DNA of 64,000 nt, taken from assembly GCA_010093815.1 (NCBI GenBank), contig ML996565.1; one strand, written 5' to 3'. The translations under genes were made by a program, and so were the position numbers. The stretch comes from Pseudovirgaria hyperparasitica (taxonomy: Eukaryota). Positions 1 to 64,000 of this stretch are shown one piece after another; positions within the stretch are counted from its first letter, which is position 1, and the number at the start of each line of letters is the position of its first letter. The notes under the pieces are model-generated. The model saw only the letters and a list, made by a program, of their open reading frames with translations. It ran no database searches and was not told the DNA's origin.

Positions 1-3000
1 TACTTATCGGCGATTAAGGACCTTAGTTAATATAAAGTAATATAGATTTACGTAATCCGATAATAATTCGATCTAATATATAGAGCCTTCTAAATAATAT
101 CGCTATTACTTAAAACTCTTAATAATTATAAGTAGTTTCTAGTCGTACGTATTATAACGCGTCTCTATATCCGCTATTTTATAGGAAAAGAAAGCGACCG
201 GGTACTATTATATCTTATCTTTCGTATCTTTATATGGTTAACTAATAATTCTAGTAATTATAAATTCTAACGCGTTAGTTTCGACCTAAATATACTTCTT
301 AGGATTAAAATACCTAAGAATCGGCGTAGTTATAAAGTAATTCTTTAACGATCGGAACGTATCTCGCGCTTCCGGTATTAACTATATCTTAACCGACTTA
401 GCTTTACGCTATACTCGCCTACCTATAGGGATTTTACCGCTATTCTCTATAAGTTTATTAAGCGGCGCCGTAATTCGTAAGAAGCCTATAATGAATTTAC
501 GATAATAGTTTATAAAACCTATAAATATTCTAATTTAACGTATAGTAGTAGGTTCTAGCTATTCTATAATAGTCTTTACACGCTCCGGCTCTATTTTTAG
601 GCCGCTATATATTATAATAAAGCCGAGAAACCCAACTTCTTATTAGTGAAACTTATATTTAGATAATTTTACGTAGAGTTTATACTACCTTAGACGATTT
701 AGCACCGATTTTACGTGTTCTTTATAATCCTATATACTATTGGAGTAAATTAGTATATTATCGAGATAAACTATATAAATCACGTTAAGTAATCCTATAA
801 GTATAGTGTTAATATATTCTTAAAACGCTCCTAGCGCATTTATTAGCCCGAATGGTATAATAGTATACTTAAAATAACTATATCTAGTCCGAAATACGGT
901 TTTCTACTTATCTCCGTAATGAATTTAAAGCTAGTAATATATATCTCGTAAATCTAGCTTCGTAAAGTACTTTACCTTTATTAATTAGTCTAAAGATTTA
1001 TTAACTAGCGGTAATAGGTAACGATTCTTCTTAGTTACTATATTTAGTACCTAATAGTTAACGTATAGATATAAACTTCCGTCTTTCTTCTTCACGAAGA
1101 GAATAGATACGCTAGCCGATAATATACTATGACGTATCTAGTCTCTTTCGAGGTATTCTTTAATATATTTATAAAGAACTTCGAGTTCTAGTCTTAAAAG
1201 TAGGTAAAGTAGGCTATAAGGGACGTCTACTCCCTCTTTAAGCTTAATCTTTAGCTTATACGGCCCGTGATTAGGGAGAAGTAATATATCTTCTACCGAA
1301 AATATATCCGTATACTACGAATATATATCGGGTAGCGTGTCTTCGCTCTAATTATTACTATCGTCCTTGTCTTTATCGATAATTAATAAGGACGTAAGAT
1401 AGATTAGCGATGATTAGATCCGTATAGCGAGGTTCTATGCCTCCTTACTAATAGTTACGACTTACTAGTATAATTTACTATAGTATTATCGGAATATTAA
1501 TATCTCCTTCTAAAAATCAAGGATGGAGTTTAGGCGTCTAAGCTAAGGTATCCCTAGAATCATATTCTATTAGCTAATATTAGCCACGATAAATTCATTA
1601 GACATCTACTATTTTATTATCTTCGAGTTATGAACTTCGTAATTCGTTATAGCTTTACCTAAAGTTCTAACTTTATATCTATTAACTATAATAGTTCAGC
1701 TAACTTTACTAAGATCGTATAATAATCTATACTCCTTTACGAGAATTAATAAAATATAGTTATCTTCTATACTAGTGTCTACGAGGGCCTATATAGTTTT
1801 ATTACTATTTACTATAGGTAACGATACTTTTAGTAATATTAGATCTTTACTTACCGGAAGGCGCTACGGCTCCTTCTAAGTATATATAATTTAGCTAAGA
1901 ACGCGGTTAGGTCTCGTGTACTAGCCTATTCTTTTTTTAGATTCTTATAGTTAGGCGAAATATATCCTATTTTTCTATACTTATAGTAACGAAGTATACT
2001 ATAATCCTACTATTTTACGATAGATGTTATATTTAAGTCTATACCTTATCCTTTTCCGTGTTAAGAAGTACCGCCTTAATTATTTTAGTATCCTCTTAAC
2101 GCGTTTCTACCCCGATTTATACTCTTCTAGCGCTAATTATAGTAAGGTTACTCTTAATTAAACGTATTCGATCGATCTCGTTTCTAACCTATATAGGGTT
2201 CGTCGGTTTTACCTAGAGAGCCGCGTTCCTTAAGGATGCGGTAGTATTTATTAGCTTTCTCCTCTAATTTATATAGATAGTTAAAACTTAATAATACTAT
2301 TTCTAGTCTTTCACGGATTAATGGAAGTAGTACTTCGCGAAACTAGAATATACGAATATTTTCCTATAGCGTAGGGATATTATCCTATAGGTTTTAGAGG
2401 TATTATAGTAGTTAAGTAGGTGTCTAGTTCGGTCGTTATACTACGCTTCTTAACTTAGATAGTGCCTTTCTTTTACGTTCTCTATCCGTTCCGAGGGTAT
2501 TTAGTATAAATATAGCTAAATATTTCTAGGTTATCGTAGATAGTAGCTATACTTCCTTCTATCTATCCTATTAATCGCGGGATTATAAGTCTAGGTATCG
2601 TTCTCCGAACGAAATGCGTTATACTTTAGTAGAAAAGAGTAGAGGGTTATTAAGGAAGTACTTTTCGTAGTCTCTCTTCTAGTCTTTCTACTCCTTTTAG
2701 TTCTTCTCTATAAATATAGTCGGGTCTTTAGATTTTAGTATACCTAGGGAAGGAGTAGGGTAAATTAGTAACGAAGCGGCCGGGTATACGGTGGATTATC
2801 GTAACTCTAATAGTAGATAAACTAATTCCGCCTAAATTAGTATAGGAAGTCGTCCACCTACTATCGTTTAGCGTAGTTCTTTAAGAGACTCCTTAAGTTC
2901 TTATCTCTTTACGAGGAGTTTCGCGCGTTCTACCTATTCTTTAAGGGTTTAAATCTCTTAAGTCTAATTTGCGACGTATTTCTAAAGTTCGGCGATAGTT

Positions 3001-3501
3001 TATTATAATACCTTACGTGGCTCTACCACGACTCGTTATCCGGCTTTATATTATTAGAAGTTACTCGGTGTATCTACTATTTCTTTATCTAAAAGCTCCG
3101 TAATTTAGTCTAATATTTCTACTTCTTAGTTAGAAACGGCCGGGATTAATACCGATTATAGAGAATCCCTATTATTTAATATAGTATTACTTATCCCTAT
3201 AGTAGATCGTATTAACCTTCTCGGTTCTAGTTAGACTATCTTAACTATAGTACTATATAGGGAGTAATTCGAATATAAGAATAGGGTTATTAGATAGTAG
3301 TATAGTTAGATAGAATAATAGGGTGTATTCTATTATAGAACGAATTACTACTAAACCCTTTTAGTAGGAATCCGAGAGTATATATATAAAGGGACGCCGA
3401 TCTATCTAGCACGTGACTATTTACCGCCCTTCACGTTACCTCCTAACCCTGTTAGCTAAGGTACGTGTAGATTAGGTCCTACCTAAGGCTAAGTCCTAAT
3501 A
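1..3501 (-). mobile_element. RIP-inactivated Ty3/Gypsy LTR retrotransposon (gag-PR-RT-RNaseH; runs off the left edge)
   Basis: Minus-strand translation gives degraded motifs in Gypsy order: zinc-knuckle remnant YYKYRKIGYISPNY (~1950-1995), protease ALVDTS (~1770-1790), RT K*KTVFRTRYSYFKYTIIPFGLINALGAF (~825-910) and YLDNIL (~751-768, from YLDD), RNase H VETNA (~270-288, from ETDAS). Many stops; CpA/TpG depleted and TpA enriched. Confidence 0.93.
3331..3501 (-). repeat. Putative 5' LTR of the Gypsy element
   Basis: Ends read tattatag...gtcctaata, as expected for TGTTA...TAACA termini after RIP; lies upstream of gag; contains a TATA-like run. The partner LTR is outside the window. Confidence 0.45.
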
Positions 3502-4550
3502 CTTACCCTTATAGCTTACCTTATAGCTAGTAGTATCGGATTTAATACTATATTTCTTAGCTAGATTAAGTATCTTTAGCTCGATATCTTAAAATCGTAA
3601 TATATCTCGAGTTAATAAATTATTAATAATATAGTCTATAGTATTAGGTAATAAGATAAGAAAGAATAAACCCTTAACCTCTTTAGATTTAAAAATTAGA
3701 TATATTACTTTTACGACTATATAAGATAAAGTAGCGTATCTTTTTACTATTCGCATCTAGGTATAATAGAAATTATTAATATATTTGCGGATATCTTCTC
3801 CGTCTTTATAGCGGAGATTAGTAAGTAATCTAAATAGATATATTAAAGAACTACCTATATTATAGTTAAAACGTAATAATAGATAACTCTATATAGCTAC
3901 TACTATATTATAGGAAGTAAGACCTATAATAAGATCTTAATATATTAACGAGAGTAATATAATTATTACCTTATTATCCTTTATATCCTAATCTATTATA
4001 TCTATATATAAATCCGTGACTCTAGTACTAAAGGGTCTAATAACCCTACTAGAGACTATTATCTATAATTATATATATTTAAATACGATTATCTAAGCTA
4101 ATCTCTACTTAGGGAAATTCTCTTCTCTTAAAGATAGCTTAGATAGAGAGGAAGGGTTAAGTTTAAAATTAATAGATATAGTTATTAATAAGTTTCTCGG
4201 GTTCCTTCTCTTTCTTTATATAGAACTTATTCCGACTCTTTCTATTTATTATATATTTATAAGGAAGGTAGTAAAGGTAAAAGAGGTAGAAGGACGGTAT
4301 AGAGGATGATATAGAGACTAGAAGTTAATAAGATAGTAGAATTAAAGTAAAACTTTAATAAGATTAATAAGATAACTAAGTTTTAGAGAAGAGACTTACT
4401 TTTATTAAAATATAATAGTTTTTATTAATAAAGAGGTATTTTAAGGCTTTTATAGTAAAGCGCTAGGCTTATAATCCATTATAAGTAGAAAGTAGACGTG
4501 ATTAAGGTTATTAAATATATTCTATAATTATATATAGAGAACTAAGTTCT
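3502..4550. repeat. Heavily RIP-mutated AT-rich relic of unassigned class
   Basis: Same TpA excess and CpA/TpG loss, no ORFs, fairly sharp return to normal composition near 4550. Confidence 0.65.
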
Positions 4551-5061
4551 AGGAGACAGAGTCGAAGCTATTTAACCGTTTAGACACTAGTCCCGTTTAG
4601 GAAGCAGTGTCTCTCACTCAAAGTACCTTCCGACAATACCTATCATCTTACTTCTTTTGCAGACGCTGACCATTCACCAGACTTTTTGGACCACTTACCC
4701 AAAACGAAGAATGATTTGTATAGGACATGTTTGTACAGCCAAACGCGAAAAGGCGAAGTCTTCGGAAAGGAGACGGGATGTCCTGATTAGGAATCCCGCT
4801 ACCCCAGACCCCACCTCATGCGGGGATTGATGTTAAATATCGGCCAGGAACCATAAAGTCTGCAATTGCGCTATCAATGATCTCATGAAGTCCGGTTACT
4901 ATCTACCTCGAGCAATCTTCATATACTAATCTCAGTCCTTTCCAGTGCTGCTACCGCCGCACTCAGCTCTACCACGACATCCCTGTCAGGCCATCACCGG
5001 GAGAAGATACTCACTCACTCACCACCAGAGCAAATCATCGCACAAACATCTCCACGCAATC

Positions 5062-6296
5062 ATGGCAACAGCTGAAGCCACGCCCGCGCCAGCCGCAAAG
5101 GAAACATTCCACCTGATCAACGACCCCTCAGAAGCCATCAACGAAGCCATGTCCGGCCTAACCACGCTCCACCCCACCCTCTCCTATTCCGCAAAGCACA
5201 AAATCACATATCGCAGCGACATCGCAACCTTCAGGGAGAACCACGTCACAACAATCGGATTCGCTGGCGGTGGGCAGTACGTCTCACTCCCAATCCCCAC
5301 CTTTTCCCCCCTTCTATCCCTCCCTCCCTCAGCTCCCTCCCTCCAAACCACAACCCCATCTAACACACCCCCAGCGAACCCATGTTCACCGGCTTCGTCG
5401 GCCCCTCATACCTCACCTGCGCCGTCTCAGGCACAATCTTCGCCTCCCCGACCGCCGCCCAAATCCTCGCCGCCATCGCCCTCTGCCAGCCCCACCCCGC
5501 CACCTCCCCCGGCACCCTCCTCGTCTGCGGCAACTACACAGGCGACATCCTCAATGCCGGACTCGCCGTCACGCGCGCCCAGGCCCTCGGGTACCGCGTC
5601 AGATTCGTTCCTGTCGGCGACGACGTGGCTGTCGGAAGGGCGCAAGGGGGGAGGGTGGGGAGGAGGGGACTGGCGGGGCATCTTGTTGCGTTGAAGGTGG
5701 TGTGTGGGATGGCGGATGAGGGGGTGGGGTTGGAAGAGGTGGGGCGTGTGATGGAGGGTGTTGTGGGGGATGTAGGGACTGTGGGGGTGGGGTTTGATCG
5801 GGTGGGGTTGCCGACGGGGGTTGTTGGGGGACTGCCTGTTTTGCCGGGAGAGACGGTGGAGCTGGGGATGGGAGCGCATGGGGAGCCGGGGCTGGAGAGG
5901 ATGAGTCCTGTGCCGTTGGTGGGGGAGCTGGTGGGGAGGATGGTGGGGTTGTTGACGGATGTGGGGGATGGGGATAGGGGGTTTATCCCGTTTGAGAAGG
6001 CGAGGTATGGGGATGGGGAGGAGGGGGCGGATAATGCGGTTGTGCTGGTTGTGAATTCGCTGGGGAGTACGGGGGATGGGGTGTTGGCGGTGTTTGCGGG
6101 GGAAGGGGTGCGGGAGTTGAGGGGGAGGGGGTTTCGGGTTGAGAGGGTGGTGATGGGGCCGTTGGTGACGAGCTTGAAGATGAGTGGGGTGGGGATGACG
6201 GTTTGGAGGCTGCCGGTTGGGGAGGGGGTGTTGGGTGCTGCTGAGGCGCTGAGGTTGTGGGATCGGAGGGTTGATGTTGTTGCGTGGAGGCAGTAG
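5062..6296 (+). CDS. Dak1 (DhaK) domain-only dihydroxyacetone kinase-like protein; intron 5277-5374
   Basis: Splicing restores GGGHEP.FTGFVG; also GTIFASP, NYTGDILN, GDDVAV..GRRGLAG, ELGMGAHGEPG, VNSLGS, TSL. No Dak2 domain follows. Confidence 0.88.
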
Positions 6297-7894
6297 GTTG
6301 GGAGTGTTGCTGTGGGGTCAAGGGGTGCTTGATGTGTCGTGTTATACATCGGTTCTTGTGGGTTGTGTTGTGCTGGAATGGCAGTAGACTGAGAAAGATC
6401 TCGATGCAAGTGATTCATGAAGCCTATCAGTTGATTAGCTCTTTCGTGCGATTGCACAGCTGGAACAATCGACCTCGCCTAAATTTTAGATTTTTCATAA
6501 CCCCTTTATAGAGCTCAAGGTACAAGTCCCAAACGTTGCACCCGACTCAAGATAGCATTGAACGATAATCGGTATTCTATATGTCAAGGTATGAAGTGAA
6601 ACAAGCCGTTCAAGTCACAATAGCATAAGCGCAGGAGGGCATCATGGAAAGATAAAAACCAACCATTTTTAACATTGAACCTAGTGTTCAAGAATAAAGC
6701 CAAGGCAGATTGGCCAGAGGTTACAGGGTATAAGAAGCGAACTTCCGTAGGATAAATAGATATCATCTTTATCTTTCAGATTTTGTAGATATTCGTTTGC
6801 TCTGCTGTAAAGCGGGGATGGGTCCAAGATTTTGAAACGTTAGAGAACACCAGATCAGGAGGCAGCTATTATGATTGTAATCTTTAGGGCTGGCTAGGAC
6901 GGTGATTCGCATGCATGCATTGTCCGTACAATCTCGTTCAGCTTATGGAACTTGGATGAGCATGAGCACTTGCACGCAGACTCGAAAGTAAGGGACAATG
7001 AATATTGAGAGAGGAATCGGGAATACTTCATAGGAGAATGTTAAAGATACAGATAGGCTAGACTTTCGTTATAGACAGAGAGAACGCTTGAAGTGATATC
7101 ATCTAAACAAAATGTAACGTTATAGGGAGACTAAAGCAATGTTATAGGTATATTTTGAGATCTTCCAACTCACATTCGGGTGTGGTTACGGGCGGCTGGT
7201 CATGCAGACTGGGAATTTTCCTGGATACCAAGAGAGCAGAGGAATGTGAATTAATGAGCAGACTGTTCGACAATGTGTCTGTATATATGGGTAAAAGGTT
7301 GTAGTGGTGGTGTACAGTGATGCAGTTAGTGGTGTGTGGGTAGACAGCTATGAATGCATATCATCTATTTATGTAACTGACATAATTTTTATTGACACCC
7401 TCACATACGCATACGCATGCATGCACAATTGCATATCCCAAACGAAATCCCATTGCATCCGAATCCAGCACCCGGACTACCAAAAAACCTCCGAATCCCC
7501 CCCTCCCCGCAGCCCATCACAACCACCGAAATCCACAACACCAACACACACGCACACCACCATCGCTCTTCTGCCCTACGCATCTTCGATGTAGCAAAAA
7601 GGAAGAGGTTGGGCCATTGCGTCATTTCAACCAGAGATGGCTGGACTAGGCGGTTTGTATATATCTCCGGGCCCGGAGCGGACGGATAGGCTACGCGATG
7701 CGAGACTACGAGGCGCGGAGCGTGGGGGAATGGACAACACATACGTGCGCGCAAGGGATGCGACGGATGATGTAGTTGACCTGTGCTGATCTGCTGTATA
7801 AAGCGGCATTGCGGTGCTGTGCACATATCAGCCCTGTGCATCTCTCGCCTGCCGCTTCTCGACACTCCACGTCCCCTGTCTACACGCACCCGTG

Positions 7895-9194
7895 ATGTAC
7901 TCCTCCATCTCCCTCGCCTCCCTTCTCGCACTTCTCGTCTCCCTCGTGCCATACATAGCTGCACAGGATACGCTGTTCACGGTCAATTGCGCGCCGCTCA
8001 CAACGCAGCGCTCCGACCCGATCCTCGTGCCAGGGGAGGCATCTAGCCACGTGCACACCATAATTGGAGGAACGGCATTTGCACGCACAGAGACGAACGA
8101 AGATGCGGTGCGTGCGGCGGGCACGACGTGTGATAAGAGCTTGGATAACAGCAATTATTGGATTCCGCAGCTGTATCATCAGGGGGAGGGTGGGCAGTTT
8201 GAGCTGGTGCCTATGGCGACGGCGGTGAGTTTTGAGGATAATGATAAAGTGGAAGTGAAGCTGATGGCCGTTGTAGTCGGTGTACTACTTGAATCGCGCG
8301 TGTGACTATGCAAAGGACCGGACCGGATGTGATTACACGCAATACGCGCGTGCGCCGCCAAAGGGGCTGCGGATGATTGCCGGGGACCTCAAGCGACGGT
8401 GAGGAACGCCCCTGAATGTAGTCAAGAAGTCGACTGATATACGGTGTAGCACGTACAACGATAGCGACTTCCGCGAGCGGGCTATGAGCCATGTATGTCT
8501 GCGCGCCAACGGCCAGGAAGATCTACACATCGCAGACCTGCCGAAAGAGCAATGCACGCGGATCCGCAGCCAGGTGTTCTTCCCGAGCTGTTGGGACGGG
8601 GAGAATCTAGACAGCAAGGACCATAAAAGCCATGTAAGTTGCTATCCTGACGTCTTCCTGGGAGGATTTGACACGACTGACGAGTGCAGATGGCGTATCC
8701 GGCACTTGGGGACTACAACATTGGCGTGTGTCCGGAATCGCATCCGGTGGGGATATTCTCGGTCTTCTTCGAGTTCTTCTACGATACGAACGCGGTGAGG
8801 GATTTCAATAGGTATGTGTATGCGATGGGCGACACGACCGGGTATGGGCTGCACGGCGATTTTATCAATGGCTGGACGGACCAGGAGAAGTTGCAGAAGG
8901 CCATGTCTACGTGCACGGGTTCGGATGGTGCGTATAGCTCCACAATGTGTATATTGATACTGACGAGCGGTAGGTATCAACAGTGCGGGTTGCAGCTTGA
9001 AAGTGAATGGGGAGACTGGGCAGGCTACTAGAAAGGACCCCGAGACGCCGGCACCGGATGAGGATGTTGGATTAGATGGACCTATAAAAGCGCTGCCAGG
9101 TGACAATCCAGTGAGCATTTCATCCAGTCCGCGGCATGCCGGAGACTGGAGGCGTCATACGAGACATACGCGCCGTAGCTATAATCAAAGATAG
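7895..9194 (+). CDS. Secreted DUF1996 domain protein (about 4 introns)
   Basis: Signal peptide; RSDPILVPG..SSHVHTIIGG, DNSNYWIPQLY, FFPSCWDGENLDS.DHKSH, GDTTGYGLHGDFINGW. Confidence 0.9.
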
Positions 9195-9410
9195 ACGTTA
9201 ATAACATGTCATCCAGAAGAAACAGAGATGAAATCGTGCCTCAAGTCGTTTATGTTGCTATTATTAGGTTAGATAGCTACTTTGGCTTAGCATGGATTAC
9301 TAATCAGAAACGACGCTAGGTTTCACGCTTGGCGGGTTTCTCCTAGCCATCCTCACACTTCGAACTCGGCGGCATTGTATAAGCGTCTCGACCTTGCGAT
9401 TCCTGTCACT

Positions 9411-11138
9411 ATGGCGAGCTACTCAGAGGCTCCGGTCGCCCAGAAGAGACGGCGTGTGGGCTCGCAGATGAATAAAGGTCGGTCATTGCACCTGTCGCGC
9501 CGCGGATTATTCTGAGTTCACAGCGAATGCTACTAGCAGAGCTACTCGACGGAGCAATCGCAAACGAACCGACAATCAACCCTCCGTAGCAGAAGAGGTC
9601 CGTTTGCTCTATTGTTTTCGCTATCGGAAATATCCAACATGGCGGAGCAGTTTTCGAGCCCACGACAGGCTCAGGAAGGACCTGTCAAGACAAAAAAGTA
9701 CATTCACGATCTCGGAGTTTCATTGATTGAGAAGCCTGCGGAGGATCCTTCTGCACAGGCTGGGAAGCCAAAGCGACGTCGGGAAGACGAAGTCACCCCC
9801 GCTAACATTGCGCTCGAGAGGTCCCCTAAACGTACACGAACGGTTTGGAGGACACTCAGCGACGCTCGAGTTGACTACTGGAGAGAGAACGGGACTTGGC
9901 CAAATCCTGAGCAAGAAGAGACAATGGATCGTTTTCAAGAGCCGATCAAGCCTGCGCTGGCCAAAAAAAAGTCATCAAACTCGCTTCGTCGTAAACGGTC
10001 AGAAGCGAGCATCAACGCGGAAACAATTCTGACACCATCATCGAGTGATCAAGCCCCACGGGAGCTAAAGAGCGCTACATACCGGTATCTTCGTTATGAG
10101 AGCCGGCTCAGCGAGCGCGGTAGCTTCATGGCTAAGTACAAAAATATCAGCGTGGAGAGCAGAGAGCTTTGCCGCAAACTTCTGGAATCGCCGCAAACTC
10201 CCCCAAAACATACATTATTTGACGATGATCTTTTTGAAGAAACTTTGGAATTGATCAAGGGCAGGAATGAGACCAGGATCATTCGTGACATTGCGCAGCT
10301 GATTGTCCCTCCTGCCGAACTTTTAGCAATGCGTGGCTCCAAGCATCTAAAGATTCTCCGAGAGACAACCAACGCCGGCTGGAACAACGCTATCCCATTC
10401 TACGGACCCCGTCCACAACCAGATTACGGTCTGGGATTCAAGCGTCAAGCTTTTACTAAAGAACAACTGCAAAAGCTTCAGCCCTTTATCGGGAACGACA
10501 TGGAAGAATGCTCGTATTTTGCAGCCACAGATGACATGTACTTCCCATTCTTGACCAGCGAAGTGAAGTGCGGAGCATCCGCGCTTGATATTGCTGATCG
10601 ACAAAATGCTCACAGTCAGACTGTCTTATCGCGCGGTCTCTTTGAGCTCTTCCGCCTTGTGGGTCGAGCGAAAGAGCTTGACAACACTATCAGTGGCTTC
10701 TCGTACTCGCACAGTGACGTGGACGTGCGAATTTGGGCACATCTGATTGTCACGAATGGGGACGACGTTAAGTTCTACCGGGAGCCGATTGCGAAATTTG
10801 ACATCGAAAAGACGATACAAGCAGATAATAGATGGATCGCATGGACTGTTACTATGAACATTCTTGATTTGTGGGTGGCTGATCATTTCAGATTGATCTG
10901 TTCCGCTGTAGACATGTTACCCGCAAAGTTGGACTTCGACGTTTCTGAACTCTCGGATTCCGACCGCACACATCCAGAACCAGTGTCATCACAATCAGGA
11001 ATACCCCAACAAGCTAAAGATTGTAGCACGGCTGGTCCTCGAGCCGTCCCGGACGGTTCGCCGGATATTCAACAGATGACTCCCACCACAACCATTCAAT
11101 CGAAGTCTAGTAACTCCAAGAAGAAAAAGACAAAGTAA
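9411..11138 (+). CDS. Fungal PD-(D/E)xK restriction-endonuclease-fold protein (possibly DUF7924-type); two small 5' introns
   Basis: PQPDYGLGF...YFPFLTSEVKC...IADRQNAHS; basic NLS-like runs. Start inferred from ATG 9411 with introns ~9478-9539 and ~9598-9669. Confidence 0.72.
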
Positions 11139-12398
11139 AGGCATTACGCTCTTCATCTGAACCGAATTCACCTGCCATGCTATCATGACATTGATTAGGC
11201 TATGCTCATATGGGTTGCGATATACCGATGGGAAGTAACTACATATGCAAAATACTAGGCCTGTTGAACTACCACTCCGTGCGTCGTACGTGTTGTAATC
11301 CATGAAAATACGTCATACATTATAAGCTGGGACCACATGCCAGGCTGCGTCCGTTGGACAGCACTCCATTACTCCATACTCAAAATCCTGGTCGGTTTGG
11401 TACTCAGTATTCTGAATCATGGAGAGCATCAGCATCTGACGCAGAGCAGCTGCAGCATGACGACGACTGGGGGCATGGTTCGCCAGTTTGAACGCGGGAC
11501 TGTGGGACGCGAGGAACGTTCCATGCATCGAAACCTGCTTTTGTAGTATATCCTCCGTCACTTGTGGTGTGGAGATGCCGTTGCCAAGCGACGTGGTTGT
11601 GTCAGGTGTAAGCGGCTACCTAGGCCGTCTGGGTGGGTACTCTATCCATTATGAAGTCAGTTCGTGAATGTAAGCGAGATGAATAACAGTGGTAAATGCT
11701 CTCTCTCTACTCAGAAGTTCACGAAGAGATGCTCCAGATGATCAAGATGATCAAGATGAAATCGTTCTCTTTAGCTTCCATAAGGCTTCGTCTATGAAGG
11801 AACAGCAAGATATAGCTGGCTCAGACTCGAGTCATAGAGCTAGATGTGTCAGATCTAGCAGCGGTAGCTAATTACAGTTAAAACATGACGCCACGCGTAA
11901 ATAGGCGAAACAACGGGACTGTGGCGCAACGTGTGGTGGTGATGCGAAGTGAATGGTGACGGCAGAAGGAAAACATGGAATGGCTTCCGATGACGATGCG
12001 ATGAGGTCAGATCGCGTCCGCGCTAATCGCAGCGAGGCCCGGCCATTGGTTACGCTCTGAATGCCTCAGGCTTAAATGTGGCGTTGCGGAAGTGGCTGGT
12101 TACACCTTCCCTGCTTGATGGTCAGTTGTGGCGCAAGCTCTATCAACATTCCTGGTCGTAAACAGGTTACAGACGTCGCATTCACTCCACTCGAGCCCAA
12201 TCGCAACACTCTCTGACGTAGCACCGCTGAACCTCACCGTGCACCACAAATACGTACTTAACTACATATACCAGCCTGTCTTCCGCCCAACAGACTGCTA
12301 TCCTCACCAACTCTTCTCTACAAAAACTTTACCGAATCCTCTCATCTTGATCAACTTCCAGACTACCTGAACTCAGACAACACTTCACCCACTTCATC

Positions 12399-13388
12399 AT
12401 GTCTAACATCCTCAATAAGGTCACCACAAAGGCCGAAGAGCTCCTCCACAAGCACAACACCACCAACAACCCTAACACTGCCCATACTGCTACCGGTACC
12501 ACTACAACTACACACGGAACCACAACCACAGCTCCACATACCGGTGCTACACACCAAGGCCACTCTCACGGTGATCCAACCGGCATCTCGTCAACAGGAG
12601 CTGGTTTCGGAACAAACCACGGCACCTCGACCAACGCTGGCCCTCACAACAGCAATGTTGCAAACAAGCTCGACCCGCGCGTAGACTCCGACCGTGACGG
12701 CCGTGCTGCTCACACCGGTACTGGCTACGGCTCTACCCATCAGACTACCGGCACCACAGGTGCGTACGGCGCGAACGAGAATATCCACAGCTCCAACCAC
12801 GGCCCACACAGCTCCAACCTCGCCAACAAGCTCGACCCCCGCGTCGACTCGGACCGTGACGGCAACCGCACTGCTCCAGGAGGTGGTGACCCATCATACG
12901 GTACTCCGGGTGCTCATACAGGTACCTCGCACAGTGGAACTGGTATCGGAGGTGTAGGCCACGGCACTACTCAGCACTCCACCTTTACCCCTGGCACGCA
13001 CACCGGCACGCACACCGGTGCATACGGCAATGAGAACCCCAACAGCACAAACCATGGCCCGCACGGATCTAACCTCATGAACAAAGTCGATCCTCGCGTC
13101 GATTCCGACCGCGATGGAAACCGCACTGCTCCCGGTGGCGGTGACCCCTCGTACGGTGCTCCAGGCGCACACACGGGTAATACATATGGCACTCAGCACG
13201 GTACCACACATGGCGGCAACTCTGGCTTTGGCACGACTGGTACGTCATCGTCCTACACGCCCGGATCTGGCAATGCGTCCAACACTGCTGGTCCGCACGA
13301 CTCGAACCTCCTAAACAAGCTTGATCCTCGCGTTGACTCGGACCGTGATGGATCAAAGACGACTGGCGGAAATGCTACCTACAGGTAG
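12399..13388 (+). CDS. Fungal dehydrin-like DPR-repeat stress protein
   Basis: Four copies of GPHxSNxxNK(L/V)DPRVDSDRDG in a G/T/H-rich hydrophilic single-exon ORF. Confidence 0.9.
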   Translation: MSNILNKVTTKAEELLHKHNTTNNPNTAHTATGTTTTTHGTTTTAPHTGATHQGHSHGDPTGISSTGAGFGTNHGTSTNAGPHNSNVANKLDPRVDSDRDGRAAHTGTGYGSTHQTTGTTGAYGANENIHSSNHGPHSSNLANKLDPRVDSDRDGNRTAPGGGDPSYGTPGAHTGTSHSGTGIGGVGHGTTQHSTFTPGTHTGTHTGAYGNENPNSTNHGPHGSNLMNKVDPRVDSDRDGNRTAPGGGDPSYGAPGAHTGNTYGTQHGTTHGGNSGFGTTGTSSSYTPGSGNASNTAGPHDSNLLNKLDPRVDSDRDGSKTTGGNATYR

Positions 13389-13781
13389 ATGGATGGTCAG
13401 GATCTCGTGTGTTAGCGATGGCGGACTTGCGATGGATTCTCTTATATGCTGTATTTACTATATCCATGATGAACTTTCTTCTATGACGGGATGTTGATTG
13501 AGGCGAGCATCTGGGAGGAATTGATGCTGAAATGCTTTGCACGGCATATCGGATGAATGAAAATGAATTGCACGAATGCGAGTTTGACTACCTCGATTGA
13601 GTGTTTGTACGTGTTTGTGATGGGTGCGTATTTGACGAATCTTCTTCAATGCTGAAAAGTCTTCTTCCTTCCTACTTGTAACTTGAATGAGAAGTATGTT
13701 GCACTGCCTTACCTGTGATCACCCTTCCATGCCATACGCATCGACCAGTCATCTACCAGACACGAATATACCATCCATGCC

Positions 13782-15700
13782 CTACGGCAACACCCTCGGC
13801 TCACTTCTCAAAAACTCAAAATCACACCCCTCATGCGCCTGATTGACCGTCCGCTCATACAGCGCCCGATAACCCCTCGTCGCTGCCTCCCTTTGTCCAA
13901 CTCCCCCACCTCCCCTCCCCTCCCTCCTCTCCGCAATCCTCCGCCCAATCTCCTCCTCCCCAAGCTCAACGCCAATAAACCGCCTCTCAACATCCACCGC
14001 AACCCAATCCCCCGAGCGCACCACGCCAAACACACTATCCACAACCGCCGCCTCGGGACTCACATGCAGCACCACCGTCCCGCCCGCAGTGCCAGACATC
14101 CGCCCGTCGCTGATACGCAGCATGTCGCGCACGCCCTGGAGGGCTAGTTTGCGCGGGATCGGGATCAGGCCTGCTTCGGGCATGCCGGGCCCGGCGCGGG
14201 GGCCTATGGTTTGTAGGATGAGGACGGTGGAGGGTGAGACGGGGAGGTGAGGGTCGTCGATGCGGGCGGCCATGTCTGCGGGGCTGGAGAAGACGAGGCA
14301 GGGCGCGCGGTGGGTGAGGAGGGGTTTGAGCAGGCTGGCGGAGGCCTTGAGGATGCAGCCTTCGGGGGCGATGTTGCCGCGGAGGACGACGAGGGAGGAG
14401 TTTGGAGCGAGGGGGGTGGAGAGGGGGCGGATGATGGAGTGGGAGAGGGGGAAGGGGCGGAAGGGGTTTGTGGAGAGGATGGTGCGGAGGGAGGAGCCGG
14501 AGATGGTTTGGGTGTCGAGGTGGAGGAGCGGGGCGAGGGTGTGCATGAGGGCGAGCATGCCGCCGGCGTTGTGGAAGTCGGTCATGTAGTTTTCGCCGCT
14601 GGGCTTGAGGTCGAGGAGGAGTGGGGTGCGGCGGCCGATGGCGTCGATGGTGTCGAGGGTGATTTGGCCGGCGAGGGTGGGGTGGCGGTTGATGATGGCG
14701 AGGAGGTGGATGATGGCGTTGGTGGAGCCGCCGAGGGCTTGGAGGACGGTGATGGCGTTGAGGAAGTTTTCTTTGGTGAGCATTGTTTGGGGGAGGAGCT
14801 GGGTTTGCGCGGCTTGGACGGCGTTCATTCCGGTTTCTTCGGCGATGCGGAGCCGGGCGGAGGAGACGGCTGGTGCGGTTGCGCCACGGAGAGGCATGAG
14901 TCCGAGGGCGGCGGTGATGCAGGCCATTGTGCTGGCGGTGCCCATGATGCCGCATGTGCCTATCTATGGGGTCGGTGGTTTAGAAGTTGTTCGAGGGGCA
15001 TGTATTGCTGCTGACTTACCGTAGGAGCGAGTTCTTCGTTCAGCGCGGAGATGTCTTCCATGTCGATATTACCAGCTCGGAACGCAGCCCAGTTGCTTCT
15101 GCAATCTGTGCATGCACCGAGTCGTTTTCCTCTGTGGCTGCCGGGCATCATGGGCCCGGTGACTAGTGGCAGGATAGGTCTATTTGCAGATATACCGCCC
15201 ATCAGCTGTGCTGGGACAGTCTTGTCGCAGCCCAAGGAGTCTGTTAGCACTCATGCTTGCGCGAAGAAGATCCTGTACACACCTCCAATCATGACACAAG
15301 CATCCATTGGCTGGGCTTTGATCATCTCCTCCGTGTCCATGCTCATCAGGTTCCGTAGAAACATGCTTGTTGGGCTCGAAAACGCCTCATGGAGACTGAT
15401 GGTTGGAAATTCTATCGGAAGCCCGCCCTTCAACAGGATGCCTCGCTTTGTTGCTTCAATGAGTTGTGGAACATTGCCATGACACGGGTTGAAGCCCGAG
15501 AAGGTGTTTATGATTCCGATGATTGGACGTGAGAGAGCATCGTCACTCAAACCGAGAGCTTTGATAAAGACTTTTCGAAGAAAGAGAGAGAAGTGTTGAT
15601 CTCCGTACGATGTGAGGTTCTTTTTCAAGCCGACCGATATATCAAGCTGCTTAGATAGATCATAGTCGTCGTTATTTAGTGCCTTGTCTGGGTCTGACAT
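13782..15700 (-). CDS. IlvD/Edd-family [2Fe-2S] dehydratase, probably catabolic; introns ~15232-15282 and 14964-15019
   Basis: FNPCH, GCDKT, GTCGIMGTASTM, GGSTNA.IHL.AI, GPGMPE, SDGRMSGT, LHVSPEAA. No obvious mitochondrial presequence, unlike ILV3. Confidence 0.9.
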
Positions 15701-15830
15701 CGTTGCATATAGAATTCTCTGCTTTGGGATCAGAGTCCACAGAGCGATGTTCAAATATATCTTATTAAGAGAACTTCAAGCAGATGGACGTACAGATGTG
15801 GTCGTGTGTGGGTCGTCAACTGGGGACGCT

Positions 15831-16028
15831 TCGGACAACGTCCGGGGACATTCGCGTTCCAACTTCCAGCCGGGGTCCCGTGTAGCGACGTGGTGCCAAC
15901 TTTGTTGTTAAAAGATATCCCTGGGTAGATCATCTCGCTTGCACGATCAAGTAGAGCCCCGTTTGTGTACCATGAGTGAACCTGTCCCACTTTTCTTCTT
16001 CGGCTGTAATCCGTCGGAGAACGTCCGA
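15831..16028. promoter_or_regulatory. Three CGG-N7-CCG candidate Zn2Cys6 sites in the divergent dehydratase/SDR promoter
   Basis: CGGACAACGTCCG 15832-15844; CGGCTGTAATCCG 16001-16013; CGGAGAACGTCCG 16015-16027. Confidence 0.65.
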
Positions 16029-16229
16029 CATAGTCAGGATAAACTGTAGTAGTAGAACGTGATGGTCAAAATGCGGAATTCGGCATAATCTGATAATACG
16101 AGGTCCTTCGTAATGATACATGGAGATAGAGTTGAAAAATACTGCCATATAGACACACAGCTCGTTCTGTACTCAGGTAAGCAAAACAGTACCACGAAGA
16201 AATGAGAGCTAACAGATCAGGAGGACTCA

Positions 16230-17096
16230 ATGTCAATGCTCGATCTTGCGGGGAAAGTGGTGCTCATCACAGGCTGCGGCCAGAGTGGAACTGAGGGTTG
16301 GGGCATAGGCGCTGCGTGTGCTGTTCTTCTCGCGCGTCAAGGGGCGAGCATATTTGGTGGCAATCGCACAATCCAGTCGGCAGCCATCACAAAGGCCACC
16401 ATAGAGAAGGAAGGCGGTACGTGCGATATATTCCCCACGGATGTCACGTCTTCAGACTCCGTAAAGCGACTTGTCGATGCGTGCATGGAGAGACACGGAA
16501 AGATCGATATTCTGATCAACAATGTCGGTCGTTCGGAGGCAGGTTGTCCTGCAACTCTCACAGAGGACCAATGGGACTCACAGATTGATATCAATCTCAA
16601 GAGCGTCTTCTTGACGTGTCATTATGTCCTGCCAATAATGGAGAAACAGGCGTCAGGAGGCTCTGTCGTCAGTATCGCGGTATTTTCTCACTCTATTCAT
16701 TACTACAGTTTTTCACTGACACGGATACAGAGTATCGCTGGCCTCCGTTATATCGGCAAGCCACAGGTGGGTTACTCTGCAACGAAAGCTGCAATACTGC
16801 AGTTCACAAAGGCAACGGCAGTCATCTACGCGGATCGAGGCGTGAGGCTCAATACCGTTGTGCCTGGCCTAATGGAGACGCCTTACACTAAAGAGCTGTT
16901 CATAAGATTTCCGGTTGCGGGAGGATACGAGAAATTCAAGGCGATGAGAGACTCTCAGGTACCAATGAGACGAATGGGAGATGCGTGGGACGTTGCCAAT
17001 GCGGCGTTATTCCTAGTTTCTGATGAAGCCAAGTATATCACCGGGCAGAAGATTGTTGTAGACGGTGGGATTACATCGTCGACTGGGAGACTGTAA
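16230..17096 (+). CDS. Classical short-chain dehydrogenase/reductase; in-frame intron 16680-16730; probable 5'UTR intron ~16177-16220
   Basis: TGCG..GWGIG, DILINNVG, VSIASIAG after splicing, YSATK, VVPG.M.TP, YITGQ.IVVDGG. Confidence 0.92.
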   Translation: MSMLDLAGKVVLITGCGQSGTEGWGIGAACAVLLARQGASIFGGNRTIQSAAITKATIEKEGGTCDIFPTDVTSSDSVKRLVDACMERHGKIDILINNVGRSEAGCPATLTEDQWDSQIDINLKSVFLTCHYVLPIMEKQASGGSVVSIAVFSHSIHYYSFSLTRIQSIAGLRYIGKPQVGYSATKAAILQFTKATAVIYADRGVRLNTVVPGLMETPYTKELFIRFPVAGGYEKFKAMRDSQVPMRRMGDAWDVANAALFLVSDEAKYITGQKIVVDGGITSSTGRL

Positions 17097-17299
17097 TGGA
17101 AGCTGAAGACACCTGCTGCTGGTCCTGTTGTGACACTTTCCGGCTCTCTCGCCCGAGCTGGTAGATGATCATATGCAAGGTGGTGGCCGGGTCACGATAC
17201 CGGAACCATAGCCAGCCCGTTGTGAATTGACGTAGTCAGAGAGATTGGTAATGGATGATTATAACGAAATAATTCAGAGGAAAACAACGACGGATAAGA

Positions 17300-17312
17300 C
17301 GGACTTCCTCCG
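17300..17312. promoter_or_regulatory. CGG-N7-CCG site upstream of the Ldh_2 gene
   Basis: CGGACTTCCTCCG, about 190 bp before the ATG. Confidence 0.6.
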
Positions 17313-17499
17313 ATCGAAGCCACAAGCGGTGTTTGCCGAACCAAGGGGCTTTTGGTGCTAGACCTCATCGGTACTAGCTTGACGAATACATGAAATGCGG
17401 GTAATACAGATACAATAAATCGTTAGGCAATTCTAACGATTCTGTTTGATATATCAAGACTGAAAGTCAAACAGAAAAAACTCACCCTGACCTGAAAAA

Positions 17500-18564
17500 A
17501 TGGCCAATGCCCAACAAGCACGACGAGTTGTCATCACGGACAAAAATGCTCGTGCATTCGTGGAGAAGATTCTCGTCGCTAATGGCGTTCCTTCAGAGAA
17601 TGCATTAATCGTTGCAGACTGCCTCGTCCAAGCGGATCTACGGGGTGTCGACTCTCATGGCATTAATCGAATCCCTTCATATATGGCCCGCATCCGGAAC
17701 GGAGTACTATCAGCCTCAGCAAGCCCGTTGGTGAAACAGGTCACCCCAGCAGTCGTCCAAATCGACGGCCAAAACTCCTTTGGCTTTCTAGGTGCCAAGA
17801 TAGGAATGGAGAAGTGTATCGAGATGGCCTCAACATTCGGGATCGGAATGGCATCTGTCAAAGGTTCCAACCACTTCGGCATGAGCGCCTGGATAGTGCA
17901 ACAGGCTGTTGACGCAGGCATGATGAGTCTCGTGTTCACCAATTCTTCGCCTGCCCTTCCTGTTTGGGGCGGGAAAGAGAAGCTGATAGGTGTATCTCCA
18001 ATCGCTTGTGGTGCCCCAGCAGGAGATATGCCCTTCATTCTGGACATGGCACCCTCAGTCGCAGCTCGAGGGAAGATATATAAAGCGAAAAGAAGAGGAG
18101 AGAAGATACCCCTGGACTGGGCGCTAGACGCCCAAGGACGACCTACAGATGACCCAGCGGCGGCCCTTGAAGGTGTCATGCTCCCCATGGGCGGTCCAAA
18201 AGGCTCTGCGCTCGCAATAATGATGGACGTCTTCTCGGGAGTGTTCTCTGGTGCGGCTTTTGCAGGACATGTCACCAATCCATACGATCCTTCCAAGCCT
18301 GCAGATGTGGGTCACTTCCTCGTTGCAATCAAACCCGATCTATTCATGTCCATGAAGGAGTTTGAAGACAGGATGCAATACTTGTACAAAAGAGTGACAG
18401 AGTCTGAAAAGGCGCAAGGGGTCGAGCAAATCTTTTTCCCGGGTGAGATCGAGCAGCGTGTACGGAGAGAACGACTACAATCAGGGATACCATACGCTGA
18501 AGCTGAGATTGAAGCATTGAACGATGAAGCTTTGAAGGTGGGAGTAAGTCCTTTGCCGACTTGA
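17500..18564 (+). CDS. Ldh_2 (type 2 malate/L-lactate/sulfolactate dehydrogenase family) oxidoreductase, intronless
   Basis: ADLRGVDSHG, SNHFG, ILDMAPS, GGPKGSALA, PGEIE. Confidence 0.93.
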   Translation: MANAQQARRVVITDKNARAFVEKILVANGVPSENALIVADCLVQADLRGVDSHGINRIPSYMARIRNGVLSASASPLVKQVTPAVVQIDGQNSFGFLGAKIGMEKCIEMASTFGIGMASVKGSNHFGMSAWIVQQAVDAGMMSLVFTNSSPALPVWGGKEKLIGVSPIACGAPAGDMPFILDMAPSVAARGKIYKAKRRGEKIPLDWALDAQGRPTDDPAAALEGVMLPMGGPKGSALAIMMDVFSGVFSGAAFAGHVTNPYDPSKPADVGHFLVAIKPDLFMSMKEFEDRMQYLYKRVTESEKAQGVEQIFFPGEIEQRVRRERLQSGIPYAEAEIEALNDEALKVGVSPLPT

Positions 18565-18619
18565 AGATCCTACATCTTGTGGTATACAAATTCATAATAG
18601 TTGCCTATGTGATGACCTA

Positions 18620-19090
18620 TCATGTGCTATTCGGAATAGTTGCCCCTAGCAGTTGCCGCGGATCCAGCCCATCACTCTCATCATCCACCTCAAAGTCAAA
18701 CCTAGTTATATCTTCCTTGTAGGGCCACAAGTGCGCACTAGTAACTCTGTATACTTTAGTACAAATACGTTCCCTCAATTCCAGTAGTACTAACTCGTAA
18801 TGTTCTTTACTTGCTTGATATTCCTCTAAAGCAGTGCGATCCTTATGGTAGCTGACGAGCGCATAGTGATATCCCTTGCTCCGCTCAATGGGATTCGTGA
18901 TCGAGGGACCTCCAACTGTAAGGCGTCCATTGAGCACACATGGGAGCCGTTTCAGCGTTTTAAGTTCTGACACACACTTCTCACGAATCTGTATGGAGAC
19001 ATCGGCGCGGAACTTGAAAAGCACTGCAGGTTTTGTTTAGAATGATGCATCAGAGATGCTCTAACACTTACCAATGTGTATAACAGTCAT
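18620..19090 (-). CDS. Dabb (stress-responsive A/B barrel) protein; 2 introns
   Basis: Spliced MTVIHIVLFKF (intron 19024-19071); SKGYHYALVS...LEEYQASKEH...RFDFE. Confidence 0.85.
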
Positions 19091-19247
19091 GTTGCGTGAG
19101 TCTCTAGAAAATTGATCGGAGAATAGGGTGCCCCTTCGAGATTGGTGCCCAAGTATGAGAGGGGTTTGTCTAGGGTGTATATCTCCATCCTTGTACTATT
19201 ACCTAACTAGGTTAGATCTAGCTCTTCGGACAAGTCCTAGCGTTGTA

Positions 19248-19260
19248 CGGAGTTTGCCCG
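19248..19260. promoter_or_regulatory. CGG-N7-CCG site in the divergent Dabb/transcription factor promoter
   Basis: CGGAGTTTGCCCG; additional TCGGA(C/G)AA half-sites near 19116, 19226 and 19335. Confidence 0.55.
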
Positions 19261-19539
19261 TGGACATTCATATCCATCATCATCATCACACAACACTGAC
19301 CACGCATTCCTCTAACAGAACAGTGCGAGCGACATCGGACAATTGGAGCTGAATCTTCAGTCTCTTAGATGACGCGTCTGGAACACAAATCTCAAAGAAA
19401 CGTGGTGAATATCATCTCTCAGATGCAAGCACCACTTTCTTCGTTTCATCACATAGCTCTGAGGCATTTATAAAAAGTCTCACGTCGATTAAACATCATA
19501 TTTTGCCAAGAACAGAGCGGTGCTTATCCGACTAATGAG

Positions 19540-21898
19540 ATGCAAAGCCCACCAGCCCAGGTTCGAAAGAAGACGGCCCGCATCCGCCTGTCATGTCTTC
19601 GGTGTCAAAAACGCAAGATACGGGTATGCTCCGAGCTGGGATCATGACAATGAGCGACTAACCTTCTGCAGTGCGACGGCATGCTTCCTGCCTGTGGATC
19701 CTGCGCTCGGGTGGGTGCGAGCTGTGTGGATGGAGATCATCTCCGTGGACGCGATTATCCGCGAGCGTAAGACTGCAACACCCTTGGTCTAGAAGCACTG
19801 TGCTGATACTGATACACACAGCTACATTGCTAGTCTCAGGAACAGAGTTGCATGGCTTGAGTCGTTACTGCAATCTAAAGGGATTGACCTGAGTCAGGCC
19901 CCGAGAGTCGAGGGTGAGACGGAAGATGAGATCAACTCGTCACAGCAGGCACATTTGCCTTCGGAGCACATATCTCCAGGCTCTGTCGATCATGAAGATC
20001 GGTCAGCCATAGTATCAGACAACGATCCAAAATTAGAGCCCCCTAATAAAGCCCAAAGCAACGCTGAAGATCTAACACATCAAATTGGGCTTGTCTCGCT
20101 ATCCAATGGATCAGATCCTAAATACATAGGACCTTCTAGTGGATTCTTCTTTGCACAGATGATGCTCGCCTCGCTGGGCCATTCTTTCCACAAGAATCGA
20201 GTTGATGAAAGTGCTGGCTCTGGCGAATCTCGGGCTGAGGATATGTATGGTGGCAGCTTCGGACTCGACTTACCCGTGCAGCTGCCGCCTAGTATGGCGC
20301 AAATTGCCCAAATCTCAAATACATATTTTGAAGTGGTACACATACAATGGCCGTTCCTCCATAGACCAACCTTTGTGGAACGTGCGAATAACGCGCTCTT
20401 GGATGAAAGCAAAGATCCCGCTGCTACGTTCGAGACATACATGGTCCTGGCTATATCCTCGCTGATACTCACGAAAAGAATGCGCATAAGCCTACCCACA
20501 ACAGGGTACTTTCTGAAAGCAATGAAGCTCTTTAACCTCATCAAAGTCGAAGGCTCTATACAGGGTCTTCAATGCTTGCTGTTACTGCAGATATACACCC
20601 TGTATAACCCTTCTGCGCAGATGAACAGCTGGTATCTCAATTACCAGTGTATTGCTGCGGCCGTGGATCTCGGTTTGCAAAGAAATATAAAGAATCACGA
20701 GACTCTACCACGTCTGGTTACTCAGATGAGGAGAAGGATCTTCTGGTGTGTGTATTGCTTCGATAGGACGCTTGGTACTATGGCCGGACGCCCAATCGGC
20801 CTTCGAGACGAAGCTTTTGATGTTCCCGTAAGTGCTGTCTTGCTGTATACTTAGAAGAGACCTCATGTGATATGCTAGCTTCCAGACGATGTTGACGATG
20901 AAGAAATGTCAGGAGACTCATCAACAGGAGTTCCAACCGGCGGGCAAACAAGTTCTCACATGTCCACGGCCATTCACCTCTTCAAGCTTGCAAGACTAAA
21001 CTCAGAGATGAAATATGTGCTTCATAGCATATCAAGAGAGCCAATCGCCTTTGCTCTACCAAACATCCCCGATATACACGCATGGCAGGACTCAATGATA
21101 CAACGCTTACAACAATGGCGACTCGAGACGCCCGAAATTCCATACACGAAATCACTCTGCGAACTCAACTATCACACCATGATGCAAGTTCTCCTCCGAC
21201 CAACACCTGCGATTCCACGTCCCAAGCCGGCCGCACTCGAAACCTGTTATGTGAGCGCCGTATCCGCGATCCGCTTGCTGAATTCCCAATACCGCAATGA
21301 CTCCATCATATATCAATCCTCAACGCTCCATTCAATCGTCCTTTCTACCCTCACTATGTTCTATTGTATCTGGGGCGTACCGAGCATTGCGGATACCATC
21401 AAGGTCGACTCCGTAATGACAGACGTCCGTTCGGCAAGCAATATGCTTGCCGCTGCAGGCGAGCATTGGCCCGGCGCAAAGCGCAGCAGCGCCTTTCTCG
21501 ATGAGCTTGGCAGCATCATAGTACGCCGTCTCGTGGATGGGAAATCCAAGACAAATGCATCAACTTTGGACTCTTCGGCACCACAGCTATCGCCTGCGGG
21601 ATCGGGTACATCCAGCGATACGTTTGGTACCCTGGGACAACCAGCAGTCAGTGCTCCCGATCCAGACCAGGGCCAGCCGCCCTTCGAAGGAGATCTGGGT
21701 CTATACGGACAGGAGTGGCAAGCTCCCTCGATGCTATACGATTGTGATGCGTCGATGGCCGGGTTTGGGGACCAGCTTGACTTCAGCTCTATGTTTGAAG
21801 GCCAAGGCTTATCGAATTCCTCTTTCGACAATCTCATGGAGGGCATGTTTGACTCTGACTGGATGTCCATGGCTACGAACTCTTATAATGGCTTGTGA
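19540..21898 (+). CDS. Zn(II)2Cys6 transcription factor with Fungal_trans domain (Ppr1/UaY-like); 3 introns
   Basis: SCLRCQKRKIR|CDGMLPACGSCARVGASC after splicing; WPFLHRPTF, DLGLQR, RRRIFWCVYCFDR..GRP; acidic C-terminus. The start could lie further upstream. Confidence 0.9.
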
Positions 21899-22258
21899 GG
21901 CCTTTCGAAGACGTGAGAACGATCATCATCCTGCAAGCATATTTTTCATGATATAAGGCATCAGTCTGTCAGTAATACAAGCTACGCTATGATAGAGAGG
22001 CCCATGTCCCCAATTCCTATCTCACGCAAGAGTCTCACGCTGATAGATTCGTACAACCACGTACAAAGAAGTGCAGCTAATACTAAAGCTCAAACTCAGG
22101 AGTGCGGGGTTGTTTCTGTCCTCCCGGATCGAGACAGACCCATCCCCATGGCTTCAACTTCCTCACATCGGCCATTCACACGAATCGCAGCTAAGAGCCA
22201 TTAAAAATATCTACCACCACACTCTAAACAACACAAATTCTACTAAACACACTCCACG

Positions 22259-23355
22259 ATGCCCCATCCCGTCTCTCACAATCCCCCCTCACACAACACA
22301 TACCACGTCAACGACGGCCCCCTCCAACCACACCAAACCGGCATCCTCAGACCAAGCCGCCCGGACCTCCCTCTCGATGAACTCCGCCGCCGCTATCAAG
22401 AAGACGGCTACCTCTTCCTCAAAGGCCTCCTCCACCGCACCGACATCCTCCAAGCCCGCGCAGCATACTTCACCCACCTCGCCCCCAGCAACATCCTCAA
22501 GCCCGGCACCAACGCAGTAGAAGGCATCTTCAACACCTCCAACCACGCCGCACACTTCCCCGGTATAGGCGCCGGATCCACCGACGAAAACGGCCGACCA
22601 GGCGGTGCAGATGCCGCCAGATTCGTCGATCTAGCGCTTGCCGCGCACACGCAAGGCTGGTACAAGGACGTGTTATGCAAGAACGCTGATCTGCACGGGT
22701 TTGTGGCGAAATTCACGGGCTGGGGCGGCGATATGCGGACGCTGAGGCGGACGCTGTTGCGGAATGGGACGCCGGGGAATAGGGCTATTGGGGTGCATTA
22801 TGATCAGATATTCCTGAGGCAGGGTGAGGATACGAGTGTTACGGCGTGGGTGCCTATGGGGGATATCTCGATGCAGGGGGGTGGTTTGATTTATCTTGAG
22901 CGAGGTTGGTGGTTTGTTCTTGATAGTGGCGGCGGACGTTCACTGATACCATTTGTTACAGGGCATATACTTGGGCGGGAGATAGAGTACGACTTCACGG
23001 CCAAGGCTAAGGCCGCAGGAATGACGGATGAGGAAGCGCGTTCTGCATTCAATGCGAACATGATGCACGGCGGTCTGCTCGCTGATGGACCTGCAGAGTT
23101 TGGTAGAAAGCATGACAGGCGCTGGTTGTTGACTGAGTATGAGGCTGGCGACGTGGTGCTTCATACGCCGTATACTGTGCGTGCTGCTTCTCTGTTTCAC
23201 GAACTGGAATCTAACACGTCTAGATTCATGCGTCGACCATCAATTGTGATCCCGATAACATCATACGGCTCGGTACAGATCTACGGTTTGTGGACTCCTC
23301 ACGGCCGTGGGACATGCGTTGGTCTAACGACTACGCGTTTGGAGACGGTGTTTGA
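22259..23355 (+). CDS. PhyH-family Fe(II)/2-oxoglutarate dioxygenase; 2 introns
   Basis: YQEDGYLFLKGLL, VHYDQIFLR (HxD), TAWVPMGD, GDVVLH, last exon IHAS...RLGTDLRF. Confidence 0.88.
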
Positions 23356-23443
23356 TAATCGTCTGCAAGGATTTTCATCGTCTGTATGAGGCCTGTCCCC
23401 GTAGAAAATATGAATACAACCTAACCCAAGTGATGTGATACGT

Positions 23444-25691
23444 TCAGTCCGGTGGTTTCTGGTCCGCCCAGCTTGGCGCGACATTCTGACACACATCGAC
23501 CCATTCCAGCCACCTCTGAACACTCTCAGGATCACCCTGTGCTCGCATACTCTCCATACCTTCCATGGTCCAGAACATGGTCCATTGGCCACCCGGCAGC
23601 TTCCAGCTTCCAGCACTGCGCTCCCTGTACCATTTATTGACCGGGTTGTTGGTACGACTCCGCCAGACACAGCCGTTCGGAAAGCAAGTCCGAAGCAGAG
23701 CTTTGAAGACAATGTCTGCTACTCCACCTGTGCCTTGCGCTTTCCGAAGCACAGCAAATTTATCGAGATATGGCACAGGCGGAGCATTTGGATAGTTGGG
23801 AGGTGTTTCCCAGGTGCAGATGGCACCTCCCGCGTACTCACCAGCAATAATGATGCCGGCAATCCGGTTCTGGATGCGTGCAAGGTAGTGTCGGACGTCA
23901 AGCGTGCGGCCGAAGGAGTCCTCAATGAGATAAAGAAGGCGTGGAAAGTCAATCCTCGCGTCGTTGAGGGAGAGATTCGTACCTTTGGGACCAGGTACAC
24001 TCCACGCATCACGGCGAGGGTCGGGGATCATAGTCACCGGAATCCCACGTTTGACAAAGGTCGGATGATTCGAAAGTCCATCTGAAGCTGTTCCAGGGTC
24101 CGTTGAGTGGACATGGAATCGAGACAGCGGTAACGAAGACGAGATCATCGGCTTGTCTGTGAGTAGATTGTGAATCAGGGGGTTCTTAGAACGGCGCGTT
24201 CGGACTCCCGTTGCAGGTGTGGGGGCGATGTTCGGTAGATGCGCAGAGATCGCTGCCGCGCTCGGGGTGATGATCAGACCTGACGATCCCGGAGGTAGTA
24301 ATTTCAAAGACCGCTGGAACAAGTCAAGGTTCTTGATATGTCGGGGTGACAACAATACTTCAGTCTCAATTGCATCTCTGCCCGATGATTGCGACACATG
24401 CAGTGGAGAAATCTCCTGCTCCACAAATTGTGAAAAGGGATTGCTGGTTCCGAGTATAGACGCCTTATTTGAGTTAGTGGTCGTAGTCACACTGGTGTCG
24501 CCTGTACAAGAGCGCTGCAATTCGCTCCTAATATCTTCATACTCTTCTTCCATATTGATAAAGACATGCGCTTTATCTGGTCTCTCTTCCGAAGGGATGC
24601 CCCCAAGAGGATCCAACAGGATAATGCGATCTATAGACGTATTCTTTCGCTTCACGTTGCTGTCGTCAGCTTTGGCCTGATCGTATTCAGTCGGTTGTTT
24701 GATCCCAGCCAGCTCTCTAGTGAGCGCCAGCATGATATCATCTGCTTGTACGCGCCGATTGTTCTGGAGATGCACTTCCGACGCCACTGGTGGCAGTACT
24801 GGGATAATTCCAGCATCCAAGAGGGGTATCAGAAGTTTATTATTAGTGACCTCAACCCCACCCCTAACACGAATTGCAGTAGGAACCTCGGGTTCGTATT
24901 CCGAGAATCCGAGCGCATCTGATATCTTCAGTACACCATGCGCATTATGCGCTGCGATTGCCTCAACGACGCGATCTGTGTGTTCGTGGACTTTCTGCTC
25001 CCACTCTTTCGATATCGCACCGCAGTGCTCGGATCCTCTCTCAGTATCACAGTCGACAACAACGACCAGATTCAAACCTAGTCGCACCAACTGGCTCAAC
25101 GTCAGGCCGATCCCATCCAATATATCGTCGTCGAGGATTTGTGGTTGTCTGAGCTTCACCAGCGCAACATGGATAGTGTCCGGACCATCAGTGGTTGCGA
25201 CTACGGTTTGCTCTAGAAGAGGTGCATAGCTGAACACTGGGCTCTCCCCGATCGCTCTTGTAGGTGTATATAGATTCCCCAGATTGACGCCCGTCTTATG
25301 AAGCCACCAACTGTCAACCTTGCCTGGCTCCGCAGGATTAGGCTTGAGTGTAAGCCCATCTTTCTGCGGCAGGTCAAAGTGCGAGAGGTATGCTTTCGCA
25401 TCCCGCTTCGTCGGTGCGTTCTTCAGCAACGACAATAGGAATTCGCGCTCAGCTTTGCGAGTTTTTGCATTTTCGGCCTTGAGATCGCGGGGAGGAAGGT
25501 CGAGGAACTGTGCGGTCGTGCTGAAGCGAGCACTGGTATGGTTCGATCGCCTATGGCATGCAGAGGTGAGTCTGTTATAATCCTGCGCTGTGTCAGTGGA
25601 CTGCGATCTCGAGTTCAAGGCGGTGAGCCTGACTCACCTTCGAGCTCGCTCGAGCGAGGCCCCTCGATGGGGGAACTGGGAGGATGTTCAT
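23444..25691 (-). CDS. ARG2: Mitochondrial N-acetylglutamate synthase (amino-acid acetyltransferase); one 5' intron
   Basis: TKRDAKAYL, IILLDPLGGIP, HVFINMEEEY, LIHNLLTDKP, YLDKFAV, GVADIVF, WRSRTNNPVNKWY. Confidence 0.93.
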
Positions 25692-25788
25692 GCTTCATAG
25701 TAGGTTCTTTTTGGGGGGTGAAGACTTCAATTGAGCATTGTCAGGCCACGAGAGAAGAAGAAAAAGAAGTTGTGACGCCGCGCGGGGA

Positions 25789-25800
25789 GAGTCATGACTC
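25789..25800. promoter_or_regulatory. Palindromic double CpcA/Gcn4-type element upstream of ARG2
   Basis: GAGTCATGACTC, two inverted TGACTC cores about 100 bp upstream of the inferred ATG. Confidence 0.6.
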
Positions 25801-25855
25801 GTGGAGGGTATAAGTATTCATGGGTTTCAAGCGTCTGTTATGAATGATTACACAA

Positions 25856-25918
25856 GCACATGCATATATGCATATGCACAACTGAATGCACATGCACATG
25901 CACATTTATGCATATGCG
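25856..25918. repeat. Imperfect (ATGCAY)n simple repeat
   Basis: gcacatgcatatatgcatatgcac...atgcacatgcacatgcacatttatgcatatgcg. Confidence 0.7.
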
Positions 25919-26248
25919 CTTCGAGGCGGTGGACAAACAAACCGACATTTGTGCCAAATCTTCCAAGTCTCCACACGTGATTCGTCATTCGGGTGCGTGG
26001 TTTAGATTAGCGGGACTACGCTAGCCGGAGATCCGAGCGATATCCTATCGATAAGCTTATCCGGCAATCGATTCGGATAACGGCCTGTGTATATCTTAGT
26101 ATCAAACGTCATCCTGAGCCGCCGGTGCTCTTCGCATGAATGGATGCATATAGAAGATCGGATATACGGCTGTAAATGTAAACATAGGGATACTGTATAC
26201 ATCCTTTGACAATCCTCTCAGCAATACTATCCATCACCCACATCCAAC

Positions 26249-27321
26249 ATGACACAACTTTCGTGGATCGGTTTGGGGAATATGGGAAGGGTCAGTAACA
26301 TACACTACACTAGCACGTCCACGTACTGCACACATTTGTTGACGCAGGTGCTAGGGCATGGTCAAGAACCTAGTAGAAAAGGGAAACTTGGACAAGCCAA
26401 TCATCATCTACAACCGTACCAAAAAACGAGCCGACGACCTTGCAGCTAAGTTAGATCAAAAGGTTGTGGTTGCAAGTACGGTTGAAGAGGCTGTCCAGTC
26501 TTCCGATGTCATCTTCACCTGTGTGGGAGATGACGCGGCAATCAATGACACCATCGATACTGCCCTGAAACAGAACGTCAAGGGCAAGCTGTTTGTCGAT
26601 TGTTCTACAGTGCATCCAGACACCACAGATGCCTTGGGCAAGAGGATTACTGAGGCAGGAGCCGAATTTGTGGCCTCCCCTGGTACGCTGCCAATTGTAC
26701 AACTCATAGAAGCCGTATTGAATCAATCCAAGTGTTTGGCGCGCCCGCAATGGCAGACAACGGACAACTTGTCTGCGTACTAGCAGGCCCAAAGTCATCC
26801 ATCGAACGGATGAAGCCATATACCGAAAACGTAATTGCGCGTGCAAACATTGAATTCCCAGATCAGAGATATGGACATGCCACTCTGCTGAAAGTCATCG
26901 GCAATACATTCATAGTGAACATGGTCGAAACGCTTGCTGAAGGACACACCGTAGCGGAGAAATCGGGACTGGGCTCTGCGAACCTGCACAAGTTCATTGA
27001 GACCATGTTCCCCGGTCCTTATGTCGCTTACAGTAATCGCATGCAGCAGGGCGATTATTACAAGCGCGAAGAGGTGAGATATATATGTGGTCCATCTGGT
27101 AGATACTAACTTGACTGTAGCCATTGTTTGCTGTCGATCTGGCAAGGAAAGACGTCGGTCATGCTCTGAACCTAGCAAAGGAGTCAGGGGCAAAGATGCG
27201 AAATCTTGAAGCTATTGAGCAGCATCTAGTCGACGTCAAAGAGCATCAAGGAGAGAAGGGTGACATCGCCGGTATATATGGCGCTGTCCGAAAAGAGTCC
27301 GGTCTCAATTTTGAGGTCTAG
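26249..27321 (+). CDS. NAD(P)-dependent beta-hydroxyacid dehydrogenase (3-hydroxyisobutyrate/6PGDH family); 3 introns
   Basis: WIGLGNMG, YNRT, FVDCSTVHP, PVFGAP after splicing, LKVIGN, LARKD. Confidence 0.9.
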
Positions 27322-27906
27322 TCGTACAACGATGGAATCCTGTATAATCAATTCACCACTGATATGAGTGAGAAACTTTGTTCTGTGTGACATCAATTGG
27401 ACTATTATATCCTGATCTATGTATCATTAACTGTTCCAATTTTATTAGTCGTCGTATTGCGCAGTCTTCTCATCTGAAAATATATCAGATTCCAAAAATA
27501 ATATACATATGTTTCTAAAACCCGAATAACTTATATAGGCAGCATGTCATTTAGCTACAAAAGAATCGATTTGTCCTACGACGAGAGGAAGTCAGAGGAG
27601 AAATGTCGATCTATCATTCTATTCTCTCAAAGAAATCAGTCATAACTCTCTGACTCGAAGCCTGAAAACTTATTAGAGACTACAAGCTATACTCACCACC
27701 ACAACAGATATACCTAGTCATACAAAGAACAGTACCACACGGTTCTTCCCTCGCAAATCTACAGATCCACTCAGAATTCTCTGCACATGTAGATTGGTAG
27801 GTTTCGAGAACGATGACGGGGCTCAAAAGCGATATATACATTCTTAGAGTAAGTCATAGACAGAATGGTCTACAGGCCAACGCCTTCAAGATGAACAACG
27901 TTGACA

Positions 27907-29492
27907 CTATTGCTTGATATAGAAATGCCCCTCCGTCTCCTCCAAGACCTCCACCAAATCACCAGCACTAACCCACCCGCTCAGCCCCTGCTCCTCTTCC
28001 TCTTCCTCTCCCTCCTCACCCACACCCAAGCCCGCATCCCACATCGGGACAGACTGCATGCCCAGACACGGATACGGCTGAGCGCCCTCATCAATACGCC
28101 TATATTTAGTCATAGAAACATACGGCTCGTTCGGCGAGCGATCGCCAGTTGCAGGATCGATGTTGGGAAGTTTACAACGGGCCGTGCGGCAGGAGAGATG
28201 GTATTCGTTGAAACGGGGGATTGGATCGAGCTCTTTGCCAATGTCGGAGATTGTTTTTCCTGAGCCGATGCGGATGCGTGCCCATTTGTCCTCGGCGAAT
28301 GGTGTGGTGCCGGATACTGAGATTGTTGTTAGTAGGTTGATTTTGGGTGTTTTGAGGGAGTGTGTCTGATAATTCATACCAATGATGTTGGCGCGGAATC
28401 GCCGAGAGTCCAGTTGTCTGGCTTCTTTTTCTGGGAGCTTTGCTTCGACTTCACGGACGCTGGATAGGCCGATGATGTGTAAGGGGTACTATTTGCATTA
28501 ATATCTGGTCACGGTGCAATATGGACTTGACTAACCGCGTCCTGCATCGCAACAATGGGCTGGTGGTCAACGTCCGCTTTTACTGGGGCATTCCGAAAGA
28601 CTTCTCTGTAGTTGCGGGTGTCTATACGAAAAAGTGTAAAGGGGTTGCGAACACCGAGAAAGTATTTGAGTTGCGCCAGGCTCGTCTCTGGTATCTCAGG
28701 GCCAACATTCAGGAAGGAGTGGTATTCCTTCCAAATCTGCATTTTCTCGGCCGTGTAATTCTTCTCCTGAATCCGATCCGGAGTAGGGTCGTACGGCAGT
28801 GTAAAAGACGACTCTGGCTCGGCCTTCAGATCGAAAGCTAACAGCTTGGCCGACAGAATCGAAGCCAGATTCTTGAGTCCTTGGAAGCTCAAAAGACTCC
28901 AATCTGGCGAGAATGGAAACGAAACTACCACGGCTCCCTTGCTCCGGACATATGGTAGGTTAGGATGGTAGCCGTCAATATCCGGCTCTGGGATCCAGAT
29001 CTCTGTCCTCACTTTCGCCAGTAGAGGAAACTCTCTTTGGGTGATGAACTTCCATTTGTGCTCAACCTCATCCTTGCCATCCGCATTCTTCTGGGGCTGG
29101 GAACTAACAAGCTGTGCAAAGGTGAATTGACGATCATATCTCAGCCCGGTCCGAACGACTTCAGCTTTGGCCAGTTCGACCGGTGCACAGCTTTTGACCG
29201 GATAGATAAGAAGCGCTTTCACGGTCAAAGAAGCCTGCTTCCGCGCCGCTTTAAACTGATCGTCCAGATTTGACTTCCAGTACAGCCCCAGCTTGCGACA
29301 TCCCGCAGGTGGATATAGGCCGACAGGAACAGAAGAATCCAGCCAGTTCAGAAACAGTATGGCCGAAGTTGGGATGGTGAGAACGAGCGCGAAAGTAATG
29401 AAAGCAGAAACATAATCCTCAAAGCTCAGGCTTGCGGCTACGCTGATGAGTTTCTTGTAATCCCATTGAGTGGCACGCAGCGCGATGTCCAT
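27907..29492 (-). CDS. MOSC domain protein with N-terminal membrane anchor; 1 intron
   Basis: IYPVKSC, GLRYDRQF, FITQRE.P, SRRFRANII, SCRTARCKLPNIDP.TG, CLGMQ. Confidence 0.9.
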
Positions 29493-29870
29493 GTTCGACT
29501 GGCAATGCCCTCTACGTTAATTTCCACACGATAATTACAACGACATGTGAGATATGCGAAGGGCGACAGGCCTTCTGATATCAAATTTGCAGGACATCGA
29601 ATACGGCAGGTAGGAACTATTTATGGACTAGTGTGGCGCTCGGCCGCACCAGCCACAGTTCATGATTTGACGTAATCCGTCTGGATCCTCGATCTTATTG
29701 TCGGTCGTTTTCTGTTTGAAATCCGAGTCCTTCGTTCTCGCAGCATTATTCTTAGTGTACAGTGTACAGTGTACAGTCGTCTGTCTTCAAACTTTATCCT
29801 CTTCCAACAACTCAAGGATCAGTCTCCCCTGTACCTGCGCCAGAACACGAGATAGAGACAGACTTCGAAG

Positions 29871-30906
29871 ATGGCGAAGGACAACGAGACTGACATACCC
29901 CATGAACGTACTGAACCCAGACCCGACTTCTCCAAACCGCTGCCTGCGAAGAAGTTACCAAAAGCACTACAAGATACTCTAGATGACGACGAGAAGCTCT
30001 GGGAGGCTCTATACGAGGGACAGTAAGTGCCCAGCTACGTCATACAACGCAGTCTACTCCATCGTCCAAGTCGCCAGGCCCCTCCCTACATGCGAAGTTA
30101 AACATACTTATTCACTATTCAGCGCCCCTGAATCTACAGATAGCAACGTCCGATACGCCGCCTACGCAACGCGCATCCGCACCATCCTCCTCTCCGCCCA
30201 CCGCTACGTCGCATACACGTCCGACATAGGCGAGTCCTTCCGACCTGTCGCACATCCATACCTAGTCAGGGGCGCCTACGGCATATCATGGGCCTACATC
30301 CTCGGCGACGTGTCCAACGAGGGCTACAAGGCGTACCTACGCAACCAGCGCACACTACACCCTGAGAAGTACCTCGAGAAGAACGTCACCGGCAGCGATA
30401 AGCTCAACCCGGGCCAGGCACTGGTGAAGAAACTTGGGCCTGGAATTACAGAGGGCGATCGTGTAGCACAGGGCAGTTTGGAGGGAGGGCGCGTGCCAGC
30501 GATTGAGGACTACCGTGCGGTAATGGCGCAGAGAGCTGCGTTTCAGAGTATTGCCAGTATGGGCCTGCCGGCGTTTACGATACATAGTATTGTGAGATAC
30601 TCAGGACGTGCCTTGAAAGATGCGAAGAATAAGATGATCAGGACGTGGGGCCCGATCGGGGTAAGTGGTAGGATGGGTTATGCCGAGCAACACATGCTAA
30701 CTCTGATATAGCTGGGTCTAATTGCCGTGCCTTTTCTTCCGTACATGTTCGACGAGCCAGTGGAGAAGGCCGTCGAATGGACATTCCACAAGGCGTTCGA
30801 GACTATTGGAGGGCCAGAGGCGGTGATGGGCCAGCCAGTGACGGGACGACAACATAAAGGACAGAAAGAGTCCGAAGCAGGGGCCGCAAAAGAGAAAGAG
30901 TTATAG
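29871..30906 (+). CDS. Mitochondrial fission process protein 1 (MTP18/MTFP1 family); 2 introns
   Basis: RYVAYTSDIGESFRPV, FQSIASMGLPAFTIH, VPFLPYMFDEPVE. Confidence 0.9.
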
Positions 30907-31108
30907 ATGTTGGCATAGACGACATTTTTGACGGTATATATCCCACTCCGCGCCACTACATACACCCGCTCGCCATTCATACCACAAGATACACCTAGGC
31001 ATACACATAGCACCACCTCCCTGTATATAATAACACAAACTCTCAATTCTGGAGATACCTCATATACCATCCAACAACACAAGTTACTGTACATCGTAAA
31101 TTCAATCA

Positions 31109-33284
31109 TCACGAATTCCTCACTAGGCCATCCATGTTAAACCCCTGTTCCATCCCAGCTATCGGACTAACAACAGGACTCACATCCCCTCGACTCCTTC
31201 CCTTCCCTCCTCCACCCTCCCCCTGCCGCCCTCTCCTCGCCCCAACCTCTCTCTCGTCCTCCACCACCGTCTCCGCCAAACTACTCACATCACTCATCCG
31301 CCTCGCCAGAGACCCCTCTCTATTCCGCCCATCATGATCCTCCAGCAGCGACGAGCTATACGCACTCGTCGGACTATCCAGCTCATCCCGTGTAAACGTA
31401 CGGCTAGCTCCGACTTCATACGCAGGAAGATGCGTAGCCGCCATCTGCCCGATCGCCGTCTGCCCGCCGCCACCATACGTGGCGTCTTCAGCATATATAT
31501 GCTGGGTACTCGCAGCCGTGCTCTCGTGCTGTGGTGAGAGACTGCGGCGGTATTCGTGTCCTGGATCGTATGGGTGTCCGGAGACGTAGGTTCCAGCTTC
31601 GTCGGTGTCGGAGGCAGAGGTAGAGGCGGGTTTCGGGGGGACTGTGAGGCGTTGGCGGTGGTGGCGGCGGTGGCGGCGAAGGAAGAAGAGGGCGGCTGTG
31701 AGAGCGAGGATGAGGGCTACGAGGACCCCGAGGACGATGCCTGCGATGGCGCCTGTGGAGAGGCGCGAGGGCGATGAATCGGCGTGGGCGGTTGCGGTGG
31801 TGGTAGTGGTTGGGATTGGTGAGTTGGTGGGCGAGGCTGTGAGGGTTGGAGCGGGGGCCAAAGTGGTTTGGAAGAGGGCGGTGATTTCGGCGGGGATGGA
31901 TGGGTTCGGGGTGCTGTTGGGTGTGAGTTGATGCTTGGGTTAGGAATGGCAGATAGGGTGGACGTACCTGGCTCCTGGATCGGAGAAGGGAGGATTGTTT
32001 TGTGTGAGGTCCCACTCGTCGACGAGCTGGAATGTAGAGAAGTCTATTACTGAGGTATCGCCTGGAGCCCCGGAGGTTTGTCTTTTGCATGACCCCGTGG
32101 TCTCGGGAGTGCTTGAGCCTCCTAGAGCAATACCAAAGCTGTCGCCATGTTTCAGGCAGACATGGTTGTATCTCTGGTGGCGCTTCTCAAATTCACCAAG
32201 CGCATTGTCGTCGAGAGCATTGCTGTGGCGTATCTTGGTCCAAGTGAACGCCGGAACGCTCAGACTCCCTATCTGGTTCAGGAACGCTCACTTGTTTTCT
32301 GAAGTAGAATGACTTACACACGTCACCGTATATGATTGGCTGCCCAGTGGCATCCGCCGTTCTACCGCCGTGAATGACAATGGAGAATGATTTGCCGTCT
32401 TGCGATGGCACCACCCATCCGCAGAACTTTGACCTAGCTCCGGGCACCTTGGACGCATCAGGCGTCGTCAAAACCACTTTAGTCCATTTCCCAGCTTCAA
32501 TATCGAGAAAGTCGATGTCAGTGAGCGGGAGATCGACTGGGCCAGTGCTACCAGGTTCCCACTGCGTCAATCAGTATTCAACTTCATGAAAGACATGATC
32601 GCCTTACATGTTGACCTCCTAGTACGACGAGAGCCCCTGATTTGCCAATCGGCAAAAAGAATACCGCTTCATCTTCTCTAGCAAGTTGATTCGGACCAGA
32701 CGGCGGTGGATTTAAAGTTCGTATCTTCGGCTCGTTCGCAGATGTGTCGAATACAGTAATCGTCGTACTGCCGGCATCCAGTTTCGCAGCAATGGAACGC
32801 CCATACGAAGGGTCACTGGTCATTGAGCCCGTTGGGATGTCAACTTGATCAAGCTGCACTGTCTGCCAGCCATTGTCTTTGGAGGTGTCATACTCGATCA
32901 CGTTGCCAGATTGCCCAAAAGCGTAGACTGAAGTGCGATCGTACCAGAAGCCATCCAGTTTCGCGTCGAAGTTGCTGTTCGGGATATTCTCTGTCGATTC
33001 AATACTCAGCTCGGGCAGGCTGGCCGATACTGAATGTAAGCCGGGCTCTCCTGCTGCTTCCCCGGATCCCTCGACGGGCAAAGTAGCAAAAATGATATTG
33101 TCTCCAATCAATGCAGCTATTGATGTCTCTTTAGCACGCAGCAAGTAGAATGTTGAACGTTCTTACCTTTGACCTCTACTTGGGCGCAAGGATCACTGTT
33201 ACTTGTTTCCGGCTGGTTCTGGTTCTGATCCGACTCATCTCTGGCTCCATTCAATGAACTCGCAACATCATTCAAAACCGGCAT
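31109..33284 (-). CDS. Single-pass membrane protein with a kelch-like extracellular region (multi-exon; start uncertain)
   Basis: GALVVLGG, IDFLDIEAGKW, PGARSKFC, IVIHGG, W.LSVPAFTW; Ser/Thr stalk; LSTGAIAGIVLGV transmembrane segment followed by RRHRRHHR. Confidence 0.7.
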
Positions 33285-34776
33285 CTTCAAAGCACAACGA
33301 CACAACTAAACAACCCCGAAAAGCAAGACAGAAAAATAATTGTCTCGACTTCCCATAAAGAAGGCAGGCATGCGGCTTACATGGAGCGAAACGAACGGAC
33401 CTCTTTAGCGCAGCTCCGCCTCGTATGCGGCACAGATGCACGGAAGGTATACATACCTGGTACAAGGCGGGCGCGCGCGCCTGACGAGGACCATGTAAAC
33501 GACGAGTGGAATGTGTTGGCTTTGAGGCATGCGTGGGTCGCCCCTAGACGTACAGCTTTTAGCGCCAAGGAGCATAATGTGAGACAGATGTTATGCACGT
33601 ACTGCACAGCCTTGTCCGGGTCGGGAAAGCTGCAGGGCACTCACTCTGTGGGGACGTTTGTTTTGCTCAATGCGTTTGAAGAATAGCTCTATGGCCTGAT
33701 TCATAGAGGTTTTTGATATGGAAGATCGACAAGATAAAGTCGAGTCGTCTACCTGCATGTTGTGATAGTCGAAACAGGCAAAGGTCATTCATCACTTCGT
33801 GAAAAAGGCCATGCACACCGTAAGCAGTCATGCGTTAATCAATAAGGCGGTCTGTATCTGATCCATGTTTGAATGACGGCCTTCTCTTGTCGGCCCCACT
33901 ATGAATACACCGACATCGATGTAGCCGCTGAAGAGGACCCTACTGTACAAACGCGGCACAGTTGCGCGCGTACTTACAGATATCTACTACCATGGAAGCG
34001 CTTAGCGCTACGCTCAGTACTATAGTGGATGATGGCATCAACAGATACACTCTGAAGAAACTGTTCATGGCGGAAACAGGCGAAGAGGCGAGGACTGAGC
34101 GAATTCCATTCGATTCACTTGGTCGTGCAGCGGCAATCAATGTTTCTTTTTTTAGCATTGTCCAGGGCTGGGAGGAACGCTAGGCCCAAAGGATGGTAGC
34201 ACAGACAAGGCCACCAACTGCATATCAATGCTATTAATCAATCTTGACACTTTTACACTTTTACACCACGCGACCTTCGACACGTCCATTCTTGATTAAC
34301 TTCTCCCTTCATCCTAGCGTATCCTGTATTCGAGAGTCGCGTTTATGGGTTCCTGTGTGCATTCAAACATACCATATACCACAAATAGGAGAACCGGACA
34401 CACGCATGCAGCGCACAACAATCCCAAGTCATGGCCAGACTTGACGCGCGCGAGATATGAGGGTGGCGTAGCCATATCATTGCCATGCCGGCACAAGTAA
34501 GCCGAATATAGCAAACATCGCACCGAAAAATGTGTTGGAAGTTGGTTCTGCCTGATCTGTCCTCAAGGCGTATAACGGGAGAATGGCATCCAAGTATGCA
34601 CTAAGGCTTCGAATACCATGTCGATTGCTGCAAGATACCTTGCACCACTCGACTCTGACTGGTTATCAGCAGTAAGTGTATCACAAGTCACTGGCCTTGT
34701 TTCACTTCAAAGTCTTCCGAAATGGTGTCGTAACCAAACACAAACATTCATGTTTGTTCGACTTAGAAGAAGGGCA

Positions 34777-35450
34777 TCACAGCCTCATTTCGCAACCACT
34801 CCTTCCAATCAGAATGTTGTAGCCCCTTGATTCAGTTTCTCGTATGTAGATCTCAAACCCCGGGGCATCATATACCAATCGCAGTCGATCATCCAACGTA
34901 TTGAAGTCCTGTTCGGTTTCGTTTCTCAACATTAAGATGTTGTATCCGATTGCAACATCATGAACTGTGACGAAGTCAAAGTCCGCGCCTGTGTACCGGA
35001 ATCGAAGGATGTCGCCCGTTACGGTGAGTATCATATCCATACCTGCCGTGCGTATACGTTCGGCCTGGCTTGGTGAAATCCCCAATAGCTCGTTGGCTCG
35101 TTCCCTGGTGGATCGTTTCTCTGCTGCTGCATGGTTTTGGAGAGATGTACTCGAGCTGGCCAATCCATCTGCCTTGCCGTCAGTAAGGATTTCCTTTGCT
35201 GTGTTTCCTCACGCGATCTCATCACCAATCGGCCCTCTCTCTTACTCTTGGTAGCCTTCTTACGTTCATTAGGGATACGAGTATCCGCAGGTAGATTACG
35301 GCCGGTCGTAGAACCATTGAAGTTGTAGGGTTTTCCTTGCTGTGTTTCAAAACGAAGCCATGCGCTCGGACGTACCGCCGTACTTGTACTACTCCCTTCA
35401 ATAGTGCGGACTTCAGCCTCATCTCCAAAATCGCTCTTGACATTCTCCAC
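34777..35450 (-). CDS. Possible small orphan gene (two ORFs that may be joined by an intron)
   Basis: Protein-like ORFs 35031-35450 and 34777-35163 with a CTGAC...CAG acceptor near 35170; no recognised family. Confidence 0.3.
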
Positions 35451-36507
35451 AGGCTCTTTCCCTTGGCCTGATGTGGCTTTCGATAAGGAGCTGTGTGAAG
35501 TAGGGTCGCGCTGTGGAATGGTATATACAGGGACTGCAGGGACAACTACAACGTTAGCAGCGGACCGGATACAGTCTCAAAAACATACTGAGCTTGACAG
35601 CTCCACTGTCAATGAGACTTTTTATTGCGCCCTTGATAACATCCGACGTAACATCTGCCGGTTGCCGGTCTGAAGGATGAGGGAACATAAAGCGCAATTG
35701 TCGAGGTCCTACTGGTGGGGTCCCAGGAACGACTCTCAGGAGGCCCGAAACCCTTCTATGGAGGCTATCTTGAGTTAATGGCTCTGTCCAATCGGCAAAT
35801 TTGAGATATCCAACTGCGGCGACTATTGTAACTTCTTCGTAGCCTTTATATTGTCAGCAAATTCTTCGCTTATCGACCAAAATTCAGGGTACACTGACTC
35901 GCATCCCAGGGACGGTTGAAGTCACTTCTCCCGCTGAGATACTCTTGCACAGCATATGACATGAGGTCAACAACTTTGCATTCGGCCTAAGGTCGATGGG
36001 ACCCTCTGAAACATAGAAAAAAATTATGTATGGAATGTTGTTGGAAGCATGCCAACAATGAGATACACCGTGAAAGAGCTGAGAATGTAGGCTACTAGTC
36101 CATGTGGTGGTAGAAAGGCACCATCAATGCTAGAAAACTCTGCTGATCTAATTTTTGCTTTGGTCGCCCCTTCTCGTTGTTGATATCGCCCAAAGTGCCT
36201 TCATGGGTAATCTGAACTACATTTGAGGACTGTACCTGAGAAGAGCACGCCTGCATGTTTCAAGAGAAAAGCACGTGGCTAGATGATTCTTGAGGCAAGA
36301 GTTACCAGGCGAAGATAGACTCGTAAAGAAAAAGCTTCCATGTCCCGTTGCTTACACTAGCTACTAGCTACTCAACGCATATATCCATCAGCATTTCTAG
36401 AAGTCGCTCACTGAGCGAGATATTTACCAACACCATGCCTGCCCTTCGATAACTTGTGTTCAAATCATTCCATTGTGATGAAACAGTCCTCTTGGGAACT
36501 ATCTGAA

Positions 36508-37989
36508 TTAATCACTACACTCGACAGTCGTACTTCTACGTTGTAGCCACACCGGGCTGTCGCTGCCAAGGGGCTTGGGCATGATGTCAAAGCCGATTCT
36601 AGCCCCCTGGATATCAGCAGGATGCTTGAGAGCTCGCAACTCTCCAAAGAGGCTATTGCGTGTTTCTAACAAGTCCATGACTTGTTTCGTGTTTAGTATA
36701 TCTTCGCATTGAAACCCAGAATCACCGGGCAACTGCCCTAACGACCGGAGGTACTTCATGACACCCGCAAGAGAGACGTCCACCTGGTACGCACCACCAG
36801 TATGTGACTGATGATAGAGCGCTGCCATGATGCCAGTAGCAAGTAGGTAGCCTCCACCATAATCGAGCGGCTGGCTCGAAGTCAAACGAGCCGGCTCGCC
36901 ATGTCCAGCATGCTGAGCTTCTGACACATTCATACCAGAGCAAGTCTGGACTAGAGAATCGAAGCCTCGTTTATCAGCCCACGGCCCATCTGTTCCATAG
37001 GCAGACATGTTGGCAATTACGATTCTTGGGTTCATCGCCAGCAGCTCAGCAGGCGAGAAACCGTAGGAAGATAGGCTTTGTGGGCGATACCCCTGAAGGA
37101 ATACATCGCACGACGACACAAGGTCACGGAGCGTAGACCGATCGTCTTCGCTGTTTTTGATATCAAGTTGTATAGTACGCTTCCCTCGTGCGAGGTCTCG
37201 ATCTAGAGCAGGTTGGTCAGGGAGGTTCGGTGATGTCACCCATAATACATCTGCACCGTGGGCCGCAAGAACTCTGCCTGCTAATGGAGCTGCGATAACG
37301 CGTGATAGATCAAGGACACGGAGGCCTCGGAGACAGCTCAGATCATCACGAACGAGTCCAGGACAGAGCTCCGCCTCTGTATCACTTATCCGACGCAGGA
37401 AAACGGGAAAGTCGCTGACTGCTTTGGCCTGCGGAAGTACGTCCCATTGTGCGTATGTCCTCAAAGCTGCAATTACCGCTTTTCCGTGGTGAGCGGCGGT
37501 CTCGAGATCTACCGCGTCCCAATCCTTTGTAGCATTACTGACATCGTTGCGAGAGGCTGTAGCCGCCAATCCCAAGATATCAAGTGCAGCCTGGCGGTGA
37601 TTCGGAAACGAGTCATGTATGCGCACGTATCCATTCCTACTCGGATGAAGACCCCCAAGCGGACCCCAGCCTGACTCAGGGGGCTTGTCATCAATCGTGT
37701 ACAGTCGAACGGACTTGTACTCGGCGCATGCGTGCCGCAGATTGACAGTTACATTTGCAACAGCCGTCTTGTCTCGCGTAGCCCGAACGAGTGATGCGGC
37801 CAGTGCTGAGAGTGCGATTGTGCTCTGTGCGAGATGCCCTATCTTGAACGAAGACGGCAAGCCGAGACCAGAGCCGGTCAACGACAGCGACGTCAGCGCA
37901 TCGAGGGGCAGATTCAGGTGCTCCCAGATAGTTTCGATTGTTTGTGCGGGCGTGTACGTGCTCCGGTCGATGAGAACGGTATCGCTCAT
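36508..37989 (-). CDS. Family III CoA-transferase (CaiB/BaiF), intronless
   Basis: LRGLRVLDLSRVIAAP, LAAHGADV, GKRTIQLD, DVFLQGYRP, RGFDSLVQ, QPLDY. Confidence 0.93.
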   Translation of the reverse strand: MSDTVLIDRSTYTPAQTIETIWEHLNLPLDALTSLSLTGSGLGLPSSFKIGHLAQSTIALSALAASLVRATRDKTAVANVTVNLRHACAEYKSVRLYTIDDKPPESGWGPLGGLHPSRNGYVRIHDSFPNHRQAALDILGLAATASRNDVSNATKDWDAVDLETAAHHGKAVIAALRTYAQWDVLPQAKAVSDFPVFLRRISDTEAELCPGLVRDDLSCLRGLRVLDLSRVIAAPLAGRVLAAHGADVLWVTSPNLPDQPALDRDLARGKRTIQLDIKNSEDDRSTLRDLVSSCDVFLQGYRPQSLSSYGFSPAELLAMNPRIVIANMSAYGTDGPWADKRGFDSLVQTCSGMNVSEAQHAGHGEPARLTSSQPLDYGGGYLLATGIMAALYHQSHTGGAYQVDVSLAGVMKYLRSLGQLPGDSGFQCEDILNTKQVMDLLETRNSLFGELRALKHPADIQGARIGFDIMPKPLGSDSPVWLQRRSTTVECSD

Positions 37990-38652
37990 TATTCTGGGCT
38001 TTGCTACTGGTTTCAGTCGGTTCTCTGACTACACATGGATCCAATCCATTCATGGACAAGCATTAGGAGCTAGCTTAGCTAAGCCCTGTGTCATCAAACT
38101 CGAACGCCTCCATAATTAGTACTTGGCGGCACAACTCAGACATGTCACCATCCATGGATGAGTAAAATCCTTCTCCGCGAACTGGCGAACATGTTGCATT
38201 ATCGTGGTTCCGCCACACGTGCTAGCTTGTATGATTGATACTACATACCTGAGGACTGTGCCACTAGGTCAGACGTGGAAAATCTTGCAGTACGAAATTT
38301 TTTCGTTCTAACACAGTGACATTCATGGCGAGCACGCCTTGCAATTCTCTTAGTTAATGGATTAACCTAGAATATAGAGAGTGGATAGATATAACTGTGA
38401 CCAGTGGCTCCACTTGTCATCAAATATCACTATGAATAGATATCCATAGGAGCATAACTAAAGGGATAGCCAAGCGAATGTTGCGCGATCATATCTTATG
38501 GTAACATTCTTAGAAATGTTTTAAGGTAAGACACATGCCCTATAACTTACCATCTCTCTTCTTTTGTGTCTTACTGCTTCTTCTATACACCCGCTCTCTT
38601 CTCTAGCCAGCACTAGGCAAGCACTCTTTTGATGTACTTCCACTTGAGTACA

Positions 38653-39678
38653 ATGTTCACCCTTACAACCCTCGCACTCCTCATAGCGATTTTTACTCCT
38701 TCTTTGGCGATTAGAGATGTCGGCTTCCATCAAGCATGTTATACCAGCAATCCAAGATTGGGCCAAGATTTCAGGGAGGCTGTAACAATGGCTCGGCAGG
38801 CCTTTGAGAGCATGGAGAAATGGAACCATGGCGAACAGAACACCGCATCCCTATTCGCCAGGTATGCCTATGAGATAATCTTCCGCCGTCACACCCAACA
38901 AGGCGCTTGGCAAGACAATATGAATTTGCAAGGCGAGAATCAAGAGAATGACCCGATTCGGCAAGTGGTGACTCGGAAGCTGGACGAGCTTGGGAAGCTC
39001 AAACAGGTGCCCCGATGGGAGCGCGCCGATATGCTCATCTTCTGCGATGACAGCCGCTGGAAGCAGGGGCAGTCTCGTGATGGGGAACCAGCACCCTGGA
39101 AGGATGAGTTGCTAGGTACGATCCTATATGAGCCGCCGCGCTGTCGTGGTATGGATCAGGAATATGTGACATATCCACCCAGTCAGTCCCATTCTCACGT
39201 TGTTGAATTCTGCCAAGGTGCGCGGAGGAGGTACACAGGCAGTGAGATGCTCCAGGGTCAGACGATAAGCACTATCCGCGAGGAGCTTCTATTTCCTTTG
39301 CTCTTGGAAATGACGCTGAAAGCACCGGATTTCCAGCGTAAGTCTATAGCAGTTCCTTTCTACAGTCTTAGCCATGTCTACAATGATTCTGCGTGTACTA
39401 ATGCCGTAACAGCTATGACGGAGCGTTCTATTTCCTGGCAAGGCGTTCTTAGCCTAGATGGGACCCTGGCAGTCTCTAATGCAGAAAGTTATGGTAAGTC
39501 TCAAGTATTCTTGCAGGACTCACCGAGCGACCATTAATGCTGTACAGTATATCTTATCCTCATGCACCGTTTGTATAGCCTGGGCCTCATCGTACTAGAG
39601 ATGGGACGTGGAACTATTGGACCAATCCCAGGTGATGGATTGGCCTGGCATCTCAATATTACCGAGCCGCTTACATGA
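38653..39678 (+). CDS. Secreted protein with M35/zincin-like layout lacking HExxH; introns 39338-39412 and ~39494-39548
   Basis: Signal peptide, EAVTMARQA, IFCDD, VEFC, LLLEMTL at the LLHExxH position, SW...AVSNAESY (compare NADSY). Confidence 0.62.
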
Positions 39679-41156
39679 ATGGGCTTGCCTATATCAAAAC
39701 TAATCACCAATCACCGGGCCATCTCACTTTCCCTACTGCCCATCAGTGTGTATCTGGGGACCTCAAGATCTATTCCGTATACAGCGAAGCAGAGCATAAT
39801 CCATGTCAACACAACTAAACCGTGCAGGTACAGGACCGTACTGGATGTACAGCTACTTCAAAACTACTTCAGACTGTTCCCGTCCAGTTCAAATTACGCC
39901 CTGCAATGGAGCGATATGTTGGAAAGGAGAAAAAGATACAGAAACGGGACTCGTTCTCTGGATGACATCACGGACGCTCCCGCTATACAAACACCAGCTC
40001 CTACAGGAGAAATTCCAATACCCACAGCAAACCTCAGAGGCCTTCGCTCAAGACAGGACTGCCAATGGATCGGTAGATGAGCAGCTTATCGGATGGAGAC
40101 ACGGAGAAGCTCGGAGAAGACCTCACAAGGAACAACCCCAGAATCCTGCCAAGCAGTTCGTGTGCACACAGACCTGTCGCATCGCGATGCGCTATTTACA
40201 CACGATTCAAGCATTAGAGAAGCGCCTTCGATCGCACATTGACTTGGACAGCCAAAGAATACGCGCCTCTGCATATAAAGTGGACATCACGCCGACGGCT
40301 CAGATACATACGACCTATAGACTGAATTGCGAATAAACGAGAACAAGGAACTTCAACAAGCTCTATCAAGTGTGGCAAATATGATCCAAGGTCCACAAAT
40401 GGAGAGACTCAACGTCCTTGTGTTATGAGGCACATGGCTAGTCATACCTGTAACAAGCCTGACGGTTATTATCGACAGACGCAAGAATTGAACGCGTCTC
40501 CCGTGCAAACTGTATTCACTCGGCCAGGGGAAAAACGAGTACATTCTATCTAGCACTGACAGTTTGGCTGGTGAATGAGGTGGCATGGTAAGTCCGTTGA
40601 TTCGGCAATACGTAGGGTGGGCGATTGAGAATAAACAGCGGGCATTCGCTGGTGGTAAACTTGTTGAATAGTGTGTTTAGTGGGGATGAAAGCAGCGAAG
40701 TGGACGGATATCGTATTCGCTGAAAAGTAGGAATGAGACATTACTGTGTTTACTATTCACTCACAGTCCATTGTTTCACAAGCCATGGTTCCTGTAGACA
40801 CTACGGGGAAGGGGTAGCTTGTCCATGCCCGTTCGTCCAACTTCTGAATATTGTGCTGGGAATGCCGACACTAATTACAGCAACAGCAGGCTTCACTGTT
40901 CAAGGGATCACTTTAGACAAGTTATCACGGTCTACCACAGCCAATGAATTCTAGGCGCCAGTCTTGGCAATATAAGTGGGTCCCAGCTCCGGCTAGCATG
41001 TCGGGCGCGTACAGCGAACCACCCATCTCATCCAATGATCCAATCTCTGTTGCTAGTATTATAGTAAGTGCCACGTACAATATACGCGCCGCTGCCCACC
41101 CACGTTCAATGTTTCTGCCTGCTCTAGAGTCTGAGGTTCCCATCATCTATAACCTT

Positions 41157-42811
41157 ATGCTCGAACTGCAGCCTCCAATTCCGCGTAAACGTCCTCGGTC
41201 AGAGCCACCGGAGCCCAACGAAACGTCGCAGCCTGTATCAAAAAAGCAGAGACCCAACTGTCCCTGTCCATCTCTGCCACCGCCCGCATTTTGGGACGAC
41301 TTATCAAAGATCTGGTTGACCAAACGAGCATTGAGAGAGCTAGACCGAAGAAATATTCAAGCTGCTCCAAGCCTGCCTCGTTCACCCCAACGACGAGACC
41401 GCCGACCAGTCGCCTCAAAATTCGTCGCTGGCCAGAATCGAAATTGCCCAGCTACACACTACGCGGCTCACTATATACGTCTCTGTAAGCCGGAGACCTT
41501 GAAAGATATAAAGCTATTTGCCAGAAACGGTGGTCCAGACCTATCGGACGTGAGGAACGTACGTATTGGAACGACCTATACACTGATGATAAAGCTAATG
41601 ACGCTCTCATGGGCCAGTACCCTGAGGCTATACCTTCTTCGACCCCTACAATGAGCCCAAGCCGTTCGAGGTCCCGGGGTCGACAACGGGGCTCTGCAAC
41701 TGCCCCAAGCACTAAGGCTACCACAGATACGACGAGAACGAAGAGCACGGGGGTATATGACCGTAACTTTCAGCAAAACCTCATCGATTACAGTATATAT
41801 CCTTCTGAGTACATACACCCCGCCGGCCATGCAGCCCCGAATCCAAGGAACTGGCGGACAATCAATCAGCGATTAGTACAACGTCGACCTTCTCTTTCCC
41901 CGTCCAAATTCGGGGACGAGGACTATAAAGGGTTTATGCAAGCGGATGCGAATGCCTCCAAAGAAAAGCAAGTGTCAGAATCGGTAATTCCCATTATCGA
42001 GGGTAAGGTTAGAGACGCGAAATGCCGTTCAGGAGGAATCCCGTTTACTAACCTCGACCCCCTGACGAACGGCACGCTCAAGCCTGGTAACCCGGACTTG
42101 TATTACGGCGCCCGTCCAGAACAGCTTAGTCGAGCCGTCCGCGACGAGATTGGAGGCCGTATAATCCCTTCGACGCAGCACGATCTTCCCCTGGTACCAA
42201 ACTTTTTCCTAGCAGTGAAAGGGCCGGACGGATCAGCTGCGGTGCTTAAACGACAAGCTTGCTACGATGGTGCGCTAGGAGCGAGAGGTATACATAGCCT
42301 TCAGTCGTATAGAAGTGCCGAGCCCACTTACAACAATAACGCATACACTATAACCTCTACATATCATGCTGGCACGCTGAAGATGTATACCAGCCATGTT
42401 GCCCAACCGCGGAGTCCTGGAGGCCGTCCGGAGTATAACATGCACCTACTAAAGGCGTGGGCTATGGATGGTGCTCCGGAGACATTTAGACAAGGAGCCA
42501 CAGCGTATAGGAATGCAAGAGACTGGGCAGAAGAGCAGAGGGATGAGGCAATCAGACAAGCGAATGAAACCTCGGTAGAAGCTGAGGCGCCGACCAGCAA
42601 TGCAGGTGCCAGTCCAGTCCCAAGCTTTGTAACGGCAGTCTCGGAGACAGAAGCCTCCCCTATGCTTCCTCCAGGCCCTGAGGGGTCCAATACTTCAGTA
42701 GATGAAGACCTTGAGGATCACGCACATCCAGCCAAGCATCCGATAGACCGTTCAAAGACCCCTCAGGCACGGCGTAAGCGACGCCCTGCAGGCGAATCTG
42801 ATGGGACATGA
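41157..42811 (+). CDS. Fungal nuclease-fold (PD-(D/E)xK-like) hypothetical protein; intron 41559-41617
   Basis: FWDDLSKIWLT..ALRELDRR, FARNGGPDLSDVRN|YP, NPDLYYGA, PNFFLAVKGPDG, RQACYDGALGARG, FRQGATAYRNARDWA. Confidence 0.72.
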
Positions 42812-43490
42812 TATAGTCATGGGCTGGCGGTCAGGAACTGAAGAATCGTATGCTTCAGGCATCAGAATTATGCGAAGTCTAGTATTCGTAATTGCGTTAT
42901 CTTTGATACCCCAATGACATGTAATCTCCTTCATGAGAAGGGCTCAGACGTTATTATAGTTCTGATTGGGTTGATTGGCTATAGAGGCCCCTTTAAGCGC
43001 CCAGGGAGGAGGCTCTAACCTCCTAAGCCGCAACCCCCTGCGCTACACGTCTTGGTTTATTCCGTTCGGTGTAATCGAGAACGCCTGACGGCAAAGTACC
43101 TAGTTGTCGCCGTCGCCGGCCAGTAGTAACAAATGACCGAAAAATATTGTAGGTACCACCCACCCGAGCGGCCGTACCGGGTCGGGTCGTGGTGAGCCAG
43201 TAATATCCAGTTGTCGAGCAGTGCTGCTTGAGCACTTGTATCCACCCGTACGTAAGGTGTCAATCTAGTATATAGAACTCCTGGTGGCTGAGTAGATGTC
43301 TATATACCTATATCAAGTATACCATCTAGAGACTACCAGACTATAGGTAAGTATAAAATTATCTAGAGAGTAGAAAGTTATAAGATTGATATAGATACAA
43401 AGAATAGAGAGTAGGAAGTTATGGAGTTTACATAGGTATATGGGGCTAAATAAAAGACTCTACGTAGCCACGGCGCACCATATTCCAGAA

Positions 43491-46400
43491 TCACCGCAAC
43501 AGTTCTCCCAGCACGCCTGCGACATAACACACCGTCGCGCCTGTGATGCCGGCTACAAATACCCTGCTCACACCCCCACCTCTCGTCTCCTTGCGCCCTC
43601 TCCCCTCCTCCCTAGTCTCACGAATTACGTCTCTCTTCTCCCGCTCCTCCTCTCTCCCATCCTCTCGCCCAGCGCCCTGATGAAACGACACGAAGCCTGT
43701 CAGACTAGCAAAATTGCCGCTCGGCGACTGCGGGAGCTGCGGGAGCGGAACGGTCGTGCCGTCGACAGGGTTCACGTTGCGCGCCCGCTCGCGTTCTTCC
43801 CGTGCAGAAGCAGGAGATACAGTGCTAGCTTCGGTGTCAAGTTTGAACTCCGGCGAGCTATTCTTGCGCAGGACTAGGAGGTTTGGTTTGGCGTCGACGA
43901 TGCTGTAATCGGGTGAAAGGTGTAGGACGAAGCGAAAGGGTTTGTGCAGACGGCGTGCCGCCTGTTCGAATGAGAGTGTGGGCGATGTAGAGTACGTAAC
44001 AGAGGTGAGATCGATCACGGCCATCGGGCTCCTTGGCGAGCGGCCTGTGGTGATAAGTTTGAGGGATGTGAGCGAGGGGATCGTGAGTAGGTTGGTAGGG
44101 CCAGGTGACAACTGGGCGAGGGGCAGCTTTCTAGCGTCCATGTGCGTATCGTGGTCATACAGTTTGGCTAGGTTTCCCTTCTGTTGAAGTTTAGGTTGAA
44201 GAAGGCCTTGTTTCGCACAGAGCTTATAGAGCTTATGTCGCTGGCGGCGCACCTGCTTATATCTGTTGTACACACCTCTGAGGTGCTCAGGTGAAGTATT
44301 CATAGAAGCACCACTCTGTTTACTGGTGTCCCAGGCCTGCGACGGCAGTTGTATAGACGAGGTATCGGATCCAGGTGTTACAGACTCACGCATCTCATCT
44401 TTGAGCCCTGCTCGTAGATCGTCCTTTCCATCTCGAATACTCGATGTACACGACCGCTCGTACTTTTCGAGCTCACGTGTGAGATTATCTTGGGCAGAGT
44501 CGTGCGATTCTACAGCAGCGTCGGGTGGATCAACGGAAGGGGCTTGTGTCTCGTAGTCCCGGGGCTTATGCCGCCCCTGTATCTCGTAGTTTTTCAAACG
44601 CCGAGCAAGAAACGGATCAAAGCCATCGCTGAACCCATCAACAGATTTCTCTGCCTGTGTTATAGGAGCTGGGGACTTCTCTCGACTAGCACTGTCCAGC
44701 GGCTCCAATTGCACCAAGTGAGACATGTGCTGGATATCGTATGATTCTAGGCCTTTGAACGATATTGGTCCATCACCTTGCATACTAGGATACGTCCCTT
44801 CAGATGTCCCAAGTCGGAATCGTCCAGTAAGTCCCCCTTTCAGCTGCTTAAGACGCTCGGATGCTTTCATCAGAACGCTAAGGTCGTCTTGGACATGCTT
44901 CAAAAACAGGTCTCTAGCCTTTTGGAGGTCGAAATAGTTTTCTGCTGGCATATGTTTCAAGCTACATAGTGACTGCTGTATCTCTGCTTGAATCTTGAAC
45001 AGTCTTTGGTTGATGTCCTTGCGCGCCGTAATAAAGGACTCCGAATCTGTTAGGAGGCCCCTCAGTTGATCTCGCTGATCATCAAGCTTTGATAATTCTC
45101 GTGTCTGGCTCGGTTGATAAATCTGAAGGCCTAAGTCGGCGATGAAACTTTCTACCTGCCGTGTTTGCTTCACCATTTGCCGACATAAGTCGGAAAGCTC
45201 CCGAGGTAGGCTGAATCCAGGAACCGGCAGATTACCAGCTTCATAAGCGGACACATCCGCAGGCCCGGTCATGGTAGACTGACGTGTTTGCAAGCCTCTG
45301 TGCTCACGCATCCTTTGCAAAGCCGTCGTAAGACGAGTTGCGTTAGCGCTACCCTGTTCTTTCTCGTCCCGGAGTTGCAGTTCTTCATTAGACGTGGCGT
45401 GCGTTTCGGTGGCAGCGTTTTCACTCTTTTTGATCCGGGACTCGTATTCCATATCTGGTTTTTCGATGGCTTCCACGGGCTGTCTCTTATGGAGCTGGTC
45501 AAAGCGTTGCTCCAAGTCTGCCGTTGTGACTTTTGATGTTTGCTGCTCCCTTGTTTCCATGCGCTTTCGCAAATATGCAATTCTGGAGCGGATGTCCTCC
45601 GTCTGAAGAAAATCAATGTCATCTTGAGGCAGAGAGGAGAGCTTGGAGGAGGTTGATGTTGGTGTTCGTGACTTGCCCACACTGTAAAATGGTGACAGAT
45701 CCGTCTGATCGGTCGGCTCAGACTCTTTTTTCTGTCGTTGGGGCACCTCTTGGATACCTGCCGCGCTGGAATAGAGAGAAGTAGAGGTACTAGCGGATGT
45801 CTGTGTATGCGATGTTGTGGCATGCTTGGTGGAAGTTTGTCTATCCTGCTGTGTGGACGAATTAGTTAACTCGTCCGTGGCTATTATATTGATTTTCGAT
45901 TGGTACGGCTTGATAGGAAGATCCGCAGAGTCTAAATCGATTCCTATTTTACCTGAGACCATTTGTGACTGTGTCGAGGCATTCTTCATCACCATTCTTC
46001 CGCTAATCGGATCGTACAGATATTGACATTCAGAATTGTTTGCCTTGTTCGTACGCGGAACTTCAGTTGGCGTAGCCTCAGAGCCTAGATCAGCACGACG
46101 ATCGGTCGGGCGAATATCATTCTTTGGACTCTCTTCCGAATTATTGTAGTTGGTCACGATATCAGGTTTCACTGTGGATTCTCGCCTCTGTTGAGTTGGC
46201 TGCTCGATACCGAACTCTTCTTGCATCCACTTTGGTATGTGATTCCACAACGGGTGTGTCCACCCTTTTCCATTCAACGCAGAGTTGGATGGACCAAAGA
46301 CGGCTTTATATGGATCCTCGTCGAGCATTCGCTTCCAGATAGCCAGCCTGCGTCTTCGCAGCTCATGCCAGTCATTTTCTCTGCTATGGGTGGAAGCATT

Positions 46401-46634
46401 ATCTTCACTGTATTTTCGAATGCCGCCCACTCTGGATCTACTAAGTCTGGGCACATATTCGTCTACAATCCAGTGTTGAGCTCCGGCATAAGCACCCTGC
46501 AGTCCGGATTTATCAAGTCGGGACTCAGACCTGAATCCGTGCGTGTCATTGTTCCGCCTCTTTCTCCAGTAGCAATAGAGCCGGGTCTTGCTGATGGAGC
46601 CAGAAACAGAAAACTGGGAGATTCGACGCGACAT
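43491..46634 (-). CDS. Large uncharacterised fungal Ser/Thr-rich protein with a C-terminal hydrophobic helix
   Basis: ORF of over 1000 aa; DPY.AVFG, YDPISGRMV, DDIDFL..EDIR, NPVDGT, GNFAS.TGFV, CYVAGVLGE. Confidence 0.8.
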   Translation of the reverse strand: MSRRISQFSVSGSISKTRLYCYWRKRRNNDTHGFRSESRLDKSGLQGAYAGAQHWIVDEYVPRLSRSRVGGIRKYSEDNASTHSRENDWHELRRRRLAIWKRMLDEDPYKAVFGPSNSALNGKGWTHPLWNHIPKWMQEEFGIEQPTQQRRESTVKPDIVTNYNNSEESPKNDIRPTDRRADLGSEATPTEVPRTNKANNSECQYLYDPISGRMVMKNASTQSQMVSGKIGIDLDSADLPIKPYQSKINIIATDELTNSSTQQDRQTSTKHATTSHTQTSASTSTSLYSSAAGIQEVPQRQKKESEPTDQTDLSPFYSVGKSRTPTSTSSKLSSLPQDDIDFLQTEDIRSRIAYLRKRMETREQQTSKVTTADLEQRFDQLHKRQPVEAIEKPDMEYESRIKKSENAATETHATSNEELQLRDEKEQGSANATRLTTALQRMREHRGLQTRQSTMTGPADVSAYEAGNLPVPGFSLPRELSDLCRQMVKQTRQVESFIADLGLQIYQPSQTRELSKLDDQRDQLRGLLTDSESFITARKDINQRLFKIQAEIQQSLCSLKHMPAENYFDLQKARDLFLKHVQDDLSVLMKASERLKQLKGGLTGRFRLGTSEGTYPSMQGDGPISFKGLESYDIQHMSHLVQLEPLDSASREKSPAPITQAEKSVDGFSDGFDPFLARRLKNYEIQGRHKPRDYETQAPSVDPPDAAVESHDSAQDNLTRELEKYERSCTSSIRDGKDDLRAGLKDEMRESVTPGSDTSSIQLPSQAWDTSKQSGASMNTSPEHLRGVYNRYKQVRRQRHKLYKLCAKQGLLQPKLQQKGNLAKLYDHDTHMDARKLPLAQLSPGPTNLLTIPSLTSLKLITTGRSPRSPMAVIDLTSVTYSTSPTLSFEQAARRLHKPFRFVLHLSPDYSIVDAKPNLLVLRKNSSPEFKLDTEASTVSPASAREERERARNVNPVDGTTVPLPQLPQSPSGNFASLTGFVSFHQGAGREDGREEEREKRDVIRETREEGRGRKETRGGGVSRVFVAGITGATVCYVAGVLGELLR

Positions 46635-48171
46635 GGTGTAGCAACGAGTTGACAGCTGCTCTAGGGTCAACTGACTGTCAGCAAAGAGCTGGAGAAAGTA
46701 TAATTTGTAGGCAATACGACTAGTATGGCGTGCGACACAGACTGTGACCAGAGTCGATCATGTACAGCGAAGGCTTCGAAGGGCGATATGCACTGACGAT
46801 GACCGGACAGCAACACCTGGAAGCTAAGGGCGTTTTAGAGATGGATTCACATAGAGTTGAACTGCCACGACTGAGGCTGCGAAAGCCAGGGGTCTCAGAA
46901 GAAAAGGATAAGCATGAACGATCAGGAAATACCTAGCTGTATGCCAGGGAGTGATACAGATAGAGTGCTAAGAAGAGGAAGACTGATTCACAGCGGCTCG
47001 GAGCTGTTATTGCTGAGATGAGGACTCGTTCACTCACTTGGACATGACGGGACGCGGGGGCGGGGGTGGGGCCGACGATGTTTGGCCGGGTCGGACATGC
47101 CAAGGCCGGGGCGCTTTCACTATGCCGGAAAATGGCATCAATTCGGAATCGTTTCCTTTCGGTCTTTCTTCACGAACAGCTTGAGGTCAGTGTGAATTTC
47201 GATTTGAGCTTCCATCTTCCTAACGAGTGTCGTATATCATTGGCGATCAGACAAGAGCCTTAGACGTAGAGCTCGTAGTAAGCCAAAGAGGTTGATAGTG
47301 TTGTGTCCATTTCCTATCGAAGCAACAGTCGTGCACCATTCAATATCCAACTTTGTAATCCTCGACATATAAACTCGACTATTATTCTTGTTTCTTATCT
47401 GCGAGAAGATTATGAGCCGGTAACGAACCACAATTCGCGCTTGATTCCAATGCCAAAGGAGGTCTCGCCGTGGCCCGCTGTCCATGCAAAAAGGACAGCG
47501 CATCATTGTAGAAGGAAGTCGTTTGTAAAGCTCTCCCCTCCAATCTCAACTTCACAGATGAGATGAAGCTGTCATGCCGACAAAGTGAGCAACAATTATC
47601 AGTAGCCTTTGCCTAGGAAGATGAGATGAGCCGTCTCTTCTTCATTCGTTCGGCATCCTCGAGCTTTGGGTGGCCTCGCCTATATCAGGCTCTGTCTTCA
47701 TAAAATAATTATGACTCGTTTTGTCGCCTTTGTTTGCCTACCATCATATTTTGATCATATCAGATCTCTAGTCGTCACGCTTCGCCCTTGACGTCGCAAT
47801 CCCCAATTCGCGTCAATCAAACGCAGGTGAGTTCCAGCTGATCATCTCGAGTCTGAACAGATGTTCTCAAGGCATTAAGGTATAAATGATAAGTACGAGC
47901 GTAGGAACAAACTGTTATACTTGTTTCGGTTTTCTTAGGACGTGTGGAATGAGTGTTAATCAGCCCAGGTTAAGCCTAATGCGGCTAGAGCCATTGAGCT
48001 TGTTTGTCCGCAGCTACCCATGCCAAAACAACGCAAACACTACTATTCACTTTGCACCTCTCCCGGCCACGAACTCTCTTGGCCACCACTTCCTGGGCAT
48101 GGCTCACCTCGCTGATTACTCCTAATTTCACACTCTTTGCAGTTCCATACACTCCTTATAAACTATATAGT

Positions 48172-49614
48172 ATGCCTCGCCTTGTCAGGCGCGCCCCGCT
48201 TGGAGAGCGCATTCGGGCTTATCTGGACCCGGGCGAAATATCGATATGGCTCGCAGAGTTGCTGAACGGCGGTGAATGGGATGATTTTCAGAAAGAGTAT
48301 GGGCTATGGATTGGAATTGCCATGAACATCCTCTTTATGATTGCAAAGGCGTCTTCAGCGAGCCCTACAATATCCTACCGCGATGATGTGTTCGGTGATT
48401 ATGAAGGAAGAGGCAGCTCGGGATGGTTGAAGTACTTTGTAGGTATCACGCTGCTCAGACTTTGAACTTGTCTTACTTTTGCATAGCTATGGCTCGTCAG
48501 CATTCTCCTCACCACCCTCTCATGCACCAATGCGCTCTACGCCATGTTCAGGACACGCTCATATCGCCTCTTCGAGCAAGCCATAGAGACTCCTCTTCCC
48601 ACGAAGTCAGCTCGTCGCGTACGGGTAGACTCGTCGCCCATGTCTTCATCTCCGATCAGATACCTCACAAGCCTTATATCCACAGAGACGGCAGAGTCGC
48701 GCGCCCACCCGGATGCAACACGCGACGTTTGGGAACTCAGCGTTTGGGACCCAACGCCAATTTGTCTTACACTGTTCTGTCTGTTTAGTCCAGGCCACCT
48801 GTTCGTATATTGGCTATTTATTCCAGTTGCGCCACTTGACCCAAGTCCGAGTGTCACATACGTCAAGACGATCTCCTTGATCGCACTACTCTCTTTCCAG
48901 CTTTTCTATTTGCAAAAGAACTTCCAGCAACAAAGCAAGGACAACGCAGTCGTTCATCGTGGGGTACTACAAGAATACGACAACAAGTTTGTCCACCCAG
49001 CACTTAATAAGCCGGTCCGTGATGTCGGAATTCAGACACCAACACCCCAAAGACGCGACTCGTCTGTCATGGCGACTACTGAAGTCGATGCATACACCCC
49101 GACGACTGTAATTAACCGCGGTTTTAGAACAAACCCAAATCCAGCCTATGCTTCTGCTTACGACCCGGACCATCTCACTTCACATTCACAACCTCAGCTC
49201 CGCCCCTCCAGATCAACCACGCCTGCCATGCATACTCCCCATATACCCGCCTCGGCAACAACCACCAGCACACAGGCAGACTTTTCCTCGCCAATACGAC
49301 CGCACAAGACTACCACTGTGGTCCGAAACTCACAATATCGTACGTCAGACTTTGGCTCAGGGACGGGTGACGGAGGAAGTCTAGGCGTGTACTCACACGC
49401 GAACTCCCCTCTCAAGAAGGCAGCTTCTAGTAATTTTCTTCGCGATGATATCAGAGACCCAAGGGAGGCTAGCCCGAGGAAACGTGACGGAAGTCCCCTG
49501 AAAAGGGTCAGTATCCCTGATATAAATGGCCCTCCAAGCCTAGCGCAGCAGCGATTGAGTATGTACACCAGTCGAGGTGCGGGAAGACGAGAAAGTGGGA
49601 GAACATTTCAATGA
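48172..49614 (+). CDS. Nuclear rim protein Nur1/Mug154 family; 1 intron
   Basis: MPRLVRR.PL.ERI..YLDP, YRLFE, SARRVRV, VWELSVWDP, FCLFSPGH, EYDNKFVHP. Confidence 0.88.
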
Positions 49615-50055
49615 TCACTCACGTCATCTGTTATCTAGGCATTTCGTCAGATTGGTGAACACATACCAAGAATCTTTCACTCCTGATTTTCACATTGTCA
49701 AACGTAATTACCAGAGACTGTAGTGACATCCCTGTTCTCTTCGGCATCTCCGATCGTGTTTAGGAACAGTACCGTTCAAAATGAGGCAGCTAGGTAGGCA
49801 CAGAGAGGTGAACGCCGTTTCCTGGGGTGAACGCCAAGACATGTTTCGTTGCGTTTTGTTGTGTTCGTTACCTCTCCATATTCACTATAAGGCGATCACC
49901 TTGCCTTAACGCCCCATTATTGTCACGGTCATGTCTATCACTATATATTTCTAGTTTCACTCGTGCCCTTGTCTGCGACTTGCCGTCGTTTTAACAGCCA
50001 CAATATCCATTTCCCGTCTGCCAGATCACAAGAGAAGCGTCTACGCTTAGTCTCA

Positions 50056-51981
50056 ATGGACGATTACACTGGCAATGCTTCCAATGACGTGGATGATGCA
50101 GCGAAATTGACCTTACGGTTGTCATTTGGTGCTTCAGCGGCCCGGTCAACATCCCGACCAAAACGTACCGTCAAGCCAACCGAAAAGGTCAGGGCAGCTT
50201 TTGACATATTACCTGAGCGTCAGAAATTGTTTGTCAAGCCGAGGGTCCACAACGACTCGCCTGCTCCGGAACCTGTTCTGTCTGTGTCCTCTATGACATC
50301 GCGGTCGTCATCACCTCCACCACCACCGATTCCGCTGGAAATTGACTACGGCGCTTGGGAGGTTCCTTTCTCGCCTGAGATCTCGACGACGGCAGAACGT
50401 GTCGAGCAATACCGACGACTTCAAAAATGTAAGCCCAAGTTTCCATTGACGTGGAGAGACGGCGTGATGCTGCTCAAGAATCAGGAGTGGCGCCACAACG
50501 GTCGAGTTATGAGAAGAATGGAGTGGCCGTCGGAATCGCTTGCTTCGGATACCAGATCTTTGTGGATAACACTTGAGCTTCCAGGTAGGTCGCATGGTGA
50601 AAGCGGCTTCCTGGAGTATTTCCTTGTATGGGACCAAGCTCGCAGAGATGAAGAAAGTCTTGACCGAAGTGAAGAGCTACGGCAATCGGAAAGTGAGTTG
50701 GAAAGGATTTTACGAAAAAACATTGCTGGTACTTCGCTTGAAGATTCGACGCAGGCGACGATTGAGAGTCGTGATAAATCTCCACTCGAAGACCCTTCGA
50801 TAGCAGACACACGCACGGAGTCAAATGAGGTTCTGCCCTCGTTTGGTATGGACGGTACTACCGATGACCCGCGTGAGGATGATCACGCTCAAGAGGAAAA
50901 ACCAAGAAAGACATTGAGCTGGACTGGCAAAGGCTCAGTGAGAAAGACTAAAGTCTCGAAGGCTAGTCTCAAGAAAGGAGTAACAGGTGCTCCAACTTCT
51001 GAAGGGGACACTCCCACTCGTCAATCGAAACGTATCATTCTCAAGTTAAGCATGAAGTCAAAGGAGCAAGGCCAAGAACCTTCTACACCAGCCTCCACAG
51101 ATCATGCATCCGCAGGCCGTCCTACAACCCCACTCAAGGTGAGTCCGGTCGACACTCCGATTGATGGTTATTTTGGGCGCAAAAGCACCCCTTTGAGGCC
51201 CTCGTCGCCCCCTTCGAGCTTCCACACAAGAACCAGAACCACGCCTGTACCATCGACTTCATCCAAGAACACCGCTTCTTCCAGCAGTATAGCTGCTCCA
51301 TCACTCGCCAGGGACACAGATAGACCTGACACAGCTGCCCTACCTGCACCACTCACACAACCCCATATCTCCACGACCCAAGACTCCCCTCCGCCTCCAA
51401 CAGCACCCACCTCATCACCACCCCGAGGCCTCCGATCGCTCCTCCACCTCGCCCCACAATACACCACCCCCGAGGTCTTCGGCCCCCTATCAAACCCCCC
51501 AACCCCCAAATCCCAGCACCGCACCAGCACCCCCAACACCCCCAAAGAACCACAGAAACCCGTCCGAGGCCTCTACATCCCCATCGACGAGTCCTCCCTC
51601 CACAACTGGAAAGTCCCCCCGGGCACAACCGATGCTTTTGGCGTCCCCTACACCAACGATGTATACGTCCTCCGCACCCAGTTTCCCCCGAAACCCATCC
51701 TCAAGCCGAGCTTCCTTGTTCATCTGTCGCAGCTGCGTGCGCATGGGTTTACGGCGCTGGAGAGCTTGGTTGTTGAGCTTGAGGGGTTTGCGCTGAGGAA
51801 GGGGGTGGATGCGGCGTTTATGAGGCTGTTGGATAGGTGGTTGAAGTGGTTGTGTGACGGGATTGAGAGGGCGTTGGGGATGGGTGGGATTAAGGTTTGG
51901 AAGGGAACTGGGGAGAGGGATGGGGAGGACGTGGTGGTGAAGATGTTGGGTGTGCCGATGGTTGTTGGCGTGGAGGGTTGA
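50056..51981 (+). CDS. Hypothetical protein, largely low complexity
   Basis: Open frame of about 640 aa with basic motifs (RPKRTVKPTEK, RIILKL); no family recognised. Confidence 0.65.
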   Translation: MDDYTGNASNDVDDAAKLTLRLSFGASAARSTSRPKRTVKPTEKVRAAFDILPERQKLFVKPRVHNDSPAPEPVLSVSSMTSRSSSPPPPPIPLEIDYGAWEVPFSPEISTTAERVEQYRRLQKCKPKFPLTWRDGVMLLKNQEWRHNGRVMRRMEWPSESLASDTRSLWITLELPGRSHGESGFLEYFLVWDQARRDEESLDRSEELRQSESELERILRKNIAGTSLEDSTQATIESRDKSPLEDPSIADTRTESNEVLPSFGMDGTTDDPREDDHAQEEKPRKTLSWTGKGSVRKTKVSKASLKKGVTGAPTSEGDTPTRQSKRIILKLSMKSKEQGQEPSTPASTDHASAGRPTTPLKVSPVDTPIDGYFGRKSTPLRPSSPPSSFHTRTRTTPVPSTSSKNTASSSSIAAPSLARDTDRPDTAALPAPLTQPHISTTQDSPPPPTAPTSSPPRGLRSLLHLAPQYTTPEVFGPLSNPPTPKSQHRTSTPNTPKEPQKPVRGLYIPIDESSLHNWKVPPGTTDAFGVPYTNDVYVLRTQFPPKPILKPSFLVHLSQLRAHGFTALESLVVELEGFALRKGVDAAFMRLLDRWLKWLCDGIERALGMGGIKVWKGTGERDGEDVVVKMLGVPMVVGVEG

Positions 51982-52691
51982 GGAGGCTTTGGGGGAGGGG
52001 ATGTGAGGAGGGGATGGAGAGAATGATTTGGCGAGGGATAGTGCTTCGTTGTTTGCAGGGAATTCGTTGGCTGAGATTGGTTTGGAGACTGGATACACGA
52101 TCTTTGTATTCAACTGGAGGCGTTGGATAGGTAATAGTCGGATAGTTTCGATCCTAGTTTTGGGGTCTCTGAATTGGTCTAATTAGTCGTTAAATATCAC
52201 ACGATCCTGATCGAATGTCGATCTATAATACTCTTTCACATTTCTCCAATGGATAATTAAGATACTCATCTTCTCTGCACGCTGTTTTCACGCATATATG
52301 GTCCTTGACTTCGGACTCTTGTTGCTTAGCATGATCGTTCGTGAGGACAATGTACCGATGGCGTCAGAGGTTAGTTTAGAGAGAGAGAGACAGGGTCGAT
52401 CAGGTAACCTGGCTATTTGTACTTCAAGGCGCAGCAGAGTGAACGACTTTGCAATAGATTGACTAATTACACACGGGTAAGAATTGTGCAATCCATTACA
52501 ACAAATCGAAGATTCGTGACTCCGGCATCCCTAGCTCAGTAAAAATCGAAGGAAAAAAAAACCATTGATTTAGAGTCGCCTCCTTGTCACATCTTACAGA
52601 GCATCGTCCGCACTCCTGAAACGCCTATGCTCTTCTTGCTCGTGACTTGCTCGTGGCTTGTTTGTATACAGTTACACATGGACGTATACGC

Positions 52692-54004
52692 CTACCACCG
52701 CCCTTTCTCGCGGTACTTCATGCTTCCCCGGCCCTTGTATACGATGCCGTCGCCGTCGGCTGTATCTCTCCTGTCGTCGTATCCACCACCACCACCACTT
52801 CCTCCGCCTCCTCCTCCTCCTCCTCCTAGCCTACCATCACCTGGATCTGCGAATCTGTTTCTGCCGCTGCCCCATCTCCTCTCTTCTTGCCTGGGCATAT
52901 CTTCGTCTCGCCGCCTGTATCTGCCCTCGTCTCTGCCTCGGCCATGCCGGTCATAGTTGCTCTGTCTGTCGTGTCGGTTATATTGATTGGGGAGACTGCG
53001 TTGCCGTCTGTGCTCTGCACTGGGCGACCGTGGACGTGAGGGCGATGGACTGCGTTTTCGCTGGTGGCGTTGTACGGGACTCGTCCCGTCTCGAGCTGGC
53101 GATCGGGAGCGGTCGGCGGAGCGTTCGCGTGGGCGGCCGCGGAGGTTATGATCTATTGTAGCGTCGCTTCGACGGCGGTCTTTTGCGTGCTTTGCTGGGG
53201 GTGTGATGGAGCGGGAGGATGTGTGTCTGTGTTTGCGGTGGTGGTGGTGGCTCTTGTGAGCTCGTGAGGGGGAGGGGGAGCGGGATGGCGAGCTGGTGCG
53301 TCTGCGCTTCTCGCGGCCGCGTTCTTCGGTGGTATGTGAGGGTTGTTCGGTCGGTCTTGGGTCTTGTTTCTTGCGTCGTTCGAGCTCGCCGCAGTGGGAG
53401 ATGAGGACGGGAGTGTACGGCTTGTCGTTGTCGTCTACGTTGACTTTGGAGATTTGGTCGATGGTTTGCTGGCCTGATACGACGTGGCCGAAGACGGTGT
53501 GTTTGGCGTTCAGGTGAGGGCATGGGACTAGGGTGATGAAGAATCTATCCATGTCAGGTCTGGTGCTGCTGTGGTGTGGTAGGTCGGAGGCTCGTACTGA
53601 CTACTGTTGGTGTCTTTGCCGCGGTTGGCCATGCAGACTAGATTCGCAGCATCGAGGTCTCTCCAGCCAATGTTCTCGTCCTCGAACTCTCCTCCGTACA
53701 TAGATTCTCCGCCTGTGCCATCGCCCTTGGTGATATCACCACCTTGTATCATGAACTCGTCGATAACGCGATGGAATGGTGAAGCTTTGTATGTCAAGGG
53801 AGGTTTAGTGCCCGTACATATCGTTCGGAAGCTGTGGAACCATCAGGACCATGAGACAATGAGTGTATTTTTGGGAAGGCTAGCATACTTCTCGCATGTC
53901 TTTGGAGTTTTGTCGTTGAACAGCTCTATGACTATCCTTCCGATAGGTTCTGGACCCAGAGACACGTCCAGGAACACCCGCGATCTCGAAGCTGTAGTAG
54001 CCAT
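52692..54004 (-). CDS. Cyclophilin-type PPIase with an RS/charged C-terminal tail; 2 introns
   Basis: [28 protein letters not shown]...[34 protein letters not shown]. Confidence 0.93.
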
Positions 54005-54164
54005 CTATGCGACCGTGAGGATGGAGACGAGTGATGCCTACGCCGTACCAGTAGACTCATTTATATTTGTAGCTCGGGACAGCTTGCTATGCGATGCGTC
54101 AATTCCGCGCCAAGACAGTCTAGCCCCGCAAAAAAAGTTCCCATCCGATACGCAAATTCGCTAG

Positions 54165-55256
<1,092 letters not shown>

Positions 55257-55414
55257 TAGGCACTCATGTAAAAGTCATTGCATTAGCGAACGCATCGGTG
55301 GTGTACTACGGCGTATTACATTTTACGGAGGCTCTCATGTACGCAACCTCGCACGTCTATCTAGGGATTCCATCTTCATATTACCTCCTATCTCTCATCA
55401 TGTAACACTTGCAA

Positions 55415-56506
55415 TTACTGCTTCTTCGCATCCCTCTCAGCCTTCCTCAAGGCCCTCTTGCGGATCGACTCGTGCATCGCCTTGTTCTGATCAATCAAGA
55501 ACCTGTTGTGTGTTCCCAGAAACGTAGTCATGGCCCAATGCATGATCCCATGGCTCCAGTAAGGAGTACTCGTGAACGCCACACCTTGCGCGCCACCACT
55601 CCTTCCAATCATACCGAGCGCCGCTCTCACGAAGTCTTTAGGTGTCGGGATCATCGCACTTGCGCGGCGAATCTTGGACATGGCAGATGTTACCAGGTAT
55701 GACTGCACAAGCTGGACATGCACACCCTTCGGCGCAAGCTCCGATCCTAGCGCCGAGGACCACTGCTGCAAGAACGCCTTGCTGCCAGAGTACGTTGCTA
55801 AGAGGGGAGTAGGAGAAAGACCACCGAAGGATGCCATTGTCAAGATCATGCCTCTCTTGCGCTGGATCATACCTGGAACAACAATCTGGGTCGTGCGCAG
55901 GGTGCCCATGCAGTTGATGGTGATGATGTCCTTCATTTCCTTCTGGCTCGTCTCCGCAAATGTCACTGGAATCGAGTGACTCTGTCCCACATTGTTTATC
56001 AAGATTGCAACATCCAGCCCGTCGAGCAAGGCACGCATCTGGTCGAAATCAACGTCAAGATTCGCACTGAAATCCATGGCGAGAGTCTTAGTCTCCACTT
56101 TGTATTTCGAGGATATCTCTTCGGCAAGAGCAGTGAGCTTGGACTGAGTACGCGAGATGAGGACGATGTTGAAGCCCTTGCGGGCAATTTGTAGGGCGTA
56201 TTCTTTGCCGATGCCATCGGAGGCACCGGTGATCACGGCCCATGAGCCTTTCTTGCCAAACTTGGAGAGCTAAAGAACGTCAGTGAACAAGTACTAGTAG
56301 CAGTAGAGATGACTTACGGATGTTCCTGGCAGTACGAACAAGCTCAAAAGTAGCCTGATGTAGCTGATGAATGGGCTGGCAATGTAGTATGCCGATAGCA
56401 CAAACGCACCAATCAACAAGGTACTGGCGGCGGCATTGTCCGTCTGGACGTGGATGCCCACCTTTGCGAGAGCTTTCTCGAGGTATGGAATATCGAATGA
56501 AGCCAT
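55415..56506 (-). CDS. IFA38: Very-long-chain 3-oxoacyl-CoA reductase; 1 intron
   Basis: [60 protein letters not shown]. Confidence 0.93.
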
Positions 56507-56777
56507 TATGTTGTCAATTGCGTGGTGTGGGAAAATTGTTGAGGATGTTCCGATGTGGCATCTCAGCAGCTCAAAATTACTTAAGCACTTCCCAGGGTCC
56601 GTCATCAGGGTCCACTAGAGACACGCTCCACACGCTATGTCCTTTTCTGGTACCTTGTTGATCCTTCTCGGGATTCAATGCACTTCATCTGATTATACAC
56701 CGACATCTCGACGCACTGGAGATCCGCACTACCCGCTCGTCAGTTGAGACAAATCCAGAGACTTTCATTCCAAAACC

Positions 56778-57306
56778 ATGGAGCACGTCAGCTCATACCT
56801 CCCACCTTTTCAAGGTCTCCTACCCAAATGGCTCCTCCTCGTACGTCCCCTAAGTCTCCCTCCATACCAGACCCCGGAGCATGATCTCCCAGAACCCCCA
56901 ATAGACGCCCAACATGATCTAACACCAGTTCCAGGTCGCAGTAACATCAATCGGAAACTCAATCCAGTCCTACTCGACCCTGAAATTCACCAAACGAGTC
57001 TACTCCGGTGTTTCTCCCACGCCCACGAATCCAACCGCTTCACCCGTCACACCGCTTTCAGCGCGCACTTTTGGCACCTGGACGTTTATAACAAGCCTTG
57101 TGCGACTGTATGCTGCGTATCATATCACTGAGCCTGCGATATATGAGCTGGCGTTGTGGAGCTTCGTGGTTGCCTTCGGGCACTTTGCGAGCGAGTGGTT
57201 GGTGTATGGGACGACGAGGTGGGGTGCCGGGCTGGCGGGGCCGGTGTGTGTCAGTGTGGGGAGTATGGTGTGGATGGTGAGTGTTTGGGGCGACTATGTC
57301 AAGTGA
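56778..57306 (+). CDS. ERG28: Ergosterol biosynthesis scaffold protein; 1 intron
   Basis: GLLPKWLL, SIGNSIQSY, VTPLSARTFGTWT, RLYAAY, HFASEWLVYGT. Confidence 0.93.
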
Positions 57307-57857
57307 GATGGTAGGCTTGGGCTACTATGTATGTATGCACGGAAGGCTTTCGTGGACTGGAGATGCGAAATAAATAGGTTCGTTATATGTATCAGTGCAT
57401 AATAACGGTGTCACGACAAATCTATCAGAAGGGAAATGCTGGTCAGCCCACGATGGACCACGAGTACACACGCCATTGCTTGAAAGTCACTGGTGACAAT
57501 ACATACATACAAGCTCGGCACAACACTATGGTGCCCGAATCTCAATCTCTACCATGCCCGCCAAACAAAGTGACATATGGGACACCGATCCATCTAATTC
57601 GTTTGCTTCGCTCAATGCAACAAATCAGCCGCGCCCAGCTCGAGGAGAATGTAATTGTTCAACCTTTTCCCAGATGTACGCGCAAGCTATGCTACCTTCA
57701 AAGGTATGGAGCGGAGACGAGCAGGGCTCAGTCATAACTCCGCAAGGAGATTCGTATGGGTGCCATTGAGCTCAATTCACCATCATAGAGAGCGTAGCAA
57801 CTTTCATCAAGAAGTGAGGTGTTGCTGCTGCACACATCTTTGTAGTACAAGCAGCGT

Positions 57858-59667
57858 CTACATCTCCTCTCTCAAATCTTGGGCAGTCTGCCATAATTCG
57901 TTTGCGATCAGCTCGGGTTGTGGTCCTTCCCGTATCTATCTGCATGTTAATTGTCTCCCCAAACCAGTGACGCCCAAAGACATACCTTCAGCTGAAGCAT
58001 TTGTAATTCCGGCTTGCCGTCGAGTGTACCTAAGAATGAAACATAGGGAGAGCCCGGTTTGTCGCCCGCCGGGTTTCCAACCTTCAATTCTTTCTTGAAG
58101 GGGGTGTTGAGGATAAGGCGGTGCGATTTGTCTGCGCGCATGATGAAGCGGGCCGTAATCCCATCTTCTGTCCGGTTGACATTCAACTTGAATGTGCCAT
58201 TGCCTCGTTCCCGCCATGCTTTTTTGCCGTCTTCAAGCTTCACAAATTGATAGACTTTGGCCCTCGCAGCAAACAAGGTGGTTTCGCCCTCTTCGCCAGT
58301 TTCATCTGAAGATCATGTTAGCTAGCCAGATCGTGGCTCACAAGCGGAACAGGGTGAGACGAACGTTCTCGCTCATAGAAGCGACTGTCCTTTCTCTCCT
58401 CGCCCTGGAAGCTGGATGTTTTGGTAGCCTCCGGATCGTCCTCGCCGTCCCCGTTTTCATCACCATCTTCATCCTCTTCTTCATCGTCTGCTTGAGCGCC
58501 AAATGGTTTCGCTGGCTTACTGCTTAGTCCGACGATGGGCGGAGCGCTTCCACTGCCAAAGCTTGATAACTTTGACGCGCCTGCAACGGCAAAAGGGCTA
58601 CCCCCGATAGCACTTCCGAATCCTCCGCTAAGACCACCAAATCCTGATCCGGGAGATTTAGCACCCGCGAAAGCGGTCTTGCCGCCAGTGACCGCCGCGA
58701 ACGGGGAAGCTACGCTGCTGTCACCCAGACCAGTACCAAAGCCAGTGATAGGAGGGGGCGGTTTGGCTGCACTGGCAGTAAATGGTGAGGTCGCTTTCGC
58801 GGTGCTGAAAGCTGCGAACGGGGAGGCTGAGCTCGCCAATGCACCAAATCCTGAGGCAGCAAAAGCACTTGAAGAAGTCTGACGTTCGTCTATATCAGGT
58901 GACTTGCTTACTATAGCAGTGCCGAATGGTGACGCTGCTGTACTTGATAAACCAGGTGCCGGCTTCTCCGTTGCTTTTTGGGGCACCGAAGTCTTTGAGA
59001 GGGTTTCGGTCGTATCGGTGATGTCCTTCTGTCGTTTGGTCTGTCGCTCGTCCTCAGAGGCGTTTGTGATAGCATCGGCGGTTTTCAGTTCATCAGCGCC
59101 AGTCAAACTGGCCGTAGGAACATTGGGCTCGGGTTCCGCAATGTTAGGTTTCTTGTCTTGTACAAAGGCGTCCCCATGGGGACGCTTGTTCTTTGGGCTA
59201 GTAAGCGTGTTGCAGATATCCTCATTCACAGGACCAGATGGAGGAGTTGCAGGGCTAGCAGTATCCATTTCGCTGGCCTGGATGGCGTTGTGCGATTCTG
59301 AAGTGCCTGTTTGTATGCCGTTTTGGTGAAATTCTGCTGCTACAGGTCCATCATTATCAATAGCTGTTGTTCGCGGGCTTCCCGATAGATCTTTGGATTT
59401 CTTGCGTACATGACGTTCAGGCTCGGAATTGTTGCTACTGTCTCCTTCTTCATCCTCATGCCCCCTCTTTCGTTGCAGCGAAGCTTGATCAGAAGCCATT
59501 GTAGTATCCTCTCCTGCCGTGTTGGGCCTGGAGCCTGCAATGGTCGTTTTCTTCAGTTGTTCCCGAACAGGTTTTTCTCCAGCGTCGGATTTCAAGGGCA
59601 GACCCTGCAATGCCGACGACGAGGGCATGTGTATGTCGGCAGAGGATGAGTGCGGTGAGCCGGGCAT
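57858..59667 (-). CDS. RanBD1 domain protein with FG/SPF repeats (Yrb2/Nup2-like); 2 introns
   Basis: SGFG/SPF repeats, acidic tract, ETGEE.E, WRERGNG..KLN, ARFIMR...RLILN. Confidence 0.88.
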
Positions 59668-60489
59668 GGCGAATATCTGCGTGCTGAATAGTGAAAAGAA
59701 ACAAGGAAAGCAGATTTTGTGTAACAACTGTATCCAAAATCGAACAAAGCGTTGTCTCTTTCTCTCGTATCTTGAACGGCGAAGGATGTTCGCAGTGGGG
59801 CTTTGTAGTGTGAAACGTTATGCGTTGTCGTCCGTCGTGAGGATGAGCAGTACGAGCGGCGCTTTGTTATGGACAAAGCTGTATGGCCTATGTGAGGTAT
59901 AGAAATCTGAAGAGCAAGTGATTGCTGTTTGCTGTGATATGCGGCCGACTTGAGTGGACACACTCAGCTCGTCGTTGACTTTACGAGATGAGGCGAGAAA
60001 ACGGTGGTCGCATTGACAGCCAGGGTGGCCTAGAGCAACGAGAAGGAGATGCTGATACGCTGAGAGCTTTGCAAAACAGAGCGTCACGTCCGTGTGTGAA
60101 GGTGCGGCGTTTGTATTCTGAATGCCTGCAGTATGTCAGTATGGCGGTATGGCGGCTGGAGGCAGATTGAGATTAAATTGTCCAGGGAAGAGGGAGGCGG
60201 GGCGCGACCAGATAGGCTGGACGCGGTGCGCCGGACCCACAAGACAGAATACACCAACCTTAGGCACGCGATAGCATTCAGAACAAGTCTTTTTTTAGAA
60301 TAAAAAGGTTTCATTCGTCTTTGTTGGCTTTTACAACACTAATATACAGATTTCAAAATTGTGGTGTACGCAGTCGGTCGGTCGACCATGAGAGGCTTTG
60401 ATTTCGAAGCTCCAATACATACGGATGCATTTATACAGAGGGCAATAGAGTTACAAAGCGTGGGAGAGTTTGAAACGCTCCGTGAAAGC

Positions 60490-61542
60490 TCAGCTGATGA
60501 AGCATAAGCAACCCAAACCTAGATAGAAAACAAATAGTGGGTATACTGCCAAAACAACGCGATTCCTGATGACACCGGAGCCCCCAAGAATGCTGATCCC
60601 GGCAGCCATCGACCATGCAGCAAGAACAATGTAGACTGGTATGCGGATAATGTACCAGAGATTCAGTGCGCTGAGCATGGAGGCGATAACTAGCGGAAAC
60701 AACGTGTATCCGATAATGCATACGGATTGGAAGAACGAGCTGTCTGCACTTAGTATATAGTTCTCAGGTTTAGTCGGTCTGAACTCACATGTTGCCCCCT
60801 AGAAGCTTGATCTGGAGAGTGACTACAGCCTCACCGATCCACACCATTGCAAAGACCCCCGAGAACACCAAGGACTTCTGCTTGTCTGAGGCGCCTCTGG
60901 AGAGGAAGAAGCTGAGCAGGATGCAAAACAGCAGAGGACCCCTGCTGGCTATCAGTATGCGTCACCCACAGAGCACGTAACAAGGACGCACCACAGATCC
61001 CAATCGCGCAGCCCTTCACTCATACCCCCTTGAAGTACAATTTCGGCATCCGGCCATCTGCCCGCAATGCCCCTGATCCCGGAAGGGCCATCTGATTCTC
61101 CGCGCTCAGCAGCGCCTATACCACCACCGGATTGCAGCATGCCTCCGAGCAGGTACTTTGGCCATAGAACCTGTCTCATCTTCTCCCACACGGCCAGCAG
61201 ATCTCTTGATAGCGTCTCCCATACTGTCTCGTCAATAGTATTCGTTGGCGCGCGACGATCCTCTCCTGGGATGGTAGAAGTTAAATAGTTTGACGTATCT
61301 CGTCGACCTTGCTGAGACTGCATGTTTCCTGTCAAAGGCGCCCGATCCGATGTGCTCTCAATTGGGTCATCAAGGTCGTCTAATGTAGCTAATCTACGTC
61401 AGTCTCGTCTCGTCTGAAAGCGTCTAGGAGTAGGTAACACACCATCATCAGGATCGATCAGGTCTCGCTCGACAGCATCGTTGTCATAGGGTGGGTAGGC
61501 GATGCCCCCAGAAGTGGAGGAGCTGGGCATCATTGCCGCCAT
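60490..61542 (-). CDS. Yip1-family Golgi membrane protein (Yip4/YIPF6-like); 3 introns
   Basis: NTIDETVWETLSRDL, LRDWDLW|GPL, QIKLLGGN|SFFQS.CIIGY.LFPL, LAVYPL. Confidence 0.9.
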
Positions 61543-61771
61543 GGCGCAAGGTTAGGTGTTATGTCGGATATGCGATGATGCGAGGTGGTAGACCTGTGAC
61601 TGGGAGTTATGAACTCGTATCAACAACTAGGTAATAGGTATCAAGCCAGGTGGAGCTAGAACTTCCTGCGTGCCTGAGGCAAACAATACTATAAGGCTGA
61701 ACATTCAAGCTTCGATCCGAATTGGGGTCTGACGTATCGGCAATTCAAGGATCCACCCGCTTGTCATGTAA

Positions 61772-63288
<1,517 letters not shown>

Positions 63289-64000
63289 AATAACAGTCGC
63301 TATCCAACCTCCTCATATATCGCCCGCTTTTGCTTAGTGTAAGATAGATGATTAGGCGATTGTCTCCCGCATTGACACCAGCGCCTGCTGTAGTAGACGC
63401 CCTCATGTGACCTCGATAGTCGTACTTCCAGGGCTCGGTTGTGAGGCATCATCAGCCGTCGCTGCCTTATTCCGAGCTTGGAAATACTTAGGTTGAGGGC
63501 GGAGCTTGTCCGATGACCTAACTTCTCGTGCGTCTAATCGAGCCTTTGCATCCTCACGATTCTCCTTATAATTACTGCCATACGAACCCCCAAACCACCT
63601 AAGACTCTTCACCTATCCGTTCCTGCGATATATATCTGTCCATACGTCCTGCAGCCACAATATTTATACCGACTCACCTTGAAGTCAGACATCCTTCGAG
63701 CTGGACATAATAACCCATACAGGCTCCCAACACGGTCAGTCTCAGGTTTTCAGTGTCTGAAGCTGGACTCTTTGAAATATTTCACTCTACGGTGTCGTGC
63801 TTCCTTCCTGCGAGATTGGCAAACATTGGGACCTCGAGCGGTACACCATCCACTTACACTCACTTGCAGACCCGACGTCGGTTTTGTGGATGCCAGTTGA
63901 TGACACCAGCTCATCCAGATCTCAATGCTTAGTGGTCTCGTCCGTCCAGTCGTATTGCTCACCGCCCTCTCGACGGGGAGCTACGATTGATACCGAACTT

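Follow-up and report, generated by a model that had tools for sequence, protein, structure and literature searches.

Do the five neighbouring genes at 13782-21898 in a 64-kb window of Pseudovirgaria hyperparasitica DNA (the window being the whole stretch analysed) form a working unit and, if so, what does it degrade? The original prediction was of a compact, regulated catabolic cluster with two divergent gene pairs and no transporter. The arrangement is confirmed: all five genes are real, and encode an IlvD/Edd dehydratase (-), an SDR (+), an Ldh_2 oxidoreductase (+), a DABB protein (-) and a Zn2Cys6 factor (+), dehydratase/SDR and Dabb/regulator being the divergent pairs (see Table). Pfam matches are found on seven of the nine ORF pieces of the cluster, and spliced contigs from runs X1 and X2 reveal transcription of Ldh_2, Dabb and the regulator, whose reading frame is intact; the Dabb model spliced from the contig joints is database protein P0241. 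The SDR intron was placed by its GT..AG ends and by a 17-residue gap relative to the orthologue at locus L049 (60% identity). None of the 114 ORFs of at least 110 aa outside the cluster (133 in the whole window) matches a transporter family, though short exons may escape such a scan; and the cluster itself lacks an aldolase, a lactonase, a kinase and a transporter, so that the route, as it now reads, has gaps.

Table. Features of the cluster and the evidence for them.
Feature	Coordinates	Strand	Evidence or content
IlvD/Edd-family dehydratase gene	13782..15700	-	Pfam ILVD_EDD_N + ILV_EDD_C on three ORF pieces (13785-15700); PRK06131
Dehydratase exons	15700-15283; 15240 (or 15210)-15020; 14963-13782	-	
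Dehydratase intron 1 as annotated, 72 nt	15211..15282	-	GT-AG enumeration
Dehydratase/SDR divergent promoter	15701..16229		CGG-N7-CCG at 15832-15844, 16001-16013, 16015-16027
Classical SDR oxidoreductase, 271 aa	16230..17096	+	Pfam adh_short_C2 (16230-17093), E 7.9e-55; in-frame intron 16680-16730
Ldh_2 promoter	17097..17499		CGG-N7-CCG at 17300-17312, ~200 bp before ATG
Ldh_2-family oxidoreductase, single exon, 354 aa	17500..18564	+	Pfam Ldh_2 (17500-18561), 428 bits; spliced RNA-derived contig 17506-19023
DABB (dimeric alpha/beta barrel) protein, 124 aa	18620..19090	-	Pfam Dabb (18623-19036), 31.9 bits, cut-off 25; introns 18747-18794 and 19024-19071 confirmed by spliced contigs (X1, X2)
Dabb/regulator divergent promoter	19091..19539		CGG-N7-CCG at 19248-19260, 19518-19530
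Zn2Cys6 transcription factor, 734 aa	19540..21898	+	Six-cysteine pattern (19540-19766, direct reading), interrupted by intron; Pfam Fungal_trans (19793-20851); introns 19623-19670, 19767-19821, 20828-20878, all confirmed by GT..AG contig joints (X1, X2)

The grouping goes beyond chance, since a palindrome is enriched in the promoters and the five families recur together elsewhere. The shared promoter motif, predicted without being specified, proves to be CGG-N7-CCG: the three promoters (1,381 bp) carry six copies, whereas 2,000 dinucleotide shuffles averaged 0.17 and never reached six; the whole window carries 13. Across fungi, the 600 bp in front of Ldh_2 carry this palindrome at 5.2-fold enrichment (36 matches, in 16 of 73 loci, at -100 to -440), other CGG/CCG spacers (N3-N12 except N7) lying at 0.4-1.8-fold; in the lineage of L044, L049 and L051 every cluster promoter has CGG-N5-CCG instead. 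Gal4- and Ppr1-type Zn2Cys6 regulators bind inverted CGG triplets. The window regulator shares their six-cysteine cluster and Fungal_trans domain, and the promoters of its neighbours, like the targets of those regulators, hold inverted CGG..CCG repeats as candidate sites; we know of no described regulator to which the 7-bp spacer, or the 5-bp spacer of the sister lineage, can be assigned. The factor would bind CGG-N7-CCG as a dimer and turn the genes on. The cluster is compact, and probably both co-regulated and catabolic.

The clustering itself recurs in a synteny search. All five families occur together, in other orders, at three of 80 related fungal loci (L044, L049, L051), in each of which Ldh_2 and Dabb lie tail to tail, as in the window. 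More widely, the dehydratase adjoins Ldh_2 at 11 of the 80. Ldh_2 is a conserved hub, paired elsewhere with an orthologous Sugar_tr transporter (57-71% identity; 16/80 loci) or with the regulator (6/80). Counting any of dehydratase, regulator, Dabb or SDR, 14 loci have such a neighbour and 16 others the transporter, leaving 50 with none of these, many of them short contigs. Dabb apparently shares a contig with Ldh_2 in three Colletotrichum species and with the dehydratase in A. clavatus; against the unit, dehydratase and Ldh_2 are on different contigs in five species (two Thermoascus, Xylogone, Rasamsonia, A. lentulus). Bacterial relatives of the dehydratase are 47-55% identical to it, and the surroundings of the 17 bacterial loci scanned include GntR/LysR regulators, TctC/TRAP/MFS uptake genes, DHDPS-type aldolases, lactonases and sugar dehydrogenases. 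At four of 80 bacterial loci the dehydratase relative has an Ldh_2 gene no more than 8 kb away; one of the four also has LarA-like, LarC-like, SDR and RraA-like aldolase genes.

Such pairs raise an alternative that we hold to be unlikely, namely that dehydratase and Ldh_2 are self-sufficient, the 2-keto-3-deoxy product being reduced directly to an L-2-hydroxy-3-deoxy acid, as in L-tartrate to oxaloacetate to L-malate, and that SDR and Dabb are later additions for a side step. Consistent with this are the eight of 80 fungal loci where the two genes are neighbours and none of SDR, Dabb and regulator accompanies them, the two bacterial loci where they adjoin, with overlapping stop and start codons in one, and the TctC-type carboxylate receptors flanking several bacterial relatives. 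The closest solved relatives of Ldh_2 are 2x06 and 1vbi, and the former, which we take to be a broad 2-oxo-dicarboxylate reductase, would also suit it. However, no dedicated enzyme is called for to reduce oxaloacetate or pyruvate, and a 3-deoxy hydroxy acid leads nowhere unless another enzyme takes it on.

By its sequence the dehydratase falls within the sugar-acid branch, in a subgroup without the C-terminal histidine, and is not the biosynthetic ILV3: its three exon pieces sum to ~665 bits against PRK06131, the best NCBIfam model (cut-off 539), and to ~334 against TIGR00110 ilvD (cut-off 618), while exon 3 scores 370 of the 882 bits set for the L-arabinonate dehydratase equivalog, PRK06131 fitting better. 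Motifs GCDKTV, GTCG and SGTA are read directly in its ORFs. SGTA, with the catalytic serine, and a GCDKT-type second cysteine motif mark the sugar-acid class, for which PMC9314677 gives a 2R,3S substrate rule and, in characterised enzymes, a terminal histidine that holds the C5/C6 hydroxyls. The bacterial sugar-acid dehydratases PuDHT (8ej0), RlArDHT (5j84/9evv) and CcXyDHT (5oyn) have the same fold as the window enzyme and, as marks of the class, the same two motifs, and its matches to solved members are full-length (375 and 366 bits); unlike them, its relatives have no terminal histidine: the tails of all 120 fungal ones are free of histidine, and all 75 bacterial tails end in another residue. 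A shorter or differently substituted acid is thus a likelier substrate than a hexonate.

The aspterric acid cluster includes a resistant copy of dihydroxy-acid dehydratase, and an IlvD homologue in a secondary-metabolite locus could likewise confer self-resistance. Fungi do keep extra IlvD copies, four in A. fumigatus according to PMC3445565, but the window enzyme, besides falling below the ilvD cut-off, has neither the GCDKNM nor the SGGT motif of the branched-chain class, and no synthase, cyclase or P450 is found in the 64-kb window or beside the L044, L049 and L051 clusters; such a role is most improbable. By description the window enzyme is of the same kind as the Group-2 Ilv3-like proteins AfIlv3C and AfIlv3D (~30% identical to yeast Ilv3, predicted to be non-mitochondrial and possibly of unrelated function; PMC3445565), and its best matches include Aspergillus proteins at 64-66% identity; the available part of that paper gives no function, neighbours or regulation for the two.

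The dehydratase may, for all that, be defective in this genome. The annotated 72-nt first intron removes the stretch Gly-Cys-Asp-Lys-Thr-Val-Pro, which holds the cluster- and Mg-binding motif, and database protein P0121, to which exon 3 is 100% identical, lacks columns that are near-invariant in 12 relatives and present in solved PuDHT. Enumeration of every in-frame GT-AG option yields an alternative 42-nt intron (15241-15282) that retains the stretch and adds three residues. Six of seven motif-bearing loci have no intron at this position, and that of L066 ends in a normal AG; the ancestral acceptor position in the window reads GG. The sole contig to cross the donor (record 2 of X1) is unspliced to 15247. 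The first intron may thus be mis-spliced here, and the cluster could be decaying, with an inactive dehydratase and with Ldh_2, Dabb and regulator persisting in another role. The GG acceptor, the loss of the Cys/Asp/Lys motif in the best-signalled splice and the unspliced contig point that way, as do the odd composition of exon 3 (its GC content is 0.65, that of exon 1 0.47) and its being the least conserved part (59-68% identity). Yet all three exons have open frames and intact family motifs, the 42-nt intron is available and the dehydratase promoter retains its three palindromes; we doubt that the cluster is in decay.

Ldh_2 matches its profile at full length and is 71-77% identical to its fungal relatives, H53 and R57 of the HG..R motif being invariant across 17 fungal sequences. 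It belongs to the same family as ComC/MdhII, AllD, YiaK/DlgD, DpkA and HcxB-type enzymes; unlike them it scores under all five NCBIfam cut-offs (278/500, 224/356, 206/496, 192/316 and 190/336 bits), and its substrate is therefore not assignable. The first of these scores is for L-sulfolactate dehydrogenase, the best NCBIfam name, and with the match to 2x06 it speaks for the sulfosugar route offered as one option in the original prediction, in which the SDR would oxidise sulfoquinovose, the dehydratase would act on sulfogluconate and Ldh_2 would serve as sulfolactate dehydrogenase. That option is not upheld, and has very little likelihood: the score falls far short of its threshold, no aldolase, lactonase, sulfolactaldehyde dehydrogenase or sulfonate exporter is found in the window or the L044, L049 and L051 clusters, a literature search found no paper tying fungi to the route, and the only Ldh_2 gene of A. 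niger responds to D-galacturonate medium (a decoded column, see below).

Among solved chains the SDR is nearest to 5jc8 (208 bits). The residue following the second strand of the SDR is basic. A basic residue there goes with NADP(H) preference, which suggests that the enzyme is NADP(H)-linked and possibly a reductase rather than an oxidase. The predicted order of oxidation, dehydration and keto-acid redox is not established, given this signature and a cluster with no lactonase, aldolase or kinase.

By sequence the Dabb protein matches no solved chain, even with E values as high as 1 admitted. Its AlphaFold model (pLDDT 87.6) has as top Foldseek matches DABB proteins (TM 0.6-0.74, probability 1.0), including the Passiflora hydroxynitrile lyase, olivetolic acid cyclase and 4-methylmuconolactone methylisomerase, whose fold it matches at 13-19% sequence identity. 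His5, Tyr75, His81 and ~25 more columns are invariant in 42 relatives; H5, Y72 and H78 of olivetolic acid cyclase, known from PDB mutant titles, resemble the three in numbering only. A DABB enzyme might stand in for the FAH-type hydrolase of a Route-III-like oxidative pathway in which the SDR oxidises the C4 hydroxyl of the 2-keto-3-deoxy acid made by the dehydratase, the DABB protein cleaves the resulting 2,4-diketo acid to pyruvate and a small hydroxy acid, and Ldh_2 in turn oxidises this hydroxy acid. PMC6336799 documents a route in bacteria that employs an SDR 4-dehydrogenase together with a hydrolase. FAA hydrolase and SDR genes lie near some bacterial relatives, and enzymatic DABB proteins, to judge from structure entry titles, do carbonyl and C-C chemistry. 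Against this, we know of no DABB hydrolase of diketo acids, the SDR signature fits reduction better and most dehydratase-Ldh_2 pairs have no SDR; we think this scheme quite improbable.

What the substrate might be is hinted at by an A. niger expression table (PMC5153877, supplement 1), the meanings of whose columns were inferred from marker genes. In the column decoded as D-galacturonate, 2 h, expression (rlog2) goes up from 8.6 to 11.35 for the Ldh_2 gene and from 5.5 to 9.45 for a Fungal_trans gene 363 bp upstream; on D-glucuronate neither rises, and on galactarate Ldh_2 does not and its neighbour does so slightly (to 6.7). The same table shows acid induction of one Dabb gene and of four genes from the IlvD family, all matched to the window genes at family level. 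A pectin-associated acid is thus the first candidate, though a minor impurity in the substrate could account for the 2 h peak. [quoted passage not shown] Bidirectional promoters are common to those genes and the window cluster; as described there, however, the dehydratase of those pathways is of the enolase type and their aldolase of class I, D-2-hydroxyacid dehydrogenases take part, and no IlvD, Ldh_2 or DABB protein does.

On balance, then, we lean towards the five genes being one transcriptional unit in the fungal sense, a pathway-specific Zn2Cys6 factor with four enzymes for the non-phosphorylative breakdown of a hydroxy or sugar acid that is imported. The IlvD-type enzyme would remove water from a (2R,3S)-2,3-dihydroxy acid, more probably a C3-C5 acid or a dicarboxylate than a hexonate, to give a 2-keto-3-deoxy acid, and Ldh_2 would act at C2, turning a 2-hydroxy acid into a 2-oxo acid or the reverse. 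In our preferred order, modelled on the known fungal inversion of L-gulonate through 2-keto-L-gulonate to L-idonate, Ldh_2 would oxidise an L-configured (2S) acid and the keto acid would then be reduced by the SDR, probably NADPH-linked, giving the 2R epimer on which the dehydratase can act. This C2-inversion order rests on the stereochemistry of the Ldh_2 family; it would be almost equally likely that Ldh_2 reduces the dehydratase product or a cleavage product. The DABB protein would fill the place expected of an aldolase or lactonase, using acid/base chemistry without a cofactor to tautomerise its substrate, isomerise a lactone or cleave a C-C bond. A literature search found no paper on this gene set, in keeping with the prediction that it represents no characterised fungal pathway; if our reading is true, the cluster would specify a route of hydroxy- or sugar-acid catabolism so far undescribed in fungi.

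The layout originally predicted for the cluster, five adjacent genes forming two divergent pairs with no transporter, is borne out by Pfam matches, direct reading and frame checks (see table). One divergent promoter is common to the dehydratase and SDR genes and a second to the Dabb and regulator genes, Ldh_2 and Dabb lying tail to tail; none of the 114 ORFs of at least 110 aa outside the cluster (of 133 in the whole window) matched a transporter family. Exon 3 of the dehydratase is 100% identical to a database protein from Pseudovirgaria hyperparasitica, and the public Dabb protein P0241 is the same as our spliced Dabb model. Contigs of X1 and X2, two public sequencing runs on this organism, have GT..AG or CT..AC joints at all five introns of the Dabb and regulator genes; the sequence in these runs is thus derived from RNA, and transcription is shown for Ldh_2, Dabb and the regulator. 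For dehydratase and SDR the runs give small low-depth pieces only (13929-14457, 15247-15858, 16895-17262), some bins being empty, and cover from what is one uncharacterised sample is not readable as expression level or co-expression. A single RNA-derived contig, 17506-19023, runs through both Ldh_2 (plus) and Dabb (minus), so that these convergent transcripts overlap at their 3' ends.

Genes of the cluster, with the evidence for each model
Gene	Position	Strand	Structure	Evidence
IlvD/Edd dehydratase	13782-15700	minus	three exons	Pfam, direct reading, frame checks
Classical SDR	intron 16680-16730	plus	intron in-frame	Pfam, alignment to L049 (fungal locus), frame checks
Ldh_2 oxidoreductase	17500-18564	plus	single exon	Pfam
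DABB protein, 124 residues		minus	two introns	Pfam, frame checks
Zn2Cys6 regulator, 734 residues	cluster end 21898	plus	three introns	Pfam, direct reading, frame checks

The flanking genes, a PhyH-like gene (22247-23386) and an unnamed one (12351-13385), have no counterpart in any related locus, which sets the borders of the cluster. The PhyH-like dioxygenase ORF, a weak match (E 7.8e-6), directly follows the regulator, whose RNA contig extends about 3.7 kb past 21950, over this region. Further out lie a Dak1-domain gene of the dihydroxyacetone/glyceraldehyde kinase type (5364-6293, 8 kb upstream) and an NAD_binding_2 ORF of the beta-hydroxyacid dehydrogenase type (26355-26780, 4.5 kb downstream). 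The two, enzymes of the C3-acid or triose kind, are without counterparts in related loci. Elsewhere in the window, positions 1-4000 are AT-rich (GC 0.31-0.32 vs about 0.5 elsewhere), lack any ORF of at least 110 aa and may represent decayed repeats bordering the gene block; 43494-46757 (minus) is an open frame of 1,088 residues for which Pfam gives no match (E up to 1e-4).

The dehydratase belongs with sugar-acid enzymes. PF00920 matches all three exon pieces and PF24877 exon 3; among solved chains, the sugar-acid dehydratases PuDHT (8ej0, a full-length match of 375 bits) and RlArDHT come closest; and PRK06131 scores best of the NCBIfam models, at about 665 bits for the sum of the three pieces (cut-off 539). 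Neither the ilvD equivalog TIGR00110 (258+25+50 bits vs cut-off 618) nor the L-arabinonate dehydratase equivalog is reached. The sugar-acid dehydratase class (SADHT), as set out in the accessible text of PMC9314677, is marked by GCDKTT and SGTA motifs; the window enzyme has GCDKTV, one change away, and SGTA, and does not match the GCDKNM and SGGT of ILV3/IlvD. Model scores and motifs thus place it apart from ILV3, in keeping with the catabolic role first proposed. The same text describes a conserved C-terminal histidine of the class that reaches the active site and hydrogen-bonds the C5/C6 hydroxyls, a shift of PuDHT from gluconate towards glycerate when this residue is replaced, and a restriction of the class to 2R,3S substrates (PMC9314677). 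While sharing GCDKT- and SGTA with the enzymes described there, the window dehydratase lacks their histidine: it is absent from the tail after DFEFL, as it is from the tails of all 120 fungal relatives, and of the 80 closest bacterial relatives 75 have a readable tail, never with histidine as the last residue (nine contain one somewhere).

Those bacterial relatives, 47-55% identical, come from Burkholderiales, Bradyrhizobium and others. The 17 loci scanned encode regulators of GntR/FCD and LysR type, uptake systems (TctC, TRAP, MFS), DHDPS-type aldolases, Amidohydro_2 and SMP-30 lactonases, epimerase-type and enolase-type enzymes and FAA hydrolase, a set typical of acid-sugar catabolism. In 4 of 80 bacterial loci an Ldh_2 gene is found no more than 8 kb from the dehydratase relative. 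At one locus, L112, the stop and start codons of dehydratase and Ldh_2 overlap, in the company of a LarA-like gene, LarC, an SDR and an RraA-like aldolase; two other bacterial loci carry an RraA-like gene with a beta-hydroxyacid dehydrogenase (L129) and PdxA-like with GarD/UxaA-type genes (L089). No Dabb relative occurs in any of the 80.

The DNA codes for all active-site motifs of the dehydratase (PCH in exon 1, GCDKTV, GTCG, SGTA), and the annotated first intron, 15211-15282 (minus), takes out the GCDK stretch. The public protein model of this gene, P0121 (596 aa), is accordingly missing seven residues, nearly invariant across 12 relatives and present in PuDHT, among them the Fe-S cluster's second cysteine ligand and the Asp-Lys Mg site. 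Six of the seven related loci in which the motif was found have no intron at this point; the fungal locus L066 has one, with a normal AG acceptor, and the equivalent position in the window, the ancestral splice acceptor, reads GG. The only in-frame GT-AG introns that keep the motif are of 42 nt (15241-15282), which adds three residues, or 33 nt, and the sole contig over the donor is unspliced and stops 36 bases inside the intron. The gene is also unusual in composition: GC3 is 0.72 against about 0.5 in neighbouring genes, and GC climbs from 0.47 in exon 1 through 0.56 in exon 2 to 0.65 in exon 3, the least conserved part.

Of the other enzymes, Ldh_2 matches its family over profile positions 4-332 of 333 with 428.2 bits (gathering threshold 38.8). 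It falls under the cut-offs of all five functional NCBIfam models (278/500, 224/356, 206/496, 192/316, 190/336). Its nearest solved chains are 2x06, an archaeal enzyme of sulfolactate/malate type, and 1vbi. The original prediction had offered a sulfosugar route as one option, and sulfo-Entner-Doudoroff loci do place a dehydrogenase and a dehydratase together, beside a lactonase, a KDSG aldolase and a sulfolactaldehyde dehydrogenase. None of these three partner families is found in the window or in L044, L049 and L051, the three fungal loci with all five cluster families, and Ldh_2 does not reach the cut-off for L-sulfolactate dehydrogenase (ComC; the first of the five scores); we consider this option unlikely.

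The SDR matches adh_short and adh_short_C2 and has the Rossmann glycine motif, NNVG and Ser-Tyr-Lys, as read from the ORF translation and the L049 alignment; by a sequence rule it is presumably NADPH-linked. The Dabb protein scores 31.9 bits against 25 for PF07876. Its structural model shows the family's ferredoxin-like beta-alpha-beta barrel, with a pLDDT of 87.6, and its top Foldseek matches are all DABB proteins, the structure matches including three cofactor-free enzymes of carbonyl or lactone chemistry; no solved chain matched it by sequence. Every named organism among its 206 relatives (E up to 1e-5) is fungal, and in 42 of the relatives about 30 columns are invariant, including His5, Tyr75, His81 and the GGPS..P.ERSKG stretch.

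The fungal synteny check proposed with the original prediction finds that the clustering recurs. We aligned the window proteins to 80 fungal metagenome loci encoding Ldh_2 relatives 65-76% identical to that of the window. The full five-family set is present in three loci and partial sets in 11 more; the dehydratase adjoins Ldh_2 in 11 of the 80 (5 of the 26 loci flanked on each side by 3 kb or more), the regulator in six, and Dabb and SDR in three each. Some loci are near-copies (L007/L009, L049/L051, L055/L059, L066/L067), so the independent count is lower, about seven lineages with the dehydratase. In L044, L049 and L051 gene order differs, the tail-to-tail arrangement of Ldh_2 and Dabb is constant, and no further enzyme is consistently joined to the five. 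In a quick tree the 75 fungal Ldh_2 rows all group together and three bacterial rows stand apart; a clade with support 100 unites the three full clusters and leaves out the window, and the dehydratase-pair label changes three times, at least two of them on starred branches. In protein searches, the longest contigs carrying Dabb and Ldh_2 are equal in length in three Colletotrichum species, as are those for Dabb and the dehydratase in A. clavatus, while those for the dehydratase and Ldh_2 are of different length in five other named species. Linkage seen in some species and absent in others is real but facultative, and chance adjacency of the cluster genes is unlikely.

Ldh_2 itself is conserved far more than its neighbourhood, at 71-77% identity across Eurotiomycetes, Dothideomycetes, Sordariomycetes and Leotiomycetes. 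In lineages without an adjacent dehydratase its conserved neighbour is a Sugar_tr transporter, whose orthologues adjoin Ldh_2 in 16 of the 80 loci, mostly about 1 kb downstream, and are 57-71% identical among loci (for example L015 12060-13840 and L006 840-2465); their ESM Atlas matches are 'general substrate transporter' clusters only. A cluster type that lacks a transporter here and has one elsewhere favours catabolism of an imported compound. A secondary-metabolite role is unlikely. Two loci also have a GFO/IDH/MocA (Gal80p_C-like) oxidoreductase directly upstream of Ldh_2 (L001 8310-9593, L064 2140-3281). Two Ldh_2 proteins filed under the oak Quercus suber (P0043 and P0076), 73-74% identical to that of the window, are probably fungal sequence inside the Quercus data.

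The shared promoter motifs first reported can be made precise as CGG-N7-CCG, with six sites across three promoters: dehydratase/SDR (15832, 16001, 16015), Ldh_2 (17300) and Dabb/regulator (19248, 19518). Dinucleotide shuffles of these 1,381 bp gave a mean of 0.17 and a maximum of three, with six or more in none of 2,000. Over the whole window the count is 13, where 12.3 are expected, so the promoter excess is local. No exact k-mer (k 7-10) is common to the three promoters above chance, leaving the spaced palindrome as the promoter signal. It recurs in related loci: the 600 bp before Ldh_2 hold 36 N7 palindromes, 0.87 per kb versus 0.17 per kb elsewhere, in 16 of 73 loci, some of them near-copies, while in the same comparison spacers of 3-6 and 8-12 give ratios of only 0.4-1.8. 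Two loci have several N7 sites in a divergent regulator/Ldh_2 promoter (three in L047, four in L048). Every cluster promoter of L044, L049 and L051 instead carries CGG-N5-CCG and no N7 site, and in L049 six of the locus's seven N5 sites are inside the cluster, which suggests that regulator and site changed spacing together in this lineage. Zn2Cys6 dimers classically bind inverted CGG triplets set apart by a fixed spacer. From this form of site we infer that the neighbouring regulator is the predicted binder of CGG-N7-CCG. Its spliced reading contains the pattern CX2CX6CX5-9CX2CX6-8C, and the gene has a Fungal_trans match (PF04082, E 7.7e-26); the Zn_clus profile matches the L049 orthologue, the six-cysteine cluster of the window regulator being known from the pattern reading.

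Expression of related genes could be followed in the Aspergillus niger RNA table of PMC5153877 (supplement 1), which lists one gene of the Ldh_2 InterPro family and seven of the IlvD family. Its column labels were decoded from marker genes with values given in PMC4870679: the highest values stand in 'Ga40h' and 'Ga20h' for gluC and in 'Gl02h' and 'Gl05h' for gaaB and gatA, and 'Ma' is the galactarate sheet, so that 'Ga' would be D-glucuronate, 'Gl' D-galacturonate and 'Ma' galactarate. On the decoded galacturonate columns the Ldh_2 gene (1156951) rises from 8.6 to 11.35 at 2 h and 9.66 at 5 h, in a series with no zero-time sample whose 2 h peak could reflect a minor substrate component; it is flat elsewhere. 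A Fungal_trans factor gene 363 bp upstream of it (43882) follows the same shape (5.5 to 9.45 and 7.86), so that Ldh_2 and an adjacent regulator gene rise together in this species. Also induced are the IlvD gene 1125454 (6.7 to 13.3 and 11.5) and one of five Dabb genes, 1172663 (1.7 to 5.3 and 5.6), both matched to the window genes by family only. The minus-strand neighbours of 1125454 and of the Ldh_2 gene are not co-induced in the table. Three other IlvD genes are induced on decoded galacturonate or galactarate, making four of the seven in the supplement responsive to sugar acids; one family member, 1087590, increases 224-fold by FPKM on galactarate and is not among the genes reported as tested in the accessible text of PMC5153877.

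Three known roles were tried and set aside. The step from L-gulonate to 2-keto-L-gulonate is described as unassigned in A. niger in the accessible parts of PMC5306355 and PMC4870679; L-gulonate 2-dehydrogenase was rejected as the main reading of Ldh_2 because the A. niger gene is flat in the decoded D-glucuronate columns (8.6, 7.9, 8.4). For galactarate catabolism, the three A. niger genes essential for it belong to other families. As to an endogenous fungal Weimberg pathway, bacterial genes were used, only the first dehydrogenase being native (PMC9869559).

The cluster falls under a known kind, the fungal non-phosphorylative acid-catabolic cluster. Its regulator would switch on the four enzymes, and an imported hydroxy or sugar acid would be taken to a 2-keto-3-deoxy acid and beyond. 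Ldh_2 enzymes of known function act on L-configured 2-hydroxy acids. This, the 2R,3S requirement of the sugar-acid class and a presumably NADPH-linked SDR lead us to prefer an inversion at C2 feeding the dehydratase; by analogy with the fungal inversion of L-gulonate to L-idonate (accessible text of PMC5306355 and PMC4870679), it would precede dehydration. Aldonate routes I-III (Dahms, Weimberg and Route III), as outlined in the accessible text of PMC6336799, continue from the first dehydratase by an aldolase, by a second dehydratase and a semialdehyde dehydrogenase, or by a 4-dehydrogenase and an FAH hydrolase. DHDPS, FAH and aldehyde dehydrogenase families are found neither in nor beside the cluster, in the window or in L044, L049 and L051. 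Two rivals to C2 inversion are live: Ldh_2 may reduce the dehydratase product directly, or the scheme may be Route-III-like with Dabb, whose structural matches include carbonyl and lactone enzymes, as the C-C cleaving enzyme.

With C2 inversion retained, the parts can be assembled into one reading, which in its entirety we think improbable: an undescribed Pezizomycotina regulon serving a new non-phosphorylative route. Its Zn2Cys6 factor, acting on CGG-N7-CCG (N5 in one lineage), would govern Ldh_2 as the conserved L-2-hydroxyacid dehydrogenase, together with modules present in some lineages and absent from others: a transporter of its own, an IlvD-type dehydratase without the histidine, an NADPH-SDR and a DABB enzyme. 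The substrate would be an imported L-configured short hydroxy acid associated with pectin or ascorbate breakdown, such as L-glycerate, L-threonate, a tartrate or a pentarate; it would be inverted at C2 through the keto acid and then dehydrated, and the DABB enzyme would process the product in place of the usual aldolase or tautomerase.

The families in this cluster are ordinary; the combination of an IlvD-type dehydratase, Ldh_2 and DABB under one Zn2Cys6 factor with its palindrome is undescribed. Our literature search found no published account of it, in agreement with the first impression that the set is not a characterised fungal pathway. According to the accessible text of PMC3445565, a 2012 study of A. 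fumigatus left open the roles of IlvD-like proteins beyond ILV3, and we found no later functional assignment for these fungal dehydratases in the literature; fungal Ldh_2 and DABB proteins are likewise without assigned function. IlvD-type sugar-acid dehydratases are sought for cell-free conversion of glycerate and aldonates (PMC9314677, accessible text), and a natural histidine-less branch could thus be of practical use. The locus joins IlvD-like, Ldh_2 and DABB proteins under one regulator with a readable motif, while other species tie the cluster to a transporter and A. niger ties it to acid-induced expression. An open annotation problem is thereby reduced to one regulator, one motif, four enzymes and a few candidate acids; the joint reading, if true, would mean that group-2 Ilv3-like proteins, fungal Ldh_2 and a fungal DABB protein each have a function assigned for the first time.
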